A DNA stretch of 64,000 nt from an uncultured delta proteobacterium (GTDB taxonomy: Bacteria; Myxococcota_A; Polyangia; Polyangiales; Houyiibacteriaceae), in assembly GCA_963817725.1 (NCBI GenBank), contig CAWFPD010000004.1, positions 330,425-394,424 of the forward strand, given 5' to 3'. This document shows, in pieces, positions 1 to 64,000 of this stretch; within the stretch, counting starts at the first letter, position 1; each line of letters begins with the position of its first letter. The position numbers and the translations under genes are program-made. The notes under the pieces are model-generated. The model saw only the letters and a program-made list of their open reading frames with translations. It had not been told where the DNA came from and did no database searches.

Positions 1-1
1 G

Positions 2-694
2 CTGGTGAGCTTCGTATTCGTGGATACGGACAGGGCGATCGCAGAGTACGTCCAGGAGGCCAAGCGCGTGGTAGCCGACCGGGTCGACCTTCCCGCGGGC
101 GTGTGGCTCGGATGGGCTGGACAGTTCAAGTATTTCGAACGAGCCAAGGAAAGGCTCAAGCTGGTCGTTCCCATCACCTTGCTCTTGGTGATGATGCTCC
201 TCTACTGGAACACCAAATCCTGGACCGAGACGGCTATCGTCATGCTCGCAGTGCCTTTTTCACTCATCGGTGCGATCTGGTTGCTGTTCCTCCTCGACTA
301 CAACCTGAGTGTGGCGGTGTGGGTGGGCATGATTGCGCTCGCTGGCCTGGACGCCGAGACCGGCGTCGTGATGCTGCTCTACTTGACGCTGGCGCATCGC
401 AAACGGCGAGAGCAAGGCAACCTTCGTAATCGTTCGGATCTCACCGAAGCCATCGTCGATGGCGCGGCACGCCGCGTCCGGCCCAAGCTGATGACCGTAC
501 TGACCACGACGATTGCCCTCTTACCCATTTTGTGGAGCACGGGGACGGGGGCAGACGTGATGAAGCGTATTGCGGCCCCCATGGTCGGTGGCCTCGTGAC
601 GTCGTTTTTGCTCGAGCTCACGGTGTATCCAGCAATTTTCTCCGTGTGGAAGGGCCGCTTCCTTCCCGCACCGCAGGCCGAGGCGGTACAGTAG
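2..694 (+). CDS. Heavy-metal efflux RND pump (CusA/CzcA family), C-terminal part; open at the 5' window edge
   Basis: The ORF runs from the window edge. The translation (VPITLLLVMMLLYWNTKSW...AVPFSLIGAIWLLFLLDYNLSVAVWVGMIALAGLDAETGVVMLLYL...LPILWSTGTGADVMKRIAAPMVGGLVTS) looks like the last TM bundle of HME-RND transporters. Confidence 0.85.
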   Translation: MVSFVFVDTDRAIAEYVQEAKRVVADRVDLPAGVWLGWAGQFKYFERAKERLKLVVPITLLLVMMLLYWNTKSWTETAIVMLAVPFSLIGAIWLLFLLDYNLSVAVWVGMIALAGLDAETGVVMLLYLTLAHRKRREQGNLRNRSDLTEAIVDGAARRVRPKLMTVLTTTIALLPILWSTGTGADVMKRIAAPMVGGLVTSFLLELTVYPAIFSVWKGRFLPAPQAEAVQ

Positions 695-707
695 AAAGGA
701 GATGACA

Positions 708-1244
708 ATGACTCGTATACAATCAATCCCGCGTCTCATATGGACAGCAATCGGAGTTTGTAGCCTCCTCTGCGCATGCTCCAAGAGCGAGCCGGTGGCA
801 CCCGAGACGCAGCCGCCGGTGCCCGCCGTGACGCTCGAAGGCATCGAGAAGGCGATCTCCTCGTACGAGGAAATCGCCAAGGCGCTCGCAGAGGATCGCG
901 CGAACGTGAGAGTACAGGCGCTCACACTCGCGGGGGCGGCACAGGCGGCTTTGACGACGGCTCCAGAAGCCCTGCAGAAGCCACTCGCGGATCTCTCGGC
1001 CGCTTCTCAACACCTAGCGACGCTCGCGGTCGATGACGTAGCCGAAGCGAGAGACGCTTTTGGCGACGTCAGCCAGGCGATGATCTCGCTCCTGTCCGCA
1101 GCTCCCAGCCTTCGGGAGGGTCTGCACGTCTTCGAATGCCCGATGGCGAAGGGCTACCAGAAGTGGGTGCAGAGCGATGAAGCCGTCTCGAACCCATACA
1201 TGGGAAGCGAGATGCCTCAGTGCGGCACTCCCGCGCACTTCTGA
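708..1244 (+). CDS. DUF3347-like metal-associated lipoprotein
   Basis: AAGGAG (696-701) lies 6 nt before the ATG at 708; the alternative ATG at 702 is too close to it. Lipobox LLCAC. The C-terminus, HVFECPMAKGYQKWVQ...NPYMGSEMPQCG, is typical of DUF3347 proteins found next to Cus/Czc pumps. Confidence 0.7.
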   Translation: MTRIQSIPRLIWTAIGVCSLLCACSKSEPVAPETQPPVPAVTLEGIEKAISSYEEIAKALAEDRANVRVQALTLAGAAQAALTTAPEALQKPLADLSAASQHLATLAVDDVAEARDAFGDVSQAMISLLSAAPSLREGLHVFECPMAKGYQKWVQSDEAVSNPYMGSEMPQCGTPAHF

Positions 1245-1258
1245 GCTCAGCCGGGCCG

Positions 1259-1606
1259 TCAGCGCAACAGCAACACATAGAGGATGGACCCAGCGACTAC
1301 GAGCAAAGCTCCGATCGCCACCGCCACGGGCCCGCGTCTGGCCACGGGAAACGTCCCCTCCTCTAGGTTCTTGGAGACTCGAAGGTAACGAGCGACCGCG
1401 TAGAGCAGAGCCAAGCCGCCGAAGCTGATGAACCCCACACCGGCGGCCACGGTAATCACCCGTTCACCGCCTGCACCTAGGCGTTCCAGCAGAACACCGA
1501 GTCCCACCAGGCCAAGCGCGGTCCGAACCCAGGCTAAATACGTCCGCTCGTTGGCCAGATGGTCGCGGGCGGTGCTCTCGCGATTCTCCACGACGGGTCG
1601 AGGCAT
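1259..1606 (-). CDS. DUF202 (YidH-like) small membrane protein
   Basis: Carries the LANERTYLAWVRTALGLVGLGV motif followed by two further hydrophobic helices. The start is placed at the internal Met (MPRPVV); the longer 148-aa ORF is also possible. Confidence 0.65.
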   Translation of the reverse strand: MPRPVVENRESTARDHLANERTYLAWVRTALGLVGLGVLLERLGAGGERVITVAAGVGFISFGGLALLYAVARYLRVSKNLEEGTFPVARRGPVAVAIGALLVVAGSILYVLLLR

Positions 1607-1673
1607 TGGATGGTTTGATAGCACACCTCGCACCGGCCAGCGCCTCCGAGTATTCTCCGGACCGAGGGACGAC

Positions 1674-2424
1674 ATGACTCTGGAACGCATGAGCCCGGTC
1701 GACACGGCCTGGCTTCACATGGATGAGCCGGGCAATCCGGCGGACATCGTGACGCTCTTGACGCTCGACGAGCAGCTTCCGTACAACGCGCTCAAGGACA
1801 CCATCGAAGACAGACTCTTGAAGTAAGAGCGCTTCAAGCAGCGCGTGACGGACTGCGACGGCCATCCGAGCTGGCAGCACGACGAGGCGTTCCATATCGA
1901 GCGCCATGTCACTCATCAGGTGTTCGATGCACCCCTGACGACGGAATCCCTGAGAGAGCTCGTGGGCAACCTCGGCAACCAATCGCTCCGCAAGGATCGT
2001 CCATCACCCGACCCAAGCTTTGGACCTGGCGAAACAAGGCAGAGCCTTGGCTCTGAGCCATCCGCTCGATCGAAGAGATGGATGATTCGATGGGAAATCG
2101 GTTCGGGCTCGTCTTCCTCGACGTTCCCATCAATCAAAGGACGACCGAGTCGAGGTATTCGGGAAAAAGGCGAGCCTGGTGGTCACCAACGTGCCGGGGC
2201 CTCGCGAGGCGCTTTAGATCGGAGGGAAGCGCCTGCAAGATATGATGTTTTGGGTGCCGCATCCGGCACGCTTGGGTGTTGGCCTGAGTATCCTGAGCTA
2301 CGCCGGAAAGGTGATTGTGGGCGTCCGGGTCGACGAGGCTGTGAGTAAACACCCCGGCCGGCTCGTCGAGCTATTCGAGGAACAAGCGTCTGGAATGCTC
2401 GGAAAGGCAGATACTTCGTATTGA
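1674..2424 (+). pseudogene. Decayed wax-ester synthase/diacylglycerol acyltransferase (WS/DGAT) remnant
   Basis: An N-terminal WS/DGAT-like stretch (MSPVDTAWLHMDEP...) ends at an in-frame TAA (1824-1826), after which the homology continues (ERFKQRV...PSWQHDEAFHIERHV). The central HHxxxDG region is missing. A GNRFGLVFLDVP segment lies in another frame, and there is a frame change in the A-run near 2163. An in-frame TAG (2215-2217) falls inside VVTNVPGPREAL*IGG. The C-terminus reads LSILSYAGKVIVGVRVD. Confidence 0.75.
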
Positions 2425-2477
2425 CGAGGACGAGGTTCCCTGTGAATCTCGGCTCCCACGACGGAAAGGGTTTTGGA

Positions 2478-3479
2478 ATGTATCGTCGCTTTGTACCAAT
2501 TTTGCTACTTCTGGCTGCTGCTCTCGTGCTTCCCGGAACCAGCACGACCACCCACGCGGAGGCGGCGTATACCTTCCGCATCGCTTCGCTCGCGCCAGCC
2601 GGCTCTTCGTGGATGAAGATCCTCAACGCGTGGAATTCGACGCTTCAAGCGAAGACCGACGGGAAAGTGAAGATGCGCTTTTACCCGGGCGGCTCCCAGG
2701 GCGATGAGCGGGACTTCGTCCGCAAGATGCGCGTGGGACAGCTCGACGGGGGCGTTGTCACGATGACTGGGATGAGCCTGCTCCTTCCGGCGATGAACGT
2801 GCTGGTCTTACCAGGCTTGCTCGACACCTACGAAGAGCTCGACCGAGTCCGAGAGAAGATGGCCGACAAGTTCGCAAGCATGTTCGAGCAGGAAGGCTTC
2901 AAGCTGGTCGGCTGGGGTGATGCAGGCAAGACGCGGCTTTTTTCGGTGAAGCCGATCAAGTCGCCTTCGGACATCAAGTCGATGCGCCCATGGGTTTGGA
3001 AAGACGACCCGATCTTCATCGAGTTCTATCAAGTGATTGGCGCGAGCCCCGTTCGTCTGGGCGTGCCCGAAGTCTATCCAGCTCTGCAGACGCGAATGGT
3101 GGACGTCATCTCGTCTTCCGCGCTCACCGCGGTGGCCCTGCAGTGGTACACGCGGGTCGGCTACATGACCGCGCACAACTCGGCCATCATCGCCGGCGGC
3201 ACCATGATGCGCAAAGACAAGTACGACGAGCTGCCGCCCGACCTTCGAGAGATCTTCCAGAGCACCGCAGATCGGGCACACGAGCTCCTAAACAAGACAA
3301 TCCGCAGGGATGATCAAAAAGCGTACGACGTGGTGGTAAAAAAGGGCATCGTTCCCGTCGAAGCCGGCGATGCGAAGCCCGAGTGGGACGCCGCCGACAA
3401 GAAGGTACGGGACAACCTGACGGGACGTATGTTCTCGAAGAGCCTGGTCGAAGCCGTCGAAGCGGCCGCCAAGCCCTAG
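2478..3479 (+). CDS. dctP: TRAP-type transporter substrate-binding protein (DctP family)
   Basis: Signal peptide MYRRFVPILLLLAAALVLPG, then a DctP-like region: FRIASLAPAGSSWMKILNAWNSTLQAKTDGKVKMRFYPGGSQGDERDFVRKMRVGQLDGG. Confidence 0.75.
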   Translation: MYRRFVPILLLLAAALVLPGTSTTTHAEAAYTFRIASLAPAGSSWMKILNAWNSTLQAKTDGKVKMRFYPGGSQGDERDFVRKMRVGQLDGGVVTMTGMSLLLPAMNVLVLPGLLDTYEELDRVREKMADKFASMFEQEGFKLVGWGDAGKTRLFSVKPIKSPSDIKSMRPWVWKDDPIFIEFYQVIGASPVRLGVPEVYPALQTRMVDVISSSALTAVALQWYTRVGYMTAHNSAIIAGGTMMRKDKYDELPPDLREIFQSTADRAHELLNKTIRRDDQKAYDVVVKKGIVPVEAGDAKPEWDAADKKVRDNLTGRMFSKSLVEAVEAAAKP

Positions 3480-3493
3480 CCACCATTCGAACG

Positions 3494-5113
3494 CTACGCG
3501 TGGAACTGGCCGGCTAACTTCGTGGAAAGCTTGTACACGAGCCCGTAAATGGAGAGCTGCGGGTTGGCTCCGACGCTGGTTGGGAAGAGGGAACCGTCCA
3601 TGATGTAGAGGTGCTCCAGGTGGTGGAACTTGCCGTCGCAATCGGTAACGCTTCGGGTTTCGTCATCTCCCATCGGGCAACCGCCCATGACGTGGGCACT
3701 CCCCACCGTAGCCTTGTACGGCGCCACCCCGAGCGCCGCGATTGCGGCTTTGGCTTCGTTCCATGACGAGTAATGCGTGGCTTGCTTGTGCGCGGGTCGG
3801 ACAGTTTTCGCTCCGGTCGCGAACTGCATCTCGGTCATGATGTTCCAAGCACGTTGCACGCCTTCGAGCAGGTAATCGTTGAGTGGATAGTCGAGCAACG
3901 GACGCCCCTGATCGTCAATCTCGACCGTTCCGCCCTGACTTTGCTCGTGAAAGCCGTCCCGCAACAGCGCGATCATGCACTGCGTCCGATTGAGCCGGTC
4001 CATGCTCCGCGTGAGCTCCTCACCCGAAGCGCCGTAAAACCCGGCCGCAAACGCCGGCTGAAGCGGCGGCACCTCCAACTTGAAGTTGACCGGCCCTTGG
4101 TCGACGTTTTGCCATTGAAAATGGTCCGAGTAGATCGATTGGGGTGCTCCATAAAACGGATCGATCACCTCGTCGTAAATCGCAATCGTCAATGTGGTGG
4201 GGTGCAAAAAGGTCCTCTTACCGATCCGGCCGTAGGGATCGGGAGCCTCGGACCGAAGCAAGATGGCAGGCGTGTTGATCGCGCCGCCTGCCAACACGGT
4301 CCGGGTGGCGCGCACCGTGACCCTCTGACCGGTCGTGCCGCGTACGTTTGGAGTCAGTGCTTCGGCTTCCACGCCTTTGACGGCGTCGCCCTCGCGTAAG
4401 AGGCGCACGACCCGCGCATGGTGGACGAGCTTGGCTTTGTTGTTTAATGCGCCCGGAATGGTCGTGGTCAGCATGGACTGCTTGGCATCGACCGGGCAGC
4501 CGAGACCGCAATAGCCGAGGTTCAAACAACCACGCACGTTGCGGCGAATCTTTGCCCATGAATAACCGAGCTTCTCCGCAGCTCGTTGCAACATGGCATT
4601 GTTTGGATTGGGTGGCTCGGCCCATTCCTGAATGTTGAGGCGATGCTCCATGTGTTCGAAAAAGGGCGCCATTTCGTCAACGGAGCATCCGCTCACGCCC
4701 ATGTGCTCGGACCAGAACTTCAAGGTCTCTGGAGGCGTGCGGAAGCTGGTGGTCCAGTTGACCGTCGTCGATCCGCCGACGGCGCGACCCTGCAGAATCA
4801 CGATCCCGCCATCCTTGGTTCCGCGCCCCGTTCCCTCTTGGTAGAGGTCGCGGTATGCTGCCCGCTCCTGCATATCGAACTTCGTCGATGTCTTGAGGGG
4901 TCCGGCTTCGAGCAGCACCACGCGCAAGCCTGCCTCGCTCAATGTTTCAGCTGCCGTCCCGCCTCCAGCCCCGGTTCCCACGACGACCACGTCCGCCTCG
5001 ATCTCGAGGGGAGAAGTGAGCGCGCTGGCGTCGGTGATGTCCCAACCGCGTGCAGCGGCATCGTTGTATGGATCAGTCGTGCTGCCCAAGGTCAGCTTGG
5101 AAAGATCTCTCAC
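3494..5113 (-). CDS. GMC-family FAD oxidoreductase (catalytic subunit)
   Basis: Has the dinucleotide fold VVVVGTGAGGGTAAETLSEAGLRVVLLEAG and a GMC-type C-terminus (GSAHVMGGCPMG...LYIMDGSLFPTSVGANPQLSIY). Its GTG start overlaps the upstream stop (GTGA at 5110-5113). Confidence 0.85.
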   Translation of the reverse strand: MRDLSKLTLGSTTDPYNDAAARGWDITDASALTSPLEIEADVVVVGTGAGGGTAAETLSEAGLRVVLLEAGPLKTSTKFDMQERAAYRDLYQEGTGRGTKDGGIVILQGRAVGGSTTVNWTTSFRTPPETLKFWSEHMGVSGCSVDEMAPFFEHMEHRLNIQEWAEPPNPNNAMLQRAAEKLGYSWAKIRRNVRGCLNLGYCGLGCPVDAKQSMLTTTIPGALNNKAKLVHHARVVRLLREGDAVKGVEAEALTPNVRGTTGQRVTVRATRTVLAGGAINTPAILLRSEAPDPYGRIGKRTFLHPTTLTIAIYDEVIDPFYGAPQSIYSDHFQWQNVDQGPVNFKLEVPPLQPAFAAGFYGASGEELTRSMDRLNRTQCMIALLRDGFHEQSQGGTVEIDDQGRPLLDYPLNDYLLEGVQRAWNIMTEMQFATGAKTVRPAHKQATHYSSWNEAKAAIAALGVAPYKATVGSAHVMGGCPMGDDETRSVTDCDGKFHHLEHLYIMDGSLFPTSVGANPQLSIYGLVYKLSTKLAGQFHA

Positions 5114-5718
5114 GGCGTCACCTCTTCGACTGGGACGGCTGCGGGAGCCGCGCCCACCACCTTCCGCGGAGGCCCCGGATACGCAGCCGTCGCCGCGTTC
5201 TCGGGGATGAGATACCAGGCGCTGATGACGAGCCGGATCGTCGCCCCGTAAATGGCATTGAGAAGCCCGATGCCGCTGTCACGAAGCCGGGCGAGGGCAT
5301 TTTCGGCATCTTGGACCGAAGCCTTGGACCAGGACGACCATTGTCCCGTCGTCAACCCCCGCGTGGGCCCGAAGCTGAGCACGTCGAACGCTTGCTGCAC
5401 GCCCTCGATGACCAGGCTGGAGAGATCGCCCATCAGCGTATCGAAGGAGTGCAACGTTTGATCGATTCCCGCCGTGTCGGAAGAAGCGACCTTCCCTTTC
5501 ATGACCGCCGGAATCAATGCACGCAGAAGCTCGACGTCTTCCGCTCGCAAGTATTTCATGCCCGTTGCGGGCGTGCTGGAGGTGCAGCCCGAAAGCGTGG
5601 CGCCCGCGCTGATCGTAGAAAGCGCTGCAGCTCCCGCGACGGACACCTTGAGAAAATTGCGTCGATCGGTTCGCATTGGACGGGGAGCATCGCCAGAAAG
5701 ATCGTGCTCGTCCAGCAC
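5110..5718 (-). CDS. Tat-signal small subunit (gluconate 2-dehydrogenase subunit 3-like)
   Basis: Twin-arginine signal RRNFLKVSVAGAAALS. Size (about 200 aa) and position directly upstream of a GMC flavoprotein fit this subunit family. Confidence 0.7.
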   Translation of the reverse strand: MLDEHDLSGDAPRPMRTDRRNFLKVSVAGAAALSTISAGATLSGCTSSTPATGMKYLRAEDVELLRALIPAVMKGKVASSDTAGIDQTLHSFDTLMGDLSSLVIEGVQQAFDVLSFGPTRGLTTGQWSSWSKASVQDAENALARLRDSGIGLLNAIYGATIRLVISAWYLIPENAATAAYPGPPRKVVGAAPAAVPVEEVTP

Positions 5719-5730
5719 AAAATCCTGCTG

Positions 5731-6459
5731 CTACCGGTGCGCGCTCCGGACGAAGTACTCGCTCATGGTGACGCTGGTGATCTTCCATAACGGAAGGAAG
5801 GCGGAGACGCTTCGCGCCATGATCGCCATGTTCTTGACGAGCTCCAGGCGGTTCCGCGCCCCATAGAAAAGAAAAGGATCCGTCATGTGCTCGGCGGACG
5901 GCCAAGACTCCTCCACGATCCCCTCGTATGGGACCGCACCGGGTGTCAGCACCTCGTCGACCACGTTGCGAACATACCGACTTCGCGGCTGCATGGCCTC
6001 GGACATCGGCCCTTGTCGATTGAACCAATGTTTCATCCACCGATCCTTCGGAATGCGTCTAGGACGCTCCAAGGGCGTAACGGAGACGACGCCGGGCGAC
6101 CTTTCGCCGTCCGGCCAGTCCCGCGCCCTGCCGTGGGGATTTCCGCCGTACTCCGTGTATAGATGCTCGGTCACTCGGTATCCTGCAAGGTCGAAGTCGG
6201 CATCGAGCAAGATTTCCTCCAGCGTGCCGCGAAGAGCTGGCTCGCCGATCCAGATGCTCACCTCGGCGATGAATGGATCGGTCATCTTCGTCGTGGGCGT
6301 CGGCGACGGCACGTCGGCGAAATCGTCGTCGATGTTCATCGCGAGATACCGGGCGCCCGCATCGAGAAGTTGGGGAGCGCAACGTTCGAGCAGCCTGGTG
6401 CGGCGCTCTGGTCGCGGCATCGGATTCCGCGGCCACAGAAGGTAAATCAGCTTGATCAT
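5731..6459 (-). CDS. Conserved hypothetical protein (possibly a tandem EthD/dimeric alpha-beta-barrel fold)
   Basis: The ATG (MIKLIYLLWPR) overlaps the upstream stop as ATGA at 6456-6459. No diagnostic catalytic motif was recognised. Coding is supported by this coupling and by its position within the operon. Confidence 0.5.
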   Translation of the reverse strand: MIKLIYLLWPRNPMPRPERRTRLLERCAPQLLDAGARYLAMNIDDDFADVPSPTPTTKMTDPFIAEVSIWIGEPALRGTLEEILLDADFDLAGYRVTEHLYTEYGGNPHGRARDWPDGERSPGVVSVTPLERPRRIPKDRWMKHWFNRQGPMSEAMQPRSRYVRNVVDEVLTPGAVPYEGIVEESWPSAEHMTDPFLFYGARNRLELVKNMAIMARSVSAFLPLWKITSVTMSEYFVRSAHR

Positions 6460-7520
6460 CGGGCTGCCTTGAACCGGTCGTGTGTGGCGCGAAAATCGTC
6501 CATGAGCTGCGGCAACCCTCGCGCTGAGCTGGTTCGCGGCGCATAGCCGAGATGTGCGCGGGCCTTGTCGATCCGGAACGAGGCGTCTTGCGTGACCGCC
6601 AGCACCCCGCGCCGAGTGAGCATCGGAGATGGACCCCCCAGATAGTGAATGAGCTCCCCGAGATAGGCGAAGGCGTACGCGAGAGGGCGTGGAATGTGCA
6701 GCTTGGGCCAAGAATACCCGAGCCCCTCGACGATCGGTCGATACCAGGTGACGGGATTGGTAGGCTCGTCGTCACTGACGAAGTACGCCTGGCCCCCCAC
6801 TCGCTCCGGTTGTTCCGTCAGCTTCTGAGCGACCAGGAAATGCGCGTCGACCACCGAATCGACATGCACGTTGTCCGTAACCGACCGGCCACTGCCGATC
6901 ATCGCCCTGAACTGCCCCATCGCAAGATGCTCGAGGAAGTCCTGCACCACGATCGCGCCTTCCCCCGGACCCCACACGCCGCCAGGACGGACAGCTGCCG
7001 TGCGAAGCCCTTCCGGATCGTCGGCCTCCAAGACCAGCTTTTCGGCCATGCTCTTGGTCTGCGAGTAGAGGTCGGGCAGGCCATTGGCGCCGACGTATGG
7101 AGCTGACTCGTCACCTCCGCGGATCGGCCCGTCGACCGCCACGGTGATCGAGCTGGTGAAGACGAGCTTCTTGACGCCTGCAGCGCGGCAGGCTCGGATG
7201 ACGGATTGGGTTCCCAAGACGTTGACGCCATAGACTTGCCGGCGGACGCTCGGCCGCGCGAGGGTCAACGTGTTGATGATCGCAGCGGTGTGAAACACCG
7301 TGTCCCCGCCCTCGCACGCAGGACGAATATCGCTCATCCGCCGGATGTCCCCCACGATGCTCGTCACGCGTGAGTCGCCTTCGAACGGAGCCAGGTCGAG
7401 CGCTCGAACCTCACAGCCGACCTCGAGCAAGCGGCGGATCAGGTGCTTGCCGACATAGCCGTTTCCGCCGGTCACCAGGCAGACGGGACCGACTCCATTT
7501 CGATCGACGGGAAGCTCCAT
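6456..7520 (-). CDS. NAD-dependent 3-beta-hydroxysteroid dehydrogenase/isomerase-family (extended SDR) protein
   Basis: Motifs seen: VCLVTGGNGYVGKHLIRRLLE, VFHTAA, YSQTK (YxxxK), and a 3beta-HSD-type C-terminus (AYFVSDDEPTNPVTWYRPIVEGLGYSWP...KARAHLGYAP). The start could instead be at 7547 or 7586. Confidence 0.75.
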   Translation of the reverse strand: MELPVDRNGVGPVCLVTGGNGYVGKHLIRRLLEVGCEVRALDLAPFEGDSRVTSIVGDIRRMSDIRPACEGGDTVFHTAAIINTLTLARPSVRRQVYGVNVLGTQSVIRACRAAGVKKLVFTSSITVAVDGPIRGGDESAPYVGANGLPDLYSQTKSMAEKLVLEADDPEGLRTAAVRPGGVWGPGEGAIVVQDFLEHLAMGQFRAMIGSGRSVTDNVHVDSVVDAHFLVAQKLTEQPERVGGQAYFVSDDEPTNPVTWYRPIVEGLGYSWPKLHIPRPLAYAFAYLGELIHYLGGPSPMLTRRGVLAVTQDASFRIDKARAHLGYAPRTSSARGLPQLMDDFRATHDRFKAAR

Positions 7521-7567
7521 CAGTCGCTGCGGACCTTGAACCGCCATGCTAGCTTGCGCAAACACCG

Positions 7568-9256
7568 ATGGGCAGCGTGACACCACTGTTGATCGAAGAC
7601 GTGGAGGGCGCGCGCTGGGACGACGACACCGACGTAGTCGTAGTGGGTCTCGGAGCGGCCGGCGTGACTACGGCGATCGAGGCCCGCGAACGGCGTGCCG
7701 ACGTGGTCATGCTGGACCGCTTCGAAGGAGGCGGGGCAACGGCCATCAGCGGAGGAGTGTTCTACGCGGGTGGCGGCACGCACATTCAGAAAGAAGCGGG
7801 CGTCGAAGACACGGTCGACAACATGCACCGCTATCTATCGATGGAGGTACAGGATGCCGTCTCGGACGAAACACTTCGGCATTTCTGCGAGACGAGCGCA
7901 GCCAACGTGAAATGGCTCACCGACCGGGGCGTGCCCTTTTTCGGAACTCTGTGTCCGGTGAAGACGTCGTATCCAACCAACGACTACCACCTCTATTACT
8001 CGGGCAACGAGGCCGTTCCTCCCTACCGCGACCAGGCAGTTCCAGCGCCTCGAGGCCACCGAACGGACGGAGGCGCATTCCCCGGCGCCAACTTCGTGGA
8101 GCCGCTTCGTAGGTGGGCAACCCAGATCGGGGTGCGCATCGTGCTCCAAGCCCGCGTCAGCCGGCTCATCGTGGATCCAACCGGCCGGGTGGTCGGCGCT
8201 GAATACAAGACAATCGAAGGAAGAGCGTGGCAGGAGCTGCATCGCCAACTGCATCGCCTGGAGACGGCCGTTGCCAAGGTCGCGCCAGCCATGGCGGGCC
8301 TGCTGCGACGGTGGTGCGATGCAATCGAAGAGAGACATTCGTCCTCGCGACGAATTCGCTGTCGTCGCGGCCTCGTCCTTTGCGCAGGAGGTTTCGTGTT
8401 CAATCGTGAGATGGTAGCCCAATACATCCCGGAGTTTCTCCCGGGGCTCGCATTGGGAACTGCGGGGGACGACGGCTTCGGCATTCGGCTGGGACAAAGC
8501 GTCGGTGGCAAGGTTGACCAGATGCACCGGGCTTCGGCGTGGCGCTTTTTGTACCCACCCAACGCCTTTGCCCAGGGAATGCTGATCAACGACAGGGGCG
8601 AACGCTTCGTCAATGAGCTTTGGTACGGAGCGAAAATCGGTGAAGCCATGGTGGAGAGCAATCACGGGGTGGCTACGCTCATCATCGACGAGCACCTTAG
8701 GAAGGTTGCGCTCGAGCAGTCGAGACCCGGTCAGCTTCAGTGGTTCCAACGCGGCACGGCGCTCATGAACCTCTATTTCAACAGCAAAAGAGCCCGTGAC
8801 ATCGACGAGCTGGCGACGATGCTAAAAGTGCCCATCGCCACGCTACGAAGCACCTTCGAAGCGTATAATGCCGCCGCAGACGGGCAGCGCTCCGATCCTT
8901 TCGGCAAAGATCGTGACAGCATGCACGTCATGCAAGAGGGTCCCTTCTACGCGATCGATTGCTCACTCGGATCCAAGCGTCACCCATGTGCAGTGATGAC
9001 CCTGGGGGGACTTGCCGTCGATGAAAAGACGGGTCAGGTGCTGAGCGAGCAGGGCAGCGTCGTGCCTGGGCTCTTCGCTGCAGGCAGGAACGCGGTCGGC
9101 GTCTGCTCACGCCAGTATGTGAGCGGCCTCTCGATCGCGGACTGCGTTTACTCGGCTTTGCGTGCCGCACGCCACGTCACACGGACGGCAAAGATGCGGC
9201 TTTCAGCAACCGGTGACCTCGAGGGTGCCGGAGGTGGTGTCGTAGGTGACGTCTAG
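7568..9256 (+). CDS. FAD-binding dehydrogenase (FAD_binding_2 type; 3-ketosteroid-1-dehydrogenase / fumarate-reductase flavoprotein-like)
   Basis: N-terminus reads DVVVVGLGAAGVTTAIEARERRADVVMLDRFEGGGATAISGGVFYAGGG; C-terminus reads GLFAAGRNAVGVCSRQYVSGLSIADC. Confidence 0.75.
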   Translation: MGSVTPLLIEDVEGARWDDDTDVVVVGLGAAGVTTAIEARERRADVVMLDRFEGGGATAISGGVFYAGGGTHIQKEAGVEDTVDNMHRYLSMEVQDAVSDETLRHFCETSAANVKWLTDRGVPFFGTLCPVKTSYPTNDYHLYYSGNEAVPPYRDQAVPAPRGHRTDGGAFPGANFVEPLRRWATQIGVRIVLQARVSRLIVDPTGRVVGAEYKTIEGRAWQELHRQLHRLETAVAKVAPAMAGLLRRWCDAIEERHSSSRRIRCRRGLVLCAGGFVFNREMVAQYIPEFLPGLALGTAGDDGFGIRLGQSVGGKVDQMHRASAWRFLYPPNAFAQGMLINDRGERFVNELWYGAKIGEAMVESNHGVATLIIDEHLRKVALEQSRPGQLQWFQRGTALMNLYFNSKRARDIDELATMLKVPIATLRSTFEAYNAAADGQRSDPFGKDRDSMHVMQEGPFYAIDCSLGSKRHPCAVMTLGGLAVDEKTGQVLSEQGSVVPGLFAAGRNAVGVCSRQYVSGLSIADCVYSALRAARHVTRTAKMRLSATGDLEGAGGGVVGDV

Positions 9257-11746
9257 CGCTCCGGTCGATTGATCATAGGACCATTCCTCGGCGGAAATCG
9301 AGGTCCCGTCGAGTGAAACACCGCAGACATCGAAAGGCCCCTCGAGCGTTCGCATCGAAGCTTCGAGGTGAATGGTTCTTTGCGTGCCATCTTGCAGGGT
9401 GAGCTTCCAGCTTTGGTTGTCCTCCGTGCTGCTCCACTGCCCTTCCGCGAAAAACGTACCCGCGGTCTCACCGCGTGGAAACGCGAGCACGTGCAGCAGG
9501 TCGTCCCGATCGGAAGCATGGATGATCGCGGGATCATCGCCGTACTCCGCCAGCGTAAAGACGTCGGGCCAGAGCATGGGAATCACGGCTCCTGTTCGCA
9601 CGAACATCGGAATTTCAGGCGAGGGTGCCGAGACCGTGAGAGACGCGCCGCCCTCGCGGAGCACGGGCGACGTCATGCTGAAGGCGCCGTTCTCCTCGGC
9701 GTAGCTTATCGAGCGCCACCACTCGACCCACGTGCCTTCCGGTAGGTAGAGCTCCCGCTCGGTTGCGCCCTCCACGTAAACAGGGGCGACGAGGATGTCC
9801 GGACCGAACATGTATTGATCGTCACGGCCGGTCGCTTCCACATCGTCCGGATGCGTGAGCACGTGATGCTGCATGATCGGCCTTCCCGTGGAGTAATACG
9901 TCTCAGCGGCTGCCTGGATGTAGGGGTAGAGCTGCGTATGGAGCTTGGCGTACAAGCGCCAAACCGGTTGGTGCGCCGGATACCAGGGTTGCGGGCGATC
10001 ATATTCCGGGACCTGGACCCCGTTCTTTTCGCTCCGCATGATCACCGAAAGGCCCCCATAGGCGATCCAACGATCGAAGAGCTCGTCGGAGAGGGTACGG
10101 GCAATTTGGAAGAAGCCGCCGATGTCAGAGCCCCAAATCCCGACGCCGGAGGTGCCCATCGAGAGCGCACGATAGATCGAGGATTGCAAACCATCGTAGT
10201 CCCATCCGGATGTCGGGTCTCCGCCCCATACGATGGGTGTGCACGCCGGCGAGCCGGTCCATCCCGAGCGCGTAAACCGAGCCAAGGGGCGATCCGTGTC
10301 CGCTGTCGCTTCATACGCTCCGCAGTGATAGTCGCGAACATAGCGATTGTGAAACTCCGTGCCCGTCGCTCCGCTCGCCGAGACCGCGTCGAGTGGAGTG
10401 TACTCGCCGAAGTCCTCCATCCAACCGTCGTATCCATGCGCGATCGCTTCACCCGTCAAGGACTTGTATGTGGAGACACCGCTCGGTGCGGCGAAATCGA
10501 ACTGGCTGACCTCGAAACAGCTGTTCACGTTGCTGCAGTAGTCGTAGATGTAGGTATCGCCATCTCCGTTCATGATGAGCGCGCCTCGAGCCTCCGACTC
10601 GCTGAACACGGGCTCGTAGGAACGGCAAATCATCGGATTGAAATAGGTATGGATTGCGACCCCCATGGCGTGATTGTCAGCGGTTCGGACCTCCTGATCC
10701 TGTTCTCGGCCCTGCTGGCTTCCGCACGGGAGATAGTGCAGATACGTGGCGTTGAGCGAGGTCGGCACGTCGGCTAGGCGGGCCTCTTCGATCTGGTCGT
10801 CGGATTCGGTTTGCAGCCACGGACCGAAGAACCAGGGTGCATAGTCATCGGGCTGCCGGCCGACCGCCTCGGTGTAGCGGCTCAGCGCCTGCGCCGGCGT
10901 GGGTCCACCAAACACGCGAAAACGCAGCTCAGTTGCTTCGACTTCGAGGCTCCACGCATCTGCACTCTCCGAACCGACCCGGTGATAGCTCATCTCGTCG
11001 TTGTCGATGAGGACGCCGTAACCGCGAGAGGACAGCAGCCAAGGAATCGGGAAATAGGTGGTGTCCGGCCGCCACCGCGTTCCCCACTTGGGGAGCAACG
11101 CGCCCATGATGATGTACTCGGCCTCATCGTAGTAGGGACCGTCGGCGACATAGTGCTCGAGCGCCCATCCCGCCTGGTCAACGGCGTTGCTGCGTTCTCC
11201 AAACCCTACGAAGCGCTCGTCTTCGACCGCCACGAAGCCGATGCCTAGGGCCTGAACCCCATCGCTGCGAGTCGGGCGAACCGTGAGCTCGATTACGCCG
11301 TCCGATTGCGGCGCAGCGATGAGCTCGAGCGTTCGATCCGGGTCGGAGGTGGCAATCGTCGCCACATACGATTCGCCTTCGTAGCGGGAGGTCTCGAGGG
11401 CGACGGCATGAATCCAGCCCGTGTCGTGTCCGGGGGGTGTGGCCGGCTGGCCGTCCTCGAGCGGTGGCAGGGCCGGCTCTTGCCCGCTGCCTGCAGGTGG
11501 GGGGCCGAGATGCATCGCAACGCTTCCGGTAGGTCCGCCGTCAGTCGCTCCGTGCTCGATGAGCACTTCGTTTCCATCGGCATCGAAGAACGTCATGTTC
11601 CATGGTGACTCGGTCACGCGCAGCTTCAGCGCCCCCGCATCGACCGTCCACTCTTGCGTCCCGGTGCTGTCACCATTGCTGCAACCCGCCATGACGAAGG
11701 TCATCGCGAAACCAATCAAAACGAAGCTCGACGAGCGCATGGTCAA
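9203..11746 (-). CDS. Glycoside hydrolase family 31 lipoprotein (alpha-glucosidase/alpha-xylosidase-like)
   Basis: Lipobox VMAGCS. GH31-type motifs: HGYDGWMEDFGEYTP and IVWGGDPTSGWDYDGLQSSI. Confidence 0.8.
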   Translation of the reverse strand: MTMRSSSFVLIGFAMTFVMAGCSNGDSTGTQEWTVDAGALKLRVTESPWNMTFFDADGNEVLIEHGATDGGPTGSVAMHLGPPPAGSGQEPALPPLEDGQPATPPGHDTGWIHAVALETSRYEGESYVATIATSDPDRTLELIAAPQSDGVIELTVRPTRSDGVQALGIGFVAVEDERFVGFGERSNAVDQAGWALEHYVADGPYYDEAEYIIMGALLPKWGTRWRPDTTYFPIPWLLSSRGYGVLIDNDEMSYHRVGSESADAWSLEVEATELRFRVFGGPTPAQALSRYTEAVGRQPDDYAPWFFGPWLQTESDDQIEEARLADVPTSLNATYLHYLPCGSQQGREQDQEVRTADNHAMGVAIHTYFNPMICRSYEPVFSESEARGALIMNGDGDTYIYDYCSNVNSCFEVSQFDFAAPSGVSTYKSLTGEAIAHGYDGWMEDFGEYTPLDAVSASGATGTEFHNRYVRDYHCGAYEATADTDRPLARFTRSGWTGSPACTPIVWGGDPTSGWDYDGLQSSIYRALSMGTSGVGIWGSDIGGFFQIARTLSDELFDRWIAYGGLSVIMRSEKNGVQVPEYDRPQPWYPAHQPVWRLYAKLHTQLYPYIQAAAETYYSTGRPIMQHHVLTHPDDVEATGRDDQYMFGPDILVAPVYVEGATERELYLPEGTWVEWWRSISYAEENGAFSMTSPVLREGGASLTVSAPSPEIPMFVRTGAVIPMLWPDVFTLAEYGDDPAIIHASDRDDLLHVLAFPRGETAGTFFAEGQWSSTEDNQSWKLTLQDGTQRTIHLEASMRTLEGPFDVCGVSLDGTSISAEEWSYDQSTGALDVTYDTTSGTLEVTGC

Positions 11747-11894
11747 CTCCCTATGATTGCCCGGGCCGGCGCAACCCTGGCACGTCGGCGCTGCGCGCGC
11801 ACGAGAAAACGAGGCTGATCAGCGCGGTTTCGACAGCCATGGACGGACGCGCCGCACTTCCCTTATGCTGATTTCTCGTTCGAGGAGGTATCCG

Positions 11895-12161
11895 ATGTCC
11901 GCAGCAAAGACATTCACAGTGAACGTGAAGATCGTCGAGGAGGGCCACGCGACGGATGCAACGGCTCGCCTCACGATAGACGGCGATGAGCTAGTCGGCG
12001 TGGGCAAGGCCCGCCGCAATCCCGAAGACCCGAATCGTCCCATGATCGGAGATGAGCTTGCCATGGCACGGGCGCTGGTCGTGTTGGCGCGAAAGCTCGG
12101 CGAGAAGGTCGACGAAGGCATCGAAGCCTACGAAGGCCATGTGGTTCACGTTACGATCTAG
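11895..12161 (+). CDS. DUF1876 domain protein
   Basis: GAGGAGG lies 6 nt upstream of the ATG at 11895. The pattern TFTVNVKIVEEGHATDATARLTIDGDELVGVGKARRNPEDPNRPMIGDELAMARAL matches what I recall of DUF1876. Confidence 0.7.
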   Translation: MSAAKTFTVNVKIVEEGHATDATARLTIDGDELVGVGKARRNPEDPNRPMIGDELAMARALVVLARKLGEKVDEGIEAYEGHVVHVTI

Positions 12162-12207
12162 CCTAAATTTAGAGGGAATGCGGACTCATTGAATCGGCGT
12201 CGGGGTC

Positions 12208-12235
12208 GAACGTCTATCTCGATGAGGAGACGTTC
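12208..12235 (+). promoter_or_regulatory. Stem-loop overlapping the Shine-Dalgarno sequence of the downstream lipoprotein gene
   Basis: The arm GAACGTCT (12208-12215) is perfectly complementary to AGACGTTC (12228-12235), with a 12-nt loop. GGAG (12226-12229) lies at the junction of the loop and the 3' arm. The ATG is at 12239. Confidence 0.35.
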
Positions 12236-12238
12236 ACC

Positions 12239-12673
12239 ATGCCACTTCGACTCAATCTGCCCCTGACATGGTTTGCTGCCGCGTTTTGCGCTTCGCTTTT
12301 TTCGGGATGCATCTTCGTAGGAGACTACGAGGACTTCTACGAGCCGCAGCCGAAGTCGATCATGTACGAAACCTGCTACTCGGACGTGGACTGTTTCGCA
12401 GGCCGCTACTGCGAGGAGCTGGCACTCCCGGCCGACCGTTACACGGACTACGTCAACGCGATTTGTACGGTCGGATGCTTCGACGACCTCGATTGTCCCA
12501 TCTCCGAGTTCAATGGCCTTCCTGGAGCCTGCATCGACCACGTGCTCCTCGGCGGGCCGGTCACCTCGCGAATCTGCGTCGAGCGTTGCATCATCGATGC
12601 AGACTGCGACGTGGCGGCGGGCTTTGGTTGCGAGCTCATCGCTGGCGAGCGGCTTTGTGTGCCGATCCGCTGA
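12239..12673 (+). CDS. Cys-rich secreted lipoprotein, unknown function
   Basis: Lipobox LFSGC. Contains about a dozen Cys in DCxxxxxC-type spacing (YSDVDCFAGRYCEE, TVGCFDDLDCPI, ERCIIDADCDVAAGFGCE). Confidence 0.6.
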   Translation: MPLRLNLPLTWFAAAFCASLFSGCIFVGDYEDFYEPQPKSIMYETCYSDVDCFAGRYCEELALPADRYTDYVNAICTVGCFDDLDCPISEFNGLPGACIDHVLLGGPVTSRICVERCIIDADCDVAAGFGCELIAGERLCVPIR

Positions 12674-12731
12674 CCGAGGGACTGGACAACGACTCCACAG
12701 CGCTATGATCCTCCAAAAGAGAGGAAGCATC

Positions 12732-13391
12732 ATGGCCAAGGTCCTCATCACAGGAGCGAATCGGGGCATCGGTCTAGAGCTCGTCCGACAGCTCGCCAAG
12801 CGCGGTGACGAAGTGATCGCATTGTGCCGGAAGGCGAGCCCGGAGCTGACCAAGCAGGGTGTTCGAGTGTTCGAGGGCATTGACGTGACAGACGACGCGG
12901 CGCTCGCGACGGTATCCCGCGAGCTCGGCGACACCAAGATCGACGTTTTGATCAGCAACGCCGGGGTCATGCTCGATGAGCCGTTTCCGAACCTCGATTT
13001 CGACGGAATACGAAGGCAATTCGAGGTCAATACGCTCGGCCCCCTGTTGGTAACCTCCACCTTGCGAGACCATCTGCAGCCCGGATCCAAGGTGATTTTG
13101 ATTACGAGCCGAATGGGGTCCATCGGCGACAACGAGTCGGGCGGGTACTACGGATATCGGATGTCAAAAGCAGCGCTCAACATGGCCGGCGTCAATCTCG
13201 CTCACGATCTGAGGAGTGGGCGAATCGCCGTGGCAGTGCTGCATCCTGGGATGGTTGCGACGCGCATGACTGGCAATCATGGCATCCCGGTAGAGGAGGC
13301 GGCCGAGGGGCTCATCGCGCGCATCGACGATCTCACGCTCGCGACCTCAGGCGGGTTCTGGCACGCCAACGGCGAGCGGCTGCCATGGTGA
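12732..13391 (+). CDS. Short-chain dehydrogenase/reductase (classical SDR)
   Basis: Motifs MAKVLITGANRGIGLELVRQL, NAGV, and YGYRMSKAALN (YxxxK). Confidence 0.85.
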   Translation: MAKVLITGANRGIGLELVRQLAKRGDEVIALCRKASPELTKQGVRVFEGIDVTDDAALATVSRELGDTKIDVLISNAGVMLDEPFPNLDFDGIRRQFEVNTLGPLLVTSTLRDHLQPGSKVILITSRMGSIGDNESGGYYGYRMSKAALNMAGVNLAHDLRSGRIAVAVLHPGMVATRMTGNHGIPVEEAAEGLIARIDDLTLATSGGFWHANGERLPW

Positions 13392-13443
13392 ACCCTAAAC
13401 AATCGTTGTCGTGAGCGACTAGATCCTTCAAGCTGCACGCGTC

Positions 13444-14460
13444 GTGCCCGTCGCTTGGGAAAGCCTGCCAACCGAGGAGCTGCTGGACGTTCGACTGTCT
13501 GATCTGGGCCTGAGTCTATCGGGCACGTGGCTCGAGGATTGCACGGAACGTCTGCGCGAAGAGCTCCACGCAAGAGGGCTGCTCCATTTCCGCCTCCACA
13601 CGTGGCTGGCAGACGAGTGGTGCTCGCCAGACGGTATCCCCGGCATCGGGCTTCCGTTCTACTTGGCGCATCCACGCCTCATCCGTCTCGAGCGGCAGAT
13701 GATGTTCGAGGTCGAGGGCGGAACGCGCGCCGAGTGCATGCGACTGCTGCGCCACGAGGCGGGTCACGCCTTGCAACACGCTTACAACCTGCAACGCCGC
13801 AAGGGGTGGCAGCGCGCTTTTGGGCACGCAAGCGAGCCCTACCCCGAGTTCTACCGACCCAACCCGGTGAGCAAGAGCTTCGTCGAGCATCTGGACGGCT
13901 GGTATGCGCAAGCTCACCCCGTCGAGGACTTCGCCGAAACGTTTGCCGTCTGGCTCGCTCCGCGTTCCCAGTGGCGCAAACAATACGAGGGGTGGCCAGC
14001 GCTAAGAAAGCTGAAATACGTCGACGAGCTGGCCTCGGACCTTGCAGACAAGAAGCCTCCCGTGAAAACCCGGGCTCGGCCCTACTCTCTTTCCCAACTT
14101 CGATACACGCTACGAACCCACTACGAGCGACGCCAAGCGCACTACAGCCCAGGCTTCAGCAACGAGTACGACCGCGACCTGTTGAAGATCTTCAGCGAGT
14201 CACCCCGGTACCGGAACAACGAGACGGCCGCTTCGTTCTTGCGTCGCAATCGGCGTCAAATTCGAGAGCAAATCGCGCTCTTCACGGGCGAATATCAGTT
14301 CACCGTCGATCAGGTGCTTCGTGATATCATCGGAAGGTGCCGCGAGCTCAGGCTGCGGCTCACCAAAGGGGAGCGTCAGACGAAGCTCGACTTTGCCATC
14401 ATGTTGACGGTGCACACCGTGCACCTTCTGCACCGGCGGGACACATGGCACCCACTATAA
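13444..14460 (+). CDS. Putative zinc metallopeptidase (HExxH)
   Basis: Contains LLRHEAGHALQH (HExxH). GTG start. The 3' end overlaps the next gene by 16 nt. Confidence 0.6.
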   Translation: MPVAWESLPTEELLDVRLSDLGLSLSGTWLEDCTERLREELHARGLLHFRLHTWLADEWCSPDGIPGIGLPFYLAHPRLIRLERQMMFEVEGGTRAECMRLLRHEAGHALQHAYNLQRRKGWQRAFGHASEPYPEFYRPNPVSKSFVEHLDGWYAQAHPVEDFAETFAVWLAPRSQWRKQYEGWPALRKLKYVDELASDLADKKPPVKTRARPYSLSQLRYTLRTHYERRQAHYSPGFSNEYDRDLLKIFSESPRYRNNETAASFLRRNRRQIREQIALFTGEYQFTVDQVLRDIIGRCRELRLRLTKGERQTKLDFAIMLTVHTVHLLHRRDTWHPL

Positions 14461-15476
14461 AGCGACGCCGAATCATCGTTCTCGTCCACGAAAATCTCAT
14501 CCCGCCCGAAGACATCAGCAATCTTTCACCTGCTCAAATCGCACCGTTTCAGACGGAGTTCGACGTGCGTGAGTCCTTGCGGTTCCTCGGTCACGAGGTG
14601 CTCATGGTCGGCCTCGGCGACGAGCTGACACCGCTGCGAACCGCCCTCGAAGAGTTCAAGCCGCACGTCGTTTTCAACCTCCTCGAGGAGTTCGGAGGCG
14701 AGGCGATGTTCGACACGCACGTGGTCGGATACCTGGAGCTCAAGCGTACCCCTTACACTGGGTGTAATCCGCGCGGGCTCCTGTTGGCGCGCGACAAAGC
14801 CCTATCGAAGAAGGTGCTGACGTACCACCGCATCCACGTGCCCCGGTTCCGGGTATTCCCCCGGTACCGAAGAATCAAGCGGCCCAAGGACTTGGAGTTT
14901 CCTCTGATCGTCAAGTCGTTGATCGAGGAGGGCAGCTACGGCATCTCGCAAGCGTCCGTCGTCTACAACGACAAGGCGCTCGAGGAACGGGTCGCCTTCA
15001 TCCACGAGAAGATTCAGACCGACGCGGTCGTGGAACAGTACATCGAAGGACGCGAGCTCTATGCGGCCGTGTTCGGCAATCACAGGCTCCAAGTGCTTCC
15101 CACCTGGGAGCTGTTTCTCGACAAGATCCGCGAGGACGCTCCGAAGATTGCGACTCGCAAAGTGAAGTGGGATCTGAGCTACCAGGAGAAGTACGGCGTG
15201 CGGATCGGCCGTGCCAGAAAGCTCCCGGAAGAGGTGGAACGAGCCATCGCTCCCTTGGCGCGCCGGATTTGCAGGCGGCTCCGGACCGACGGCTACGTGC
15301 GCATCGACTTCAGGCTCCACGAATCGGGTCGACTCTACTTTCTAGAGGCCAATCCCAATCCCGACATCGCGGAGGAAGAGGAGTTCGCGGGCGCCGCCAA
15401 GGCGGCCGGGATCGACTACCCCACCCTACTCCAGAAGATCGTCAACCTCGGCATTCGGCGCGCCGAGCATGGCTGA
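14445..15476 (+). CDS. ATP-grasp enzyme, D-alanine--D-alanine ligase-like
   Basis: Ddl-like layout: RIIVLVHENLIPP...KPHVVFNLLEEFGGE...ARDKALSKKVLTYHRIHVPRF...PLIVKSLIEEGSYGISQ...VEQYIEGRELY...RIDFRLHESGRLYFLEANPNPD. Confidence 0.75.
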   Translation: MAPTIKRRRIIVLVHENLIPPEDISNLSPAQIAPFQTEFDVRESLRFLGHEVLMVGLGDELTPLRTALEEFKPHVVFNLLEEFGGEAMFDTHVVGYLELKRTPYTGCNPRGLLLARDKALSKKVLTYHRIHVPRFRVFPRYRRIKRPKDLEFPLIVKSLIEEGSYGISQASVVYNDKALEERVAFIHEKIQTDAVVEQYIEGRELYAAVFGNHRLQVLPTWELFLDKIREDAPKIATRKVKWDLSYQEKYGVRIGRARKLPEEVERAIAPLARRICRRLRTDGYVRIDFRLHESGRLYFLEANPNPDIAEEEEFAGAAKAAGIDYPTLLQKIVNLGIRRAEHG

Positions 15477-15486
15477 TCACGGCAAC

Positions 15487-15981
15487 TTACTGCGGGTACA
15501 ACTCGTGCAGATACGATCGAAAGCAGTCCGCCTCTGCGCTGGACCAATAGTCGCTCGGATTCCCGGTATTCGGCATACGCACGAGGCCAATGGGCTTGCT
15601 GGTAACCTCAGCTAGCATTTGACTGCAATCGGGATCGACGTCGTCTACGAGGAAGTAGGGGCTCCCGTCCGCGAAGGTCGTGAGCGAAGACAGCGCCTCC
15701 TCGACCGATCCGGACAGGTCGACCGTCCAGGTGGTGATCGCCGACATCCCGTGACACCCGGTCAGGGCGCAGCCCTCGAGCTTGGTGCGAAGCGCCGAAT
15801 CGTCGGCGAGCGAATAGCCGGTCAGCGAGCAGGAGGGCGCAGCCACCTCCGGGTTATCGCAGTAGACTAGCGCTGCCTCCCGAGGTGGCGGGCTGGCATC
15901 CGTCCCTCCGCAGGCGCCCAGAATCGAGCCACAAGCGACCACGAGCATCGTTCGAACCAAGTTCATCCGTGTGTAAAGCAT
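15487..15981 (-). CDS. Secreted lipoprotein, unknown function
   Basis: Lipobox ILGAC. No recognisable domain. The start is ambiguous (15966, 15981 or 15996). Confidence 0.5.
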   Translation of the reverse strand: MLYTRMNLVRTMLVVACGSILGACGGTDASPPPREAALVYCDNPEVAAPSCSLTGYSLADDSALRTKLEGCALTGCHGMSAITTWTVDLSGSVEEALSSLTTFADGSPYFLVDDVDPDCSQMLAEVTSKPIGLVRMPNTGNPSDYWSSAEADCFRSYLHELYPQ

Positions 15982-15996
15982 GTCTCTCCCATTCAC

Positions 15997-16231
15997 CTTC
16001 GATGCAAAATTGCCTTCTCATTTCACATCATGAGCAAAATTTTTCAACCGTTTCAAAGGAAAATTTCAGCTCTGTTTATCGCGAGATCATTGCATGGGCG
16101 CGTACCGATGCAAGATCCATCACAAAATCAATGCACCCGCAAGGCGCAAAATTTGCACTTTAAGTGTTCTATTGTACTGAAAACATAGTCCCCTCGGGTT
16201 GTTTTCGCATGTTAACCTGTCGTTTGTGCAA
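15997..16231. promoter_or_regulatory. AT-rich divergent control region
   Basis: A marked AT-rich island between two divergent lipoprotein genes. It holds near-palindromes GCAAAATTGC (16004-16013) and GCAAAATTTGC (16146-16156). The 12-mer CTGAAAACATAG (16177-16188) recurs at 63267-63278. Confidence 0.5.
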
Positions 16232-18421
16232 ATGAGTCACAGGTGCATCAATAGCAACCTCAAAGCTGGATTGTTCGTCTTGCTCCTAGGCTCGGCACTT
16301 TGGGTGTCCGGCTGCAAGGACGAGCCGACGCTTTTTTCCGGTTGCTCCACGCAAAACATCGATGCCTGTCCGCAGTCGGAGGGGTTCGCCAATCCATATG
16401 AAGGTCAGCTCGAGCTGCTCAGTTGGACGGAGACCTTGCGCAAGGCCAGTCTCGAGCTGACAGGCAAGCTTCCAACCGAGCGGCAGCAGCAAACGACCGC
16501 GCAGCAGGGGCAGCTCGGCTTGGAGGCTTCCCTCGCCGAGATCATGCGCGACGATCGTTTCCTCGATCGCGTGATGGAGCTCTACAACGACCATTTCCTG
16601 ACCGACAAGTACCTCGGCCGGGAAAACGCGATCGACCTTCTCGATGAAGACGTGTACCCGAACCTCCGCTGGTTCGAAAAGAAGTATCCCAACGACGACC
16701 AAAAGGCGGAGGTCACCAACGACTCTCTCGCGCGCGAGCCGCTCGAGCTGATTGCACACGTCGTGAAAGACGAGCGACCGTTCACGGAGATCCTCACTGC
16801 CAACTACACGATGGCGAACGGATACTCGGCCCTGTCGCTGATCGGTCTGCCGGACGTGCCACTCGGGGTAGGAGAGAATCCGGATACCTTCCATGAAGTT
16901 CAGATCCCAGGTATTCCGCACGCGGGGATTCTGACTTCCTCGATGTTCCTGAACCGCTTTCCGACGAGTGATACGAACATCAATCGCCATCGCTCACGCA
17001 TGGCGTACTCGTTTTTCCTCGATATCGACATCAATCAATTTGGAAGCAGGCCCGTCGACGCCAGCGCAGACTTTGGGGAGAATCCAACGCTCACCAATCC
17101 GAACTGCACGGTTTGTCACACCACGATGGATCCCGTCGCCGGCCTCTTCATGAACTGGAACGAGAAAGGCGAATACAGCGGGCGGGGTGAGTGGTTCGAT
17201 GCCGATTACATCTTGCCTCCCGGCTTCGCTGGACAAGAGTTGCCCGACGGCGACCGCAAGCATGCGCTGCAATGGTTCGCGCAACGTCTCGCTCAGAATC
17301 CGCTCTTTGCACAGGCAACCGTCAAGACGGTGTTCGAGGGTCTGACGGGACAGAAGATCCTCGACATCACGACCGCAATGACGCCAGAGATGGCGGCGCA
17401 GGCGCTGCAAGAGCCCGACCCCATCGTCGATCCCGCACCCCTCGATGGACTCGGCGGGATGGGCGGCTCGGCTGGCTCGGCCGGGAGCGATGGCATTGGC
17501 GGGATGGGCGGCTCGGCTGGCGCAGGCGGTGCAGGCGGTGCGGGCGGCATGGGCGAGCCTCCTCCTCCACCCCCACCTCCCCCGCCGCCTGAGACCGATC
17601 CACCGGTCGATCCACAGGTCGATCCAGCGCTCGAGCGTGCCTACAACCTCCAGCAGCAGATTCTTCGAACCATCCAGCGTCGATTCATGGACAGCGGCTA
17701 CAACTTCAAGCTGCTGGTCCGCGAAATCGTTCTGAGCCCCTATTTCCGAGCCAAGAACGCGACACCGCTCACCTCCGAGATGGAGACCGAGTTGTCGACC
17801 TTCGGCACGGCACGGCTGCTCACGCCCGAGCACCTGTCTCGCAAGATCGAGGCGACCACGGGCGTGCGTTGGCGACGCCGACCCGGTCAGACCGATTACC
17901 TGCTGAGTCAGTATCGCATCTTCTACGGCGGTATCGATTCGGACTTGGTCACCAAGCGCGTGACGGAGCCAAACGGAGTCATGGCGAGCCTCGCCCAGCG
18001 CATGGCGTACGAGGTGGCGTGCTCCGCCGTCCCCTACGATTTTTCGAAGCCGGCCGATCAGCGCCTGCTGTTCCCCTACGTCGACCGGGATACGCCGCTT
18101 TCCGAAGGGTCCACTCAGGTGCGGGACAACGTGCGGCATCTGCATGCGCAGCTCTTGGGCGAAGATCTCGCGAGCGACGATCCGGAGATCGACGCCACCG
18201 TGGGTGTCTTGATGCAGGCTTACAACCTCGGCGCAGATGGCTTGGCCGATGGAACGGTCTCAGAAGACCTGGCTGATCAGTGCCGGCTCTTCAACGATCG
18301 AAATACGGGCGACTCGCTGCCGGACGGGCGTCGCATCAGTCGAGATGGAGACTACACGTTGCGCGCCTGGATGGCGGCGGTGAGTTATCTCCTGTCTGAT
18401 TATCAATTCCTGTACGAGTGA
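16232..18421 (+). CDS. DUF1588/DUF1585-like lipoprotein with an internal Gly/Pro low-complexity linker
   Basis: Lipobox WVSGC. DUF1588/1585-like motifs as I recall them: ILTANYTMANGYSAL, HAGILTSSMFL, NRHRSRMAYSFFL, NCTVCHTTMDPVAGLF. Confidence 0.55.
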   Translation: MSHRCINSNLKAGLFVLLLGSALWVSGCKDEPTLFSGCSTQNIDACPQSEGFANPYEGQLELLSWTETLRKASLELTGKLPTERQQQTTAQQGQLGLEASLAEIMRDDRFLDRVMELYNDHFLTDKYLGRENAIDLLDEDVYPNLRWFEKKYPNDDQKAEVTNDSLAREPLELIAHVVKDERPFTEILTANYTMANGYSALSLIGLPDVPLGVGENPDTFHEVQIPGIPHAGILTSSMFLNRFPTSDTNINRHRSRMAYSFFLDIDINQFGSRPVDASADFGENPTLTNPNCTVCHTTMDPVAGLFMNWNEKGEYSGRGEWFDADYILPPGFAGQELPDGDRKHALQWFAQRLAQNPLFAQATVKTVFEGLTGQKILDITTAMTPEMAAQALQEPDPIVDPAPLDGLGGMGGSAGSAGSDGIGGMGGSAGAGGAGGAGGMGEPPPPPPPPPPPETDPPVDPQVDPALERAYNLQQQILRTIQRRFMDSGYNFKLLVREIVLSPYFRAKNATPLTSEMETELSTFGTARLLTPEHLSRKIEATTGVRWRRRPGQTDYLLSQYRIFYGGIDSDLVTKRVTEPNGVMASLAQRMAYEVACSAVPYDFSKPADQRLLFPYVDRDTPLSEGSTQVRDNVRHLHAQLLGEDLASDDPEIDATVGVLMQAYNLGADGLADGTVSEDLADQCRLFNDRNTGDSLPDGRRISRDGDYTLRAWMAAVSYLLSDYQFLYE
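17453..17590 (+). repeat. In-frame low-complexity repeat (Gly-rich 45-nt duplication followed by a poly-Pro run)
   Basis: GGCGGGATGGGCGGCTCGGCTGGC occurs at 17453-17476 and again at 17498-17521. It is followed by codons for 11 consecutive Pro. Confidence 0.8.
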
Positions 18422-18434
18422 GGGAGGACTAGCG

Positions 18435-19730
18435 GTGGATCGTCGTGATTTTTTGCGAATGGCAGGCTGGGCTGGGCTGACATGTGTGTTGCCATCGGTC
18501 GTGGATCCCTTGCGGGCCCGTGCGCAGTCGATCGCTAGCTCGGCCTACACGGGAACCTACTGGATAATCATGCATGCCGGCGGTGGCTGGGACCCAACCC
18601 ATCTATGTGATCCGAAGGGCCAGACCAGCGAAAACGAAAGCAACCCGATGGGGCACTTCCTGAGGGACGACATTCGAAGCGCCGGCAACATTCGCTACGC
18701 GCCGCTCGGGGATGACCAGACGGCGCTCGACGCGTTTTTTCAGTCGAATTACCAGCGGCTGCTGGTCATCAATGGGATGGACACGGGAACCAATGGTCAC
18801 GACCAGGGAACCCGCGGTACCTGGAGCGGCCGTACGGCCGAGGGACATCCCCCGATCGGTGCGCTGATCGCCGCGACCTACGGTCCGACCCTTCCGATGC
18901 CCCTGATCGGTTATGGCGGATACCTGGATACCCAGGGCGTCACCAATGCAGTACCTCTGGGTGATGGGGGTCTTCTACACAATCTAGCCTTTCCCGCACG
19001 CCCGAACCCGACGGAATCGGAGGAGAACTATTTCGGCCAGGCGGACGTACCGGGGATCGTGCAGCGCGAGCAGCAGCTTCGTCTTCTTCGGCTGCAAGGC
19101 AAACAGCGCCTGCCGCGCATTTGGGACGGACAGAACGAGCTCATGCTGGCACGTCTCGGGCAAGACGACCTCAAGCGAGTCTCCGAATCGCTGCCGACGG
19201 AGTTTTCAGATAACCAGATCGAACGGCAGATTCAGGTCGCGTTGGCCGCGTATCAGGCAGGGCTCTCGGTGAGCGTAAGCGTCAGCATGGGTGGGTTCGA
19301 CACCCACGGAAACCACGACGCCAATCACCTCCCGCGCCTGATCGATTTCGTCAACGGCGCGAACTTCGCGATGCAGGAAGCGGAGCGCAAAGGGATCGCG
19401 GATAAAATCGCCATCGTCATGGGCTCGGACTTCGGCCGCACGCCCGGATACAACAGCGGCAACGGCAAGGATCATTGGCCCATCAGCAGCATGATGATGA
19501 TGGGGCCGGGGATACCGGGCAACACCGTGATCGGCGGAACGGACGATCGCCACGGGCTGTACTTGATCGATCCGGTGACCCTCCAACCGACGGGCTCGCC
19601 AGACTCGGCGGAAGGCACCAGGCTTTCGATCGCGCACGTCCATCGCGCCCTGCGCAATCTCGCCGGTGTACCGGACGAGTACAAGGCCGCGTTTCCGCTA
19701 GCGGGCGAGGACCTTCCGATCTTCGGCTGA
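18435..19730 (+). CDS. DUF1501 (sulfatase-like fold) protein with a Tat signal
   Basis: GTG start. Tat signal RRDFLRMAGWAGL. DUF1501-like motifs HAGGGWD, MGGFDTHGNHD, MGSDFGRTP...GKDHW. Confidence 0.8.
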   Translation: MDRRDFLRMAGWAGLTCVLPSVVDPLRARAQSIASSAYTGTYWIIMHAGGGWDPTHLCDPKGQTSENESNPMGHFLRDDIRSAGNIRYAPLGDDQTALDAFFQSNYQRLLVINGMDTGTNGHDQGTRGTWSGRTAEGHPPIGALIAATYGPTLPMPLIGYGGYLDTQGVTNAVPLGDGGLLHNLAFPARPNPTESEENYFGQADVPGIVQREQQLRLLRLQGKQRLPRIWDGQNELMLARLGQDDLKRVSESLPTEFSDNQIERQIQVALAAYQAGLSVSVSVSMGGFDTHGNHDANHLPRLIDFVNGANFAMQEAERKGIADKIAIVMGSDFGRTPGYNSGNGKDHWPISSMMMMGPGIPGNTVIGGTDDRHGLYLIDPVTLQPTGSPDSAEGTRLSIAHVHRALRNLAGVPDEYKAAFPLAGEDLPIFG

Positions 19731-19740
19731 TGGCGTTGCG

Positions 19741-20643
19741 TTAAAACGCAGCGCCGCCGCCGATTCGCAGACCCCAAACCTGTCGTTTGTCGAACGAAAA
19801 GCCGTTCGGGTTGTCGATGTTGATGTTCAACCGAATCGCGCCAAACGCATTGTCGTTGCCGAATCGCATGAAGGGCTCGACCGCAAGCTGGGTCTTCTCC
19901 TCATTGAACTTGGGGATCAAGACCAAGCTGAACCTGGACCCGACCCGCAGCCAATCGGTTGCCTGGTAACCCATCATGGCGGCCATCTGCATGATGAAGT
20001 CCACCTTCGACGTTCGGGCGTTCTTGTCGTTGATCTTGATCAAGGCGCCGGTGTCGAGATAGGCGCCCCACAAGAAGCCGCTCGGTTTGGTCCGCTCGAG
20101 CGCCACCGGAACGATGACGCTCACCGTGTGGGGGTCCCAAAGCCAATACATGTTGTTTCCGCGTATCGCGGCCGCCAACTGATAGGCCTGTGCCGCGGTC
20201 ACCTGATCCTGATCGGGGATGTCGCCAGGAAGGGTAGCTACCGGAATGGTCGCGCCTAACCCGACCCGATAGGAGAACTGATTCTTTTTTCCCTGGTAGT
20301 GAAAGACGATGTAGGGATTTCCAAAGCGGAACGCGTTGCGCTTGTCGGCATTTTCGAAATCTACGTTGGCATACGCCATGCCCCAGACGACCTGCATGAG
20401 AACGCTGTAGGCGAGTTGCAGACGCATCTCGATGAGCGGGCTGACTAGCACCGAGCGTTGGTCTCCCTCGAGCTTGCCGGCGAATAGACCTATCTCGCCC
20501 AGAACGTGAAACCGCTGGGTATGGGCCTTCGCTCCGTCATCGAGGCTGTACGGCTCGTCCGGAAAAGCGCGCGCCTTTCCTGGCGCCAGCCACACTGCCG
20601 CAAAGAACAGACCAAGGACTCCCCACCGTCGAAGAACAGACAT
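19741..20643 (-). CDS. Predicted outer-membrane beta-barrel protein
   Basis: Has a signal peptide (LAPGKARAF) and alternating amphipathic strands. It ends in GGGAAF, with a terminal Phe. Confidence 0.55.
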   Translation of the reverse strand: MSVLRRWGVLGLFFAAVWLAPGKARAFPDEPYSLDDGAKAHTQRFHVLGEIGLFAGKLEGDQRSVLVSPLIEMRLQLAYSVLMQVVWGMAYANVDFENADKRNAFRFGNPYIVFHYQGKKNQFSYRVGLGATIPVATLPGDIPDQDQVTAAQAYQLAAAIRGNNMYWLWDPHTVSVIVPVALERTKPSGFLWGAYLDTGALIKINDKNARTSKVDFIMQMAAMMGYQATDWLRVGSRFSLVLIPKFNEEKTQLAVEPFMRFGNDNAFGAIRLNINIDNPNGFSFDKRQVWGLRIGGGAAF

Positions 20644-20719
20644 CGATCAACCCCCAAGTGAAAAGAGACCCCCTCTTTTCCTGCTCTTCAATATAGACAG
20701 CTGGGCCGAACATGGCCCA

Positions 20720-20740
20720 CGTTCCGTCGTGAACGGAACG
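20720..20740 (-). terminator. Possible transcription-terminating hairpin downstream of the CarH-like gene
   Basis: CGTTCCGT-cgtga-ACGGAACG forms a perfect 8-bp stem. A second hairpin, GGGCC-N6-GGCCC, lies adjacent. There is no clear U-tract. Confidence 0.3.
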
Positions 20741-20811
20741 GCGGCGTCAGAGAAGGGAGCGTCGGTTCAGGGCTGGACTGCGACGTGGGAGGGTTCGGCC
20801 TCGGTGAGCCC

Positions 20812-21747
20812 TCATGCCAAGCGCTGGGTCGACTCCAAAGGACGCCTGGTGAGAGCGGCGTCCAGCTCTTCGTAGTGGTGCATCATGCGGGCAGGAAGCC
20901 GCTGGGTCGATAGAACATGCCCTTCAGGAAGGCCCAGCCAGACTTCGTGGTCTTCGGCCAGGCGTTCGATACCCGCGCCCAAGGCCTCGCGTTCGCCCGG
21001 TTCGCAATCCCGCGCGATGCTCAATATGATGAGCTCGGCGCCGCTCTGGTCAGCCGCTTCGGCGATGTCGTCAAATGGCATGTGCGTGCCCAGATAGATG
21101 GGTTCGAAGCCCCGACTCGCGGCCATGAATGCACCGATGATCGCACCGAACTCGTGCAAGTGATTCGGAGGAGTCGCCACGATCACCCGAGGCGCGCCCG
21201 ACACCGGATCGGTATGTCGCATCAGCGCGCCCAGCAAGCTTCGCAGTTGGCCCGAGATGATGTGCTCATGAGAGATCCGAAACTGGTCTGAGCTCCACGC
21301 ATCCCCGACACGGCGCATGAGTGGCACGATCACCTCGAGTGTGAGCGTCATGGCCGGCAAAATGGCTGCCGTCCGGGTCAATATCGACTCTGCGCGCTGC
21401 ACGTCGTACTCGAAAACGGCCTCTAGGTAGTCCTCCACGACGGCTGCATACAGCGAAACCTTGCTTCCGATGTCCGATCCAGTCTCTCCGATCAGCCGCC
21501 GGAGCTCATCATCGCGCAGCCGTGCGACCTGACCGATCGAATGCCCAAGCTCGGTGGCACGCCGCAAGAGGACCAATCGTTTCACCTGAGCGCCGGAGTA
21601 TCTCCGCTTGTTGCCTTCGGTTCGATCTGGCTCGACCGCGGCATATCGACGCTCCCAAACACGGATCGTATCCGCGGTCAGACCTGTGAGACGCGCCACG
21701 ACGCGCATTGGATAGAGTCCGCTCATTTCTTTGACGTTGTTGCTCAT
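20812..21747 (-). CDS. carH: MerR-family, cobalamin-binding light-sensor-type regulator (CarH/LitR-like)
   Basis: N-terminal MerR HTH (YPMRVVARLTGLTADTIRVWERRY...RRYSGAQV). Has the Wx9EH motif (W-SSDQFRISH-EH). The B12-binding domain reads VIVATPPNHLHEFGAIIG...AELIILSI. Confidence 0.75.
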   Translation of the reverse strand: MSNNVKEMSGLYPMRVVARLTGLTADTIRVWERRYAAVEPDRTEGNKRRYSGAQVKRLVLLRRATELGHSIGQVARLRDDELRRLIGETGSDIGSKVSLYAAVVEDYLEAVFEYDVQRAESILTRTAAILPAMTLTLEVIVPLMRRVGDAWSSDQFRISHEHIISGQLRSLLGALMRHTDPVSGAPRVIVATPPNHLHEFGAIIGAFMAASRGFEPIYLGTHMPFDDIAEAADQSGAELIILSIARDCEPGEREALGAGIERLAEDHEVWLGLPEGHVLSTQRLPARMMHHYEELDAALTRRPLESTQRLA

Positions 21748-21833
21748 GATTGGCCGTTGATTAGAGGTACGGAAGCGGGTACCCGTTACGCGGGATCACT
21801 CGATTCGCCTGAAGATGAATGGGGTGGTGGTGC

Positions 21834-23285
21834 TTACATCCATCTTTCGTGTTCCTGTGTTGGGTACCCGCCTCGTACCGGAAGGGTTAGGGTTCCGGCG
21901 AAGCTCGTGTCTGCGCTGCGAGACAGATGCTTGGCGAAGCGACTCATCAACCAACGGTGAAAAATCGCCTGCGAAAAAATGTAGACGAGCCAAGGCAAAC
22001 GAGGCTCGTAGTCGTGCACGACGGTCAGTAACGTCCGGCCGCCCAACACCTGACGAAGCTCGAACCGAGGCCTGCCATTGCGGCGCGAGAGAAGACCACC
22101 GGTCACGTAAAAAAGCTGTCGATCGGGGCTGCTGCGGCCCGGCGCTCGCGTCAGCTCGAGAAGAGGCGACCGGAGCGGTGTCAAAACGAAGCGGAAACGA
22201 TCGGCCGACTGGATGTCTACGCGCAACAACGACCGCAAGAAGCGCGGCAGCCACTGAAGATATTCGGACGCAGCCCGCTGGGCGGTCCAGCCTGCGGGCA
22301 ACTGCATGCGCTGCACGGACCGAACCAAGCGTTGCCTCGAGCTCGTGCCTCGGAACGCATGAGGGGCCGATCCATCGGTCTGCGCTACGGCCCGGCGGAT
22401 CGCCTCGCGAATCGGGGTGCGTTCGACGCCCAGCCGCTCCGCAAGACCATCGTCCCGAATGACCATTTCGTGCCGGAGGCTCTGAACGAGCGGCCCCACC
22501 AGCGCCCTTGGCGCGCCCGTGATCAGTGTGATCCACAGACGGGACAACCCAGGCGACATGATTCGGGAAGGAATGAACAGACGACGCTTGCCAAGTGACG
22601 AAGCCGTCATGGCCATCATCTGCTTGTAGGTCACGATATCGGGAGCTCCGATGTCGTAGACCCGATCATAGTGCTCTTCGCTGCCGATCACTCCGCCGAT
22701 CATCCGTACGACATCCTCGAGCGCGACGGGTTGCGTTCGGATGTTCGTCCAGCGCGGGCACACCATGATGGGCAGGCGCTCGACCAATCGCGCCATGATT
22801 TGGAACGAGGAGCCGCGACCGCCCAAGATGAGACCCGCCCGCAACGTGGTCACAGGCACCACGTGGCCCGCAAGCACCTTTTCCACCTCGCTGCGGCTCT
22901 GGAGGTGCTTCGATAGCTCTGCTCCCTCGGGAATCAGCCCGCCAAGAAAAATGATCTGCTTCACACCCGCAGCGGCCGCCGCTCTTGCAAAGTTGTCAGC
23001 GCACACCACGTCGAGGTCCGCGAAGTCACCCTGCGTGAACCGCGTCGAGGGCATCATGTTGTGCACGAGGTACACCGCGTACTCCGCCCCTTGCAGCGCC
23101 TGCTCGGCCTCCTTCAACGAAAACAAATCGCAGGAGCGGTACTCGTCGAAGCCGCCGCCAGGCGTCCGAACCGATCGGGACAAGCCGATCACGTGGAAGG
23201 ACTCGGCGAGCACCGGCGCAAGCGCTTGCCCCACGAACCCTGAGGCTCCAGCGATCACCACCTTGGGCCGACGCGGCTCTTTCAT
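21834..23285 (-). CDS. NAD(P)-binding SDR-like protein with a C-terminal DUF2867-like domain
   Basis: N-terminus PKVVIAGASGFVGQALAPVL. Length is about 480 aa. It is the first gene of the operon that ends with the CarH-like gene. Confidence 0.65.
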   Translation of the reverse strand: MKEPRRPKVVIAGASGFVGQALAPVLAESFHVIGLSRSVRTPGGGFDEYRSCDLFSLKEAEQALQGAEYAVYLVHNMMPSTRFTQGDFADLDVVCADNFARAAAAAGVKQIIFLGGLIPEGAELSKHLQSRSEVEKVLAGHVVPVTTLRAGLILGGRGSSFQIMARLVERLPIMVCPRWTNIRTQPVALEDVVRMIGGVIGSEEHYDRVYDIGAPDIVTYKQMMAMTASSLGKRRLFIPSRIMSPGLSRLWITLITGAPRALVGPLVQSLRHEMVIRDDGLAERLGVERTPIREAIRRAVAQTDGSAPHAFRGTSSRQRLVRSVQRMQLPAGWTAQRAASEYLQWLPRFLRSLLRVDIQSADRFRFVLTPLRSPLLELTRAPGRSSPDRQLFYVTGGLLSRRNGRPRFELRQVLGGRTLLTVVHDYEPRLPWLVYIFSQAIFHRWLMSRFAKHLSRSADTSFAGTLTLPVRGGYPTQEHERWM

Positions 23286-23287
23286 GT

Positions 23288-23320
23288 CTGTCTATATACT
23301 GTCTATATTTTTATGGTCAA
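23288..23320 (-). promoter_or_regulatory. Putative sigma-70-type promoter with two tandem 11-bp CarH-operator-like direct repeats; possibly a leaderless transcript
   Basis: The bottom strand reads TTGACC-16nt-TATATA-7nt-ATG, with the ATG at 23285. The tandem repeats AATATAGACAG and TATATAGACAG (23309-23288) both fit nAnnTnnACAn. They cover the spacer and the -10 hexamer. Confidence 0.45.
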
Positions 23321-23359
23321 TACATGGACATCTTTTCTTGTTTGCCAGAGCCCCAGAAT

Positions 23360-23389
23360 TGAAACATGTTCTAGTGAAACATGTTCTAG
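23360..23389 (+). repeat. Perfect 15-bp tandem direct repeat (TGAAACATGTTCTAG x2) upstream of the Rieske oxygenase operon
   Basis: Read directly: unit 1 at 23360-23374, unit 2 at 23375-23389. Each unit contains the palindrome AACATGTT. The repeat lies 49-78 nt upstream of the ATG at 23438. Confidence 0.85.
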
Positions 23390-23437
23390 TTTGGCGGTCC
23401 GTACTCGAATGGCCGCCCGACCAGAAGGAGCTCCCTC

Positions 23438-24412
23438 ATGACGGACGATGCGAAGACGAACCCCTGGGCAGGCTTTGCCAGAGGCTGGTTCGTGTTGATG
23501 TTCTCGGACGAGTTGGCAGCTGGCCAGGTGGTGCCGATGAAGCGCTTCGGCCAAGAGCTCGTCTTGTTTCGCACCGAGGCGGGACAAGCCAAAGTGTTCG
23601 ACGCCTACTGCCCCCACATGGGCGCGCATCTCGGACACGGAGGCAAGGTCCGAGGCGAGGCCATCGTCTGTCCGTTCCACGCTTGGAAGTTCGACGGAAC
23701 GGGCAAGTGCGTCGAGATTCCGTATGCAAAGCGCATCCCACCCAAGGCAGCCGTGGCGTGTTGGCCGGTGCGCGAGCGCAACGGGATGATCTTCGTCTGG
23801 CACGATCGGGAAAAGAGCCAGCCCGACTGGGAGATCCCCGAGCTCGAAGAGTGGGACGATCCGGCGTTCCTTTCCTGGCGGTATGCCAAGCTCGAGATCA
23901 AGACGCCGCCGCTAGCCATTGCGGAGAATTTGGCGGACGCGGGCCACTTCATTCCGGTCCACAATACGCATCCTGTTCCTGGCTCCTTCAGCAACACCTA
24001 TCAGGGCCACGTCGGGCAACAGAAGATCAAGGCGGTCGCGTACCCGGTGCACGGCGGCAAGGACGAGTTTGAGTCCACCGCGACTTACTACGGGCCTGGA
24101 TATCAAGTCACGAAGATGCACGGAAAGGGCCTGGGTGTGATCATCAATGCCCACACGCCGATCGACGACGAGCGCGTCATGCTGCGATTTGGGGTGTCGA
24201 TGAAGGCAACCAAGGACATGACGGAAGAGCTCATCGATCATTTCATCGACAACATGCGCGATGGATACCTCCAAGATGTCCGCATTTGGGAGAACAAGAT
24301 CTATCTCGATCGGCCGATTCTGTGCGACGGTGACGGGCCCATCGGCGAGTTTCGCCGGTGGTACGCCCAGTTCTATGCTCCGCGCCGGGAAGCTGCCGAC
24401 GCGGCGGAGTAA
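23438..24412 (+). CDS. Rieske [2Fe-2S] oxygenase, KshA-like (3-ketosteroid 9-alpha-hydroxylase oxygenase family)
   Basis: Rieske motif CPHMGAHLGHGG...CPFHAWKFDGTGKC, then IPYAKRIPPKA. The C-terminal GYLQDVRIWENKIYLDRPILCDGDGPIGEFRRWYAQFY closely parallels the KshA sequence as I recall it. GGAG RBS. Confidence 0.8.
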   Translation: MTDDAKTNPWAGFARGWFVLMFSDELAAGQVVPMKRFGQELVLFRTEAGQAKVFDAYCPHMGAHLGHGGKVRGEAIVCPFHAWKFDGTGKCVEIPYAKRIPPKAAVACWPVRERNGMIFVWHDREKSQPDWEIPELEEWDDPAFLSWRYAKLEIKTPPLAIAENLADAGHFIPVHNTHPVPGSFSNTYQGHVGQQKIKAVAYPVHGGKDEFESTATYYGPGYQVTKMHGKGLGVIINAHTPIDDERVMLRFGVSMKATKDMTEELIDHFIDNMRDGYLQDVRIWENKIYLDRPILCDGDGPIGEFRRWYAQFYAPRREAADAAE

Positions 24413-24424
24413 CGGGAGCGTTGC

Positions 24425-25381
24425 ATGGGCAGACCGACGACTTCCTCGCCTGAGCGACCCGTAGCCTCCGGCGTCCATAGCTTGGGATATTTTCTCTTCG
24501 AGGTGTCGGATCTCGACGCGTGGGATCGCTTCTTGACGAAGGTAGTCGGCGTCGAGCGGGGTGCAGAGCTAGGTGAGGGGCTGATTCCGTATCGAACCGA
24601 CGAGCGCGCTGCGCGAATCCTGCTGCAAGAGGGTCCAGCCGACGACTTGATCGCTTTGGGCTTCGAGATGACCAGTGAACCCGCCTTGCACGGTCTTGCA
24701 GAACGCATTCGAGAGGCAGGTCATCCGGTCGCGACGCTTTCGAGCGAGCAGGCAAAGGCGCGGGGCGTCTCAGGCTCGTTCCGCACAGTCGAGCCCGGCG
24801 GAGTCGCCATCGAGCTCTGCCACGGGCCGTTGGCCGCCGACACGCCGTTCCAACGAAAATTGGTCAAGGCGGGTTTCATCACGGGAGAGCAAGGCATCGG
24901 CCATCTCGCGCTTCGCGCTGATGACGTCGCGCGGACTCGGTCGTATTTCGAGGAGTTGCTGAGCTTTAGCCTGAGCGACCAGATCCGCTGCACCCTCCCC
25001 GGCAACTTCGAGGTGGATGTCACGTTTCTACACGTCAATCCTCGGCATCACACGGTGGCGCTCGGCTCGGGGATTCCAAAGCACCTTCATCACTTCATGC
25101 TGCAGATGAGCTCGCTCGACGACGTGGGGGCTGCGCTCGACCGGGCGTTCAGCCACGAGGTGAGGATCGTTCAGGGACTGGGCCGGCACCCCAACGATCA
25201 GATGGTGAGCTTTTACTGTGTCACGCCTTCAGGCTTCGAATGCGAGCTCGGCTGGGGCGGACGCACCGTGGACGAGTCCAGGTGGAACCCGGTGACATAT
25301 GACCGAATCAGCGATTGGGGCCACCAGTCTCCGTACCGAAGGCCGCCGAAGCAAAAAGTCGAAATGGGAGAACGAACATGA
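24425..25381 (+). CDS. Type I extradiol ring-cleavage dioxygenase (BphC/HsaC-like, VOC superfamily)
   Basis: Shows SLGYFLFEVSDLDAWDRFL...GEQGIGHLALR...FLHVNPRHHTVAL...HLHHFMLQMSSLDDVG...GRHPNDQMVSFY. This is collinear with 2,3-dihydroxybiphenyl 1,2-dioxygenases. Confidence 0.85.
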   Translation: MGRPTTSSPERPVASGVHSLGYFLFEVSDLDAWDRFLTKVVGVERGAELGEGLIPYRTDERAARILLQEGPADDLIALGFEMTSEPALHGLAERIREAGHPVATLSSEQAKARGVSGSFRTVEPGGVAIELCHGPLAADTPFQRKLVKAGFITGEQGIGHLALRADDVARTRSYFEELLSFSLSDQIRCTLPGNFEVDVTFLHVNPRHHTVALGSGIPKHLHHFMLQMSSLDDVGAALDRAFSHEVRIVQGLGRHPNDQMVSFYCVTPSGFECELGWGGRTVDESRWNPVTYDRISDWGHQSPYRRPPKQKVEMGERT

Positions 25382-26421
25382 GTAACAAACCGCGATTTCC
25401 AATCCCCCGTTACCCGAGAGGATGGTTCCAGGTGGCGTACGCGGACGAGCTGAAGCCCGGGGACGTCATGCCGCTACGGTACTTCGGCGTCGACCTCGTC
25501 ATGTTCCGGACCGACGACGGTCAGGTGAACGTTCTCGATGCATTTTGCCCTCACATGGGCGCGCATCTAGGCCACGGGGGCAAAGTCGAAGGCGATGGAA
25601 TCGTCTGCCCGTTCCATGCATGGAAGTTCGATGGATCGGGCCGATGTACTCACGTTCCCTACGCCAAGCATCTTCCTCGCAAGGCCAACGTCACGGCCTG
25701 GCCGTCGCAGGAGGTCAACGGCGTCATCATGGTCTGGCACGACATCGAAGGCAGGGAGCCTGAGTGGGAGATCCCGGCGATCCCAGAATGGAACAACGAA
25801 GCGTGGACCCCATATTGGCGGCAGCGCTGGAAGCTGCGTACGCACAATCAAGACATGTGCGAGAACGTGGTCGACAAAGCCCACTTTCGATACGTGCATG
25901 GCATGAACATCGTCCCGCAACCGCACACCATCAAGCTCGAATACCCGCACATCAACATGATCACCGACACGGTGTACGAAACCCCGCAGGGCGTGGTGAA
26001 GGGCGAGCTCGACGTCGAGGTGCATGGCTTTGGCTTCTCGGTGAGCCGCTTCCGTGGCATCATCGAGACCACGAACATGGCTTCCGTCACGCCCATCGAT
26101 GACGAATACTGCGACGTGCGGTTTTCATTCACCGTCAAGAAGATCGGTGGCGCCGACATCACGGCTGGAGTCGGCAAGGCGTTCACCAAAGAGATCGCGC
26201 GGCAGCTCGAGGAGGACGCGCCAGTCTGGGAAAACAAGGCCTTTTTCGAGCATCCCATGCTGTGCGACGGGGACGGCCCGATCGCCGAATTTCGCAAGTG
26301 GTGTAAGCACTTCTACCCGGACTGGTACCACAAGCAGGCGCAAGACGAGTATGATGGGCTCAAGGAGGTCAGCAAGCCACCCACATTGGCCGAGCGGCGC
26401 AGGCGGCTTGCCGCAGCATAG
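25378..26421 (+). CDS. Rieske [2Fe-2S] oxygenase, second KshA-like paralogue
   Basis: The ATG overlaps the upstream stop (ATGA at 25378-25381). Motifs CPHMGAHLGHGGKVEGDGIVCPFHAWKFDGSGRC and CDGDGPIAEFRKWCKHFY. Confidence 0.8.
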   Translation: MSNKPRFPIPRYPRGWFQVAYADELKPGDVMPLRYFGVDLVMFRTDDGQVNVLDAFCPHMGAHLGHGGKVEGDGIVCPFHAWKFDGSGRCTHVPYAKHLPRKANVTAWPSQEVNGVIMVWHDIEGREPEWEIPAIPEWNNEAWTPYWRQRWKLRTHNQDMCENVVDKAHFRYVHGMNIVPQPHTIKLEYPHINMITDTVYETPQGVVKGELDVEVHGFGFSVSRFRGIIETTNMASVTPIDDEYCDVRFSFTVKKIGGADITAGVGKAFTKEIARQLEEDAPVWENKAFFEHPMLCDGDGPIAEFRKWCKHFYPDWYHKQAQDEYDGLKEVSKPPTLAERRRRLAAA

Positions 26422-26859
26422 ATGGAAAGCAGGATCGATACTCGAAGCTCCGCCGGGCTGGAGGAGATCAGCGCGCGAATCAGAAGCGAGCACGCCCAGA
26501 TCTCTGCGCTGGTCGCGCGCGTAGAAGCCCTGACCGAGCGCCTAGGAACGGCCGAGGACGAGGGCAAGACCATCATCGCGCTTCGGGAAGAGCTCCAAAG
26601 GCTCGGGACGGCCTTGCTCGAGCATCTGCACTATGAGGAATACCAACTGCCCACCTTGGCGACGGGCGGGGAGACCGGACAGGTGGCCGAAGACATGCGT
26701 CGCGAGCATCGAGCTCAGCGGGAGCTCTTCGACCGCGTGATCCAGGAGCTCGATGAGACGGCCGTCGGTGCCAAGCTCGTCGTCGGAGTGCGCGAGCTGG
26801 CGCGCGCCATCCGCGACGACATGGATCACGAAGAACGGCAGCTACTCGGCAACAGTTGA
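26422..26859 (+). CDS. Hemerythrin-like (HHE cation-binding) domain protein
   Basis: His/Glu pairs spaced as in a hemerythrin four-helix bundle (RSEHAQI, LEHLHYEE, RREHRAQ, DMDHEE). It starts immediately after the upstream TAG. Confidence 0.55.
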   Translation: MESRIDTRSSAGLEEISARIRSEHAQISALVARVEALTERLGTAEDEGKTIIALREELQRLGTALLEHLHYEEYQLPTLATGGETGQVAEDMRREHRAQRELFDRVIQELDETAVGAKLVVGVRELARAIRDDMDHEERQLLGNS

Positions 26860-26873
26860 ACTGGAGGGAAGTC

Positions 26874-27068
26874 ATGAAGCTCATGTACAACGCAGCCACG
26901 TGCAACCACTATGGCGTGTGCATCGAGGAAGCCCCCGAGGTCTTCTCGTTCGCCGAGGATGGGAGCCTCTTGATTCAAACATACGCCGTGCCGCCAGACC
27001 TCGAAGACAAGGTGCGGGACGCTTGCATGATGTGCCCCACCCAGTCGATCCAGATCGAAGATGAGTGA
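26874..27068 (+). CDS. Small single-cluster ferredoxin (3Fe-4S/4Fe-4S type)
   Basis: GGAGGGA RBS. Has a C-x5-C ... C-x2-CP pattern (CNHYGVC ... ACMMCP), as in small actinobacterial-type ferredoxins. Confidence 0.7.
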   Translation: MKLMYNAATCNHYGVCIEEAPEVFSFAEDGSLLIQTYAVPPDLEDKVRDACMMCPTQSIQIEDE

Positions 27069-27083
27069 ACGCGCGGGCCTCGG

Positions 27084-28613
27084 TTAGATTCGGCTCAAGA
27101 GCTTGCCGGTGAGCATGCGGGACGCCGCGATGATGGGCGTCATCGTGTGGCTGGAAGCGCTAGTCGGGAAACCGGAGGAATCGAAGACGTACACATCACG
27201 GGTGCCGAAGACGCAGCCGTCCAGATCGGCCCCTCCTTCCCGCTCGTCCGCGGCGAAGCGCACCGTGCCTTGCTGGTGGGCGCTGATCAAAGGAGCGGTC
27301 GCGGGCTCGAAGGTGAGCTCTCGAGCCCGCTTCGCCTCCGCTGCCGAGCGGATGACCAACGGCGGCAAGGTCGGGACTAGAACCTCCCGTGCGCCAGCCT
27401 CCAAATAGATCCGCGCGGTGCTCTCGACGGCACGACGAAGCCGCTCCTGATGGTCGCGTCGTTGCTCGTATCGAATCGTGAGACGGCCATCACCAGATAC
27501 CTGAACCCGCCCGGATGGCGCATCGGGGACGAGTAACAGCGACGCAGCCATGTGGTCGTACTGCGCCATTCCACGCATCGCCTCGGGGCCGGAGAAAGGG
27601 AGGAGGGTCGAGACGATCCCAGGCGTGCCCATGATGCCCTCGATGCGGTAACCCCAGAGCCCGAACTCGGGGTTGTCCTCTTGTTCGAACTCGGTCACCG
27701 CGTAAGACTGGGGGATCCCATCGAACGCGGCGATGCGTTCATCGAAGATGCCGATGACCGGCAACTGCGGTTGGAGCGTGAGGTTGCGGCCCACGTGCTC
27801 GTTTCCGATCCCCGAGCGCAGCAGCAGCTGGGCGGAGGCGATTGCGTTCGCCGCGACGACGACGACCTTGGCGCGGACCTTGAGCGCTTTGCCCTCGTGG
27901 TAGCCTTTAGGATCGAGTGTTCGGACCTCGATCTCCTTGATCTCCTTGTCGGCCTTGCCGATTTTGACCGCCCGCGACCTCGTGTAGATGCGCGTGCCTG
28001 CGGCGAGGGCTTTGGGCAGGGCCACCATCCGCGGGTTGCGCTTGGCTTGAATGGGACAGCCGATCAGGCACGTTCCGAGGCCCTGACAACCGACTCGGTT
28101 GTGGCGCATCACCTCACCACGCAGCCCGAGCGCGGCAGCGCCCTGACGAAGCTTGTCGTTGGCTGCGTTGACCATGCTTGCCGGAATGCGGCTGGCAGAA
28201 AGATCTCCGAGCGCATCCTCTTGGAATGGGCGAAAGCGCTCCGGCGCGAAGTCTTCCAAACCGTACTTGCTGGCCCAGTGATGGAGCACCGCATCTGGCG
28301 ATGGGACGACATCGCAGGCATTGATCACGCCTCCCCCGCCCAGCACCCTTCCCTGCAGGACACTGACCGAAAGGTCGTGTGTCGCTCTTCCGCCGCGATC
28401 CATGTAGAGCTGGTCGTACATCGCCCGGTCGCGCTGGGTGCGCTCGGGTCCGATCAGGTCCCGACCCTCCTCCAACACGACGACCTCGTGTCCGGCTTCG
28501 CTCAAGAGACGCGCCGCCGTCGCACCCCCGCAACCCGAGCCAATGATGCAGATCTCGGTCGAAACCGAGCCGGGCACAGACTGCTTGGACAAGTCGACGA
28601 CCGCCCCGCTCAT
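27084..28613 (-). CDS. GMC-family FAD oxidoreductase, second copy
   Basis: Motifs ICIIGSGCGGATAARLLSEAGHEVVVLEEG and the C-terminal VYVFDSSGFPTSASSHTMTPI. The ATG overlaps the upstream stop (28610-28613). Confidence 0.85.
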   Translation of the reverse strand: MSGAVVDLSKQSVPGSVSTEICIIGSGCGGATAARLLSEAGHEVVVLEEGRDLIGPERTQRDRAMYDQLYMDRGGRATHDLSVSVLQGRVLGGGGVINACDVVPSPDAVLHHWASKYGLEDFAPERFRPFQEDALGDLSASRIPASMVNAANDKLRQGAAALGLRGEVMRHNRVGCQGLGTCLIGCPIQAKRNPRMVALPKALAAGTRIYTRSRAVKIGKADKEIKEIEVRTLDPKGYHEGKALKVRAKVVVVAANAIASAQLLLRSGIGNEHVGRNLTLQPQLPVIGIFDERIAAFDGIPQSYAVTEFEQEDNPEFGLWGYRIEGIMGTPGIVSTLLPFSGPEAMRGMAQYDHMAASLLLVPDAPSGRVQVSGDGRLTIRYEQRRDHQERLRRAVESTARIYLEAGAREVLVPTLPPLVIRSAAEAKRARELTFEPATAPLISAHQQGTVRFAADEREGGADLDGCVFGTRDVYVFDSSGFPTSASSHTMTPIIAASRMLTGKLLSRI

Positions 28614-29185
28614 CGCGCGACTCTCCCTGGGCGGGTCAACGACGGCCCTGGGTACCCGATGTACGGCCACACCTGCTCGTGGTCGAAGTAGACCAAGTTG
28701 AAGAATTTCCGCATGGCGATGCTGACCTGCCGCCTCACCAACTTGTCACTGAGCGCCCACTCGCTCCAATGTTGCGCACGTTCGTCGGGCGCCAACCGCG
28801 AAAAGGTCGTGAGCCTTCCGTCGAACACCAAGGGACCGAACTCGATCAAAACGAGCGCCTTTTGTAGATCCTCGACATTGTGCTTGGGCTCATCGGCAAG
28901 AAAGACGTCGAAGGCGCGTGGTAGGTCCATCGAAGCCGGATCGATCGGGATCGCATCGGTCGAAGGCAACATCACCTCCACGAGGCTTTGAAGCGTCCGG
29001 TACTCGTGCGCGTCGAGCACGCGAAGGCCATCGACGGCGGGCGCACGCCCACGAAGCACCAGCAGTCCGCCACCACCCACGCCCAAGATCGCCCCACCCG
29101 CCACCAGGCTCGCCTTGAGGAAGCGGCGCCGCGAAAGAAAGCTGAAAAGACCCTCCCGTGTGGCTTCGCTCGGAGTGTCCATCAT
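28610..29185 (-). CDS. Tat-signal small subunit, second copy
   Basis: Twin-arginine signal SRRRFLKASLVAGGAILG. The ATG overlaps the upstream stop (29182-29185). Confidence 0.7.
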   Translation of the reverse strand: MMDTPSEATREGLFSFLSRRRFLKASLVAGGAILGVGGGGLLVLRGRAPAVDGLRVLDAHEYRTLQSLVEVMLPSTDAIPIDPASMDLPRAFDVFLADEPKHNVEDLQKALVLIEFGPLVFDGRLTTFSRLAPDERAQHWSEWALSDKLVRRQVSIAMRKFFNLVYFDHEQVWPYIGYPGPSLTRPGRVAR

Positions 29186-29463
29186 GCTCCGCCCTTGCGC
29201 CTCCGAGTCTCTTCGGATTCTTCGGGCGCATCTTCGTAGTCCACGCGGATACGATCTTCGCCGAGCGTGGCTATCGTTTCGAGTGCCTGCAGGCGGGCTT
29301 CCGTGTCTTTGCGGTAGGCCCGCAGCTCCGAGAGCTCTTCGCGCATTCGATCGGCCTCCTCCGCCCTTGCCAGCTTGAGCTTGTATCGAAGCCAGAACGC
29401 CCAGCCAATTAGTCCGACGACAGCCAGAGGAATTAGCAACTCGACGAGGACCGCCACGCCCAT
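29182..29463 (-). CDS. Small single-pass membrane protein with a coiled-coil tail (weak PspB-like resemblance)
   Basis: One N-terminal TM helix (VLVELLIPLAVVGLIGWAFWL) followed by a charged helical tail (ELSELRAYRKDTEARLQALETI). It is translationally coupled to the Tat-subunit gene. Confidence 0.5.
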   Translation of the reverse strand: MGVAVLVELLIPLAVVGLIGWAFWLRYKLKLARAEEADRMREELSELRAYRKDTEARLQALETIATLGEDRIRVDYEDAPEESEETRRRKGGA

Positions 29464-29532
29464 CTTGTGCCCCTCTCACGCCACGGCCGCAAGTCAATCC
29501 TGCATCGGCGTGGTATATTTGCAAAGCGTGCA

Positions 29533-31084
29533 ATGCAAGACAGGGACCATGAGCTGGCAGTATTTCGAGAGCTCCAGTCCCATCTCCGCCGCCGCTGGGC
29601 CTTGGCCGATGGCGACGGGCCCGAGCCGCGCGACATCGTCGTGGTGCCCTCGCTCTCGTTCGATGGCATCGACACGGTTTCGATCGATGGCGTGCTTCAC
29701 TACGAAGAGCGGATGCTTTTCGCGCTGAACCTCCTCAGGCATCCGCGTGCCCGCCTCGTCTACGTCACTTCTGCGCCCATTCATCCGGCGGCCGTCGACT
29801 ACATGCTCTCTCTCATCAGTGGCATCCCGAACGAGCACATGCGGGGCCGGCTGACCGTCATTTCGCTGTACGACAACTCGCTAGTACCGCTCAGCCAAAA
29901 GCTCCTTCAAAGGCCGCGCGTGATCGATCGCATTCGCCAATTGATTCGACCGGAGTGTGGGTTGATGACGTGCTTCACCGTATCGGAGTTGGAGCGTTCT
30001 CTCGCGGTCGCGCTAGGCATCCCGCTTTACGGGGTCGACCCGGATCTGCGCTGGCTCGGCACCAAGAGCGGCTCGCGCTGGGCGTTCCGCAAAGCAGGCA
30101 TCCCGATGCTTCCAGGCGTGGAGGACCTGAAGACCGAAGCCGATGTGGTAGATGCAATCGAAGGCCTGTGGACCGAATACCCCGATCTGGAGCGCATGCT
30201 CGTGAAACAAAACACGGGCTTCAGCGGTCAGGGCAACGCGATCCTCGACCTGCGGCCGCTGGCCGAGGTTTCGCCGACAAGCCCTGCGAGCCGGAACGAC
30301 CGCGTCTCCGCGCTGGTCGACGCGCTCCGCGCGATGCGCTTCGTCGACCCCCGCCAGACTTGGGACAGCTTCAAGGCGAAGCTCGAACGAGAAGGTGGAA
30401 TCGTGGAAACATTCGTCGATGCGGCGAGTAAGCGGGCTCCGAGCTGTCAGCTCCGCATTTCGCCGGAAGGAAGCCTCGATCTGATTTCCACGCACGATCA
30501 GCTCGTCGAAGGCGTGGATGGGCAGATCTATGCAGGTTGTAGATTTCCCGCCGATGCTTCCTATCGGTTAGCCATTCAACAGGACGCTCTTCGGGCCGCC
30601 AAGATTCTTCAGGACCAAGGAGCCGTCGGAAGGCTGGCGGTCGATTTCATCTGCGTCCAGGTCGATGACGGCTCATGGCGACACTACGCGATCGAAACCA
30701 ACCTTCGATTGGGTGGAACCACACACCCGATGATGCTCTTGCGGATGATGACCGACGGTCGATACGACCCGAGCACCGGCCTCTACCTCACGCCAAGGGG
30801 CGAGCCTGCAATTTTACGTCGCCACCGATTCGATGTGCTCCGACAGCTATCGGGGCCTGCTGCTCGAAGACCTGCTGGACATCGCTGCAGTGAATGGCTT
30901 GCACTACCAAGCGTGGTGCGAATCGGGGGTGCTCTTCCATTTTACCGGAGCGTTGAGTGAGTTCGGAAAGCTCGGGATCACCGCGGTGGGCAAAAGCTCG
31001 GCCGAGGCGGATCGCTGGTTCGAGCAAACCAAGCGCGTGCTAGACCGGGAAACCAGGGGCGCGAATTGTACATCGACGAGCTAA
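29533..31084 (+). pseudogene. PGM1-like ATP-grasp peptide/carboxylate-amine ligase, interrupted by a +1 frame change near 30808-30812
   Basis: The homology-bearing frame (VVVPSLSFDGIDTVSIDGVLHYEERMLFALNLLRHPRARLVYVTS...) runs to ...LTPRGEPA. It then continues in the +1 frame as FYVATDSMCSDSYRGLLLEDLLDIAAVNGLHY...FHFTGALSEFGKLGITAVG and ends at 31084. This is either a true frameshift or a sequencing error in the T-run. Confidence 0.6.
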
Positions 31085-31935
31085 AACCTGGTTTGAGACG
31101 GTTATCGTCATCCGCGGATTGGCCGCGGCCCCACGTGGGGATTTGCGGAGCCGTGCACGGCAACGAGCCCTGCGGCGCGGATGCGATCCAGCGGCTCACT
31201 CGCAACTTCGAAGAAGGCCAGTTGGTGCCGGCCGGCGGAACCGTATTCTTGATTCTCGCGAACCCCGCGGCGACCTCGCAGCGGCGTCGGTATACGCCAG
31301 GCGGAGCAGATCTAAACCGCCTTTGGGATTTCGCGTTCGTCGACACGCTGCGGGAGGACGCGTGGGGATACGAGCATCGCCGCGCCCTCGAGCTGAAGGA
31401 GACGCTTGGCGATCTCGACGTTTTCTTGGACCTCCATTCCGCAGCCACGGCGACCCCTCCATTCGGCGTGAGCAATGGGGAGGCTCCCATCGACGAAATC
31501 GCCAAGCACGTTGGGATCTCCTATCTCGTCGAGTCTTGGTACGGCTTGGCCGACAAGGTCATCATCGGATTCCTGAAGTTATCCGGTGTGCCGGCTCTCT
31601 CGGTCGAGTGCGGCTCACACGACGACCCCGAGATTTCGGACAAGGCCTACCAGATTGCCACGAGCTTCCTGCGCGCAACCGGAGCAATCGACGATGACGA
31701 GGAGCTCGCCGGCAACGACGTGCAGACGGTGCACGTCGTCGAAAGGATCACCAAGCCGAGCCACGAATTCAGCTTCGGCTCTCCATGGACTGGCTTCCAA
31801 CTGCTCGAGCCCGGTGCGCTCATCGGTCGAGACCGCGTGACCGAGATTCGGGTCAACCGACGTTGTTACGCCGTGCTTCCAAACGAGCACGTCGAGGTCG
31901 GAGACGACGTGATCTATCTGGCCGTGGATGCATAG
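31066..31935 (+). CDS. Succinylglutamate desuccinylase/aspartoacylase-family zinc deacylase
   Basis: Motifs ICGAVHGNEPCG, ADLNRLW and DLHS. TTG start, overlapping the +1-frame end of the upstream ligase gene. Confidence 0.7.
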   Translation: MYIDELKPGLRRLSSSADWPRPHVGICGAVHGNEPCGADAIQRLTRNFEEGQLVPAGGTVFLILANPAATSQRRRYTPGGADLNRLWDFAFVDTLREDAWGYEHRRALELKETLGDLDVFLDLHSAATATPPFGVSNGEAPIDEIAKHVGISYLVESWYGLADKVIIGFLKLSGVPALSVECGSHDDPEISDKAYQIATSFLRATGAIDDDEELAGNDVQTVHVVERITKPSHEFSFGSPWTGFQLLEPGALIGRDRVTEIRVNRRCYAVLPNEHVEVGDDVIYLAVDA

Positions 31936-31993
31936 TCGGTGACGCTGTCACTGACGCCGACACTGGCGCTGGTGCTGTCACTGTCGCCGCCGC
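31936..31993. repeat. Hexamer-periodic intergenic repeat (CTGNNN-like units), copy A
   Basis: Fills the gap between two convergent stop codons. It contains CACTGACGCCGACACTGGCGCTGG (31949-31972), identical to 42317-42340. Confidence 0.8.
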
Positions 31994-33505
31994 TCACTCG
32001 ACCAGATCGAAACGGATCGTTTTGCGGTCACCTGCGCGCAAACGAATCGTTCGACTCGCGGTAGGTTCCCCCTGGCCAGCGCTAATCTTATACCTGCCCG
32101 GTTTGAGCGTTGCGCGCTTGAGGGGCGCGGCGCCTTGGGGCTTTCCGTTGATCCAAACATTCCCCCAGGGAGAGACCAGCACCGTGAGATGTGCCGGGGC
32201 GGCCGGTGCTGCGGCGGGCGAAGTGGCGTCCCCGCTCGATTCGGATCGACGAGCGGCGGCGCTCGCGACGCTCGCGTCTGCAGGATTCGGAGCGATGGTC
32301 TGGACGGTCGTGTCTACCCCTCGGTTGGCTGAGCTCACGACGCCGCTAAGGCTATTTTTCTCCTCCGTCTCTTCAGGCGGCGTTTGGCCCTTCCGACGTG
32401 ACCACAACGCGAATGCGCCCGCGGTGCCACCGAGCGCGAGCAGCAGCCAGGAGGCCTTCTTGCCAAGCTCGCGCCTCGACCAATGGTTCGACTGCGGCTC
32501 CTCGGCCCCGCTAGAAATGTGCACGGACGGTGCCGGTGAAGGCTCTACGCTGCGATCGGCGCCCCGCGCCATGTAGCCCGGCGTGGCCACCACCATCTTG
32601 CCCAACTTCCGGCGCGCATTGGGTGGTGGGACAAACGCCTCGAGCTGCTCGACCAACGCACCCGCGCTTGGCGGCCGCCGCTCGCGGTGGGGGGCGATCA
32701 GCCTCTCGACGATCGCACACAGCCCTTCCGGCGTATCGGGTGCAAGCTCGCGCAGCGCGGGATGATCGCCCTCGACGATCAACATGATGGTCGCGGGATC
32801 GTGAGCACCCTCGTACGGACGGCGCCCGGCCAACGCTTCATAGAGGACGACACCCAGCGAAAACAGGTCGGAACGGGCATCGAGCGGCTCGTCGCGAAGC
32901 CGCTCGGGTGCCATATAGGGGAATTTCCCTTTGACGGTGCTTTGACGCGAGCCCTCCACCGCCACGTTGGCCAAGCCAAAGTCGGTGAGCTTGATCTCGC
33001 CATACCGGCTGATGAGAACGTTCGATGGCGAGATGTCCCGATGGAGGATCCCGCCCGCACCGAGGCCGTCGGTACCTTTGCTCGCTGTTGGATTGTGCGC
33101 ATGCTCTACGGCGGCGGCTAACTCGTAGCCGAGCAGGGCCACGTGAGCCGGCGATAGTTTCCTGCGTGCGTCCAACAATTTCCGGAGATCCACCCCCTCC
33201 ACGAGCTCGAGCGCCATATAGAGCGTTCCCTCGACCTCGCCGAAGTCGATGACCCCCACGATGTTGCTGTGGTGCAACTTCGCGGCAAGCCTCGCCTCCC
33301 GCTCGAAGAGTTGAATCGATATCGCATCCTCGCGAAATGCGGGGCGCACGAGCTTGAGACACACATGCTGCGAAAAACCGCTCCGGCCATAGCGAATCGC
33401 TTCGAACGTCTCGGCCATACCACCCAAGCCCAGCCGGCGTACGATCCGATAGGGTCCGAAGTCTTGAGCGGTGATATCGCCGGGGGATGTGTCCAAGCCG
33501 ACCAT
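31994..33505 (-). CDS. Ser/Thr protein kinase with a TM segment and a C-terminal PEGA-like domain
   Basis: Hanks motifs (GLGGMAETFEA, HRDISPSNVLI, DFGLA, YMAPE). The C-terminus reads LTVLVSPWGNVWINGKPQGAAPL...LKPGRYKISA. Confidence 0.85.
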   Translation of the reverse strand: MVGLDTSPGDITAQDFGPYRIVRRLGLGGMAETFEAIRYGRSGFSQHVCLKLVRPAFREDAISIQLFEREARLAAKLHHSNIVGVIDFGEVEGTLYMALELVEGVDLRKLLDARRKLSPAHVALLGYELAAAVEHAHNPTASKGTDGLGAGGILHRDISPSNVLISRYGEIKLTDFGLANVAVEGSRQSTVKGKFPYMAPERLRDEPLDARSDLFSLGVVLYEALAGRRPYEGAHDPATIMLIVEGDHPALRELAPDTPEGLCAIVERLIAPHRERRPPSAGALVEQLEAFVPPPNARRKLGKMVVATPGYMARGADRSVEPSPAPSVHISSGAEEPQSNHWSRRELGKKASWLLLALGGTAGAFALWSRRKGQTPPEETEEKNSLSGVVSSANRGVDTTVQTIAPNPADASVASAAARRSESSGDATSPAAAPAAPAHLTVLVSPWGNVWINGKPQGAAPLKRATLKPGRYKISAGQGEPTASRTIRLRAGDRKTIRFDLVE

Positions 33506-33512
33506 CTGTGCG

Positions 33513-35066
33513 TCACCCGAGCTTGGTCTTGAACTTCGATGAATCGATCTCGAGCGTGGCCATTCGACTCAGCAAGCCCGACCGCGACACCGCCAACTCC
33601 CGGGCGGCTCTCAAGACGACGCCACCACACGCCGCGAGTGTCTCTTCGATGACTTCCTTTTCGAGGGACTCCAAATTCTGCTTTCGATCCGTCAGCAGCT
33701 TCCACTTGTCGCGAAGCTCCTCAGGAAAAGGCTCGCCGCGGGGACGGGAAGTCGACTCGCCGCCTGACGATCCACGCTCGAGGTCGAGGTGCATTCCCTC
33801 GATAACCATCTCTCGAGAGCCACGGACGCGGGCGCGATTGCGGGCTCGCTCGATGACGGCCTCGAGCTCCCGGATGTTTCCCCTCCACTCGAGACGGGGC
33901 GAGGTGAGCTGTTCAATGGCGCCACTATCGAGATCCCATCCCGCTCGAGCGTCGGTGCGGTTGAGATACGAAAGCGCAATCGCCGGGATCTCATCCCGTC
34001 TTTCCCGAAGGGGCGGAAGCGCGATGGGCACGGTAGCCAGCCGGTAGTAGAGATCCTCGCGGAAACGCTCCTCCTCGACGGCCTTCGCGATGTCGCCATT
34101 TGTCACCGAAATCAGCCGGACGTCGGCGCGTTTGGGCTCTCGCCCTTCATACCCGAGCGGGCGATATGAGCCGAACTGGGTAAAATCTAGCAGCAACTGT
34201 TGCGCGTGAGGCGGTAGTGCCAAGACCTCGTCGAGGATGAGCGTTCCGCCCTTCGCATACTCGACGAGGCCCTTTCTCTTGGACACCGCTCCCGAAAACG
34301 CACCGCGCTCATGGCCGAAGAGCTCGGAGGTGATCGTGTTCAGGTCGTCGGCGCGCCCGAGCGTGACGCGCACGATCGGCTCCCTGCCACTCGTCCGCGC
34401 AATCGCGCTCGCCAGCTGGGTTTTTCCGGTCCCCGATTCACCGAGGAGCATGATGGAAGCGGCGCTCATCAATGCAGCGTCCACCTCGTCACGAATTGTC
34501 GACCAGCTCTCGTAGGCCAAAAGCTCATCGAGGCGAAGACATGGGTCATTGCGCTCCTTCGACCGTTCGACGAGGAGGGCTTCGTCTTTGGCCTCGATCA
34601 GACACTGCTGGACGATGGCGCCGCCAAGGAGCGAGCCCACGCATTCCACGAATTCCACGACCGAGCCCCGCGTTCCGTCGTCGTTTGGAAACTCGAGATA
34701 GAGCGCGCCGATCAGGTTCCGCTGCGAGCCGGACGGATGCGACCAAAGGGGCACCGCGACGAAGGAGCCTTCAGGCGTGTATGGAACACGACCCGCAACC
34801 GTCCGACGCTCACGCTGCACCTGTCCCAAGACCTCGGTCACATGCTCCGCGAGGACCGCCGGGGAGACGGCAAGAGTGGCTGTACGCGATCGATGAATGC
34901 GGCCACCGCCCTTCGTCTCGAGCGTGCTCCATGCCGAGCTCGCACCGAGCTGCATGCACAACGACTCGAGCGTCTCTTCGATGAAGCTGCCGCTGCGCAG
35001 ACTGGAAACGACAGCGTCCACCACGCCGCGCATCCGGGGCCATGGATCTACAGTGTCCTTGGTCAT
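33513..35066 (-). CDS. Sigma-54-dependent transcriptional activator (GAF-like N-terminus, AAA+ domain, C-terminal HTH; no receiver domain)
   Basis: Motifs GESGTGKTQLA, ELFGHERGAFSGA (GAFTGA-like), ILDEV and RELEAVIERA. C-terminal Fis-type HTH (ACGGVVLRAARELAVSRSGL). Confidence 0.85.
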   Translation of the reverse strand: MTKDTVDPWPRMRGVVDAVVSSLRSGSFIEETLESLCMQLGASSAWSTLETKGGGRIHRSRTATLAVSPAVLAEHVTEVLGQVQRERRTVAGRVPYTPEGSFVAVPLWSHPSGSQRNLIGALYLEFPNDDGTRGSVVEFVECVGSLLGGAIVQQCLIEAKDEALLVERSKERNDPCLRLDELLAYESWSTIRDEVDAALMSAASIMLLGESGTGKTQLASAIARTSGREPIVRVTLGRADDLNTITSELFGHERGAFSGAVSKRKGLVEYAKGGTLILDEVLALPPHAQQLLLDFTQFGSYRPLGYEGREPKRADVRLISVTNGDIAKAVEEERFREDLYYRLATVPIALPPLRERRDEIPAIALSYLNRTDARAGWDLDSGAIEQLTSPRLEWRGNIRELEAVIERARNRARVRGSREMVIEGMHLDLERGSSGGESTSRPRGEPFPEELRDKWKLLTDRKQNLESLEKEVIEETLAACGGVVLRAARELAVSRSGLLSRMATLEIDSSKFKTKLG

Positions 35067-35153
35067 CAGGCGCCTACCAGGCTACCCGCTCGCGTGATTT
35101 CCTTCTAGCGGAGACTGTTGCCCGAAATCGCAATAACCTCGATAGTGTGCGCA

Positions 35154-36872
35154 ATGCGACGTCTGGCGCTTGCCGTGGTCCTCAGTGCCTCGTTTGTTCA
35201 GGGGGCCGCCGCACAAACCGGGGACCGCTGGCTGATCATCCCAGTGGCGACGTCCGCCGACGCGTGGGTCGCGCCGACGACGGCCCGTCTCTACGACGAG
35301 CTGGCTGCGCGTGGGGTCGGCGTCTGGGCGCAGGAGCTCGCCGCGCAACGGTTCGAAGCGGAAGGGTCAGCCCCGGCGCCAGCGCTGACGGAAGCCGAAG
35401 AGGTGCGCTGGAGGGAGCGGTCTAGCGCGGTCCTCGAGAGCTTGGTTCGCGGAAACCCAGGTGAGGCGTATACGCGGTTGCGCGAGACCGAGTTGCTTTC
35501 ACTCCCAACGATCGTCGCCCTCGATCGCGAGCCTCAACACGCGCAAGACACGCTCGATACCTGTCTGCTAGGGGTCCGTGCCCTGCTCGAAACCGGATCG
35601 ACCGAGCAAGCAGAAGCGATGGCCCGAGAGTGCCGGCGGCTCGTGATCGCCGGAGAGCCGAACGCGCAGATGCATCCCCCTCGCGTGACCAAGCTCCTCG
35701 CGGAAGCCGATGCGGAGCGCGTCGAACGAGGTGCGGTGCTCCAAGTCGGTAGTCAACCCTCTCAGTGCGCGGTCCGTATCAACGGTCTGCGGTTGGGGGA
35801 AACGCCGCTAGAAGCCCCCGACTTGCTTCCGGGCCACTATGCCGTGCAAGTCGAATGCGACCCGAGCGGGCGCGGGCGGGCTCACTACATCGAAGTGCAA
35901 GGGTTCACGGCGCTCGAGGTCGACGCGCGGTTCGATAGCGCAGTCGTCACGAGGCCAACACTGGGCTTGCGCTATCCATCGGAGATCGAGGCCGCAGAGC
36001 ATCGGGAAGCCGACGCTTCGAAGATCGCGCGAACCGTGTCGGCTGGTACCGTCGTTCTGGTCTTGGCGCCCGAGACGGCCACCCTCGAGATCGCGCTCCT
36101 GCGCGGGTCCGCATCCGACAAACCCACGTTCGCACGAATCAAAGGTAGCCCGGGCGGCCCGACGCGCGGCGACGTCGCGCTGGCGGCCCGAACCCTGATC
36201 GACGGCAAGTGTATGGACCTCACGACCTTGCCTGCAACGGTGTTGCCATGCGGCGATGAGGTCGCTTCGACCGAGGTGCCCTCCAAGGACGTCCGGCCCG
36301 CCACACGAATGCCGCGAGGCAAGCTCATCTCGGGAATGACGCTGTTCGGAGCCGGTGCGGCCAGCCTTCTGACAGGCTACGTGCTTCTCGGCCCTCGCGC
36401 ACGAGCTTCCGAGGACTGGGTGGGCGCTCTCGATGCCGGGCAAGAGAGCGCCGCGCTCCAGCAAAAGTGGTTCAACACGGGCAACGGACTCATCGTCACG
36501 GCGTCGGTCGGTGGTGGCGCGCTGGTGACCGCCATGCCCTTGGCGCTACCGAAACGCGCAAAGACGCCCTGGTGGGCGTGGCTCTCGGGAAGCCTCGGGG
36601 TCGGTTTGGCCGTGTTCTCGGTCACCTACGGTGTCACCGCCGACACGGAGCCGGACACCTCGTGCTCGGACTTCATCACGGACTCCAACGATGCCCGAAC
36701 GTGCGTCAATCGCTCCGAGCAAATCAGCGGCGCCATCTTGGCCGGCGCAACCGCTGCACCGCTATTGGCCATGCCCCTGGTCTATCTGCTGAGACCCAGC
36801 AAGTCGAAGCTCGCGCCGGAGGTCGAGATATCCCGCGCAGGCGGATACGTCGGGGTGTGCGGCGAGTTCTAG
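35154..36872 (+). CDS. Secreted/membrane protein with a PEGA-like domain and C-terminal TM segments
   Basis: Signal peptide MRRLALAVVLSASFVQGAAA. The PEGA-like stretch is QCAVRINGLRLGETPLEAPDLLPGHYAVQVEC. There are several C-terminal hydrophobic helices. Confidence 0.6.
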   Translation: MRRLALAVVLSASFVQGAAAQTGDRWLIIPVATSADAWVAPTTARLYDELAARGVGVWAQELAAQRFEAEGSAPAPALTEAEEVRWRERSSAVLESLVRGNPGEAYTRLRETELLSLPTIVALDREPQHAQDTLDTCLLGVRALLETGSTEQAEAMARECRRLVIAGEPNAQMHPPRVTKLLAEADAERVERGAVLQVGSQPSQCAVRINGLRLGETPLEAPDLLPGHYAVQVECDPSGRGRAHYIEVQGFTALEVDARFDSAVVTRPTLGLRYPSEIEAAEHREADASKIARTVSAGTVVLVLAPETATLEIALLRGSASDKPTFARIKGSPGGPTRGDVALAARTLIDGKCMDLTTLPATVLPCGDEVASTEVPSKDVRPATRMPRGKLISGMTLFGAGAASLLTGYVLLGPRARASEDWVGALDAGQESAALQQKWFNTGNGLIVTASVGGGALVTAMPLALPKRAKTPWWAWLSGSLGVGLAVFSVTYGVTADTEPDTSCSDFITDSNDARTCVNRSEQISGAILAGATAAPLLAMPLVYLLRPSKSKLAPEVEISRAGGYVGVCGEF

Positions 36873-36892
36873 CCGCGGTCCGCTTGCTACCA

Positions 36893-37939
36893 TCACGGCA
36901 CGTAAATCGGAAACCGGATGAGTGCGATGTCTGGCGTTGGGCTGGGCAGCGAGTCTCGGCAATTGGTGCCGTATGGGCCTCTGCAGTCGATACCCATGAT
37001 GCACTCCAATGCAATCTCCAAATCTCCGACGCGGGCGCGGAGCCCGATGGGTCCAACCGGGTCGTCGAACGCGGGCGGTGGGATGATCCACGTGCCATGG
37101 TTGGGGCCACCGCTTTGATCGATCTCTGCGCTGGTGCTCGCATCATCCCAACCGAAGAGGACCTCTCCTTCCGTGGCCGCGATGTATACCTCCCTGCTCC
37201 CCTCCAACAGCAGGTCCAGCGGGCCGGTCGCGCAGAATCCGTTTGGCTCGCATTGAGAGTCGAGCTTGCCCAACAGGTCACAATTCCCGCCAGGGAGGCA
37301 ATCGGTGCTCGTGGGAATGTTGACGAACTGCGCGCAACGGTTCTCGGGCCGGGGCTCCCCTCCGAGACCGGTGCAGTCTTCGTTGGAACCATCGAGATTG
37401 TCCCTGCTTGGATCACAGGCCGGGAACGGACCCGCGGCCAAGCCACTCATTCCGCGGTCGTCGTACGCACAAGTAGCCTCAATCGGTACGTGGTGGAGAA
37501 CGGCGTCGGGCGTGTCCACAATGCCCTTCCGAGCGTGGACAGTCGCCTTTAGCTCGACGAGCCCGATCCGATGCACTCCACCAGACACGGCTTGCTGTGC
37601 ACCGTCCAGGAACGACTCCCCGAATGTGGCGACACCCCGAAATTCCGCGCCGAAAGGCTCACCGCTGACAATGGGCCCGGGATTGACCGTCAGGTCCCAG
37701 ACCAAGTTGGTCGCGATGTCATACGTGAGGTTGTTGGCGCACCCCAGGCGGAGTCCCTTCGTTTGCTCTTCCGGATCGGGAAAGCGGATCGATCCTCCCG
37801 TTCCACCCGTCGCCGATCCGACGCAAGCGCCATCGACTAGGGACTGGCCCTGTACACAGCTAGCGGAACCCAGATCCGAGCAGCCCACCAGCAGCGCCGG
37901 CGTGACAGGCAACACTAGGACGAAGAGAGCACGGGGCAT
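36893..37939 (-). CDS. Cys-rich secreted lipoprotein, unknown function
   Basis: Start at MPRALFVLVLPVTPALLVGCS (lipobox). No recognisable domain. Confidence 0.55.
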   Translation of the reverse strand: MPRALFVLVLPVTPALLVGCSDLGSASCVQGQSLVDGACVGSATGGTGGSIRFPDPEEQTKGLRLGCANNLTYDIATNLVWDLTVNPGPIVSGEPFGAEFRGVATFGESFLDGAQQAVSGGVHRIGLVELKATVHARKGIVDTPDAVLHHVPIEATCAYDDRGMSGLAAGPFPACDPSRDNLDGSNEDCTGLGGEPRPENRCAQFVNIPTSTDCLPGGNCDLLGKLDSQCEPNGFCATGPLDLLLEGSREVYIAATEGEVLFGWDDASTSAEIDQSGGPNHGTWIIPPPAFDDPVGPIGLRARVGDLEIALECIMGIDCRGPYGTNCRDSLPSPTPDIALIRFPIYVP

Positions 37940-38107
37940 GGTGCGACCTCCGCAAATCGAGAGATTCACGCAGCCGTCAAGCGATATTCGAACCTCTGCC
38001 AAGACGGAAAGACTGTCAAGCGAAAGGTTTGCGTGGTGTCCCACCGTGGGTTGACAATGCTGCGGATCGGCGCGTTGATCGTCGTTGGTTGGGCACGAGC
38101 AGCGGCC

Positions 38108-39502
38108 ATGACTCGCCGTCGACATTCACACTCCGAGCCAGTGACTTCGTTGGCGGCCGTGTGCCTGTGCGTGCTCGCTCTCGCCAAGTGTGTTGCCTTC
38201 GACGAGAGCGACAGCGCAGCGACCAAAGCGTGGGGCGCGCCCGAGCGACTGCACGATCGGGGCGGTTTCCCCGAGATCGCCATGGACTCGAAGGGAAATG
38301 CAATCGTGCTCTTCGGGCACTGGCTGACCTTCGGCGAGACCAGCACGACGCGGGCGGCCCGGTTCACGCCAGGCAGCGGCTGGAGCGAGGCCGAGCAGAT
38401 CGACCTCGGCGTCATCAACGGCGGCAGGGCGGGACCCCGCCAGATTGTGTTGACACCAGACGGCAACGCAATCGCTGTGTGGCACCAAACGGTCGACGAA
38501 CGCGAAAGCATCTTCGCAAACCACTATGCCGTCGGGAGTGGATGGGGAACCGCCGAGCCGATTGGACGTGATGGCGGGGGCAGCGCGAGGGACCCGGACG
38601 TCGCGGTCGACGCCGAGGGTAGCGCGCTTGCCGTGTGGCATCAGTCTGACGGCACACGCGAAGACGTTTGGTTCAATCGCTTCACGCCCACCGACGGATG
38701 GGGCCGCGCAGCGCTCGTCGAGCACGATGACGTCGGTGATGCCCTGGGGCCCCGGATCGCCATGGCGCCCGATGGCACCGCGACTGCGGTGTGGCACCAG
38801 TTCGATGGATCCCACGAGAACGTCTGGTCCAATCGTTTCACTCCCGGGATCGGATGGGGCATTCCCCGAACCATCGAAGACATGAGCGCTGGCGACGCGC
38901 TAGAACCTAAGGTGGCCATGGATGCAGACGGCAACGCGATTGCGGTGTGGCACCAGTTCGACGGGACACGCTTCAACGTGTGGTCAAATCGCTATGACTC
39001 GGACGGCGGCTGGACGGAGGCTCACCGCCTCGAAGAGTCAAACGCCGGCGATGCGATCGACCCTCACGTCGCGATGAATCCCAAAGGAACTGCCGCGGCC
39101 GTGTGGCAGCAGTTCGACGGAAGGAGCTTCGGCATCTGGTGCAGTCGCTACACGCCAAGCGCCGGGTGGCGGACGGCTGAACCGGTGGAAACGCACGAGC
39201 TGGGCGACTCACTAGAACCACGCGTCGCAATCGACCCCGCGGGGAACGCGATGGCAGTCTGGTACCGGAATGATGGAGCTCACGACAACATTTGGGCCAA
39301 CCACTACCGGGCGAATCGCGGCTGGGGCGAGGCGCAGCGTATCGACCACTACGATGGCGGTATCGTGCACCAACCTCGGGTCGCGATGGATCCGGATGGC
39401 AACGCGATCGCCGTCTGGTTGGTGTGGACAGACGTCGGTGATGGGGTCTTCGGGCTGTGGTCCAGGCGTTTCGCGGACGAAAAACCGGCCCTGGGAAACT
39501 GA
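38108..39502 (+). CDS. Secreted repeat protein: about 8 tandem 52-aa units (beta-propeller-like), unknown family
   Basis: Signal/lipobox-like N-terminus (LAAVCLCVLALAKC). The repeating consensus is P-x-VAMD-xx-GNAIAVW-x-Q-x-DG-xxx-NVWSNRF-x-P-xx-GWG-x-A. Confidence 0.65.
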   Translation: MTRRRHSHSEPVTSLAAVCLCVLALAKCVAFDESDSAATKAWGAPERLHDRGGFPEIAMDSKGNAIVLFGHWLTFGETSTTRAARFTPGSGWSEAEQIDLGVINGGRAGPRQIVLTPDGNAIAVWHQTVDERESIFANHYAVGSGWGTAEPIGRDGGGSARDPDVAVDAEGSALAVWHQSDGTREDVWFNRFTPTDGWGRAALVEHDDVGDALGPRIAMAPDGTATAVWHQFDGSHENVWSNRFTPGIGWGIPRTIEDMSAGDALEPKVAMDADGNAIAVWHQFDGTRFNVWSNRYDSDGGWTEAHRLEESNAGDAIDPHVAMNPKGTAAAVWQQFDGRSFGIWCSRYTPSAGWRTAEPVETHELGDSLEPRVAIDPAGNAMAVWYRNDGAHDNIWANHYRANRGWGEAQRIDHYDGGIVHQPRVAMDPDGNAIAVWLVWTDVGDGVFGLWSRRFADEKPALGN

Positions 39503-39587
39503 CGCTCGCCACCGCTGATTGTTGTTGCTCGACGACAATCCACCCGCCCAACGGCGATCCGCGAACGAAATCATTGTGGGTTTTCGT

Positions 39588-39603
39588 TGGCACGACGCGT
39601 GCT
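39588..39603 (+). promoter_or_regulatory. Sigma-54 (-24/-12) promoter candidate
   Basis: TGGCACG-ACGC-GTGCT against the consensus TGGCACG-N4-TTGCW, with correct GG/GC spacing. It lies about 60 nt upstream of the ATG at 39664. Confidence 0.55.
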
Positions 39604-39663
39604 CGGTAGCCCGCTCAGGAGCACGCGCTCAATTGCGGAGCGCATGGCTCCGAGGAGGTTGCC

Positions 39664-41082
39664 ATGAGGTATGGTTTTTCATCTTTGATCTGCGCTCTCG
39701 GGATTGTGGTGTTTCCGGTCGTGGGATGCAGTGATGTAGCAGGCGACGGCACGGGCGGTACAGGCGGCACAGCCGGTACAGGCGGTACAGGCGGCACAAC
39801 TGGAGGCCAAACCGTCGAGATCACGCTGACAATAGTCGAGGGCGTCACCGGAGGGACTGCGCGACCGCGGGTCGAGGGCGTGCGCGTTTGCGAAACGGAT
39901 ACGGACAACTGCGCTGACACCGACGCCAACGGCGAGGTCACGATCGAGATCCCCGTTCCTGACGACGGCCGAATCAGTTACACGTATCGGAAAGACGAGT
40001 ACGTCGGAGTGCTCCGCACCGACGTCGTCGACGGCTTGTTTTTCCCAGTGAAGACGCATTACATCATCAACGACGCGGATGCACAGGTTTGGGCCGACCT
40101 CATCGGGACGCCGTACCCCATGAAAGAAACCGGACTGGCGACGGTAAACGTCTCGACCGGGGGTAATGCCCTCGAGGGGGCGACGTTCGAGCTCGTCGGA
40201 GCGACCGGTAAGCCGTACTACCTCGACCCGTCGGGTTTGCCGGACCCGGCGCTCACCAGTACGACCACAGGTCGTGAGGGCGGCTTCGCCGAGGTCGAGC
40301 CAGGAATGGTCGAGATCAAAATCGCAGGCTCGGCCAAAGACTGCATTCCGCTCTCGGGCTGGCCGGGGAGCGCGCCGAGCACCGTATCGATGCCTGTGAG
40401 AGTTGGCTTCGTGTCTTGGACGGACGTGGCCTGCGGTACCGCAACCGTGCCGCTTTCGGTGACGGTTACGGAGATCGACAACTTCGTACCGGCCGGGGGA
40501 ACGCCCCTGGAAGGAGCCGAGCTATGCGAAACCGACACCACCAACTGCGATACGACCGATGCAGATGGCCTCGCTAGCATCATGCTGCCGGCCAACCAGG
40601 AAGTCAGTTACACGGTCACGAAAGAGGGATACGGGTCTTACTTGGTCGCGGATGTGACCGACGAGACCTTCTCGTATGCCACCTTCTGGCCAATGTTGAG
40701 CGACGCGCTGTGGGAAGACGCGTTCGAGCCGCTTGGGGCAACGCCCGTGGAAGGTGGGCACATCCTATTGAGGGTAAGAGCCGGAGGTGCCGACCCACTC
40801 GACAACATTGCAGGCGTGACGTACGAGCTCATCGGCGAGACGAACCAGGCGTTCTACGAAGCAGTCGACTGGACGGCCTCGTATGAACTAGACGCCACCA
40901 CGTCGAACGGAACGGGCGGCTTCGTCGAGCTCCCCGCAGGCACGTACCAAGCAGAGTTCGGGGGAGTTGCGACGAACTGCGCACCTCAGATCGGCTGGCC
41001 AGGCAATGCACCACACCGCCTTCGAGTGCCCGTCAAAGAGGGGTACGTCACATATAGCAGCATGTGGTGTGACGAGCCGTGA
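39664..41082 (+). CDS. Lipoprotein with a Gly/Thr linker and two internally duplicated CarboxypepD_reg-like modules
   Basis: GGAGG RBS. Lipobox VVGCS, then the linker GDGTGGTGGTAGTGGTGGTTGG. The duplicated modules are GVRVCETDTDNCADTDANGEVTIEIP...SYTYRKDEY and GAELCETDTTNCDTTDADGLASIMLP...SYTVTKEGY. Confidence 0.6.
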   Translation: MRYGFSSLICALGIVVFPVVGCSDVAGDGTGGTGGTAGTGGTGGTTGGQTVEITLTIVEGVTGGTARPRVEGVRVCETDTDNCADTDANGEVTIEIPVPDDGRISYTYRKDEYVGVLRTDVVDGLFFPVKTHYIINDADAQVWADLIGTPYPMKETGLATVNVSTGGNALEGATFELVGATGKPYYLDPSGLPDPALTSTTTGREGGFAEVEPGMVEIKIAGSAKDCIPLSGWPGSAPSTVSMPVRVGFVSWTDVACGTATVPLSVTVTEIDNFVPAGGTPLEGAELCETDTTNCDTTDADGLASIMLPANQEVSYTVTKEGYGSYLVADVTDETFSYATFWPMLSDALWEDAFEPLGATPVEGGHILLRVRAGGADPLDNIAGVTYELIGETNQAFYEAVDWTASYELDATTSNGTGGFVELPAGTYQAEFGGVATNCAPQIGWPGNAPHRLRVPVKEGYVTYSSMWCDEP

Positions 41083-41085
41083 CAC

Positions 41086-42273
41086 ATGCGATTTGGTAAT
41101 CCAGCCCTGATAGTCCTCTTCGTCTTGTTCATAGGTTGTGGCGAAACCGGCGGCACGGACGGGAGCGACACAGGCGGAGTAGCCGGCACCGGCGGGACAA
41201 GTGGCACCGCCGGTGCCGGTGCGATCGGTGGTGCGGGCGGCCAGATGATTTCGATCTCCGATTCGATTGCGAATCCCCGAATTTTGACTCGGCGGGTGGT
41301 CAGGGATGCGGCGAGTCGTGATGCGGTCTGCAACGATGGGACCGAGGCGGTGTACTATTTCGAAGCCGAATCCGAGAGTGCTCAGGGCAAGTGGATCATC
41401 CTTCTTCAAGGCGGTGGCGGTTGCGCGAATCCCGAGCGTTGCATGGAACGGGCGCAGGATGAGCCGCACCTGACGAGCTCGACGGACGCTCCAGAGACTA
41501 TCGAGCTCAACGGCATCCTCGCGGCGGATGCGGAGCTCAATGCAGACTTCTTCGACTGGAATGCGGTTCAAATCAAGTACTGCTCTTCAGACAACTGGCA
41601 CGGAAGCAAGGCCGCCACCGAAGAACCCGGAGGCTTTCATTTTCGGGGCCACGACATCATTGGGGCCGTGCTCGAAGATCTGCAGAGCGAGTCGGATTTC
41701 GGTAGCGACCACTTGGGAAACGCTACCAAGGTCATCTTGGCAGGAGTTTCCGCCGGCGCGAACGGTGTGAAACACAATCTCGATCGGGTTGCGAAGCTGT
41801 TGTCATGGGCAGATGTACGAGGGCTCGTCGACTCGGAGTTTCATGATCGCGTGGTGCTCGGGTACCCGCCGGCCGAAGAGACCGATTTCAGCGAGCGTAT
41901 TGCCTACCAAGGCCTCGTCCCCGATGCATCGTGCGCCGCGGATGAGCTCGACCCCAACATCTGTGGCTCAGGCATGCACGTGGTGCTCCACCATGTGACC
42001 ACGCCCTTCTTCGTGGTCATGGACCAGTCGGATTTCGTGGTTTTCGGAGCCGCCGTCGATCAAACACCGGAGCGCGCGGCAGCCTTCGCCGAATCCGTGC
42101 GGAAGCTGGTGCAGGATCATGGCGCGGGGTTTTCATCTAGGACAGGTCGGCACGGTTGGATGCTCGATTCGATGGCCTATCGCTACGAAATCGACGGAAC
42201 GTCCCCGCTCGACAGCTTCGCCAACTGGTACTTCGATCGCCCGGGGCCGAAGCTCGTGGTGCAGGAGCCGTGA
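41086..42273 (+). CDS. Pectin acetylesterase (PAE/Notum-like) family esterase lipoprotein
   Basis: Lipobox FIGCG plus a Gly/Thr linker. PAE-like motifs as I recall the family: AVCNDGTEAVYYFE, WIILLQGGGGCANPERC, NADFFDWNAVQIKYCSSDNWHG, FHFRGHDIIGAV, ILAGVSAGANG (GxSxG). Confidence 0.65.
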   Translation: MRFGNPALIVLFVLFIGCGETGGTDGSDTGGVAGTGGTSGTAGAGAIGGAGGQMISISDSIANPRILTRRVVRDAASRDAVCNDGTEAVYYFEAESESAQGKWIILLQGGGGCANPERCMERAQDEPHLTSSTDAPETIELNGILAADAELNADFFDWNAVQIKYCSSDNWHGSKAATEEPGGFHFRGHDIIGAVLEDLQSESDFGSDHLGNATKVILAGVSAGANGVKHNLDRVAKLLSWADVRGLVDSEFHDRVVLGYPPAEETDFSERIAYQGLVPDASCAADELDPNICGSGMHVVLHHVTTPFFVVMDQSDFVVFGAAVDQTPERAAAFAESVRKLVQDHGAGFSSRTGRHGWMLDSMAYRYEIDGTSPLDSFANWYFDRPGPKLVVQEP

Positions 42274-42291
42274 CCGCCGCTGCTCGTCCCG

Positions 42292-42370
42292 TCACAGACT
42301 CTGACTCTGACTCTTGCACTGACGCCGACACTGGCGCTGGCGCCGACACTGGCACTGGCGCTGATGCCCC
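42292..42370. repeat. Hexamer-periodic intergenic repeat, copy B
   Basis: Reads CAGACT CTGACT CTGACT CTTGCA CTGACG CCGACA CTGGCG CTGGCG CCGACA CTGGCA CTGGCG CTGATG. It shares an exact 24-mer (42317-42340) with copy A and also lies between convergent genes. Confidence 0.8.
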
Positions 42371-42379
42371 CTCGCCAGC

Positions 42380-42850
42380 TCAGCCGTCGATCACAGTCGC
42401 GACCTGCTCACTGCGGCCGCGCGCACGTCCATCACGGACCCGCATGAAGATCTGATAGCCCCCGACCCCGGCCAGCATGGCAAACCCGAAGATCAATGCC
42501 TCGTGAGAGCCCGCCCCGACCGAGGTGAGCGCGGGACCCGGACAATAGCCGCCGAGGCCCCAACCGACGCCGAAGATTCCGGAGCCCACGATCAGCCGCC
42601 CGTCGATGTCCTTGCGCGTGGGAAGCGAAAACGACGGCGCCCAAATCGGCCGTTGCCACGTTCGAATCGCCCATCGATAGACCGGAGTGTAGACCAGGAG
42701 CGCGCCGCCCATCACGAATGCAAGGCTCGGGTCCCAGCTGCCGAAGAAATCGAAAAAGCCGACGACCTTGGCAGGTTGGGTCATCCCGCCGATGGCGAGA
42801 CCAATGCCGAACACCGTACCGCCCAGGAACGCGCCGATCCGGATCTTCAT
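42380..42850 (-). CDS. YeeE/YedE-family sulfur-compound transporter half (DUF395-type), second gene of the pair
   Basis: Sequence MKIRIGAFLGGTVFGIGLAIGGMTQP...GVGWGLGGYCPGPAL. The ATG overlaps the upstream stop (42847-42850). Confidence 0.75.
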   Translation of the reverse strand: MKIRIGAFLGGTVFGIGLAIGGMTQPAKVVGFFDFFGSWDPSLAFVMGGALLVYTPVYRWAIRTWQRPIWAPSFSLPTRKDIDGRLIVGSGIFGVGWGLGGYCPGPALTSVGAGSHEALIFGFAMLAGVGGYQIFMRVRDGRARGRSEQVATVIDG

Positions 42851-43281
42851 ATCGAGCCTCCGAGCAGCTCGTTCACGATGAACACGGTGACGGCCGCGGT
42901 CGCCATGAAAGACACGGTAGCGACCATGGAGCGTTTGGAGAGACGCCCGATGCCGCACACCCCGTGACCGCTCGTGCATCCGCTTCCGAGCTGCGTGCCG
43001 ATGCCGACGGCCAAGCCGGCGATGATCAACGCCAGCGTCGATCGATCGATTGCAACCTGGTAGTCCATGGGCCGAAAGAAGTGCCAAACGAGCCCGGCGG
43101 TGAAGAGGCCGACCAGGAACATGACCCGCCATTCCGTGTCGCCCGCCTCCCGACGCCGGAAGATGCCGCCTGCGATACCGCTGATACCGGCGATCCGGCC
43201 GTGGAACAGGAGCAGACCGGCGGCTGCGATCCCGATCAGCACGCCGCCAATCGAAGACGCGATGGGTGTGAAGGATTCCAT
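42847..43281 (-). CDS. YeeE/YedE-family sulfur-compound transporter half, first gene of the pair
   Basis: Sequence IGGVLIGIAAAGLLLFHGRIAGISG...GTQLGSGCTSGHGVCG. Confidence 0.75.
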   Translation of the reverse strand: MESFTPIASSIGGVLIGIAAAGLLLFHGRIAGISGIAGGIFRRREAGDTEWRVMFLVGLFTAGLVWHFFRPMDYQVAIDRSTLALIIAGLAVGIGTQLGSGCTSGHGVCGIGRLSKRSMVATVSFMATAAVTVFIVNELLGGSI

Positions 43282-43303
43282 GGCCCATTCAAAGCAGCAC
43301 CGG

Positions 43304-43341
43304 CCGCAAACTGCCAGCGCTTTCTACCAGTGGGTTTGCGG
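43304..43341. promoter_or_regulatory. Inverted repeat in the divergent promoter region of the sulfur cluster
   Basis: CCGCAAAC (43304-43311) and GTTTGCGG (43334-43341) are perfect 8-bp arms separated by a 22-nt spacer. Confidence 0.35.
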
Positions 43342-43414
43342 ATGGGCCCGAGTCCTGTTAATTCGCTAACTTAGGCCGGCAAAACCGGCGCCCAAAGACC
43401 GCTGGAGGCGACCG

Positions 43415-44464
43415 ATGTTACTGCGTCAACTCTTCGATTACGAAACATGGACCTATACGTACCTGCTCGCTGACGAAGAAACCGGCGAGGCGGTATTGAT
43501 CGACCCCGTCATCGATCAGGTCGAGCGCGACATCAAGCTTCTCGACGAGCTCGGGCTCAAGCTCGTGTACACCCTCGACACCCACGCGCACGCCGACCAC
43601 ATCACGGGCTCCGGGCTCTTGCGAAAGCGCCTGGGAAGCAAAGCCGTGGTGAGCGCCAAGGTGGGAGCGGAGGGCGTCGACGTAGCGGTCCAAGACGGGG
43701 ACAGGCTGAAGTTCGGCTCGGTCGAGCTCGAGGTTCGCGCGACGCCCGGCCACACCGACGGTTGCGTCACGTATGTCACTGGGGATCACAAGCACGCGTT
43801 TACTGGCGATGCGCTCTTCATTCGCGGTACGGGTCGAACGGATTTTCAGCAAGGGAGCGCGCAGACGCTCTATCGCTCGATCCACGACAAGCTCTTCACG
43901 CTGCCTGACGACACGATCATCTGGCCGGGGCACGACTACAAAGGGATGACGTTCACCACCGTGGGCGAAGAGAAGCAGCACAACCCTCGCGTCGGCGACG
44001 GGAAGACCGAGCCGGAGTTCGTCGAGATCATGGAGAACCTCCACTTGCCTGCTCCGAAGAAAATCGCCGTGGCAGTGCCCGCCAACCTACACTGTGGAAT
44101 CGTGCCCCCCACCTCGATGTCCGGCGAGCCTCTTCCCGAGCGAGGCTGGGCTGCGATCGAGCGAAGCCCCGAAGGTATCCCCGAGGTCACGACCGATTGG
44201 GTCGAAGACAACATGGGCGCAATTCGCATGGTCGACGTTCGAGAGTTCGACGAAGCCGAAGCGGACGGCATGATCAACGGGGTCGAGGTCGTCCCCATGG
44301 GGACGGTGGATCGAGCCTCGAAGGGCTGGGACAAGGAAGAGCCGGTCATCACGATTTGCCGCTCCGGCCGGCGGTCGGGGCGTGTCGCGCTCGAGCTCGA
44401 GAAGCTCGGATTCAAACGCATCGCGTCGATGCGTGGCGGCATGGTTGCCTGGAACAACCGCTAG
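43415..44464 (+). CDS. Persulfide dioxygenase (ETHE1-like MBL fold) fused to a C-terminal rhodanese domain
   Basis: MBL motif TLDTHAHADHITG and ETHE1-like LRQLFDYETWTYTYLL. The rhodanese active-site loop is ICRSGRRS. Confidence 0.8.
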   Translation: MLLRQLFDYETWTYTYLLADEETGEAVLIDPVIDQVERDIKLLDELGLKLVYTLDTHAHADHITGSGLLRKRLGSKAVVSAKVGAEGVDVAVQDGDRLKFGSVELEVRATPGHTDGCVTYVTGDHKHAFTGDALFIRGTGRTDFQQGSAQTLYRSIHDKLFTLPDDTIIWPGHDYKGMTFTTVGEEKQHNPRVGDGKTEPEFVEIMENLHLPAPKKIAVAVPANLHCGIVPPTSMSGEPLPERGWAAIERSPEGIPEVTTDWVEDNMGAIRMVDVREFDEAEADGMINGVEVVPMGTVDRASKGWDKEEPVITICRSGRRSGRVALELEKLGFKRIASMRGGMVAWNNR

Positions 44465-45114
44465 CGTAGGCGATTGGCCGTGACGGGCACCGCCTTCCAC
44501 CTGGCCAAGTCGTCTGGCTGCGCGGGATCCTCGCCACGTAGATAGCGCTCGAGGTGCTCGAAGCTGTCCGTACCCCAAAACAGCTCGCCCTCCACGATCA
44601 TCGTGGGCACGCCAAACACACCGAGCTCGATCGCTTCGCGGCTTGCATCATGCAGGCACTGCTTGACGGAAGGGTCCTGAATTCGTTCGAGCGCATCGGG
44701 GACGCCCGCGTCGGTGCAGATGCGCGCCACCACTTCTGGAGAGCCGACATCGAGGCCCTCCGCCCACGTCGCGGCAAACAAGCGGGTCACGAGATTTTGG
44801 CGTGTGCCGTCGTCCATCTCGAGGAGCGTGGCCCGTAGCGACGCCAATGGATTGAAGGGGTGCGAACACGGAGGCGAAAAAGGAATACCCCAAGCGGCCG
44901 CGGCTCGAAGACAGTCCTTGAACATGTAGATCCGCTTCGATGGAATCTCACCGGGACCTCTGTGGCCCCAATGATTGAGCAATGCGGCCAACAGCGTGGG
45001 CTTGAGATCGACGCGAAGATCGTGACGGCGCGCCACGTCACCCAAGCGTTGCCACGCCAGGTAGCTGTAGGGTGAGATGTAGTCGAAATGGAATTGAAGG
45101 CGCCGCATCGGCAT
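44461..45114 (-). CDS. 2-hydroxychromene-2-carboxylate isomerase / DsbA-like thioredoxin-fold protein
   Basis: Sequence LQFHFDYISPYSYLAWQRL...GVFGVPTMIVEGELFWGTD. Confidence 0.75.
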   Translation of the reverse strand: MPMRRLQFHFDYISPYSYLAWQRLGDVARRHDLRVDLKPTLLAALLNHWGHRGPGEIPSKRIYMFKDCLRAAAAWGIPFSPPCSHPFNPLASLRATLLEMDDGTRQNLVTRLFAATWAEGLDVGSPEVVARICTDAGVPDALERIQDPSVKQCLHDASREAIELGVFGVPTMIVEGELFWGTDSFEHLERYLRGEDPAQPDDLARWKAVPVTANRLR

Positions 45115-45177
45115 TTCCTTGCCGCATACCGACGATGGCGATGGAGCACAAGCGGAAACGAATGCTAGCCTGCGCCC

Positions 45178-45909
45178 GTGTTCGAGATGACCACCGTAGT
45201 CGTGCTGGTCCTGGCGTGCTTCGTCACGGCCACCATCTCCGGCATTCTCGGAATGGCCGGCGGCGTGACTCTACTCGGGGTGATGGCGGCGCTGCTCCCC
45301 GCCGCCATCGTGGTCCCGATTCACGGGGTGGTGCAGCTCGCCTCGAATTGGACGCGGACGTGGGCCTTTCGGCGTCATGTCCGGTGGGCGATTTTCTTTG
45401 CCTTCATGGTTCCCGCGATCGCCGGCGTGGCGCTCGCAGCCCACATCTGGGCCGACCTGAAGCTGACCTGGTTTCGAGCATGGATCGGCGGGTTCATCCT
45501 GTTCTTCCTCGTATGGCGCCGGTACAAGCCCACGCTCCGCAATCCGCCGATGTGGGCTTATGCGGTCTTGGGCTTCGCTGCCGGCATGCTCGGGATCTTC
45601 GCCGGCGCCACAGGACCGCTTTTGGCGCCGTTCTTTCTCAGAGATGACTTCGACAACGAGGAGGTCATCGCCACCAAGGCGGTCTGTCAGACCTGGATCC
45701 ATCTTCTCAAGATCCCGGCGTTCCTCGCCCTCAGCTTCGACTACACCCCGTACGCTCCACTGCTCGGGGCGTTGGTGGCGGCCGTCATCGGGGGCACGTA
45801 CTTCGGTAAGCACTTATTGAGCATGATCTCGAAAGAGCGCTTCATATTCTGGTTTCAGCTCGTCCTGGTCCTCCTGGCTCTGTACCTGATCCTTTCCGCC
45901 ATCGTGTGA
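45178..45909 (+). CDS. TauE/SafE-family sulfite/anion exporter
   Basis: Polytopic, with ISGILGMAGGVTLLGVM. GTG start; an alternative ATG is at 45187. Confidence 0.75.
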   Translation: MFEMTTVVVLVLACFVTATISGILGMAGGVTLLGVMAALLPAAIVVPIHGVVQLASNWTRTWAFRRHVRWAIFFAFMVPAIAGVALAAHIWADLKLTWFRAWIGGFILFFLVWRRYKPTLRNPPMWAYAVLGFAAGMLGIFAGATGPLLAPFFLRDDFDNEEVIATKAVCQTWIHLLKIPAFLALSFDYTPYAPLLGALVAAVIGGTYFGKHLLSMISKERFIFWFQLVLVLLALYLILSAIV

Positions 45910-45980
45910 GACGAGGGTCGCAACTCGGCGCGGGGCCCGGTGGCACCTGGCCGGGATACGACTACAACTCGAGAGGGGGA

Positions 45981-46730
45981 ATGAATCTCGAGGGACGAAC
46001 GGTCTTGTTGACGGGTGGGGGCACCGGCATCGGACGCGCTCTCGCAATGGAGCTCGCAGACAAGGGCAACGTGGTTTTGATCTGCGGACGCCGACTCGAA
46101 CCCCTCGAAGAAACCGCATCCGCGTCCCCGCAAATTCATCCATACCGATGCGATTTGACCCGCTCCGAGGACATCCAACGGATGATCGACCGCATCGGCC
46201 GTGATGGTCATCGCGTCGATACGCTGATCAGCAATGCGGCGATTCTCGGCTTCGATTCTTTGGCAGGGGGCCTCGACTTGAACCAAGCGAAGCAGATCAT
46301 CGACGCCAATCTATTCGGCCCGATTGAGCTCACGCAGCGCATGCTCGACGATCTGCGACGAGCACAAGACCCGACGATCATCATCGTGGGTTCCGCGGCT
46401 GGGCTCGGACCGCTTGCGGATACACCGATCTACAGCAGCAGCAAGGCCGGGCTGCACGCCTACACGCTCTGCCTTCGCCATCATCTCGACGGCGAAATCC
46501 GCGTGATCGAAGTCTTCCCACCGACCGTCGACACGCCGATGTTGGCCGACAAGAAGTGGAAGATGATGAGCGCCGAGGAGTGCGCGCGACGCATGGTGCG
46601 CGGCATCGAGCGCGGTCAGGAACAAGTCTGGATCGGTGAAAGCCGCTTGTTTCGTTTTTTGCAGTTGGTGCTGCCTCCGGGCCGTTTGTTTCGGGTCGTC
46701 AACGATTGGTCCCCGCCAGAACGCGAGTAG
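45981..46730 (+). CDS. Short-chain dehydrogenase/reductase
   Basis: Motifs GRTVLLTGGGTGIGRALA, NAA and YSSSKAGLH. Confidence 0.8.
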   Translation: MNLEGRTVLLTGGGTGIGRALAMELADKGNVVLICGRRLEPLEETASASPQIHPYRCDLTRSEDIQRMIDRIGRDGHRVDTLISNAAILGFDSLAGGLDLNQAKQIIDANLFGPIELTQRMLDDLRRAQDPTIIIVGSAAGLGPLADTPIYSSSKAGLHAYTLCLRHHLDGEIRVIEVFPPTVDTPMLADKKWKMMSAEECARRMVRGIERGQEQVWIGESRLFRFLQLVLPPGRLFRVVNDWSPPERE

Positions 46731-46736
46731 GCTTGC

Positions 46737-47954
46737 TCACGAACGCTTTGGTTTGAGGAGGCTGGCGCTCTCCTCGACCAACGCAGCCAGCACCGCACTG
46801 AGCCCCCCAAACCGCAGCGTCGGGCTCTTGCCCTTGGCGAGGAGCCCCATCTGCGCCACGCTCATCATCGCTTGCGAAGCCCCGCCCAGACGTCCGAGAC
46901 CCGGCATCGTGGGAGGGTCGGCGGCTCGCACGGCTCGTCCCTCGAGTAAGTCGCGAGCGACGTGCGGATTGTTGGTGAAGGGCCGTGCCATGCCGATGAC
47001 GTCGAGCGCACCGTTCGCAAGCGCTCTTTCCATGGCGGCGCGTTCCCGGAAGCCACCCGTGACCATGAGAGGGATGTCCACCTCGGCCCGCGCCTTCTTC
47101 GCGTAGTCCAAAAAGAACGCGTCCCGATGTGTGTCCGGCCGGTTCAACATCACCCGTGACTCGTAGCTGCCACCCGAGATCTCGACCAGGTCGACACCAT
47201 CTTCCTGCAGCATTCCGAGGACACGCATCGAGTCGCTTTCGGTGAAGCCACCTCGCTGAAAGTCGGCAGAGTTGAGCTTGATGCCGATCGGAAAGTCAGC
47301 TCCTACCGCCCTACGAATCTCCCCAAGAACGCTACGTGCGAAACGCGCGCGATTTTCGAGCGAACCGCCCCATCGGTCGGTCCGCCGATTGGTGAGCGGC
47401 GAGAGGAACTGGCTCACGAGGTAGCCGTGGGCTCCATGCACCTGCACGCCGGTGAATCCCGCGGCCTTGGCAAACGACGCGGCGCTCGCAAAGCTACGGA
47501 TCGCTGCTCCGATCTCGGCTTCGTCCATGGCGTGAGGTCTCCCGAATGCCTTCGCACGCCGAAATAGATTCACCGGTTCGATGGCAGACGGGGCAGCGGG
47601 ACTGGGGTTGATGTGCCGCGGCGTCTGCCGACCCGGATGATTGAGCTGCATCCACAGGTGATTGCCATGGCTCGTTCCTGCCGCGGCCCAGTCGACGAAT
47701 CGATCGATGCTCGAGTCCGTCCCGATGGCGACGTTGCGGACAGCCTCGAGGTGGCCCTTGTCGATCATCACGTTCCCCGTGATGAGCAGCCCTGCCCCAC
47801 CGGCGGACCAAGCTTCATAGAGCCGGGCCAGCCCTCTGGTAGGCGACTGCTTTGGCGAGCCCAGATGCTCGCTCATCGCCGCTTTGGCGACTCGGTTGGA
47901 AAGGATCGCCCCACAGGGCAGGGTCAACGGATCACTCAGCCTGGCTGCGCTCAT
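46737..47954 (-). CDS. NADH:flavin oxidoreductase (Old Yellow Enzyme family)
   Basis: Motifs LSNRVAKAAMSE, LWMQLNHPGRQ and HGAHGYLVSQFLSPLTNRRTDRWGGSLENRARF. The start is placed at MSAARLSDP. Confidence 0.8.
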   Translation of the reverse strand: MSAARLSDPLTLPCGAILSNRVAKAAMSEHLGSPKQSPTRGLARLYEAWSAGGAGLLITGNVMIDKGHLEAVRNVAIGTDSSIDRFVDWAAAGTSHGNHLWMQLNHPGRQTPRHINPSPAAPSAIEPVNLFRRAKAFGRPHAMDEAEIGAAIRSFASAASFAKAAGFTGVQVHGAHGYLVSQFLSPLTNRRTDRWGGSLENRARFARSVLGEIRRAVGADFPIGIKLNSADFQRGGFTESDSMRVLGMLQEDGVDLVEISGGSYESRVMLNRPDTHRDAFFLDYAKKARAEVDIPLMVTGGFRERAAMERALANGALDVIGMARPFTNNPHVARDLLEGRAVRAADPPTMPGLGRLGGASQAMMSVAQMGLLAKGKSPTLRFGGLSAVLAALVEESASLLKPKRS

Positions 47955-48050
47955 TTTCTGCCGGATCGATGACGTCAGGGCTCGACCGCCGCGACGGAAT
48001 GACGTAGATGACAGAGCCGCGCGGCGAGTCAAACGCGTACGAGAGCAGGC

Positions 48051-49127
48051 ATGGGTTTCGAGGACGACGAGAGGGATCTCGACGAGACTGCAGAGCAGCT
48101 GATTCGCTGGCTGGCCCCCAAGCTTTCCCTGTCCTCGCAGGACATCCGCATCGAAGATCTGGAAGCTCCACTAGGCACCGGCTTTTCGAGCGACACCCTC
48201 CTCTTCGACCTCGTTCATGCGCATGAGGGACAAGAGCGTCGCCAATCGTTGGTCGCGCGGCTGGAGCCAACCGAGTACATCGTCTTTCCGAGCTACGACA
48301 TTGCCCTTCAATGTCGCGTCCTCCAACTGCTCGAAGATACCGACGTTCCGGTACCTCGGGTGCGATGGTTCGAACCCGATCCCGCCGTGGTCGGGGTTCC
48401 CTTCTACCTGATGGATCGCATTTCGGGACAAATCCCGAGCGACAACCCACCGATGTACGACGAGGGGTGGATCGCCGACGAGCTCTCCGCAACGGAACGG
48501 GAAAAGGTCTGGTGGAGCGGGCTCGAAGCGATGTGCAAAGTGCACCGCCTCGATTGGAAGAAGCTTGGTTTCGAATTCCTGCTCGAGCCAGAGCGCGGAG
48601 CCACGCCGCTCGAGCAGCAGCTGCACTACTATCGGGAGTATTTCGATTGGGGCATGCCTCGGGACCGCCATCGGGACATCGTGCAGGGGCTCGACTACCT
48701 GGAGGCCAACAAGCCTGCCGAAGATCAGAACCGCCTCTGCTGGGGTGACTCGAGGTTGGCGAATCAAATCTTCGACGATCTCGAGTGTGTTGCGGTTCTC
48801 GACTGGGAGATGGTCCGCATCGGCGACCCCGTGCAGGATCTCGCCTGGTGGTTGGCTTCCGACCGTTGCTTTTCGGAGGGCCTCGAGCTCGAACGACTGC
48901 CTGGGATGCCAAGCCACGAGGCCACGGTCGCACGCTGGCGCGAGTCCACGGGCTTGAGCACCGCCAACTTGAGCTATTACTCGATTCTCGCCCTCACCCG
49001 CTTCTCCATGCAGATGGCCCGCATCGCACAGCACATGAAGAAGCTCGAAATCATCGATGAAGACAACGAATTCGACTACGAAAACCTCGCCTCTATCACG
49101 TTGCGACGCGCACTATCGGAGCTTTGA
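48051..49127 (+). CDS. Aminoglycoside-phosphotransferase-fold (APH/ChoK-like) kinase family protein
   Basis: Has GTGFSSDTLLF, and LCWGDSRLANQIF in place of the HGD catalytic loop, then VLDWEMVRIGDP. Confidence 0.7.
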   Translation: MGFEDDERDLDETAEQLIRWLAPKLSLSSQDIRIEDLEAPLGTGFSSDTLLFDLVHAHEGQERRQSLVARLEPTEYIVFPSYDIALQCRVLQLLEDTDVPVPRVRWFEPDPAVVGVPFYLMDRISGQIPSDNPPMYDEGWIADELSATEREKVWWSGLEAMCKVHRLDWKKLGFEFLLEPERGATPLEQQLHYYREYFDWGMPRDRHRDIVQGLDYLEANKPAEDQNRLCWGDSRLANQIFDDLECVAVLDWEMVRIGDPVQDLAWWLASDRCFSEGLELERLPGMPSHEATVARWRESTGLSTANLSYYSILALTRFSMQMARIAQHMKKLEIIDEDNEFDYENLASITLRRALSEL

Positions 49128-49129
49128 AC

Positions 49130-50242
49130 ATGGGTCCACTCGACGAAATACGAATCATCGAAATTGAAGGAATCGGTCCCTGCCCTTTCGCCGGAATGCT
49201 ACTGGCCGACCTCGGCGCCGAGGTGATTCGAGTCGGCCGCCCCGAGCCGTCTTTTCTGCAGGCGAGCTTCGACGTCATGAGCCGCGGCAAGAAGAGCATC
49301 ACGCTCGATCTCAAGAAACCCGAGGGCAAGCAAGCGCTGCTCAAGGTGATCGAAACCGCGGATGCCCTCATCGAGGGATTTCGGCCCGGCGTCATGGAAC
49401 GCCTGGGCATCGGGCCTGAGGCGTGCATGGAAGTCAACCCGCGCCTGGTGTTCGGACGCATGACCGGCTGGGGTCAACAAGGGCCGCTGGCGCCGCGCGC
49501 CGGACACGACATCAACTACATCGCGCTGGCAGGCGCGCTTCATGCGATCGGCCGCAAAGGTGAGCGACCCACCGTGCCTCTCAACTTGGTCGGCGATTTC
49601 GGTGGTGGTGGGTTGCTGTTGGCCTTCGGCGTTCTTGCGGCGCTTCTCGAAACCCAGAAGTCAGGGAAGGGACAGGTCGTCGATGCCGCGATGGTGGACG
49701 GTGTCGCGGCGCTCATGGCCAGTGTGTATGCGGGCATGCAGCAGGGTTTTTGGTCGGACAAGCGCGGAGAAAACCTGCTCGATTCCGGAGCCGCGTTTTA
49801 CGACGTGTACGAAACCAGCGATGGCAAGTACGTGTCCATCGGGTCGCTCGAGCCGCAGTTCTACAAAGAGCTGCTCGACAGGCTCGGCCTACAAGGCAAG
49901 GCACCGGGGCCAGGTGAGCACCTGAACCCCGCAAAATGGAATGAGCTACGCCCCGCGCTCGAAGAGCTCTTCCGCCAGAAGACACGCGAACAATGGTGCG
50001 AAGTCTTCGAGGGCAGCGATGCCTGCTTTGCACCGGTGTTGTCGGCCGCAGAGGTGTTCGAGCACGAGCACCACGTCGCGCGGGGCTCGTTTTTCGATCT
50101 CGACGGCGTCAAACACGCGGTTCCGGCGCCCCGCTTTTCGAGAACGAAACCACCCCATCCCAAACCAGCCAAAGAACGCGGCGCCGACACGGAAGCCATT
50201 CTGCGGGAATGCGGAGTGGCCGTTCCCTCCGAGACAAAATGA
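49130..50242 (+). CDS. Family III CoA-transferase (CaiB/BaiF; alpha-methylacyl-CoA racemase-like)
   Basis: Sequence IRIIEIEGIGPCPFAGMLLADLGAEVIRVGRP...DLKKPEG...ADALIEGFRPGVMERLG. Confidence 0.8.
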   Translation: MGPLDEIRIIEIEGIGPCPFAGMLLADLGAEVIRVGRPEPSFLQASFDVMSRGKKSITLDLKKPEGKQALLKVIETADALIEGFRPGVMERLGIGPEACMEVNPRLVFGRMTGWGQQGPLAPRAGHDINYIALAGALHAIGRKGERPTVPLNLVGDFGGGGLLLAFGVLAALLETQKSGKGQVVDAAMVDGVAALMASVYAGMQQGFWSDKRGENLLDSGAAFYDVYETSDGKYVSIGSLEPQFYKELLDRLGLQGKAPGPGEHLNPAKWNELRPALEELFRQKTREQWCEVFEGSDACFAPVLSAAEVFEHEHHVARGSFFDLDGVKHAVPAPRFSRTKPPHPKPAKERGADTEAILRECGVAVPSETK

Positions 50243-50243
50243 C

Positions 50244-51374
50244 ATGATTACCGACTTCGACGACTACCTGATCCATCAGGTACCGCTCCCCATCAACCAA
50301 ACCGGGATCGTCAACCGCAACGCGTACGACCGCTATTGGTTCAACGGACTCGACAAGTCGGGCGCGTTCCTCTTCGAGATCGGATTCGGACGTTATCCAA
50401 ACCGTTTCGTTCAGGACGGGCATTTCAGCGTCTCGGTGGATGGGGTGCAGCACTCGTTCCATGCCTCCCGACGAATCGCAGACAATCCGATTGACTCGAG
50501 CGCGGGCCCCCTGCGGATCGAGGTCGTGAAGCCGATGCGCATCGTCCGCGTAGTCATCGAACCCAACGACACGGACGTCGAATGCCACCTGACCTTCCAC
50601 GCCAAAGCGCCGCCCATCCAAGAGCCCAAAAACGTAATGTATGACGGTAACCGCCTCATCATGGACGCCCAGCGGTTTACGCAATACGGGACGTGGGAAG
50701 GGTTCTTTTCGATCCGGGGCCGCCGATTCGAGGTCGAGCGAAGCCAGGTTCTCGGAACCCGGGACAAGTCCTGGGGTATGCGTCCGGTGGGTGAGTACGA
50801 GGAGGGGGCCCCGAGCCGTTTGACCACTGACCCCGCGGTCTATTGGATCTGGTCACCGATCCATTTCGAAGGATTCTGCACACACTTTCTCACCCGGGAG
50901 ATGCCGGATGGTCATCCGCAAGAGCTTTCGGCGTCGATCGTGAAGACATTTGGCGACGATGAGGAAGTCCCTGACACCGCCCTCGAGGCCGACCAAGAGA
51001 CCATGTCGAGCGCACGTCACGAGATCCGATGGTTGAGCGGAACCCGATGGCCCAAGAACGCCGAGCTTCACTTCGAAGCCCGCGATGGCACCAAATACGA
51101 CCTCGAGCTCGAGCCCCTGCTCCGATTCCAGATGATGGGCATCGGGTATCAGCATCCCGAGTGGGGACACGCGGTGTGGCGCGACGAGCTCGATACCGGC
51201 TACGAAAGCTGGAAGCTCGATGAGGTCGAGCCGGACGAGTTTTGCACCATCCACGTCCACAACATCGTTCGCGCCAAGATGGGCGGACGGCACGGGATTG
51301 GGATCCTGGAGACCCTGGTGTTCGGAAGGCACCTGCCGAGCGGGTTTCAGGATCTGTTCGACGGAGCCCCGTAA
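50244..51374 (+). CDS. Conserved hypothetical protein
   Basis: The ATG lies 1 nt after the upstream stop. The ORF is long and uninterrupted, with no diagnostic motif recognised. Confidence 0.5.
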   Translation: MITDFDDYLIHQVPLPINQTGIVNRNAYDRYWFNGLDKSGAFLFEIGFGRYPNRFVQDGHFSVSVDGVQHSFHASRRIADNPIDSSAGPLRIEVVKPMRIVRVVIEPNDTDVECHLTFHAKAPPIQEPKNVMYDGNRLIMDAQRFTQYGTWEGFFSIRGRRFEVERSQVLGTRDKSWGMRPVGEYEEGAPSRLTTDPAVYWIWSPIHFEGFCTHFLTREMPDGHPQELSASIVKTFGDDEEVPDTALEADQETMSSARHEIRWLSGTRWPKNAELHFEARDGTKYDLELEPLLRFQMMGIGYQHPEWGHAVWRDELDTGYESWKLDEVEPDEFCTIHVHNIVRAKMGGRHGIGILETLVFGRHLPSGFQDLFDGAP

Positions 51375-51409
51375 AACGGCGCTTTGCACGGTCACGGGGC
51401 TTGGGCTCC

Positions 51410-52066
51410 TCAGAAGGAGTAGCCGGCGCCGACCGAGATGATGGGGAACGCGTCGGGATAGTAAGCGTTCCTGAAGACCGCGAACTTCAGGGAGGTCGCG
51501 ACGAATGCGCCCCGCCCCACCCCCAAGAGAAAACCACCGCCGAGCAGCAGGTTTCCGTAGTTCGTCCTTCCCGAACGAAAGTCACCTTGGCGAAAGCCCG
51601 CGTTGATGATCTCGCCCTCGACCAAGAAGAACAGCATCTGGATCGGGTAAAGCCGCACGAATAGCGACCCACCGTAGGTATTCCACTTCACCTCTGGAAC
51701 CGCGACGCTGTCCTTGGTGAACTCGTAGCGGAAGGCGACTCCCGGCTCGACGATCCGCTTGAAGATATACGACACCTGCGGCGAAACGCCGACGGAGACG
51801 AATCCGGTGGCGAAGCCAAATCCGAGACCTCCACCGACGCGAAGATGGCCGGGCGGCTCTTTGCGGGACGGGGGCTTGCCGGGCTCGGCCGGTGGCGGTT
51901 CCGACTCCAATGGCACCGGTTCGGGGGGTGACGCCGCCGGCTCCGAGGGAGGCTCGGTGATGACCTCGACCCCGGGCTCCTCCTGGGCAGCCGCATGGTG
52001 TTCCGCGTCCAACGAGAGCGCTCCCCCCACGACCACGAGCGCTCCAAGCCAACGAAGGCAAGGCAC
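51410..52066 (-). CDS. Small predicted outer-membrane beta-barrel protein with a Pro/Glu-rich N-terminal linker
   Basis: Has a signal peptide, a PEP-rich linker and alternating beta-strand-like segments. It ends in GAGYSF. Confidence 0.5.
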   Translation of the reverse strand: MPCLRWLGALVVVGGALSLDAEHHAAAQEEPGVEVITEPPSEPAASPPEPVPLESEPPPAEPGKPPSRKEPPGHLRVGGGLGFGFATGFVSVGVSPQVSYIFKRIVEPGVAFRYEFTKDSVAVPEVKWNTYGGSLFVRLYPIQMLFFLVEGEIINAGFRQGDFRSGRTNYGNLLLGGGFLLGVGRGAFVATSLKFAVFRNAYYPDAFPIISVGAGYSF

Positions 52067-52073
52067 CCCTTCT

Positions 52074-53180
52074 TTATAACAGAAAGACGTCCTCCAAGTC
52101 GTCGAAGGCGGTGGCGCGCCACCGGGCGAGCGGGCTCTGCCCTTCGAGAAGGTCTTTGGTGGCAGCTAGCACGGCGGGGAGATCCACGAGGTAGCAATAC
52201 GGATCGGCCGAGGCGCGCACGCCCACACCGGGTGGAAGATCCATCGGTGGAAGCCAGGACACCATTTTTCGGTGCTCGCCGTCGATGACGGCTCGTACTG
52301 CGACGTTGCCCAAGCGGCTGCCGAGCAGACGATCGAATGCGCTCGGTCGACCGCCGCGCACGACATGCCCGAGGACCGTTACCCGGGTTTCGACGTCTTC
52401 CTGATCCTCCCCCGTCGCTTCGCGAAGCTGGGAATCGACCAGTGACTTCAAACGATCGGTAGACGTCGGAACGCCCTCGGCCTTGATCGCCACCACTTTT
52501 TGGTTTTCTTGGTGCCGCTCGCGCACGGTGAGAATCGTATTGACGACGGATCGGACCAACTCTTCTTCGGTGCGCACGGCCTCGGGGAACAGAACCATGT
52601 TGGCGCCGGAGGCAATGGCAGATGTCATGGCGAGGTAGCCGCAATCGCGCCCCATGACCTCGATGATGAACGTTCGACCGTGTGCGGTGGCGGTGTCCGC
52701 AATGCGGTCGCAGGCTTCGACGATGGTATTCATGGCCGTGTCGACACCGATGGCGAGCCCCGTCAGGGCGACGTCGTTGTCGATCGAAGCCGGTATGCCG
52801 ATGCACCGCACGGGCCAGTCCTTGGCTTCGTGCGGATCGCTCAGGAGGGTAAGCCCGGTGAGCGAACCGTTTCCCCCGATCACGATCAGGCCGTCGACCC
52901 CCTGCTCCGTCAAGAATTCACGCGCCTGTTGGCGCGCAGCCGTCTCGTAAAACCTCTTGCAACGGGCGGAATGCAAGATGGTGCCGCCCTCTCGAAGGAT
53001 GTCGTGCACGTCATTCGCGGTGATCGGACGGACATTCCCATCCATGAGGCCTCGGTAGCCGTATCGCACACCTAGGACCCGGTGCCCCTTGGCCAGGGCG
53101 ACCATCGTCACGGCCCGAATCGCGGCGTTCATTCCGGGGGAGTCGCCGCCGCTGGTGAGAATCGCGATCGTCTTCGACAC
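52074..53180 (-). CDS. pfkA: 6-phosphofructokinase
   Basis: AGGAGG lies 4 nt before the GTG at 53180. Motifs TIAILTSGGDSPGMNAAIRAV, VIGGNGSLTG, IGIPASIDND and MGRDCGYLA. Confidence 0.85.
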   Translation of the reverse strand: MSKTIAILTSGGDSPGMNAAIRAVTMVALAKGHRVLGVRYGYRGLMDGNVRPITANDVHDILREGGTILHSARCKRFYETAARQQAREFLTEQGVDGLIVIGGNGSLTGLTLLSDPHEAKDWPVRCIGIPASIDNDVALTGLAIGVDTAMNTIVEACDRIADTATAHGRTFIIEVMGRDCGYLAMTSAIASGANMVLFPEAVRTEEELVRSVVNTILTVRERHQENQKVVAIKAEGVPTSTDRLKSLVDSQLREATGEDQEDVETRVTVLGHVVRGGRPSAFDRLLGSRLGNVAVRAVIDGEHRKMVSWLPPMDLPPGVGVRASADPYCYLVDLPAVLAATKDLLEGQSPLARWRATAFDDLEDVFLL

Positions 53181-53288
53181 CGGTCCTCCTGACAGAGCTA
53201 CTCTTATCTCATGGGACCCGGACCTCCGCCAAGCCGGATTCGACGCCGTGCGGCTGTTGACTACGCTGAACTGCGGTAAGCTCCGTAG

Positions 53289-54530
53289 ATGGATGAACCC
53301 GCGGTGGTGTCTCGGATCGTGCACGATTCGTACGAGCGATCTGCTCGGCTGATGCCCAATGGGCCCTGGTGGGAGCATCTCGACGAAGATTTCGCGCGCA
53401 GTCCCGAGAAATTCGACTTGGCGCGCGCCGATCGATTGCAGATCGGCGCTGCTGCTGCATTTGATCACCTGGTACGGGCGGCGGTCGGCACCGTGGTGGG
53501 CGCCACCGCCATTCCCGTTGGCTTCAATCCGATCGAGCTCCGCCGCTCCATGCGAAGCGTGGGCCTATACGCCGAGATCGCGGAGTCCGGCGATGCGAGC
53601 CGCTTTTTTCACAATCCGCCGTCCGGAGTCCGAGTGCGCTTGAAGAAGGGGCGATGGTTTCCGCGTTTCGAGCCGGAAGACGGCATGTGCGAGGTTCTGC
53701 GCTTCGACAGTCCCTTCCAGCCGGTGCACCCCGCCCAACACCGGCCCTATCTTCGCCACGATCGAAACCGCATCGCGTACGCGCGGCTCATTCGGCACCG
53801 TGACGGACCGCGACCGACGATCGTGGCGATTCATGGGTTCATGGCCGAAGGCTACCTGATCAACGAATGGTTTTTCGCCTTGCCTTGGTTCTACCGAATG
53901 GGTTGTGACATCGCGCTATTCACGTTGCCATTCCACGGACCGCGCCAAACACGCTTCTCCCCCTTTTCGGGCCATGGCTTCTTCGCGGGCGGCTCGGCTC
54001 GCTTCAACGAGGCGGTTGCGCAATCGGTTTTGGACTTTCGGATCTTGTTCAATTGGCTTCAGCGCGAGCAGGGCGTCGAGCAGGTGGGCGTCACGGGCTT
54101 GAGCCTCGGTGGCTTCATCTCTTCGATGTTGGCAAGCGTCGAGAGCAGACTGGCATTCGCGCTACCGAACGTGCCGATCATCAGCGTGGCGGATCTGATG
54201 CTGGAGTGGCAGCCGATCGGTGCCCTGATGCGTGCTGCGCTTGCCGTCTCCGGGCTCGGCCCTGCCGATGCACGGCGCCTGGTGGCGGCCAGCTGTCCGC
54301 TCACGTATCCGCCCGTATTGCCCCGCGAACGGTTGATGATCGTCGGTGGCGCGGGGGACCGGCTGGCCCCTCCCAAGCACTCCCGGCTGCTGTGGGATCA
54401 TTGGCAGCGCTGCAGGATTTACTGGTTTCCCGGAAGCCATAGCATCCATCTCGACCGCGGAAAGTACCTGACCGAGATGGCTCGCTTTATGGTGGGCTTG
54501 GGTTTCTTACAGGCAGGGAGCGCACGATGA
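53289..54530 (+). CDS. Alpha/beta-fold hydrolase
   Basis: Oxyanion region IVAIHGF and nucleophile elbow GLSLGG. The 3' end overlaps the WS/DGAT start (ATGA). Confidence 0.7.
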   Translation: MDEPAVVSRIVHDSYERSARLMPNGPWWEHLDEDFARSPEKFDLARADRLQIGAAAAFDHLVRAAVGTVVGATAIPVGFNPIELRRSMRSVGLYAEIAESGDASRFFHNPPSGVRVRLKKGRWFPRFEPEDGMCEVLRFDSPFQPVHPAQHRPYLRHDRNRIAYARLIRHRDGPRPTIVAIHGFMAEGYLINEWFFALPWFYRMGCDIALFTLPFHGPRQTRFSPFSGHGFFAGGSARFNEAVAQSVLDFRILFNWLQREQGVEQVGVTGLSLGGFISSMLASVESRLAFALPNVPIISVADLMLEWQPIGALMRAALAVSGLGPADARRLVAASCPLTYPPVLPRERLMIVGGAGDRLAPPKHSRLLWDHWQRCRIYWFPGSHSIHLDRGKYLTEMARFMVGLGFLQAGSAR

Positions 54531-55960
54531 TCCCCGTAGCGACACTCGACGCCGCCATGCTCTACGCGGAGACGAAGGAGATGCCCATGCACACCATGGG
54601 CGTTTTGATCCTCGAACTGCAAGACGAGTCACAGGCAGCCATCGAGGGACGGTCGCCCTTCGAAGTCGTACAGCAGCGGTTCGCCGAGCGCATCCACTTG
54701 ATCCCCGCGTTTCGGCGACGGTTGGTGCAAGGGCCGCTCCAGATCGGCGACCCTCATTGGATCGAGGACCCATCGTTCGATCTCGACAAGCACCTGGTGC
54801 GCATCACGCTGCCCTCTCCGGGCACGATGCGCGACCTTTGTGAGCTCGTCGGCACTTTCGCGGCGAGCTGCCTCGATCGGGATCGTCCGCTGTGGAAAGC
54901 CGCGCTGGTCGAAGGCCTCGAGGACGGCAAGATCGCATTGATCATGAAGATTCACCACGCGGCGATGGATGGCGGCCGCGCTGCGGCCATCGCCAGCCAA
55001 CTGCTCGATACGAGCCTCGAAGGCGGAGAAGATCCGCCCCCCGGCGAGCCATGGATCCCCGACCGAGAGCCTTCCGTTTCTTGGCTAGCCGCCGACACGG
55101 TCAAAACGTTGGTTGGCAAGCCGCGACGCGCCGCACAGGCGGCAGCAAGAGTGGCCTCCGCAGTCCGGGCCCGGGGCCGCGCTCCGCAAGCACCGAAAAG
55201 CGACAGGCCCGCGCCGCCGTCCTTGTTCGACTCCCCTCCGACGCCTTTCAACGGCGCCCTCACATCGAACCGCTCCGTGGCGCTCGCCGATGTGGCGTTC
55301 GACGACGTGAAAGCGATCAAGCGCGCTTTCGGAACCACGGTGAACGACGTGGTGCTTGCGGCCTGCACCGCGAGCCTGCGATCTTGGCTCCTTGCCCACG
55401 GCGGACTTCCCGACCGTCCCTTGGTCGCGACGGTTCCCGTATCGGTTCGGCATGAAGGGGAGGACGCAGGCAACCGGGTGTCGGTGATCCGAGTGCATCT
55501 TCCCATCCAAAGCGAGGATCCCGTAGCCCGACTGATGAGCATCCACGAGGAGACGGCTCAGCGGAAAGAGCGACACAACCTCGGAGGCGGAGGCGGAGGC
55601 GACGTGCTCAGGAACTTCGCCGACGTGGTCAGCAACATCAGCGTGCCATGGATTCTGACCCACGTAATGAGCTTGTATTCGTCCTGGCATCTCGCCGATC
55701 GAGTTCCCCCGCTCTGGAACCTCGTCATCTCGAACATCGCGGGACCTCCGAAGCCGCTGTACTCACAGGGGGCGTTGCTCACGCATCTCTTTCCCCTGGG
55801 CCCGGTGCAACAAGGGTCGGGCCTCAACATCACGGTCATGAGCGTCGTGGATCGCCTCTGCTTTGGAGCATTGGCGTGCGCGGACTTGGTGCCCGACGTG
55901 GAGGATCTCGGTACTGGCTTCGTAGATGAAATCGAGCGGCTCTGCTCGATCTCACCATGA
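54527..55960 (+). CDS. Wax-ester synthase/diacylglycerol acyltransferase (WS/DGAT), intact
   Basis: Has the N-terminal LDAAMLYAETKEMPMH, the catalytic HHAAMDGG (HHxxxDG), NVAGP-like ISNIAGPPKPLY, and VMSVVDRLCFG. Confidence 0.85.
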   Translation: MIPVATLDAAMLYAETKEMPMHTMGVLILELQDESQAAIEGRSPFEVVQQRFAERIHLIPAFRRRLVQGPLQIGDPHWIEDPSFDLDKHLVRITLPSPGTMRDLCELVGTFAASCLDRDRPLWKAALVEGLEDGKIALIMKIHHAAMDGGRAAAIASQLLDTSLEGGEDPPPGEPWIPDREPSVSWLAADTVKTLVGKPRRAAQAAARVASAVRARGRAPQAPKSDRPAPPSLFDSPPTPFNGALTSNRSVALADVAFDDVKAIKRAFGTTVNDVVLAACTASLRSWLLAHGGLPDRPLVATVPVSVRHEGEDAGNRVSVIRVHLPIQSEDPVARLMSIHEETAQRKERHNLGGGGGGDVLRNFADVVSNISVPWILTHVMSLYSSWHLADRVPPLWNLVISNIAGPPKPLYSQGALLTHLFPLGPVQQGSGLNITVMSVVDRLCFGALACADLVPDVEDLGTGFVDEIERLCSISP

Positions 55961-57628
55961 CGGCCGCCAGGTCAGGTTTGATCCCAGCACCAGAACCCGC
56001 ACGTCTGAACCGAACATCCCGTCGGCTCGAAGGCCGAAATCCAAGTCGTCTCGCAGCGACAAGTAGAGGACTCCGCCAGCCGATTGCTGGAAATAGCTGT
56101 CCGGCGAAGCGTCATACTGATTGATCGACGCCCGATAGTACGCCGAGAGCTCGGCGATTCGGCCGATGTCGACACCGAGACCGAGACGAGCCGCATAATC
56201 CGCGACGAACGATTGGGCATAGGCCGCCACCGACACGTCAGCCCAACCGATCTCGCCGATGCGCAGGAAGCGCGCCTGCAGATAGCCGGTGATCTGGTCG
56301 TATTGATCGTCCGTTTGGCTGTGGACGATGCTGGCGCCTCCATAGAGCGCTACCCGCGAGAACGTGAAGCTCAAGTCGACGCCTCCGAAATAGCGATGGT
56401 CGTAGCTGTTCACGCATACGAGGGCATCGCCCGTGCTGGTCGTCGGGTCGGGCGCGGTGTTGCAAAGATACCCGAGCGGCAAATACGCGGTGAGCCAAAG
56501 CGATCGCTCCGGCAGACGCATGTCGAAACGGCCCGATATCTGGAAAAGCCCGAAACGTATCGAGGCATCCAGCCCTGCCATGCTCACCTCGGCCCGCGGC
56601 GCGAGCCAGGGGTTGTTCGCATCGTGTAGGGATAGCTCGAAATGCCCGGAGACGCGGGCTGTTCCTGGAAACACGTCGAATTCAGCATTCAAACGGCGCT
56701 CGTCGATTTCCCCCATGAAGATCGATCCATGGGCCGAGAGCGCCACGTACGGGTGGGAATCGAGCGTGTCGTTTTGATAGGCGAGCTCGGCGCCAAAACG
56801 GGCGGTATCGAGGGATGGGTAGTTGTCGAGTGGCTTGGGGACGGTGCCCCCAAAGGCGCCGATCGAAAAGCCCGCCCACGAAGGCGAGCGCACTCGAACG
56901 CCATCGAGCTGCCCCACACCCACCGCCACGTAAGGAAGCCTTCCGAGGGCGGCTTGCGGGGTCAGCGCGTTACCATAGCCAAACTGGAGCTCGCGCACCC
57001 GAACGATCGGCCGCGAGGAGCTTCCCGGACGATTCTGAATGTCGCCCCCGAACCAGGACTGCACCGCGACATCGACGTCGAAGAATACGGGTTGCTCGAA
57101 GGGCTCGGCATGAAGCCCCGCTCGCAGGGCCGCTCTGCCGAAGGAATTGCCTTCGCTGAGCGCGATGGTGCCTCCCACGTCGGTAGAGAGGAAGAGATCG
57201 ATCTTCTCTCCATCCGACCAAGTCCCGAGGGGTACGTAGTCCGGTTCTTGTTTGGTCGCCGGCAGCACGGGCTCGGGCCACTGGTCTTGGTAGGCGCTCA
57301 ACGGCTTCGGCTTGGGCAGCGCAGCAGCGACCTTGACTTCCCTCGACGCCTGCGAACGTCCCGTGGCGCCGGGCCGCAGCTCGCGTCCGCGCAACTCTAC
57401 TACGGAGTTCGTGCGGGTGACCGCAACGACTTGGTAGCGGCGATTGCGGAACACCACAACCGAGCCGATCTCGATCCCGGCATCCTGACCTGGCCGGAGA
57501 TAGGCCCGCCCGCCAGCCACCTCGACCACCTTGACCGTGACCGACTGCCGGGACTCTGCGTTCGCTCCCGACGTCAAGGCCACGATCCACATGAGCGCGC
57601 CGCAAGCTCGGAGGCAAACCTTCCTCAT
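55952..57628 (-). CDS. Predicted large outer-membrane beta-barrel (porin-like) protein; last gene of the multihaem cytochrome operon
   Basis: Signal peptide (ALTSGANA-ES). There are many alternating amphipathic strands, for example AEVSMAGLDASIRFGLFQISGRFDMRL and GGVLYLSLRDDLDFGLRADGMFG. The C-terminal residue is aromatic (TWRPSW). The ATG overlaps the upstream stop (57625-57628). Confidence 0.6.
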   Translation of the reverse strand: MRKVCLRACGALMWIVALTSGANAESRQSVTVKVVEVAGGRAYLRPGQDAGIEIGSVVVFRNRRYQVVAVTRTNSVVELRGRELRPGATGRSQASREVKVAAALPKPKPLSAYQDQWPEPVLPATKQEPDYVPLGTWSDGEKIDLFLSTDVGGTIALSEGNSFGRAALRAGLHAEPFEQPVFFDVDVAVQSWFGGDIQNRPGSSSRPIVRVRELQFGYGNALTPQAALGRLPYVAVGVGQLDGVRVRSPSWAGFSIGAFGGTVPKPLDNYPSLDTARFGAELAYQNDTLDSHPYVALSAHGSIFMGEIDERRLNAEFDVFPGTARVSGHFELSLHDANNPWLAPRAEVSMAGLDASIRFGLFQISGRFDMRLPERSLWLTAYLPLGYLCNTAPDPTTSTGDALVCVNSYDHRYFGGVDLSFTFSRVALYGGASIVHSQTDDQYDQITGYLQARFLRIGEIGWADVSVAAYAQSFVADYAARLGLGVDIGRIAELSAYYRASINQYDASPDSYFQQSAGGVLYLSLRDDLDFGLRADGMFGSDVRVLVLGSNLTWRPSW

Positions 57629-58542
57629 CGCGCCGTGCCTCCAGGATGGCATCCCAAGCAAGCGTGGGCGCTACCCGAGACGCGCTGCTTGTGTTGCTGT
57701 TGCAGCACGACCGCGTTGTGTGCGTGGCATCCCGTGCACCGGACGAATCGAGGCGTCTGCGCGGAGGTGTGGCAGCTGTTGCAACTCGCTCCACGATGGG
57801 GACCACGCGAAATGGGGAACGATCGATCGTGATTGGCGGGGACTGCCATTCCCCCCAGTCCGCCACGCACGGCGGCCGTCGTTGCGGCCGCAAGCGCGGT
57901 GGGGTCGATGAATGCAGGGCTCCAGGCGTGCGCCGTATGACATTGCGAGCAGTTCTGCGAAAACGGAGCGGTCGTTGCGGTTCCGCGATGGTCTGGATGA
58001 ACGTCGGGATCCAAATAGTCACTGGCGTGGCACGCAAAGCAATTGCTTTGTACCGTGGTCCATTGCCGTTCTCCGTTGCGCAGATGGCACTCGGTACAGG
58101 CCGCCAATGCGTGCATGCCCGTCAGCGGGAAGCGGGTTCGCCGATGGATTTCGAATGCCTCCATGTCGTTCCACCGCTTCGACGAATGACAGCTGTCGCA
58201 GCGGGCGCTCAGCCGCGACTGGTGCGGGTCCTTGTGGCACATGCTGCACTCACGTGTGACTCGCCGCTCGCCCTGGTGGCAACCGTTGCAAGCCACCGAC
58301 TCGTGCCTTCCGGTCAAGGGGAAACCCGTGCGGGAGTGGTCGAAGCCCTCCCCTTGCTTGCCGCCCGCCATGTTCCATCCAGCCGGTGTGTGGCAGTTGG
58401 CGCAATCGAGTCCCTCGGTGATCGAGTTGTGCCGGGACGCGACAGCGCTCGCCTTGCCCCGATCCGGATCCTTGGCCAGCGCAATACCCACAGCCCCTGC
58501 GAGGCCGGCTGCGACGACCGTGAAGAGCAAAGCCCGCTTCAC
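57625..58542 (-). CDS. Decahaem c-type cytochrome (10 CxxCH), secreted
   Basis: Ten CxxCH motifs counted: CANCH, CNGCH, CSMCH, CDSCH, CTECH, CFACH, CSQCH, CNSCH, CTGCH, CLGCH. Has a signal peptide. The GTG start overlaps the upstream TGA (GTGA at 58539-58542). Confidence 0.85.
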   Translation of the reverse strand: MKRALLFTVVAAGLAGAVGIALAKDPDRGKASAVASRHNSITEGLDCANCHTPAGWNMAGGKQGEGFDHSRTGFPLTGRHESVACNGCHQGERRVTRECSMCHKDPHQSRLSARCDSCHSSKRWNDMEAFEIHRRTRFPLTGMHALAACTECHLRNGERQWTTVQSNCFACHASDYLDPDVHPDHRGTATTAPFSQNCSQCHTAHAWSPAFIDPTALAAATTAAVRGGLGGMAVPANHDRSFPISRGPHRGASCNSCHTSAQTPRFVRCTGCHAHNAVVLQQQHKQRVSGSAHACLGCHPGGTAR

Positions 58543-60176
58543 CTTCCCCCCTTTCGCCGCGCGTGCGGATTGGCATGACAATCGGCACATTCCGTGTAAC
58601 CAAGACGGTATCGAATGACTTTGGACCCGCTACGAAGACGTTCCTTTCGATGGCACGCCACACACTTGAGATCCGCATGCACCCCTTCGAGGGGGTAATC
58701 GGCCAGCTCCGCATGGTCGAAGGATTCGATCTCGAACGAAACGGTCACATGACATGCGTCGCACTCTCGCTCGGGCGGTGTGAGGCGGAACTGCCCAGCA
58801 TGTACGTCGGTATGACAGCCGGAACATTCGCGTGGAGCTCCGCGGTATGTTGCGCCACTACCGCGGGCGCGGTCGCCCGGCGAGGCTTGATGACAGCTGT
58901 CACACGGCGTGCTGGCATGAACCCCGGTCAACGGCCACGAGCTGTGATCGATTTTGGGCGCATCCCATCCGCTCGAGGAATGACAGCTCGCACAGCCTCC
59001 CTCGGCCATTTCCTTGGCGAACTGGTCACCATGCGGGTTCTCGTGGCAATCGGCGCACTGCCTGCTCTTGACCCGGAGGTCGTACCTAGGCCGCTTGCCA
59101 CTGTGGCAGCTGCTGCAGGGAACTGCCTGGTGTTTCCCCTCCAGAGGAAAGTCCGTGCGGCCGTGTTGGGCTACGGAGAAGGAAGTCGGCCAAAAGCCCT
59201 GCTCATCGTGGCAGGTCGCGCAGTCCGTAGAGCCGAATTCGCCTCGGTGCGCATCGCGGTGGCAATCGGTGCACGCGGAGTACTTTAGACCCCGATAGCG
59301 ACGCGCTACGGGAAGCTTCGGAAGATGGCAGCGATTGCACGCGACCTCGGAGTGCATCCCTTCCAGTGGAAAGGCGGTCATCGGATGCGCGCGAAGACCG
59401 ACTCGTCGTGGCAAACCGAACCAACGAATGTTGGCGTGGCAGTTCTCGCACCGGTCGCCGAACTTGGCTTGGTGCACCTGTGCGTGGCAGGCGACGCACT
59501 CCGCGCCCGCGCTCGGCGGGTTGGTGTTGCCTTTGTCGTGACAGGCCTCGCACTTCGTCTTGGCATGACCCCCGGCCAGGCTCAGACCGGGATGATTGCT
59601 CCTGGCGTTCGTGACCTGGCTCCAGTCGGTTTCGTTGTGGCACGAGGTGCATTCGGCGTTGGCGAACCTGCCTTCGTGGGGATCCTCGTGGCAGGACACG
59701 CAGTCGGTCTTCAGACCGAGAAACGTCGCATGACCGCGCCGGTTCTTGCGATCATGGCAATCATCGCATTTCACCGGCGCGTGAGCGCCCTTGAGCGGCC
59801 AACCCGCTTGGCGATGGTCGAAGCGCTCGCGCGTGCCACCTGGCCACCGAACCAGCTTGGCGTTTCTTCCGAGATGCTCGACGTGGCATTGGCCACAGTC
59901 CTGCCCTCGATACTCGCGACCGTGCAGGCCTGCTTGCTGCCGTATCCGAGCGCGCAAGTCATCGTGGCAGCCGAGACAGGCGTCGGTATCGAGCCGCTGA
60001 CCGGTCGAATGGCACTCGTTGCATTTCGCATCTCCCTCGAGGTCCGCGTGGGCGTTGGTCAGCTTGCCCGGCGACAGGAACTGGGCGCCGGTTGACCGAG
60101 GCACAAGCACGCCCGTGACCGCGGCCGCGATCATCAGCGAGCCCAGCAACGCCATGGCTTTCGTGCGCCCGCTCAT
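58539..60176 (-). CDS. 20-haem c-type cytochrome (c7/c3-type repeated modules), secreted
   Basis: Twenty CxxCH motifs counted, with the recurring module FxH...PLxGxH....CxxCH. Has a signal peptide. The ATG overlaps the upstream stop (ATGA at 60173-60176). Confidence 0.85.
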   Translation of the reverse strand: MSGRTKAMALLGSLMIAAAVTGVLVPRSTGAQFLSPGKLTNAHADLEGDAKCNECHSTGQRLDTDACLGCHDDLRARIRQQAGLHGREYRGQDCGQCHVEHLGRNAKLVRWPGGTRERFDHRQAGWPLKGAHAPVKCDDCHDRKNRRGHATFLGLKTDCVSCHEDPHEGRFANAECTSCHNETDWSQVTNARSNHPGLSLAGGHAKTKCEACHDKGNTNPPSAGAECVACHAQVHQAKFGDRCENCHANIRWFGLPRRVGLRAHPMTAFPLEGMHSEVACNRCHLPKLPVARRYRGLKYSACTDCHRDAHRGEFGSTDCATCHDEQGFWPTSFSVAQHGRTDFPLEGKHQAVPCSSCHSGKRPRYDLRVKSRQCADCHENPHGDQFAKEMAEGGCASCHSSSGWDAPKIDHSSWPLTGVHASTPCDSCHQASPGDRARGSGATYRGAPRECSGCHTDVHAGQFRLTPPERECDACHVTVSFEIESFDHAELADYPLEGVHADLKCVACHRKERLRSGSKVIRYRLGYTECADCHANPHARRKGGR

Positions 60177-61060
60177 TGGGAAAAAATCCATCGGTAGCCG
60201 TAGATCCAGGCGACGGCGATGTGCACGGGAACGAGCAACACCAGGATGAGCGCGAGCAAGCGGTGGAACCCTCGCCACGACTGAAGCAGAGACGAGGCGC
60301 CCACCGCGACGACCTCGCGAGTCGCATACTTACGAACGGCGCGCTTGGCCTTTCGAAAGCGCCGGCGTTCCTTGCGGCCAAGAACACCAGCTACCGGGGC
60401 ATCTTCGATGACGTAGCTGACGATGAAGCCGCGGGACCGCGCGTCGCGCGCCCACTTTGGGACGGCGGCGAGCTTGGCAAGCAACCACCGGTGCGTATCG
60501 ACCTGGGTGACCTTGTGGATGGTGAGCGCGTGGTACACCCGCGTGCTGCATCCGGGAGCCAGCTCGTCCAACGATGCAAGCGCCCGCTCGAGCCCGGCGC
60601 GATCGGGACGCGGCGTGAGGGCGTAGAGGTATCGGCCCGCAACGCCCGTCGCCACCACGACCCCGAGACTGACCGCCGTGACCTGGGCGATGGGCGTTCG
60701 AAACTGGAAAGCGGAGTGAAATAGGATGAGAAGCGAGCCGATGAGGCCGGTAAAGACGTGTAGGTGTAGCCAACTCGCCATCGAACCAAGAGACCACCGA
60801 GCCAAACGGCGGCGCGCCAGGTAAAGAAGGTTGGCGAGGATCAGAACCGTGCCCACGATGCCGTACCCGTGCCCCACCAGGCCACCTGGCCGCAGAGAGT
60901 CGTACGCGCGGTGCTCGACCCGCGATTCGAGATCCGACAAGTAGAAGTCTTTGCCGACATCCCAAAGCACGTACGCCAGCACGCACAGCGCGAGCAGCAC
61001 GAGCAGAACGGCGGTTCGATCCGCACGGCGCTTCCCAGCACTCTTGGTTTGCCTCGCCAC
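60173..61060 (-). CDS. Polytopic inner-membrane protein with His in TM helices (possible haem-b/quinol-interacting partner)
   Basis: About five hydrophobic helices. His residues sit in WLHLHVFTGLIGSLLILFHSAF and FHRLLALILVLLVPVHIAVAW. GTG start. It is the first gene of the coupled operon. Confidence 0.55.
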   Translation of the reverse strand: MARQTKSAGKRRADRTAVLLVLLALCVLAYVLWDVGKDFYLSDLESRVEHRAYDSLRPGGLVGHGYGIVGTVLILANLLYLARRRLARWSLGSMASWLHLHVFTGLIGSLLILFHSAFQFRTPIAQVTAVSLGVVVATGVAGRYLYALTPRPDRAGLERALASLDELAPGCSTRVYHALTIHKVTQVDTHRWLLAKLAAVPKWARDARSRGFIVSYVIEDAPVAGVLGRKERRRFRKAKRAVRKYATREVVAVGASSLLQSWRGFHRLLALILVLLVPVHIAVAWIYGYRWIFSQ

Positions 61061-61169
61061 AGGCCCCCTACGGCACGACCCCTACAGACGGCGGGTCCCC
61101 CGCCCCCCCTGCATGTTAGACTGGCACCATACCAGACGGCCAATATTGATACAAAAGGGTCGATATCCG

Positions 61170-62483
61170 ATGACCACATGGACCGTACTTGCTTTCTTCG
61201 TCGCAGTCGCATTTGCCTTGAACCTCTATTGGAGGCGCCAGGAGCAGGCGCGCACTGAGACGGGCCGCCAGGAGCTCGAAGAGCTACGCGCGATGGGGGA
61301 CCTGGTCCCGGCCAGCATTCACCCTGAGATCGACCCGCTCCGATGTATCGGCTCGGGGGCTTGCGTCTACGCCTGCCCCGAGAAGAGCGTGCTGACCGTG
61401 GTCAATGGCAGGGGCGTGCTGACCAATCCCCTCGGTTGCATCGGACACGGCGCTTGCGCATCGGCGTGCCCCGTGCAGGCGATCTCCCTCGTGTTCGGCA
61501 CCGTCCAGCGCGGGCTCGAGCTCCCGCAGGTCGATTCCAACTTTCAGACGAACCAGCCCGGCGTCTACATCGTCGGCGAGCTCGGCGGGATGGGGCTCAT
61601 CCGCAACGCGGTGTCCCAGGGGCGGCAGGCCGCGGAGCATATCGTGGCGAGCGATCGAAGGGGAGCGGGTGAGTGCCTGGACGCGTTGGTCGTCGGCGCA
61701 GGCCCGGCCGGCACCAGTGCGACGCTTCGTCTCATGGAAGCGGGACTACGGGTGTTGTTGCTCGAACGCGAAGCCTTTGGCGGCACGATTGCGCATTATC
61801 CCCGGGCAAAGGTCGTGATGACGGGATCCCTCGACTTCCCGATGTACGGGCGCGTATCGAAGCGAAAGATGAGCAAAGAGCAGCTGGTCACGCTTTGGGA
61901 AGATATTCGCGACAAGACCGACCTGCATGTCGCCGTGGGCGAGCTCGTCCAAAAGATCGAGCCTGCAAGCGATGGCAGCTGGATGGTCCATGCCACGACC
62001 GGTGTCTTTCGAGCTGCTAACGTGCTCCTGGCGCTCGGGCGCCGTGGCTCTCCACGCAAGCTCGATGTACCCGGTGAGGAGCGCGCCAAAGTGGCGTACC
62101 GGGTCATCGAGCCGGAGGTGTTCAGAGACCAGCACGTGCTCGTGGTGGGAGGCGGCAATGCAGCCGTGGAGTCGGCTTTTGCGTTGATCGACGAGGGGCA
62201 ATGCGCCTCGGTGAGCATCAGCTACCGGAAAAACAGCTTTGCCAGGTGCCGTCAGCCGAATCGAAAGCGGGTCGAAGCGGAAATCGAAGCGGGTCGGCTG
62301 ACCGCGTTGATGGGCACAGAGGTCGAGGAGATCCTCGAAGATCGAGTCACGCTTCGCAATGGGTCCGCAGAGCGGATCTCCATCCGGAACGACGCCGTGG
62401 TGGTTCAGATCGGCGGGACAGCACCAACCGATTTGCTTCAGGGCATCGGTGTCGAGATCGTGACCAAATACGGAGAGGCCTAG
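61170..62483 (+). CDS. Membrane-anchored ferredoxin-like / FAD-NAD(P) pyridine-nucleotide-disulfide-type oxidoreductase
   Basis: N-terminal TM helix (WTVLAFFVAVAFALNLYW). Two three-Cys ferredoxin-like motifs, CIGSGACVYACP and CIGHGACASACP. Dinucleotide folds ALVVGAGPAGTSATLRL and VLVVGGGNAAVESA. Confidence 0.7.
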   Translation: MTTWTVLAFFVAVAFALNLYWRRQEQARTETGRQELEELRAMGDLVPASIHPEIDPLRCIGSGACVYACPEKSVLTVVNGRGVLTNPLGCIGHGACASACPVQAISLVFGTVQRGLELPQVDSNFQTNQPGVYIVGELGGMGLIRNAVSQGRQAAEHIVASDRRGAGECLDALVVGAGPAGTSATLRLMEAGLRVLLLEREAFGGTIAHYPRAKVVMTGSLDFPMYGRVSKRKMSKEQLVTLWEDIRDKTDLHVAVGELVQKIEPASDGSWMVHATTGVFRAANVLLALGRRGSPRKLDVPGEERAKVAYRVIEPEVFRDQHVLVVGGGNAAVESAFALIDEGQCASVSISYRKNSFARCRQPNRKRVEAEIEAGRLTALMGTEVEEILEDRVTLRNGSAERISIRNDAVVVQIGGTAPTDLLQGIGVEIVTKYGEA

Positions 62484-63169
62484 TCGCCGCGATTGATGCC
62501 GTCTGCATGGCAGTCGAGGCAGAAATTCGGCGGCGCCGCTCCACTCGGATAGTTACCGACCTCGTTGTGCTTTGGATCCATCCGGGCCCGCGTGTGCGCA
62601 CCGTCGTGGCAACCGACACAATCGGCGTTCTCGCCATTCACAGGTGAGCCGAGATCCGGGTTGTGACAGGATACACAGTCATTGCGGTAGGGCGAGTGCG
62701 GCCCGCTTTGAATCGGGAAGGCGTTTTCCGGATGCGTGCCACCGGTCGCGGGTGTCCAAGCGGTCGTAGTGTGACAGTTCTGGCAGGTCGTGGGGAACTC
62801 CGAATGGCCCGGGAATGGGCTCGAATCGTAGTCGGCTTGATGACAACCCACACAAGCCGTCGGCGTGCCCGCGTACACCGGCGGATCGCCCACGTGACAC
62901 GAGCCGCAATCGAGACTCTCGTGTGCGCCGGTCAGCGGCCATTGATGCTGGAACTCGGCCGGCGACCAAGCATCGCTGTTGTGGCAGGTCCCGCAGGTAT
63001 CTGGGAAACCCTCATGCGGCGGGTTCAGCGCGTGCTGCACATCGGCTGCGTGGCACACGATGCAATCGCTGCTGCGAACCTTCATCCGCTCGTGGTCCTG
63101 CGCGCTGCCCCCAATGCAGGCGTGAATGAACCACACCACGACGATCAACCCGATCCTCAACGCTCGCAT
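62480..63169 (-). CDS. Octahaem c-type cytochrome, secreted (possibly lipidated)
   Basis: Eight CxxCH motifs: CIVCH, CGTCH, CGSCH, CVGCH, CQNCH, CVSCH, CVGCH, CLDCH. The start is placed at MRALRIGLIVVVWFIHAC. Confidence 0.8.
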   Translation of the reverse strand: MRALRIGLIVVVWFIHACIGGSAQDHERMKVRSSDCIVCHAADVQHALNPPHEGFPDTCGTCHNSDAWSPAEFQHQWPLTGAHESLDCGSCHVGDPPVYAGTPTACVGCHQADYDSSPFPGHSEFPTTCQNCHTTTAWTPATGGTHPENAFPIQSGPHSPYRNDCVSCHNPDLGSPVNGENADCVGCHDGAHTRARMDPKHNEVGNYPSGAAPPNFCLDCHADGINRGD

Positions 63170-63350
63170 CGACCCTCTCGAAGAAGAAAAAGCCAGATCT
63201 TCAAGATAGCAGTCGTAGCGTAATCCAGGTAGTCGAGCGTGGATACTTTCTAGATTACATAAGATGCTGAAAACATAGCGTTTTAGTTGATTGACATTCC
63301 GTGACAAGATTAATCTATCAGGGTTATATAATTAAGATAGATTATAACCC
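63170..63350. promoter_or_regulatory. AT-rich divergent control region between two multihaem cytochrome genes
   Basis: A strong AT island. Repeated AAGATAG (63203-63209, 63334-63340) and TAGATTA (63251-63257, 63338-63344). The inverted repeat GGTTATA-N14-TATAACC (63322-63349) ends 1 nt before the ATG. The 12-mer CTGAAAACATAG (63267-63278) is shared with 16177-16188. Confidence 0.55.
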
Positions 63351-64000
63351 ATGAGGGTGAGTACGGGTATCCTGCTGATGGCGGTTGGCGCCAGCGCCCT
63401 GATCGGCGTCGGGTGCAGTGGGGACACGGGCGCCTCGCATGAGCCAGGGACGGTCCGTCAAGCCGAATGCATCACGTGCCATGAGGCGGACCGCAAAGGA
63501 GCGCTCAGTCCACCGCACGACAGCCTGCCAACTACCTGTCAGGACTGCCACTCTGAGCATCAGTGGATCCCCGCGCTGTCGACCACGATTCACACGCCAC
63601 TTCCGGCATCGTGCTTGACGTGTCACGAAGACGAGCCGCGGCCCGAGACGATCTTCCACACGCAGATGCTCGACCCGGAGTGCGCCCGCTGCCATCGAAG
63701 CTTTCCCGATTGGACACGGGCTGACTTCCTTCACGCCCCGGTGCCTGAAACCTGCAACGCTTGCCACAGCGATCTCAGACCCGACACGCCGACTCATCAA
63801 TCCGCCGCGGGCCAGGGCGATTGTGCCTCGTGCCACATCGTCACCGACTGGTCCGTCACCGACCCAGCGGAGCTCCACACGCCACTTCCGGCATCGTGCT
63901 CGACGTGTCACCAAAACGAACAGCGTGAGCAGACGGTCTTCCACACCCAGGTGCTCGAGCCGGAGTGCGCCAGCTGCCACCAGAACTATCCGGATTGGAC
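63351..64000 (+). CDS. Modular multihaem c-type cytochrome lipoprotein; 5' part, open at the 3' window edge (not in the supplied ORF track)
   Basis: My own translation from the ATG at 63351 reads MRVSTGILLMAVGASALIGVGCSGD..., has no stop through 64000, and carries lipobox IGVGC. Eight CxxCH so far: CITCH, CQDCH, CLTCH, CARCH, CNACH, CASCH, CSTCH, CASCH. A 285-nt module begins to repeat at 63591 and 63876. Confidence 0.8.
   Translation, partial: MRVSTGILLMAVGASALIGVGCSGDTGASHEPGTVRQAECITCHEADRKGALSPPHDSLPTTCQDCHSEHQWIPALSTTIHTPLPASCLTCHEDEPRPETIFHTQMLDPECARCHRSFPDWTRADFLHAPVPETCNACHSDLRPDTPTHQSAAGQGDCASCHIVTDWSVTDPAELHTPLPASCSTCHQNEQREQTVFHTQVLEPECASCHQNYPDW

Follow-up and report, generated by a model that had tools for sequence, protein, structure and literature searches.

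A PCC3-type gene cluster in Polyangia encodes a candidate trans-envelope electron conduit with a putative NAD(P)H-linked partner

We propose that a group of cytochrome genes in the window (the whole stretch of 64,000 nucleotides of Polyangia DNA analysed here) encodes a PCC3-type trans-envelope electron conduit, with the flavoprotein F as the likely partner of the inner-membrane protein A and NAD(P)H driving reduction outside the cell. We give this reading a probability of about 0.6. It is based on the haem motifs and gene overlaps, the barrel model of D, the dihaem signature of A, the conserved A-B-C-D gene order and the lack of a neighbouring terminal reductase. The features are as follows.

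D, 55952..57628, minus strand: 558 aa, no CxxCH, signal peptide ending ...ANA before E, C-terminal ...TWRPSW
C, 57625..58542, minus strand: 305 aa, secreted decahaem cytochrome c, 10 CxxCH, signal peptide ending ...IALA before K
B, 58539..60176, minus strand: 545 aa, secreted or anchored cytochrome c, 20 CxxCH
A, 60173..61060, minus strand: 295 aa, five TM helices and a cytoplasmic helical insert of ~110 aa
61061..61169, no strand: 109 bp between the divergent genes A and F, presumed promoter region
F, 61170..62483, plus strand: 437 aa, membrane-anchored flavoprotein, Pfam Pyr_redox_3 (4e-35) and Fer4 families
E, 62480..63169, minus strand: cytochrome c of ~229 aa, 8 CxxCH, start at M47 of ORF 62480-63307
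G, 63351..64000, plus strand: 5' part of a multihaem cytochrome, at least 8 CxxCH, lipoprotein-like signal ...LIGVGC, cut by the window end

Results

Organization and conservation of the locus

Four minus-strand genes, A-B-C-D, form an operon at 55952-61060. The initial annotation had reported 4-nt overlaps between them, and these are present: ATGA at 60173-60176 (A/B), GTGA at 58539-58542 (B/C) and ATGA at 57625-57628 (C/D). Such overlaps point to translational coupling, but obligatory co-translation and fixed stoichiometry, which the annotation had read into them, do not follow. The B/C and C/D overlaps are kept in distant loci, and the A/B junction is variable, with a gap of 38 nt in locus L032 and overlaps of 16 nt in L036 and 37 nt in L035. 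No match to a sigma-70-like or sigma-54-like consensus was found in the 109-bp region between A and F (61061..61169).

A six-frame scan found 46 CxxCH motifs in ~6.4 kb (57.6-64.0 kb), compared with four in the remaining ~57 kb of the window. Thus, a chance origin of the cluster is excluded. The total agrees with the earlier count and comprises 20 motifs in B, 10 in C, 8 in E and at least 8 in G, which runs off the window.

More than 50 loci show the order A-B-C-D without exception; they are drawn from 28 species-representative Myxococcota genomes, 24 metagenome loci and further contigs; the named ones are all Myxococcota MAGs. Across these loci, the C-then-D order and the 4-nt C/D overlap are retained down to 31% identity in D. 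In a rearranged variant (L037), F, a B-like cytochrome, other cytochromes, the barrel and an A-like protein are still found together. The initial annotation had named linkage to a periplasmic terminal reductase as evidence against a conduit; no such enzyme (nitrite, sulfite or hydroxylamine type) is encoded next to the operon, either in the window or at distant orthologous loci.

A is a putative dihaem b-type cytochrome

A is a putative inner-membrane dihaem b-type cytochrome, DUF4405-like and equivalent to the PCC3 'IMP'. Five hydrophobic segments are predicted, and the AF2 model is all-helical (pLDDT 86). TM3 carries W97-x3-H101-x13-H115, TM5 carries W262-x3-H266-x13-H280, and TM4 carries T138-G139-x-x-G142, which follows the family pattern (S/T)GxxG. 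These motifs are invariant or nearly so in 39 relatives at 41-89% identity and in one relative at 33%. Both histidine pairs (H101/H115 and H266/H280) lie in hydrophobic helices, as was first noticed in the annotation, and seem to be spaced for one haem b near each membrane face. The haem-b potential suggested at that time gains from the complete dihaem-b signature, two W-x3-H-x13-H motifs and (S/T)GxxG, and from relatives that match DUF4405. On the His-bearing helices, 26 of the 39 relatives match DUF4405 and 11 match Ni_hydr_CYTB (cytochrome b561), while one relative shows weak similarity to Ferric_reduct. The window copy itself reaches no Pfam threshold, and a Foldseek search with its model found no similar solved structure; thus, the case for haem binding by A is built on its motifs and its relatives. 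Binding of haem b has been shown for a DUF4405 protein (PMC11334425).

B and C are multihaem cytochromes

The initial annotation had described B as a secreted cytochrome with 20 CxxCH in c7-like modules, and our results agree. B consists of six c7-type trihaem units of ~70 aa and a dihaem end, and Pfam Cytochrome_C7 matches it in eight stretches (E=7e-28). It has a single hydrophobic segment, at the N-terminus, and no sequence match to any solved structure; its relatives have 20-23 haems. B is equivalent to the PCC3 'periplasmic MHC', and we regard it as a putative wire across the periplasm.

The gene for C lies directly upstream of the barrel gene D and overlaps it. The 10 CxxCH and the signal peptide recorded for C are both present, and its sequence contains no lipobox. 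C has 10 haems in all loci but one, down to 43% identity; the exception is L020, where C has nine and the neighbouring genes are truncated. B has 27.2 aa per haem and C has 30.5. As they contain 22 and 14 further histidines beyond CxxCH, respectively, bis-His ligation is feasible in both. By its place in the operon, C corresponds to the PCC3 'extracellular MHC', and it is a candidate for a cytochrome that is associated with the barrel or exposed at the surface.

D is modelled as an outer-membrane barrel

According to its AlphaFold2 model (pLDDT 86.1), D is an outer-membrane barrel of ~22 strands, 22 of them long. An N-terminal beta domain (28-94) and a disordered linker (95-140) precede the barrel (143-554), and the protein ends in an aromatic residue. 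Foldseek returned 345 PDB matches at E<=1e-3; the best 50 of these 345 are all outer-membrane barrels, among them MOMP, PapC/FimD, OccK, AlgE and PirA. Thus, the confident model and the matches listed support the annotation's call of a large outer-membrane barrel. Strand-wise alternating hydropathy was 2.8 for D and 1.64 for the control. Two cysteines, C389 and C405, are invariant within a loop insert. D has no Pfam or NCBIfam match and no sequence match to any solved barrel, MtrB included.

F, E and G flank the operon

F combines a thioredoxin-reductase/FNR-like FAD and NAD(P) domain, which has no redox CxxC, with two ferredoxin-type Fe-S motifs, CxxSxxCxxxCP and CxxHxxCxxxCP, in which the second ligand is non-canonical. 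The nearest structures are YpdA/Bdr, TrxR and TrxR-like FNR. An N-terminal TM helix is followed by RR and there is no Tat motif, so the catalytic domains are predicted to be cytoplasmic. Of 113 homologues, 109 keep the Ser/His motif variants and 97 keep the N-terminal anchor.

F and the 8-haem cytochrome E are co-located with A-B-C-D in ~90% of loci. F accompanies the operon in most genome loci, in 21 of 24 metagenome loci and in all three loci found starting from F; in the other 3 of 24 metagenome loci it was not seen on the contig or flank. In L033, an F-like copy only 36% identical lies ~7 kb from the operon. F is not always next to the operon, and its proposed link to A is one of guilt by association. 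The E and F genes are convergent, and their 3' ends overlap by 4 nt; relatives of E adjoin F in most loci, on the same strand in L034 and L035. The conservation of F and E as neighbours suggests an NAD(P)H-linked, NOX-like input. G is possibly a surface cytochrome; repeats resembling it are found next to the module in L011, L016, L017, L019 and L020.

Discussion

Comparison with known systems

PCC3 is a cluster type predicted in iron-oxidising bacteria (He et al., 2017, PMC5566968), and its function is still a prediction. In the parts of the literature on which we draw, the examples are Sideroxydans lithotrophicus ES-1 (Slit_0867-0870) and Leptothrix cholodnii SP-6 (PMC5566968; Gallionellaceae survey, PMC10734462). 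As described there, PCC3 has four consecutive parts, as here: a ~300-aa IMP, a long periplasmic MHC, a second MHC and a porin. The PCC3 IMP has the signature of A, with 5 TM helices, WX3HX13H on TM3 and TM5, and SGXXG on TM4 (PMC5566968); TM4 has T in most copies of A. The PCC3 periplasmic MHC has 21-27 haems and ~66-aa repeats (20-23 haems and ~70 aa in the B family), with 26-27 aa per haem in both (PMC5566968, PMC10734462). The second MHC has 10-35 haems in PCC3 and 10 in C, and 22 strands are predicted for the L. cholodnii porin, close to the ~22 of D (PMC5566968, PMC10734462). Thus, in its components and motif signature, A-B-C-D matches PCC3 as described in those accounts, and the architecture is less novel than the initial annotation claimed. 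There are also differences. The accounts cited place PCC3 only in Alpha-, Beta- and Gammaproteobacteria, whereas the loci here come from Myxococcota (Polyangia) MAGs. C, unlike the second MHC of PCC3 as described, shows no sign of being a large extracellular cytochrome, and the companions F and E are not mentioned for PCC3 in those accounts.

PCC4, as outlined by He et al. (2017), also resembles the operon. Besides a porin, it includes a periplasmic MHC with 10 haems and an IMP of five TM helices that carries the His motifs seen in A, and it has no large extracellular MHC. In its subgroup II, an Fe-S gene adjoins the IMP gene, and the two are annotated as one gene in one genome, which is a precedent for F beside A. 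However, that account gives PCC4 4-, 5- and 10-haem cytochromes, no 20-haem wire, an IMP of a different family from that of PCC3, and a pfam13247 Fe-S protein where we find a Fer4 and FNR-like flavoprotein.

The annotation had also stated that the locus does not match the Geobacter or Shewanella archetypes. This stands for the family models: C scores 17.7 bits against DmsE/MtrA (cutoff 192.2), and neither D nor any of its 41 relatives matches MtrB_PioB. It does not stand for gene order, as a cytochrome followed by a barrel resembles mtrA-mtrB and pioA-pioB. In MtrAB(C), MtoAB and PioAB, as here, a decahaem gene with ~30 aa per haem lies immediately upstream of a large barrel gene, and the concept of a cytochrome sheathed by a barrel (PMC7198977) is the one we propose for C and D. 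MtrB-type systems, in contrast, have a barrel of 26 strands rather than ~22, a CymA-type inner-membrane partner in place of the dihaem b protein and small periplasmic shuttles in place of a 20-haem wire. The Geobacter Pcc (OmbB-OmaB-OmcB) and Anaeromyxobacter pcc clusters share an 18-22-strand porin and a periplasmic multihaem cytochrome with our operon (PMC4245776) but have no IMP. Geobacter Pcc is described with 8 and 12 haems and the porin gene first, and Anaeromyxobacter, another Myxococcota genus, has two-gene clusters of a porin and a 12-haem cytochrome (PMC4245776).

A also resembles the FRD superfamily (NOX/FRE, MsrQ with Fre) and the DUF4405 cytochromes, which have two HX13H motifs on TM3 and TM5 and haems at both faces. 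In NOX/FRE and MsrQ with Fre, electrons move outward from a flavoprotein that uses NAD(P)H in the cytoplasm, as we propose for F; this flavoprotein is fused to the membrane domain in NOX and separate in MsrQ/Fre. However, A has five helices and the ~110-aa insert rather than six helices, F, unlike FRD-system reductases, has a membrane anchor of its own and carries two atypical Fe-S clusters, and the acceptor would be a 30-haem c-type chain instead of O2, Fe(III) or MsrP.

A model for the conduit and its alternatives

Based on these results, we infer that A-B-C-D mediates extracellular electron transfer. We propose that electrons cross the inner membrane through two b-haems of A and that B carries them over the periplasm and hands them to C. 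C may sit in or on barrel D, by analogy with MtrA in MtrB, and from there it would exchange electrons with partners outside the cell, with E and G as possible intermediaries. F would be the most likely partner of A on the cytoplasmic side: its FAD would accept electrons from NAD(P)H, and its two atypical Fe-S clusters would relay them to A, with or without a dedicated quinone step in between. The net reaction would be the reduction of an extracellular acceptor driven by NAD(P)H. There is a precedent for this role of F: the FRD-type MsrQ receives electrons from Fre, a cytosolic reductase (PMC12525009).

The same hardware might instead work in reverse, which we consider unlikely but the strongest of the alternatives. 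Electrons from Fe(II), Mn(II), reduced humics, minerals or partner cells would then be taken up and passed through A to the quinone pool, and F would be accessory or unrelated. For aerobes, oxidation of such donors is as plausible as metal respiration, and Polyangia are generally aerobes. Some A relatives match Ni_hydr_CYTB, a family of quinone-reactive cytochromes b. Uptake was the function first hypothesised for PCC3 and PCC4 in iron oxidisers; in those models, an extracellular donor supplies the quinone pool, and the IMP acts as a quinone-active cytochrome b (PMC5566968). The survey cited above treats Mto/Mtr conduits as reversible (PMC10734462). However, F, an NAD(P)-type protein with cytoplasmic Fe-S clusters, would have no obvious role in high-potential electron uptake, and no quinone-site motif was identified. 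In ES-1 grown on Fe(II), the PCC3 genes are reported to be down-regulated rather than induced. No sequence feature fixes the direction of flow.

It is quite improbable that the network is confined to the periplasm, with B, C and E as carriers or capacitors fed by A, D as a co-transcribed diffusion or uptake porin and no electrons crossing the outer membrane. Three of 41 D relatives match Porin_4 weakly, and the barrel family is not exclusively cytochrome-linked, as the D-family barrel of L038 (29% identity) has no cytochromes nearby. He et al. describe many porin-less pairs of an MHC and a five-TM IMP and judge them unlikely to act in EET. Against this, the C-D overlap and order persist across distant loci, the haem count of C is nearly constant while that of B varies, a barrel modelled with 22 strands far exceeds what a diffusion porin needs, and no periplasmic terminal reductase is co-encoded.

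Least credible is that D is an usher- or secretin-like channel that exports C, E or G or assembles an extracellular cytochrome filament. PapC and FimD usher pores are among its top Foldseek matches, D carries an additional beta domain and linker on the periplasmic side at its N-terminus, and the MtrAB paper likened electron conduits to outer-membrane secretory barrels (PMC7198977). However, the TM-scores of the usher matches are low (0.35-0.41), and unrelated porins rank between them. D lacks the usher plug and C-terminal domains, having one small N-terminal domain in the model, and nothing resembling a chaperone, a pilin or a filament-type cytochrome was seen.

The conserved Fe-S flavoprotein F, which the initial annotation had not listed, points to NAD(P)H as an alternative to quinol as the electron source for A. 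By our reasoning, outward export fed by NAD(P)H would dissipate membrane potential rather than build it, which argues against a respiratory role. What is new here is that an Fe-S/FAD/NAD(P)-type flavoprotein and an 8-haem cytochrome are conserved companions of the operon.

A candidate electron conduit encoded by overlapping genes

Genes A to D of the operon are contiguous on the minus strand and overlap at each junction; on the coding strand the A/B, B/C and C/D junctions read ATGA, GTGA and ATGA. The ORF table and direct translation bore out the initial annotation, which had described four overlapping minus-strand genes with 20 and 10 haem motifs in B and C. Three further genes, E, F and G, lie beside the operon.

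Features of the module in the window (coordinates, strand, product)
60173-61060, minus: A, inner-membrane protein (IMP), 295 aa
58539-60176, minus: B, multihaem cytochrome (MHC), 545 aa, exactly 20 CxxCH motifs, 22 additional histidines
57625-58542, minus: C, multihaem cytochrome, 305 aa, 10 CxxCH motifs, 14 additional histidines
55952-57628, minus: D, barrel protein, 558 aa
61170-62483, plus: F, flavoprotein, with Fe-S motifs at protein residues 59-70 (CIGSGACVYACP) and 90-101 (CIGHGACASACP)
62480-63169, minus: E, cytochrome, 8 CxxCH motifs; usually adjoins F across loci
63351-64000, plus: G, 5' part of a multihaem cytochrome gene that continues past the window end, at least 8 CxxCH motifs

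A six-frame scan found 46 CxxCH motifs within 57.6-64.0 kb and 4 in the rest of the window, a clustering that is far above chance. This reproduces the total of 46 previously counted for the locus, and the 16 motifs beyond B and C belong to E (8) and G. The additional histidines of B and C would be sufficient for bis-His ligation of their haems.

The window's own neighbouring genes encode a WS/DGAT, a hydrolase, a phosphofructokinase and a CoA-transferase, and none encodes a nitrite-, sulfite- or hydroxylamine-type reductase. The alpha/beta-hydrolase and wax-ester synthase/DGAT genes (53289-55960, plus strand) overlap each other by 4 nt and converge on the D gene, with stops overlapping at 55952-55960. 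Synteny of these two genes with D extends to all close relatives (at least 65% identity) but not to distant ones, so the pair is probably unrelated to the conduit. Further along, 51410-52066 (minus strand) encodes a secreted 218-aa protein without a Pfam match. It resembles a small outer-membrane barrel, having a Pro/Glu-rich linker and a C-terminal half that is rich in beta structure and ends in …GAGYSF.

D is predicted to be a large outer-membrane barrel

D is 100% identical to the NCBI protein WAU39_21655, which places the window in a Polyangiales MAG. It matched no Pfam family at E<=0.1 and no NCBIfam family. The proposal that this 558-aa protein is a large barrel was supported by an AlphaFold2 model built from a 41-sequence alignment. 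The model is confident (pLDDT 86.1) and comprises a signal helix, a small beta domain (residues 28-94), a disordered Pro-rich linker and 22 long antiparallel strands (residues 143-554); the C-terminus reads ...TWRPSW. A Foldseek search against the PDB gave 345 matches at E<=1e-3, and the 50 listed were all outer-membrane barrels, including MOMP, PapC/FimD usher pores, OccK, AlgE and PirA. Their TM-scores were modest (0.3-0.5), as is expected among barrels that differ in size. Additionally, the hydropathy gap between alternate residues in the modelled strands was 2.8 units, compared with 1.64 in the control. The small N-terminal domain is itself confidently modelled, and a loop insert (residues 377-407) carries two invariant cysteines, C389 and C405, which presumably form a disulfide.

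The multihaem cytochromes

B consists of six c7-type trihaem modules, each about 70 aa long, together with a dihaem end. It has one haem per 27.2 aa and matched no PDB sequence. C is a decahaem protein with a Sec signal and without a lipobox, at 30.5 aa per haem; its best match among PDB sequences was to nine-haem cytochromes, at only E~0.05. With a single exception, C carries 10 haems wherever it occurs, at identities as low as 43%, while B has 20-23. The exception, L020, has a C with 9 haems, and the neighbouring genes there are truncated. A constant size of C alongside a variable length of B fits with C being the component that is constrained by the barrel.

G begins with a lipoprotein-like signal (…ALIGVGC followed by SGD) and contains an internal repeat in its protein sequence, about 112 aa long (HTPLPASC.TCH…FHTQ.L.PEC..CH); at the DNA level, a search of the E/G region for tandem repeats found none. 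Repeats like those of G also occur beside the module in five other loci (L011, L016, L017, L019 and L020). G could be the surface-exposed cytochrome of the system.

A is a putative dihaem b protein

A has five hydrophobic segments, and the AlphaFold2 helices agree with them. TM3 carries W97LHLH101...H115 and TM5 carries W262RGFH266...H280, both of the form WX3HX13H, and the tryptophan and histidines of both motifs are invariant in both alignments of relatives. TM4 carries T138-G139-V-A-G142. Both of these glycines are invariant, and residue 138 is threonine in at least 90%, with serine in some relatives (for example P0189). The motifs on TM3, TM4 and TM5 are invariant or nearly so in relatives down to 33% identity. 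From the positive-inside rule, we infer that H101 and H266 are close to the cytoplasmic side of the membrane, and H115 and H280 to its periplasmic side. This placement would be the geometry of dihaem b proteins.

DUF4405 (PF14358) was matched at E<=0.01 by 26 of 39 relatives of A, and the prokaryotic cytochrome b561 family by 11 of 39, in both cases on the His-bearing helices. In five relatives examined, the DUF4405 match scored 28-32 bits against a cutoff of 26.7 and fell on TM3 or TM5. The window's A itself had no Pfam match at E<=0.1, DUF4405 included, and a Foldseek search of its model against the PDB gave no match at E<0.5, and thus no structural confirmation of a dihaem bundle. A purified DUF4405 protein does bind haem b (PMC11334425).

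A has a cytoplasmic helical insert (residues about 131-245) with invariant P201 and R210 and near-invariant W203, and it may serve as a docking surface. When the A-family profile was searched against PDB sequences, only designed armadillo-repeat proteins were matched (E down to 4.5e-6); the matches cover this K/R-rich insert and were judged to be probably compositional.

A conserved flavoprotein adjoins the operon

F is divergent from A. Its N-terminal TM helix is followed by RR, and the protein also contains two ferredoxin-type Fe-S motifs and a thioredoxin-reductase/FNR-like FAD and NAD(P) module without the redox CxxC. Both Fe-S motifs are non-canonical (CxxSxxCxxxCP and CxxHxxCxxxCP), with the second cysteine absent. 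Serine and histidine at the second-ligand positions are kept in 109 of 113 F homologues, and the N-terminal anchor in 97 of 113. These motifs suggest that the clusters of F are either of the 3Fe-4S type or 4Fe-4S clusters with Ser/His ligation and shifted potentials. F accompanies A-B-C-D as a neighbour in most of the genome loci and in 21 of the 24 metagenome loci, and three independently chosen F homologues of about 60% identity all adjoin an A-B-C-D cluster (3/3).

The A/F intergenic region of the window contains no match to the sigma-54 promoter consensus, and scans for sigma-70 promoters and terminators were at background level. In three distant loci (L001, 527-4191; L032, 2492-6603; L034, 10379-14011), an FHA-domain sigma-54 activator and a Ser/Thr kinase are encoded near the module; it is possible that they regulate it.

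The module is co-inherited across Myxococcota

The D family includes 95 close to mid-distance relatives, and 143 clusters at E<=1e-30 among 1.84 billion representatives. A scan of one genome per GTDB species, seeded with an 11-sequence barrel alignment, found 28 loci, all in MAGs. Those with a taxon-specific name were all Myxococcota (Polyangiales, Sandaracinaceae, Polyangiaceae and Haliangium), and a Labilithrix contig was found separately. Independently, metagenomes were scanned with diverse A sequences as seeds, covering loci of at least 9 kb; this gave 24 loci with a GC content of 0.61-0.72. The gene order was A-B-C-D in all 24 and in every genome-scan locus with enough flank, which amounts to more than 50 loci over both scans. 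The 4-nt overlaps at B/C and C/D recur in distant loci. All loci recovered by the metagenome scan were high-GC and of the A-B-C-D type, with no proteobacterial cluster of the published class discussed below among them, and neither A nor D had a tblastn match in 72,556 plasmids.

The initial annotation had named two computable findings that would speak against a conduit, a D that is not a barrel and a co-encoded periplasmic terminal reductase. D was modelled as a barrel, and a terminal reductase of the nitrite, sulfite or hydroxylamine type was found in 0 of 10 annotated neighbourhoods.

One contig from another Myxococcota lineage (L037; JABWCM01) is a rearranged variant that encodes, at 1873-11686 and in this sequence, F, 23-haem, 13-haem and lipoprotein-like 35-haem cytochromes, a D-like barrel and, after the barrel, an A-like dihaem inner-membrane protein. 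That the gene set persists through this change of order is good evidence that the six functions go together. The haem counts in this contig are closer to those of the classical clusters described below.

The barrel family also occurs outside cytochrome operons. L038 encodes a full-length D-family barrel (8393-10003; 29% identity, same N-terminal domain) near an NDH-2-like gene, with no cytochrome genes within 19 kb of the barrel, and L031 encodes a 229-aa C-terminal barrel fragment (8223-8912) beside a two-component system.

The locus probably extends a described porin-cytochrome class

The module matches PCC3, a porin-cytochrome cluster class that was defined bioinformatically by He et al. 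(2017; PMC5566968). In the sections of that paper that describe the class, the PCC3 inner-membrane protein has about 300 aa, five TM helices, WX3HX13H on TM3 and TM5, and SGXXG on TM4. A has 295 aa, five TM helices and the same motif on the same two helices, and its TGXXG on TM4 is a conservative S/T difference. The four gene types that those sections report as co-located (inner-membrane protein, periplasmic cytochrome, second cytochrome and barrel) are present here, likewise consecutively, as A-B-C-D. According to the relevant passages of He et al. and of a Gallionellaceae survey (PMC10734462), the periplasmic cytochrome has 21-27 haems in repeats of about 66 aa, at 26-27 aa per haem, compared with 20-23 haems, about 70 aa and 27.2 in the B family. 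The second cytochrome is described as extracellular by He et al., and the survey gives it 10-35 haems, a range that includes the 10 of C. Last, the PCC3 porin of L. cholodnii was predicted to have 22 strands (PMC5566968, section on that cluster), and D has about 22. PCC3 membership thus rests on five published features, with the type proteins (Slit_0867-0870, Slit_1446-1449 and the L. cholodnii cluster) compared by description.

Other systems fit less well. Geobacter Pcc (OmbB-OmaB-OmcB) has a porin of 18-22 strands, which the strand count of D fits, but it combines an 8-haem periplasmic cytochrome with a 12-haem lipoprotein, against 20 and 10 haems here; moreover, the gene order differs and our operon lacks a lipoprotein cytochrome. 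An Mtr-type assignment fails for B, C and D: C and B scored 17.7 and 40.3 bits against a cutoff of 192.2 for the MtrA/DmsE decahaem family (TIGR03508), 0 of 41 D relatives matched MtrB_PioB at E<=1 (3 of 41 weakly matched Porin_4), the D family profile matched no solved chain in the PDB, MtrB included, and D has about 22 strands rather than 26. In these respects the locus is unlike the Shewanella and Geobacter archetypes, as the initial annotation had stated.

PCC3 has been reported in Alpha-, Beta- and Gammaproteobacteria (He et al., 2017, in its account of distribution), and our literature search found no paper linking it to Myxococcota. The locus is a phylum-level extension of an already described, uncharacterized class and not a new type of system. 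Two things are new: the conserved Fe-S/FAD/NAD(P) partner F with its atypical cluster ligands, and the putative assignment of the inner-membrane protein to DUF4405-like haem-b proteins.

Discussion

The porin-cytochrome conduit proposed from the sequence is supported in silico by its parts, their predicted compartments and their co-inheritance. Based on these results, we propose a model for how the module may work. Electrons would cross the inner membrane via two b-haems in A and would then run along B. In c7 polymers such as GSU1996, 20 haems could reach roughly 15-20 nm. For the PCC3 cytochromes of 21-27 haems, a role in spanning the periplasm is proposed in the part of the Gallionellaceae survey that treats them (PMC10734462). 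B would pass electrons to C, which may be associated with the D barrel in the way that MtrA is sheathed by the MtrB barrel (PMC7198977). C would in turn exchange electrons with extracellular partners, perhaps via E or the lipoprotein-like G.

On the cytoplasmic side, we favour F as the redox partner of A, with electrons passing from NAD(P)H to FAD, to the Fe-S clusters and to A, either directly or via quinone. There are two precedents for such a pairing. In PCC4, another class of He et al., an Fe-S gene lies beside the inner-membrane protein gene and in one genome is annotated as one gene with it (PMC5566968, passage on PCC4), and the FRD-type protein MsrQ is fed by the cytosolic reductase Fre (PMC12525009).

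Electron flow could run in either direction, and the main rival to export is the published alternative, in which electrons are taken up from extracellular donors and delivered to quinone. The published PCC3 models give the role of feeding or draining the inner-membrane protein to the quinone pool, and the passages that present them (PMC5566968) offer no evidence for it. PCC3 is called 'functionally unverified' in the literature, and the PCC3 genes of ES-1 are not induced by Fe(II). The most novel version of export would be a two-component, NOX-like, quinone-independent one, in which electrons would pass from NAD(P)H through FAD, two Ser-/His-ligated Fe-S clusters, the b-haems of A and 30 c-haems to the surface. 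We hold it tentatively, at roughly one chance in four. By our reasoning, outward flow from NAD(P)H would be driven by the membrane potential and would not generate it. For this reason, dissimilatory metal respiration and a non-respiratory role (in iron acquisition, redox balancing or extracellular chemistry) are judged equally likely.

PCC3-type clusters are widespread in iron-cycling Proteobacteria and serve as markers of 'possible iron oxidation/reduction', yet their function, direction and electron partner are still without demonstration. The fixed gene order in dozens of uncultured Polyangia from soils and sediments extends the class to a phylum of very different lifestyle, and this argues that the PCC3-type role is broader than lithotrophic Fe(II) oxidation. 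The tight co-location of F suggests, as a concrete hypothesis, which protein supplies electrons to the inner-membrane dihaem protein or withdraws them from it. Together with the assignment of that protein, it makes the input side of PCC3-type conduits open to experiment. If the mechanism is true, the six-gene module would also be a candidate for a compact part with which to connect cytoplasmic NAD(P)H to electrodes. If NOX-like export in particular is true, F would be the first defined cytoplasmic electron source for the whole PCC3 class, and the presumably aerobic Polyangia would carry out a non-respiratory, NAD(P)H-driven extracellular reduction, with possible uses in iron acquisition, redox balancing or attack on prey.

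Follow-up and report, generated by a model that had tools for sequence, protein, structure and literature searches.

A 29-haem predicted lipoprotein cytochrome built from tandem four-haem modules is encoded beside a PCC3-type operon in an uncultured myxobacterial genome

The window analysed here is a stretch of 64,000 nucleotides (G000:C4:330425-394424) from an uncultured member of the Polyangiales. At its end begins a gene that is intact, is under strong purifying selection and codes for a protein with 29 CxxCH motifs. We consider it fairly likely that the product is a Sec-exported c-type cytochrome with 29 haems which is lipid-anchored in the outer membrane and serves as an electron wire next to a PCC3-type conduit.

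The plus-strand frame that starts with the ATG at 63351 is free of stops up to the window end, where it covers 216 residues and is open at its 3′ side. It begins with MRVSTGILLMAVGASALIGVGC, and CxxCH occurs in it eight times (residues 40, 63, 88, 111, 135, 158, 183, and 206). A sequence-only reading of the window had taken this frame for a real, unlisted, open-ended gene and had expected it to continue past the window as a long haem array. Extension along the contig confirms both expectations. The whole gene occupies C4:393775-395958 (window coordinates 63351-65534), extends 1,534 nt beyond the window end, and consists of 2,184 nt coding for a polypeptide of 727 aa and 75.9 kDa. No in-frame stop or frameshift occurs just downstream of the window, the frame being open up to the stop codon at C4:395956-395958. 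The 29 CxxCH motifs, which are not accompanied by any CxxxCH or CxxxxCH variants, are the highest count among all open frames of the genome. Together with the N-terminal signal, they fit an exported c-type multihaem cytochrome of class III-like type. A scan of the gene region for promoters and terminators yielded nothing that exceeds the expectation from shuffled sequence.

At least nine further species-level MAGs (Polyangiales/‘Myxococcales’) have an orthologue that is about 75% identical and is likewise laid out with 29 haems, and dN/dS values between orthologues are 0.11-0.17. The ORF list for this region, which ignores open-ended frames, has an antisense ORF of 212 aa as its sole closed entry (63342..63980, minus strand). 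This ORF is present as listed, and the antisense frame is poor in stops along the whole 29-haem gene (6 stops, longest open stretch of 420 codons), so that one might ask if the minus-strand ORF is the expressed product while the plus frame is open by chance. However, the G+C content of the antisense frame peaks at codon position 1 (0.756), while that of the sure genes of the window peaks at position 3. Across eight genes, the antisense frame has 3-7 stops and longest open stretches of 172-518 codons, and it is broken in every orthologue, at sites that vary. Differences between orthologues are about three times more common at codon position 3 than at position 1 or 2 of the plus frame, and it is to the plus frame that this substitution pattern belongs, as do the family and homology matches, which were obtained by searching with that frame. 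Because of the G+C peak at position 1 and the stops in the orthologues, the antisense ORF is considered to be a composition artefact, a by-product of a G+C-rich coding sequence, and not a gene; we see practically no chance that it is the expressed product.

The segment starting at 63591 recurs at 63876, with a period of 285 nt. The two copies agree in all of the first 25 nt and in 83% of the 125 nt that are visible in the window. Tandem Repeats Finder reports a single array with a period of 285, 5.1 copies, 77% matches and a score of 1475, and this array is far beyond chance. A recount in the sequence agreed with the sequence-only reading, both for the eight motifs in 216 residues and for the identity of the first 25 nt. 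The proposal of a multihaem protein made of 95-aa modules with four haems each was also borne out, as five in-register modules and a diverged one were found. The start codon, signal peptide and lipobox (...ALIGVG-C22), assigned from the sequence and a 10-sequence alignment, correspond to residues 1-22 (63351..63416). They are followed by a linker and a two-haem head (residues 23-80, 63417..63590, CxxCH at 40 and 63) and by five in-register modules of 95 aa with four CxxCH apiece (residues 81-555). Module 1 (63591..63875), with eight histidines, is complete in the window, while only the first 125 nt of module 2 (63876..64000) are contained in it. Modules 2-6 start at C4:394300, 394585, 394870, 395155, and 395440. 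The sixth module (residues 556 to about 640) has diverged, its aa identity to the other five being about 45%. A three-haem tail (residues ~640-727, from about C4:395692) completes the protein. The mutual identity of modules 1-5 is 70-85% at the nucleotide and 67-82% at the amino acid level; modules 1 and 2, compared over their full length, are 84.6% and 76.8% identical, respectively.

In a Pfam search with the 727-aa protein, the doubled CXXCH family PF09699 matched in 14 stretches (121.9 bits, cut-off 20.6), while TIGR01905 remained slightly below its cut-off (23.7 bits, cut-off 25.2). Pfam families of the c3/c7 type were matched as well. Judged by the PF09699 matches, each 95-aa module is a pair of doubled-CXXCH di-haem units. 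An alignment of 47 module pairs shows eight invariant histidines per module (H1, H12, H23, H35, H48, H59, H69, and H82), and all cysteines and two tryptophans are invariant as well. Given the eight invariant histidines per module, all haems are probably bis-His. The protein has 33 non-motif histidines for its 29 haems, methionines occur in the mature chain only at positions 106 and 698, and the residue-to-haem ratio of the mature chain is 24.3. Such a dense chain, if all of its haems are bis-His, suggests a function in electron transfer and not in catalysis.

Cys22 is the only cysteine outside of the CxxCH motifs. It is invariant in the 10-sequence alignment, and an arginine (R2) is present in the n-region. 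A lipobox pattern that approximates PS51257 matches the 29-haem protein, all of its orthologues, and the shorter family member P0003. The lipoprotein signal proposed at the outset thus stands, as the lipobox cysteine is invariant in all orthologues, and the protein is predicted from this lipobox to be acylated and lipid-anchored. Structure models were unreliable. AlphaFold2 reached a mean pLDDT of 45.4 and a pTM of 0.18 for the full protein with the 10-sequence orthologue alignment, and a pLDDT of 53.1 for a fragment of two modules aligned with 47 rows of module pairs, so that no geometry has been drawn from them.

Tandem repeats are liable to mis-assembly, the genome is a MAG of 15 contigs, and one relative has a second, broken copy of the gene (G221:C1). 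It was thus considered if the gene, or at least its number of modules, might be an artefact of assembly, or if the gene might be a decaying pseudogene, so that the true product would be shorter or frameshifted. We regard this as very improbable. Nucleotide differences between the modules amount to 15-30%, which is too much for assemblers to confuse them. Seven full-length intact orthologues from independent assemblies, which were read directly, have 29 motifs with identical spacing, and further near-full-length matches agree. Array mis-assembly is unlikely because of this divergence and because independent assemblies concur. A decaying pseudogene is contradicted by the lack of any in-frame stop, by the low dN/dS values and by the fact that every CxxCH is intact.

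The near-identity at the start of the first two modules had led the sequence-only reading to propose that the module had been recently amplified. This claim could not be upheld for the array as a whole. The six-module layout is already found in the orthologues with only about 75% identity. When 55 modules from 10 proteins are placed in a maximum likelihood tree, they group largely by position, with support of 100/100 for module 6, of 99/94 for the main module 4 clade and bootstrap values of 85-96 for modules 1, 3, and 5. The mean identity of modules between species is 72-79% at the same position and 62-71% at different positions. Values of dS are 0.38-2.7 between modules within the gene and 0.9-1.5 between orthologues. 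As modules group by position, and given the dS between modules, the six-module array is, on this sequence evidence, older than the split of these species, and a recent amplification of the whole array is rejected in view of the module tree, the identity matrices and dS.

Modules 1 and 2 are an unusually similar pair, and it is to them that the lowest dS (0.38) applies. Module 1 of this genome does not have a consistent positional orthologue; in other genomes it is best matched by module 2 or 3. The tree joins modules 2-3 of this genome with modules 1-3 of the nearest relative (L006) in one unresolved group, and module 1 falls just inside this group. The low dS, together with the lack of a clear positional orthologue for module 1, suggests that local gene conversion with modules 2 and 3 has homogenised module 1 and not that the array is young.

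Module number varies between relatives. Forms with 8, 14, 17, 21, and 29 haems have a common head and tail. P0003 (447 aa, three modules) has 17 haems and takes the corresponding syntenic position in three metagenome samples; P0002 has 21 haems. The divergent neighbour of the 29-haem gene (62480..63169, minus strand) codes for an 8-haem paralogue of 229 aa, which consists of the head, one 3-haem module and the 3-haem tail. Its identity to the 29-haem protein is 65% over residues 585-725 of the latter (last 141 residues) and 41% in the head, over residues 21-95. Orthologues of this 8-haem protein carry lipoboxes, while FIHAC in the local copy misses the PS51257-like pattern. In sister genomes, a 14-haem paralogue is composed of the head, three 3-haem modules and the tail. 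The more distant proteins P0004-P0006 have the head followed by about six tandem tails. The two-haem head is thus common not only to the 8- and 14-haem paralogues but also to P0004-P0006, and it is found in P0013. The family of multihaem cytochromes (MHCs) is present in 21 of the 55 genomes of the genus. The form of about 730 aa is near-full-length and stop-free in 10 of the 55 (this one and nine others) and is fragmented in one more.

These forms might represent a “length-adjustable” family of outer-membrane lipoprotein cytochromes with constant ends and independently expanded modules, in which the number of modules serves as an adaptive ruler. We consider this reading doubtful. Independent expansions would, in this case, have affected a 3-haem module (one or three copies), the 4-haem module (three, four, or six copies) and the tail (six copies), and 8-, 14-, and 29-haem paralogues would occur side by side. 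If the ruler reading were true, module number would set the reach from the outer membrane or the charge exchanged with minerals or partners. The natural series of 8, 14, 17, 21, and 29 haems with the same ends could be used for studying effects of chain length on electron transfer.

A PCC3-type operon is found on the minus strand at 55952..61060. It codes for an inner-membrane protein of 295 aa, a 20-haem cytochrome, a 10-haem cytochrome and a predicted beta-barrel protein of 569 aa. PCC3 clusters combine a porin and a periplasmic MHC of about 21 haems with an inner-membrane protein of about 300 aa, whose two WX3HX13H motifs are the hallmark of PCC3 (He et al. 2017, PMC5566968), and both motifs could be read in the sequence of the 295-aa protein. 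Extracellular MHCs of PCC3 systems have 10-35 haems, repeats and low residue-to-haem ratios, and their periplasmic cytochromes have 21-27 haems (PMC5566968; Hoover et al. 2023, PMC10734462). When the 295-aa protein was used for a search, the best 120 matches were uncultured Myxococcota-type or unnamed, and none of these had a proteobacterial name.

The gene order is conserved. A WS/DGAT or PFK gene is followed by the genes for the 569-aa barrel, the 10-haem and 20-haem cytochromes and the 295-aa inner-membrane protein. Then come a divergent Fe-S/flavoprotein gene, the 8-haem and the 29-haem lipoprotein genes, a convergent gene for a predicted outer-membrane protein, and an MMPL gene. In this genome the Fe-S/flavoprotein is a membrane-anchored protein resembling 2x[Fe-S]/pyridine-nucleotide-disulfide oxidoreductases (61170..62483, plus strand). 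The P0003 loci have a LolA-like gene between the convergent predicted outer-membrane protein and the MMPL gene. Porin, periplasmic MHC and inner-membrane protein are all encoded 0.3-7 kb upstream of the 29-haem gene and are syntenic in relatives. Among the 55 genomes of the genus, the PCC3-type inner-membrane protein occurs in 22, the MHC family in 21, and both in 20. These counts span close kin, which are not independent, and the co-occurrence thus shows that an island is shared but does not prove that its parts act together. A more distant homologue of 790 aa is encoded about 9 kb from a set consisting of an Fe-S/flavoprotein, a DUF4405-type membrane protein and an MHC.

Some features of the locus speak against a wire beside the conduit. 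The 29-haem gene is divergent to the operon and is separated from its first gene by two genes. The operon has its own 10-haem cytochrome beside the barrel, which is itself a candidate extracellular partner. In one relative (L015/G222), the pair of 8- and 29-haem genes is kept, while the PCC3 operon is absent from this site.

In the reading that we prefer, the protein would be exported by the Sec system, lipidated, and supplied with haem by Ccm-type attachment. The genome has three above-cut-off matches to PF01578 (CcmC/CcmF/CcsA family), which represent cytochrome c assembly genes. The 29 haems, bis-His and low-spin, would form one continuous chain of about 25-30 nm, a length scaled from structures of MtrA, in which ten haems extend over about 8 nm, and of GSU1996, in which twelve haems extend over 12 nm. 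As there is no Asp at position +2, Lol sorting would lead to anchoring in the outer membrane. Electrons could then pass via the protein, in either direction, between the PCC3 conduit and partners outside the cell or in the periplasm, and module number would set the reach or the charge capacity of the protein. The rules of lipoprotein sorting in Myxococcota differ from those in E. coli, and the outer-membrane and surface location is thus a guess.

The lipoprotein might instead face the periplasm, being anchored in the inner leaflet of the outer membrane or in the inner membrane, and might serve as an electron store (capacitor) or as a relay that spans the periplasm. Module number would then represent charge capacity and not external reach. 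Many-haem MHCs of PCC3 systems have indeed been proposed to be capacitor-like or to span the periplasm (PMC10734462). Also, lipoproteins of diderms face the periplasm by default, no dedicated surface-export component could be identified beside the gene in the neighbourhoods that were compared, and a cytochrome beside the barrel is already provided by the PCC3 operon. However, the 20-haem periplasmic cytochrome of the operon is already of the size proposed for spanning the periplasm, and the characterised MtrC/OmcA and OmcB/OmcC, which are lipoprotein multihaem cytochromes of porin-cytochrome systems, are surface exposed. A periplasm-facing protein is considered possible but rather unlikely, and by analogy to MtrC and OmcB we lean moderately towards surface exposure.

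In summary, a complete and well-conserved 29-haem lipoprotein is added to the candidate set for extracellular electron transfer in an uncultured myxobacterial genus with small genomes. Repetitive doubled-CXXCH multihaem cytochromes are a known class with far larger members, so that the value of this result is in the annotation and the comparison and not in a new concept.

When the 29-haem protein is compared with known families, no NCBIfam model exceeds its curated cut-off. The top match is to the DmsE/MtrA decahaem family (TIGR03508), which scores 120.3 bits in 5 stretches as compared to a cut-off of 192.2. The best match in the PDB is 6r2q_A, with E-values of 1e-6 for the sequence and of 8.4e-8 for a module profile, and extends over 166 positions with seven CxxCH motifs in register. 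We take this entry to be the MtrCAB complex from Shewanella baltica, with MtrA as chain A. The next matches are to the c7-like subunit of ACIII, NrfB, Hmc, MtrC, and STC. An MtrA-like decahaem chain thus appears to be the closest solved relative, even if the match is a remote one. The two have in common that they are dense chains of haems, probably bis-His. The 29-haem protein differs by its lipid anchor, by its tandem periodicity of 95 aa, and by the lack of an adjacent MtrB-type barrel in an MtrAB arrangement. Membership in the MtrA/DmsE family is rejected, as the score is below the cut-off and there are 29 haems instead of ten.

The sequence-only reading had suggested comparisons with c7 polymers of the GSU1996 type and with cytochromes of the OmcS/OmcZ type, and neither assignment was supported when these were run. 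The dodecahaem GSU1996 c7 polymer (3OV0) is similar in that a ‘nanowire’ is made from small multihaem modules in tandem, and Pfam Cytochrome_C7 (PF14522) matches the 29-haem protein in 12 stretches with 94.4 bits. However, the module has four haems in 95 aa, while the GSU1996 c7 domain has three haems in about 75-80 aa. In addition, c7-type domains have one His-Met haem each, while the modules of the 29-haem protein lack a conserved methionine. NCBIfam CytC7_Geobact reaches only 20.3 bits (cut-off 120). No GSU1996 chain was found in the PDB at E<=1, neither with the sequence nor with the profile, and c7 chains of the PpcA type matched only with E-values of 0.2-0.4. A GSU1996-type c7 polymer is thus ruled out by the four-haem module, the lack of a conserved methionine, the CytC7_Geobact score and the PDB search.

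For OmcS, OmcE, and OmcZ, long-range electron transfer via stacked haems would be a common feature. However, the length of the 29-haem protein would come from a single polypeptide with tandem modules, while that of OmcS, OmcE, and OmcZ comes from polymerisation. No chains with these labels are among the PDB matches at E<=1, with the sequence or with the profile, and this filament type was rejected due to the missing match and because the lipid anchor argues against a free filament.

A further resemblance is to MtrC/OmcA from Shewanella and OmcB/OmcC from Geobacter, as a gene for a multihaem lipoprotein is found beside genes for a porin and a periplasmic cytochrome. Domains II/IV of MtrC/MtrF (PF22113) match with 57.7 bits, which is above the cut-off of 30. 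In Geobacter, the outer cytochrome at the OmcB position varies between species while porin and periplasmic partners are conserved (PMC2825233), and the 29-haem locus resembles this position, with a variable outer cytochrome and conserved partners. In contrast to the MtrC type, there is no match to the flanking domains I and III, and haem motifs are found throughout the chain. There are also 29 haems as compared to 10-12 in the MtrC and OmcB types, and MtrC itself is matched with an E-value of only 0.005.

Extracellular MHCs of PCC3 systems are similar in several respects. These include the di-haem chain, the many haem motifs, the internal repeats, the variable haem number and the ratio of 24.3 residues per haem, and also the richness in Thr, Ala, Ser, and Pro. 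Genes for a porin and a periplasmic MHC, and one for an inner-membrane protein carrying WX3HX13H motifs, are also found beside the 29-haem gene. Differences to the PCC3 type are the fixed pairing of di-haem units within 95 aa, the family-specific head and tail, the lipoprotein character, and the location of the gene outside of the operon, with the proteobacterial PCC3 MHCs being compared by description only.

A search with the 95-aa module yielded 652 proteins among 1.84 billion representatives. Some of these have 17-52 matched stretches, and the longest, with 52, reach 3,592 aa. MAGs have been reported to encode cytochromes with over 100 haem motifs. Because the module matches many longer proteins, and in view of these reports, the 29-haem protein is, as judged from its sequence matches, a mid-sized member of a widespread class of repetitive doubled-CXXCH cytochromes.

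A paralogue with 14 haems is found in three sister genomes (G084, L020:3651-4883; G063, L021:3914-5050; G124, L019:3574-4713). It has the same head as the 727-aa, 29-haem lipoprotein cytochrome, followed by a threefold tandem repeat of a three-haem module of about 68 aa and by the same tail. The paralogue is flanked by the divergent 8-haem gene and the 29-haem gene in G084 and G063, while G124 carries the paralogue and lacks the 29-haem gene. The source genome does not have the 14-haem paralogue. Another type of array occurs in three metagenome proteins of about 500 aa (P0004, P0005 and P0006), which share the lipobox and the two-haem head with the 29-haem protein and continue with about six tandem copies of the three-haem tail domain (HPE.AFPI...NFCL.CH). 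In these proteins a different module of the same family has thus been repeated, by an amplification of its own.

In genome G221, the 29-haem gene occurs a second time (L014, G221:C1:1796340-1798217), here split into three frames and with about one module missing. This copy is either a decaying duplicate or the result of a bin or assembly problem; the contamination stated for the G221 bin is 10%.

The 29-haem gene and its divergent 8-haem paralogue (window 62480-63169, minus strand) are separated by an AT-rich intergenic region of 181 bp (window 63170-63350). No obvious Shine-Dalgarno sequence precedes the ATG at 63351, and a scan for consensus sigma-70 promoters, covering the window from about 62975, returned no promoter-like sites. 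In the 8-haem paralogue of the source genome, the candidate lipid-anchor cysteine lies in the sequence FIHAC, which does not match a PROSITE-like lipobox pattern (similar to PS51257). The boxes at the aligned cysteine of the 8-haem orthologues look, by reading, mostly canonical (LQGAC, LSLAC, WSAC, GSAC).

Just past the window end, a syntenic gene set that is convergent to the 29-haem gene (G000:C4:396195-401272) is kept at its 3′ side in all relatives. The set includes an MMPL/RND transporter of 872 aa and a predicted outer-membrane protein of 536 aa, which has an acidic N-terminus, ends in RLRYSF and has no Pfam matches. At the loci of P0003, the 17-haem metagenome relative, these two genes are separated by a gene for a DUF1329/TP_0789 (LolA-like) protein.

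The source genome has a second island of multihaem cytochromes (G000:C10:372161-383687), with open frames that carry 23, 13, 10, 9, 8 and 7 CxxCH motifs.

The best, remote PDB sequence match of the 29-haem protein, 6r2q_A, is listed in the PDB table under the molecule name "Cystathionine beta-synthase". Yet this chain of 333 residues can be aligned motif by motif with the CxxCH array of the 29-haem query, and the name was probably assigned to it by mistake in the table.
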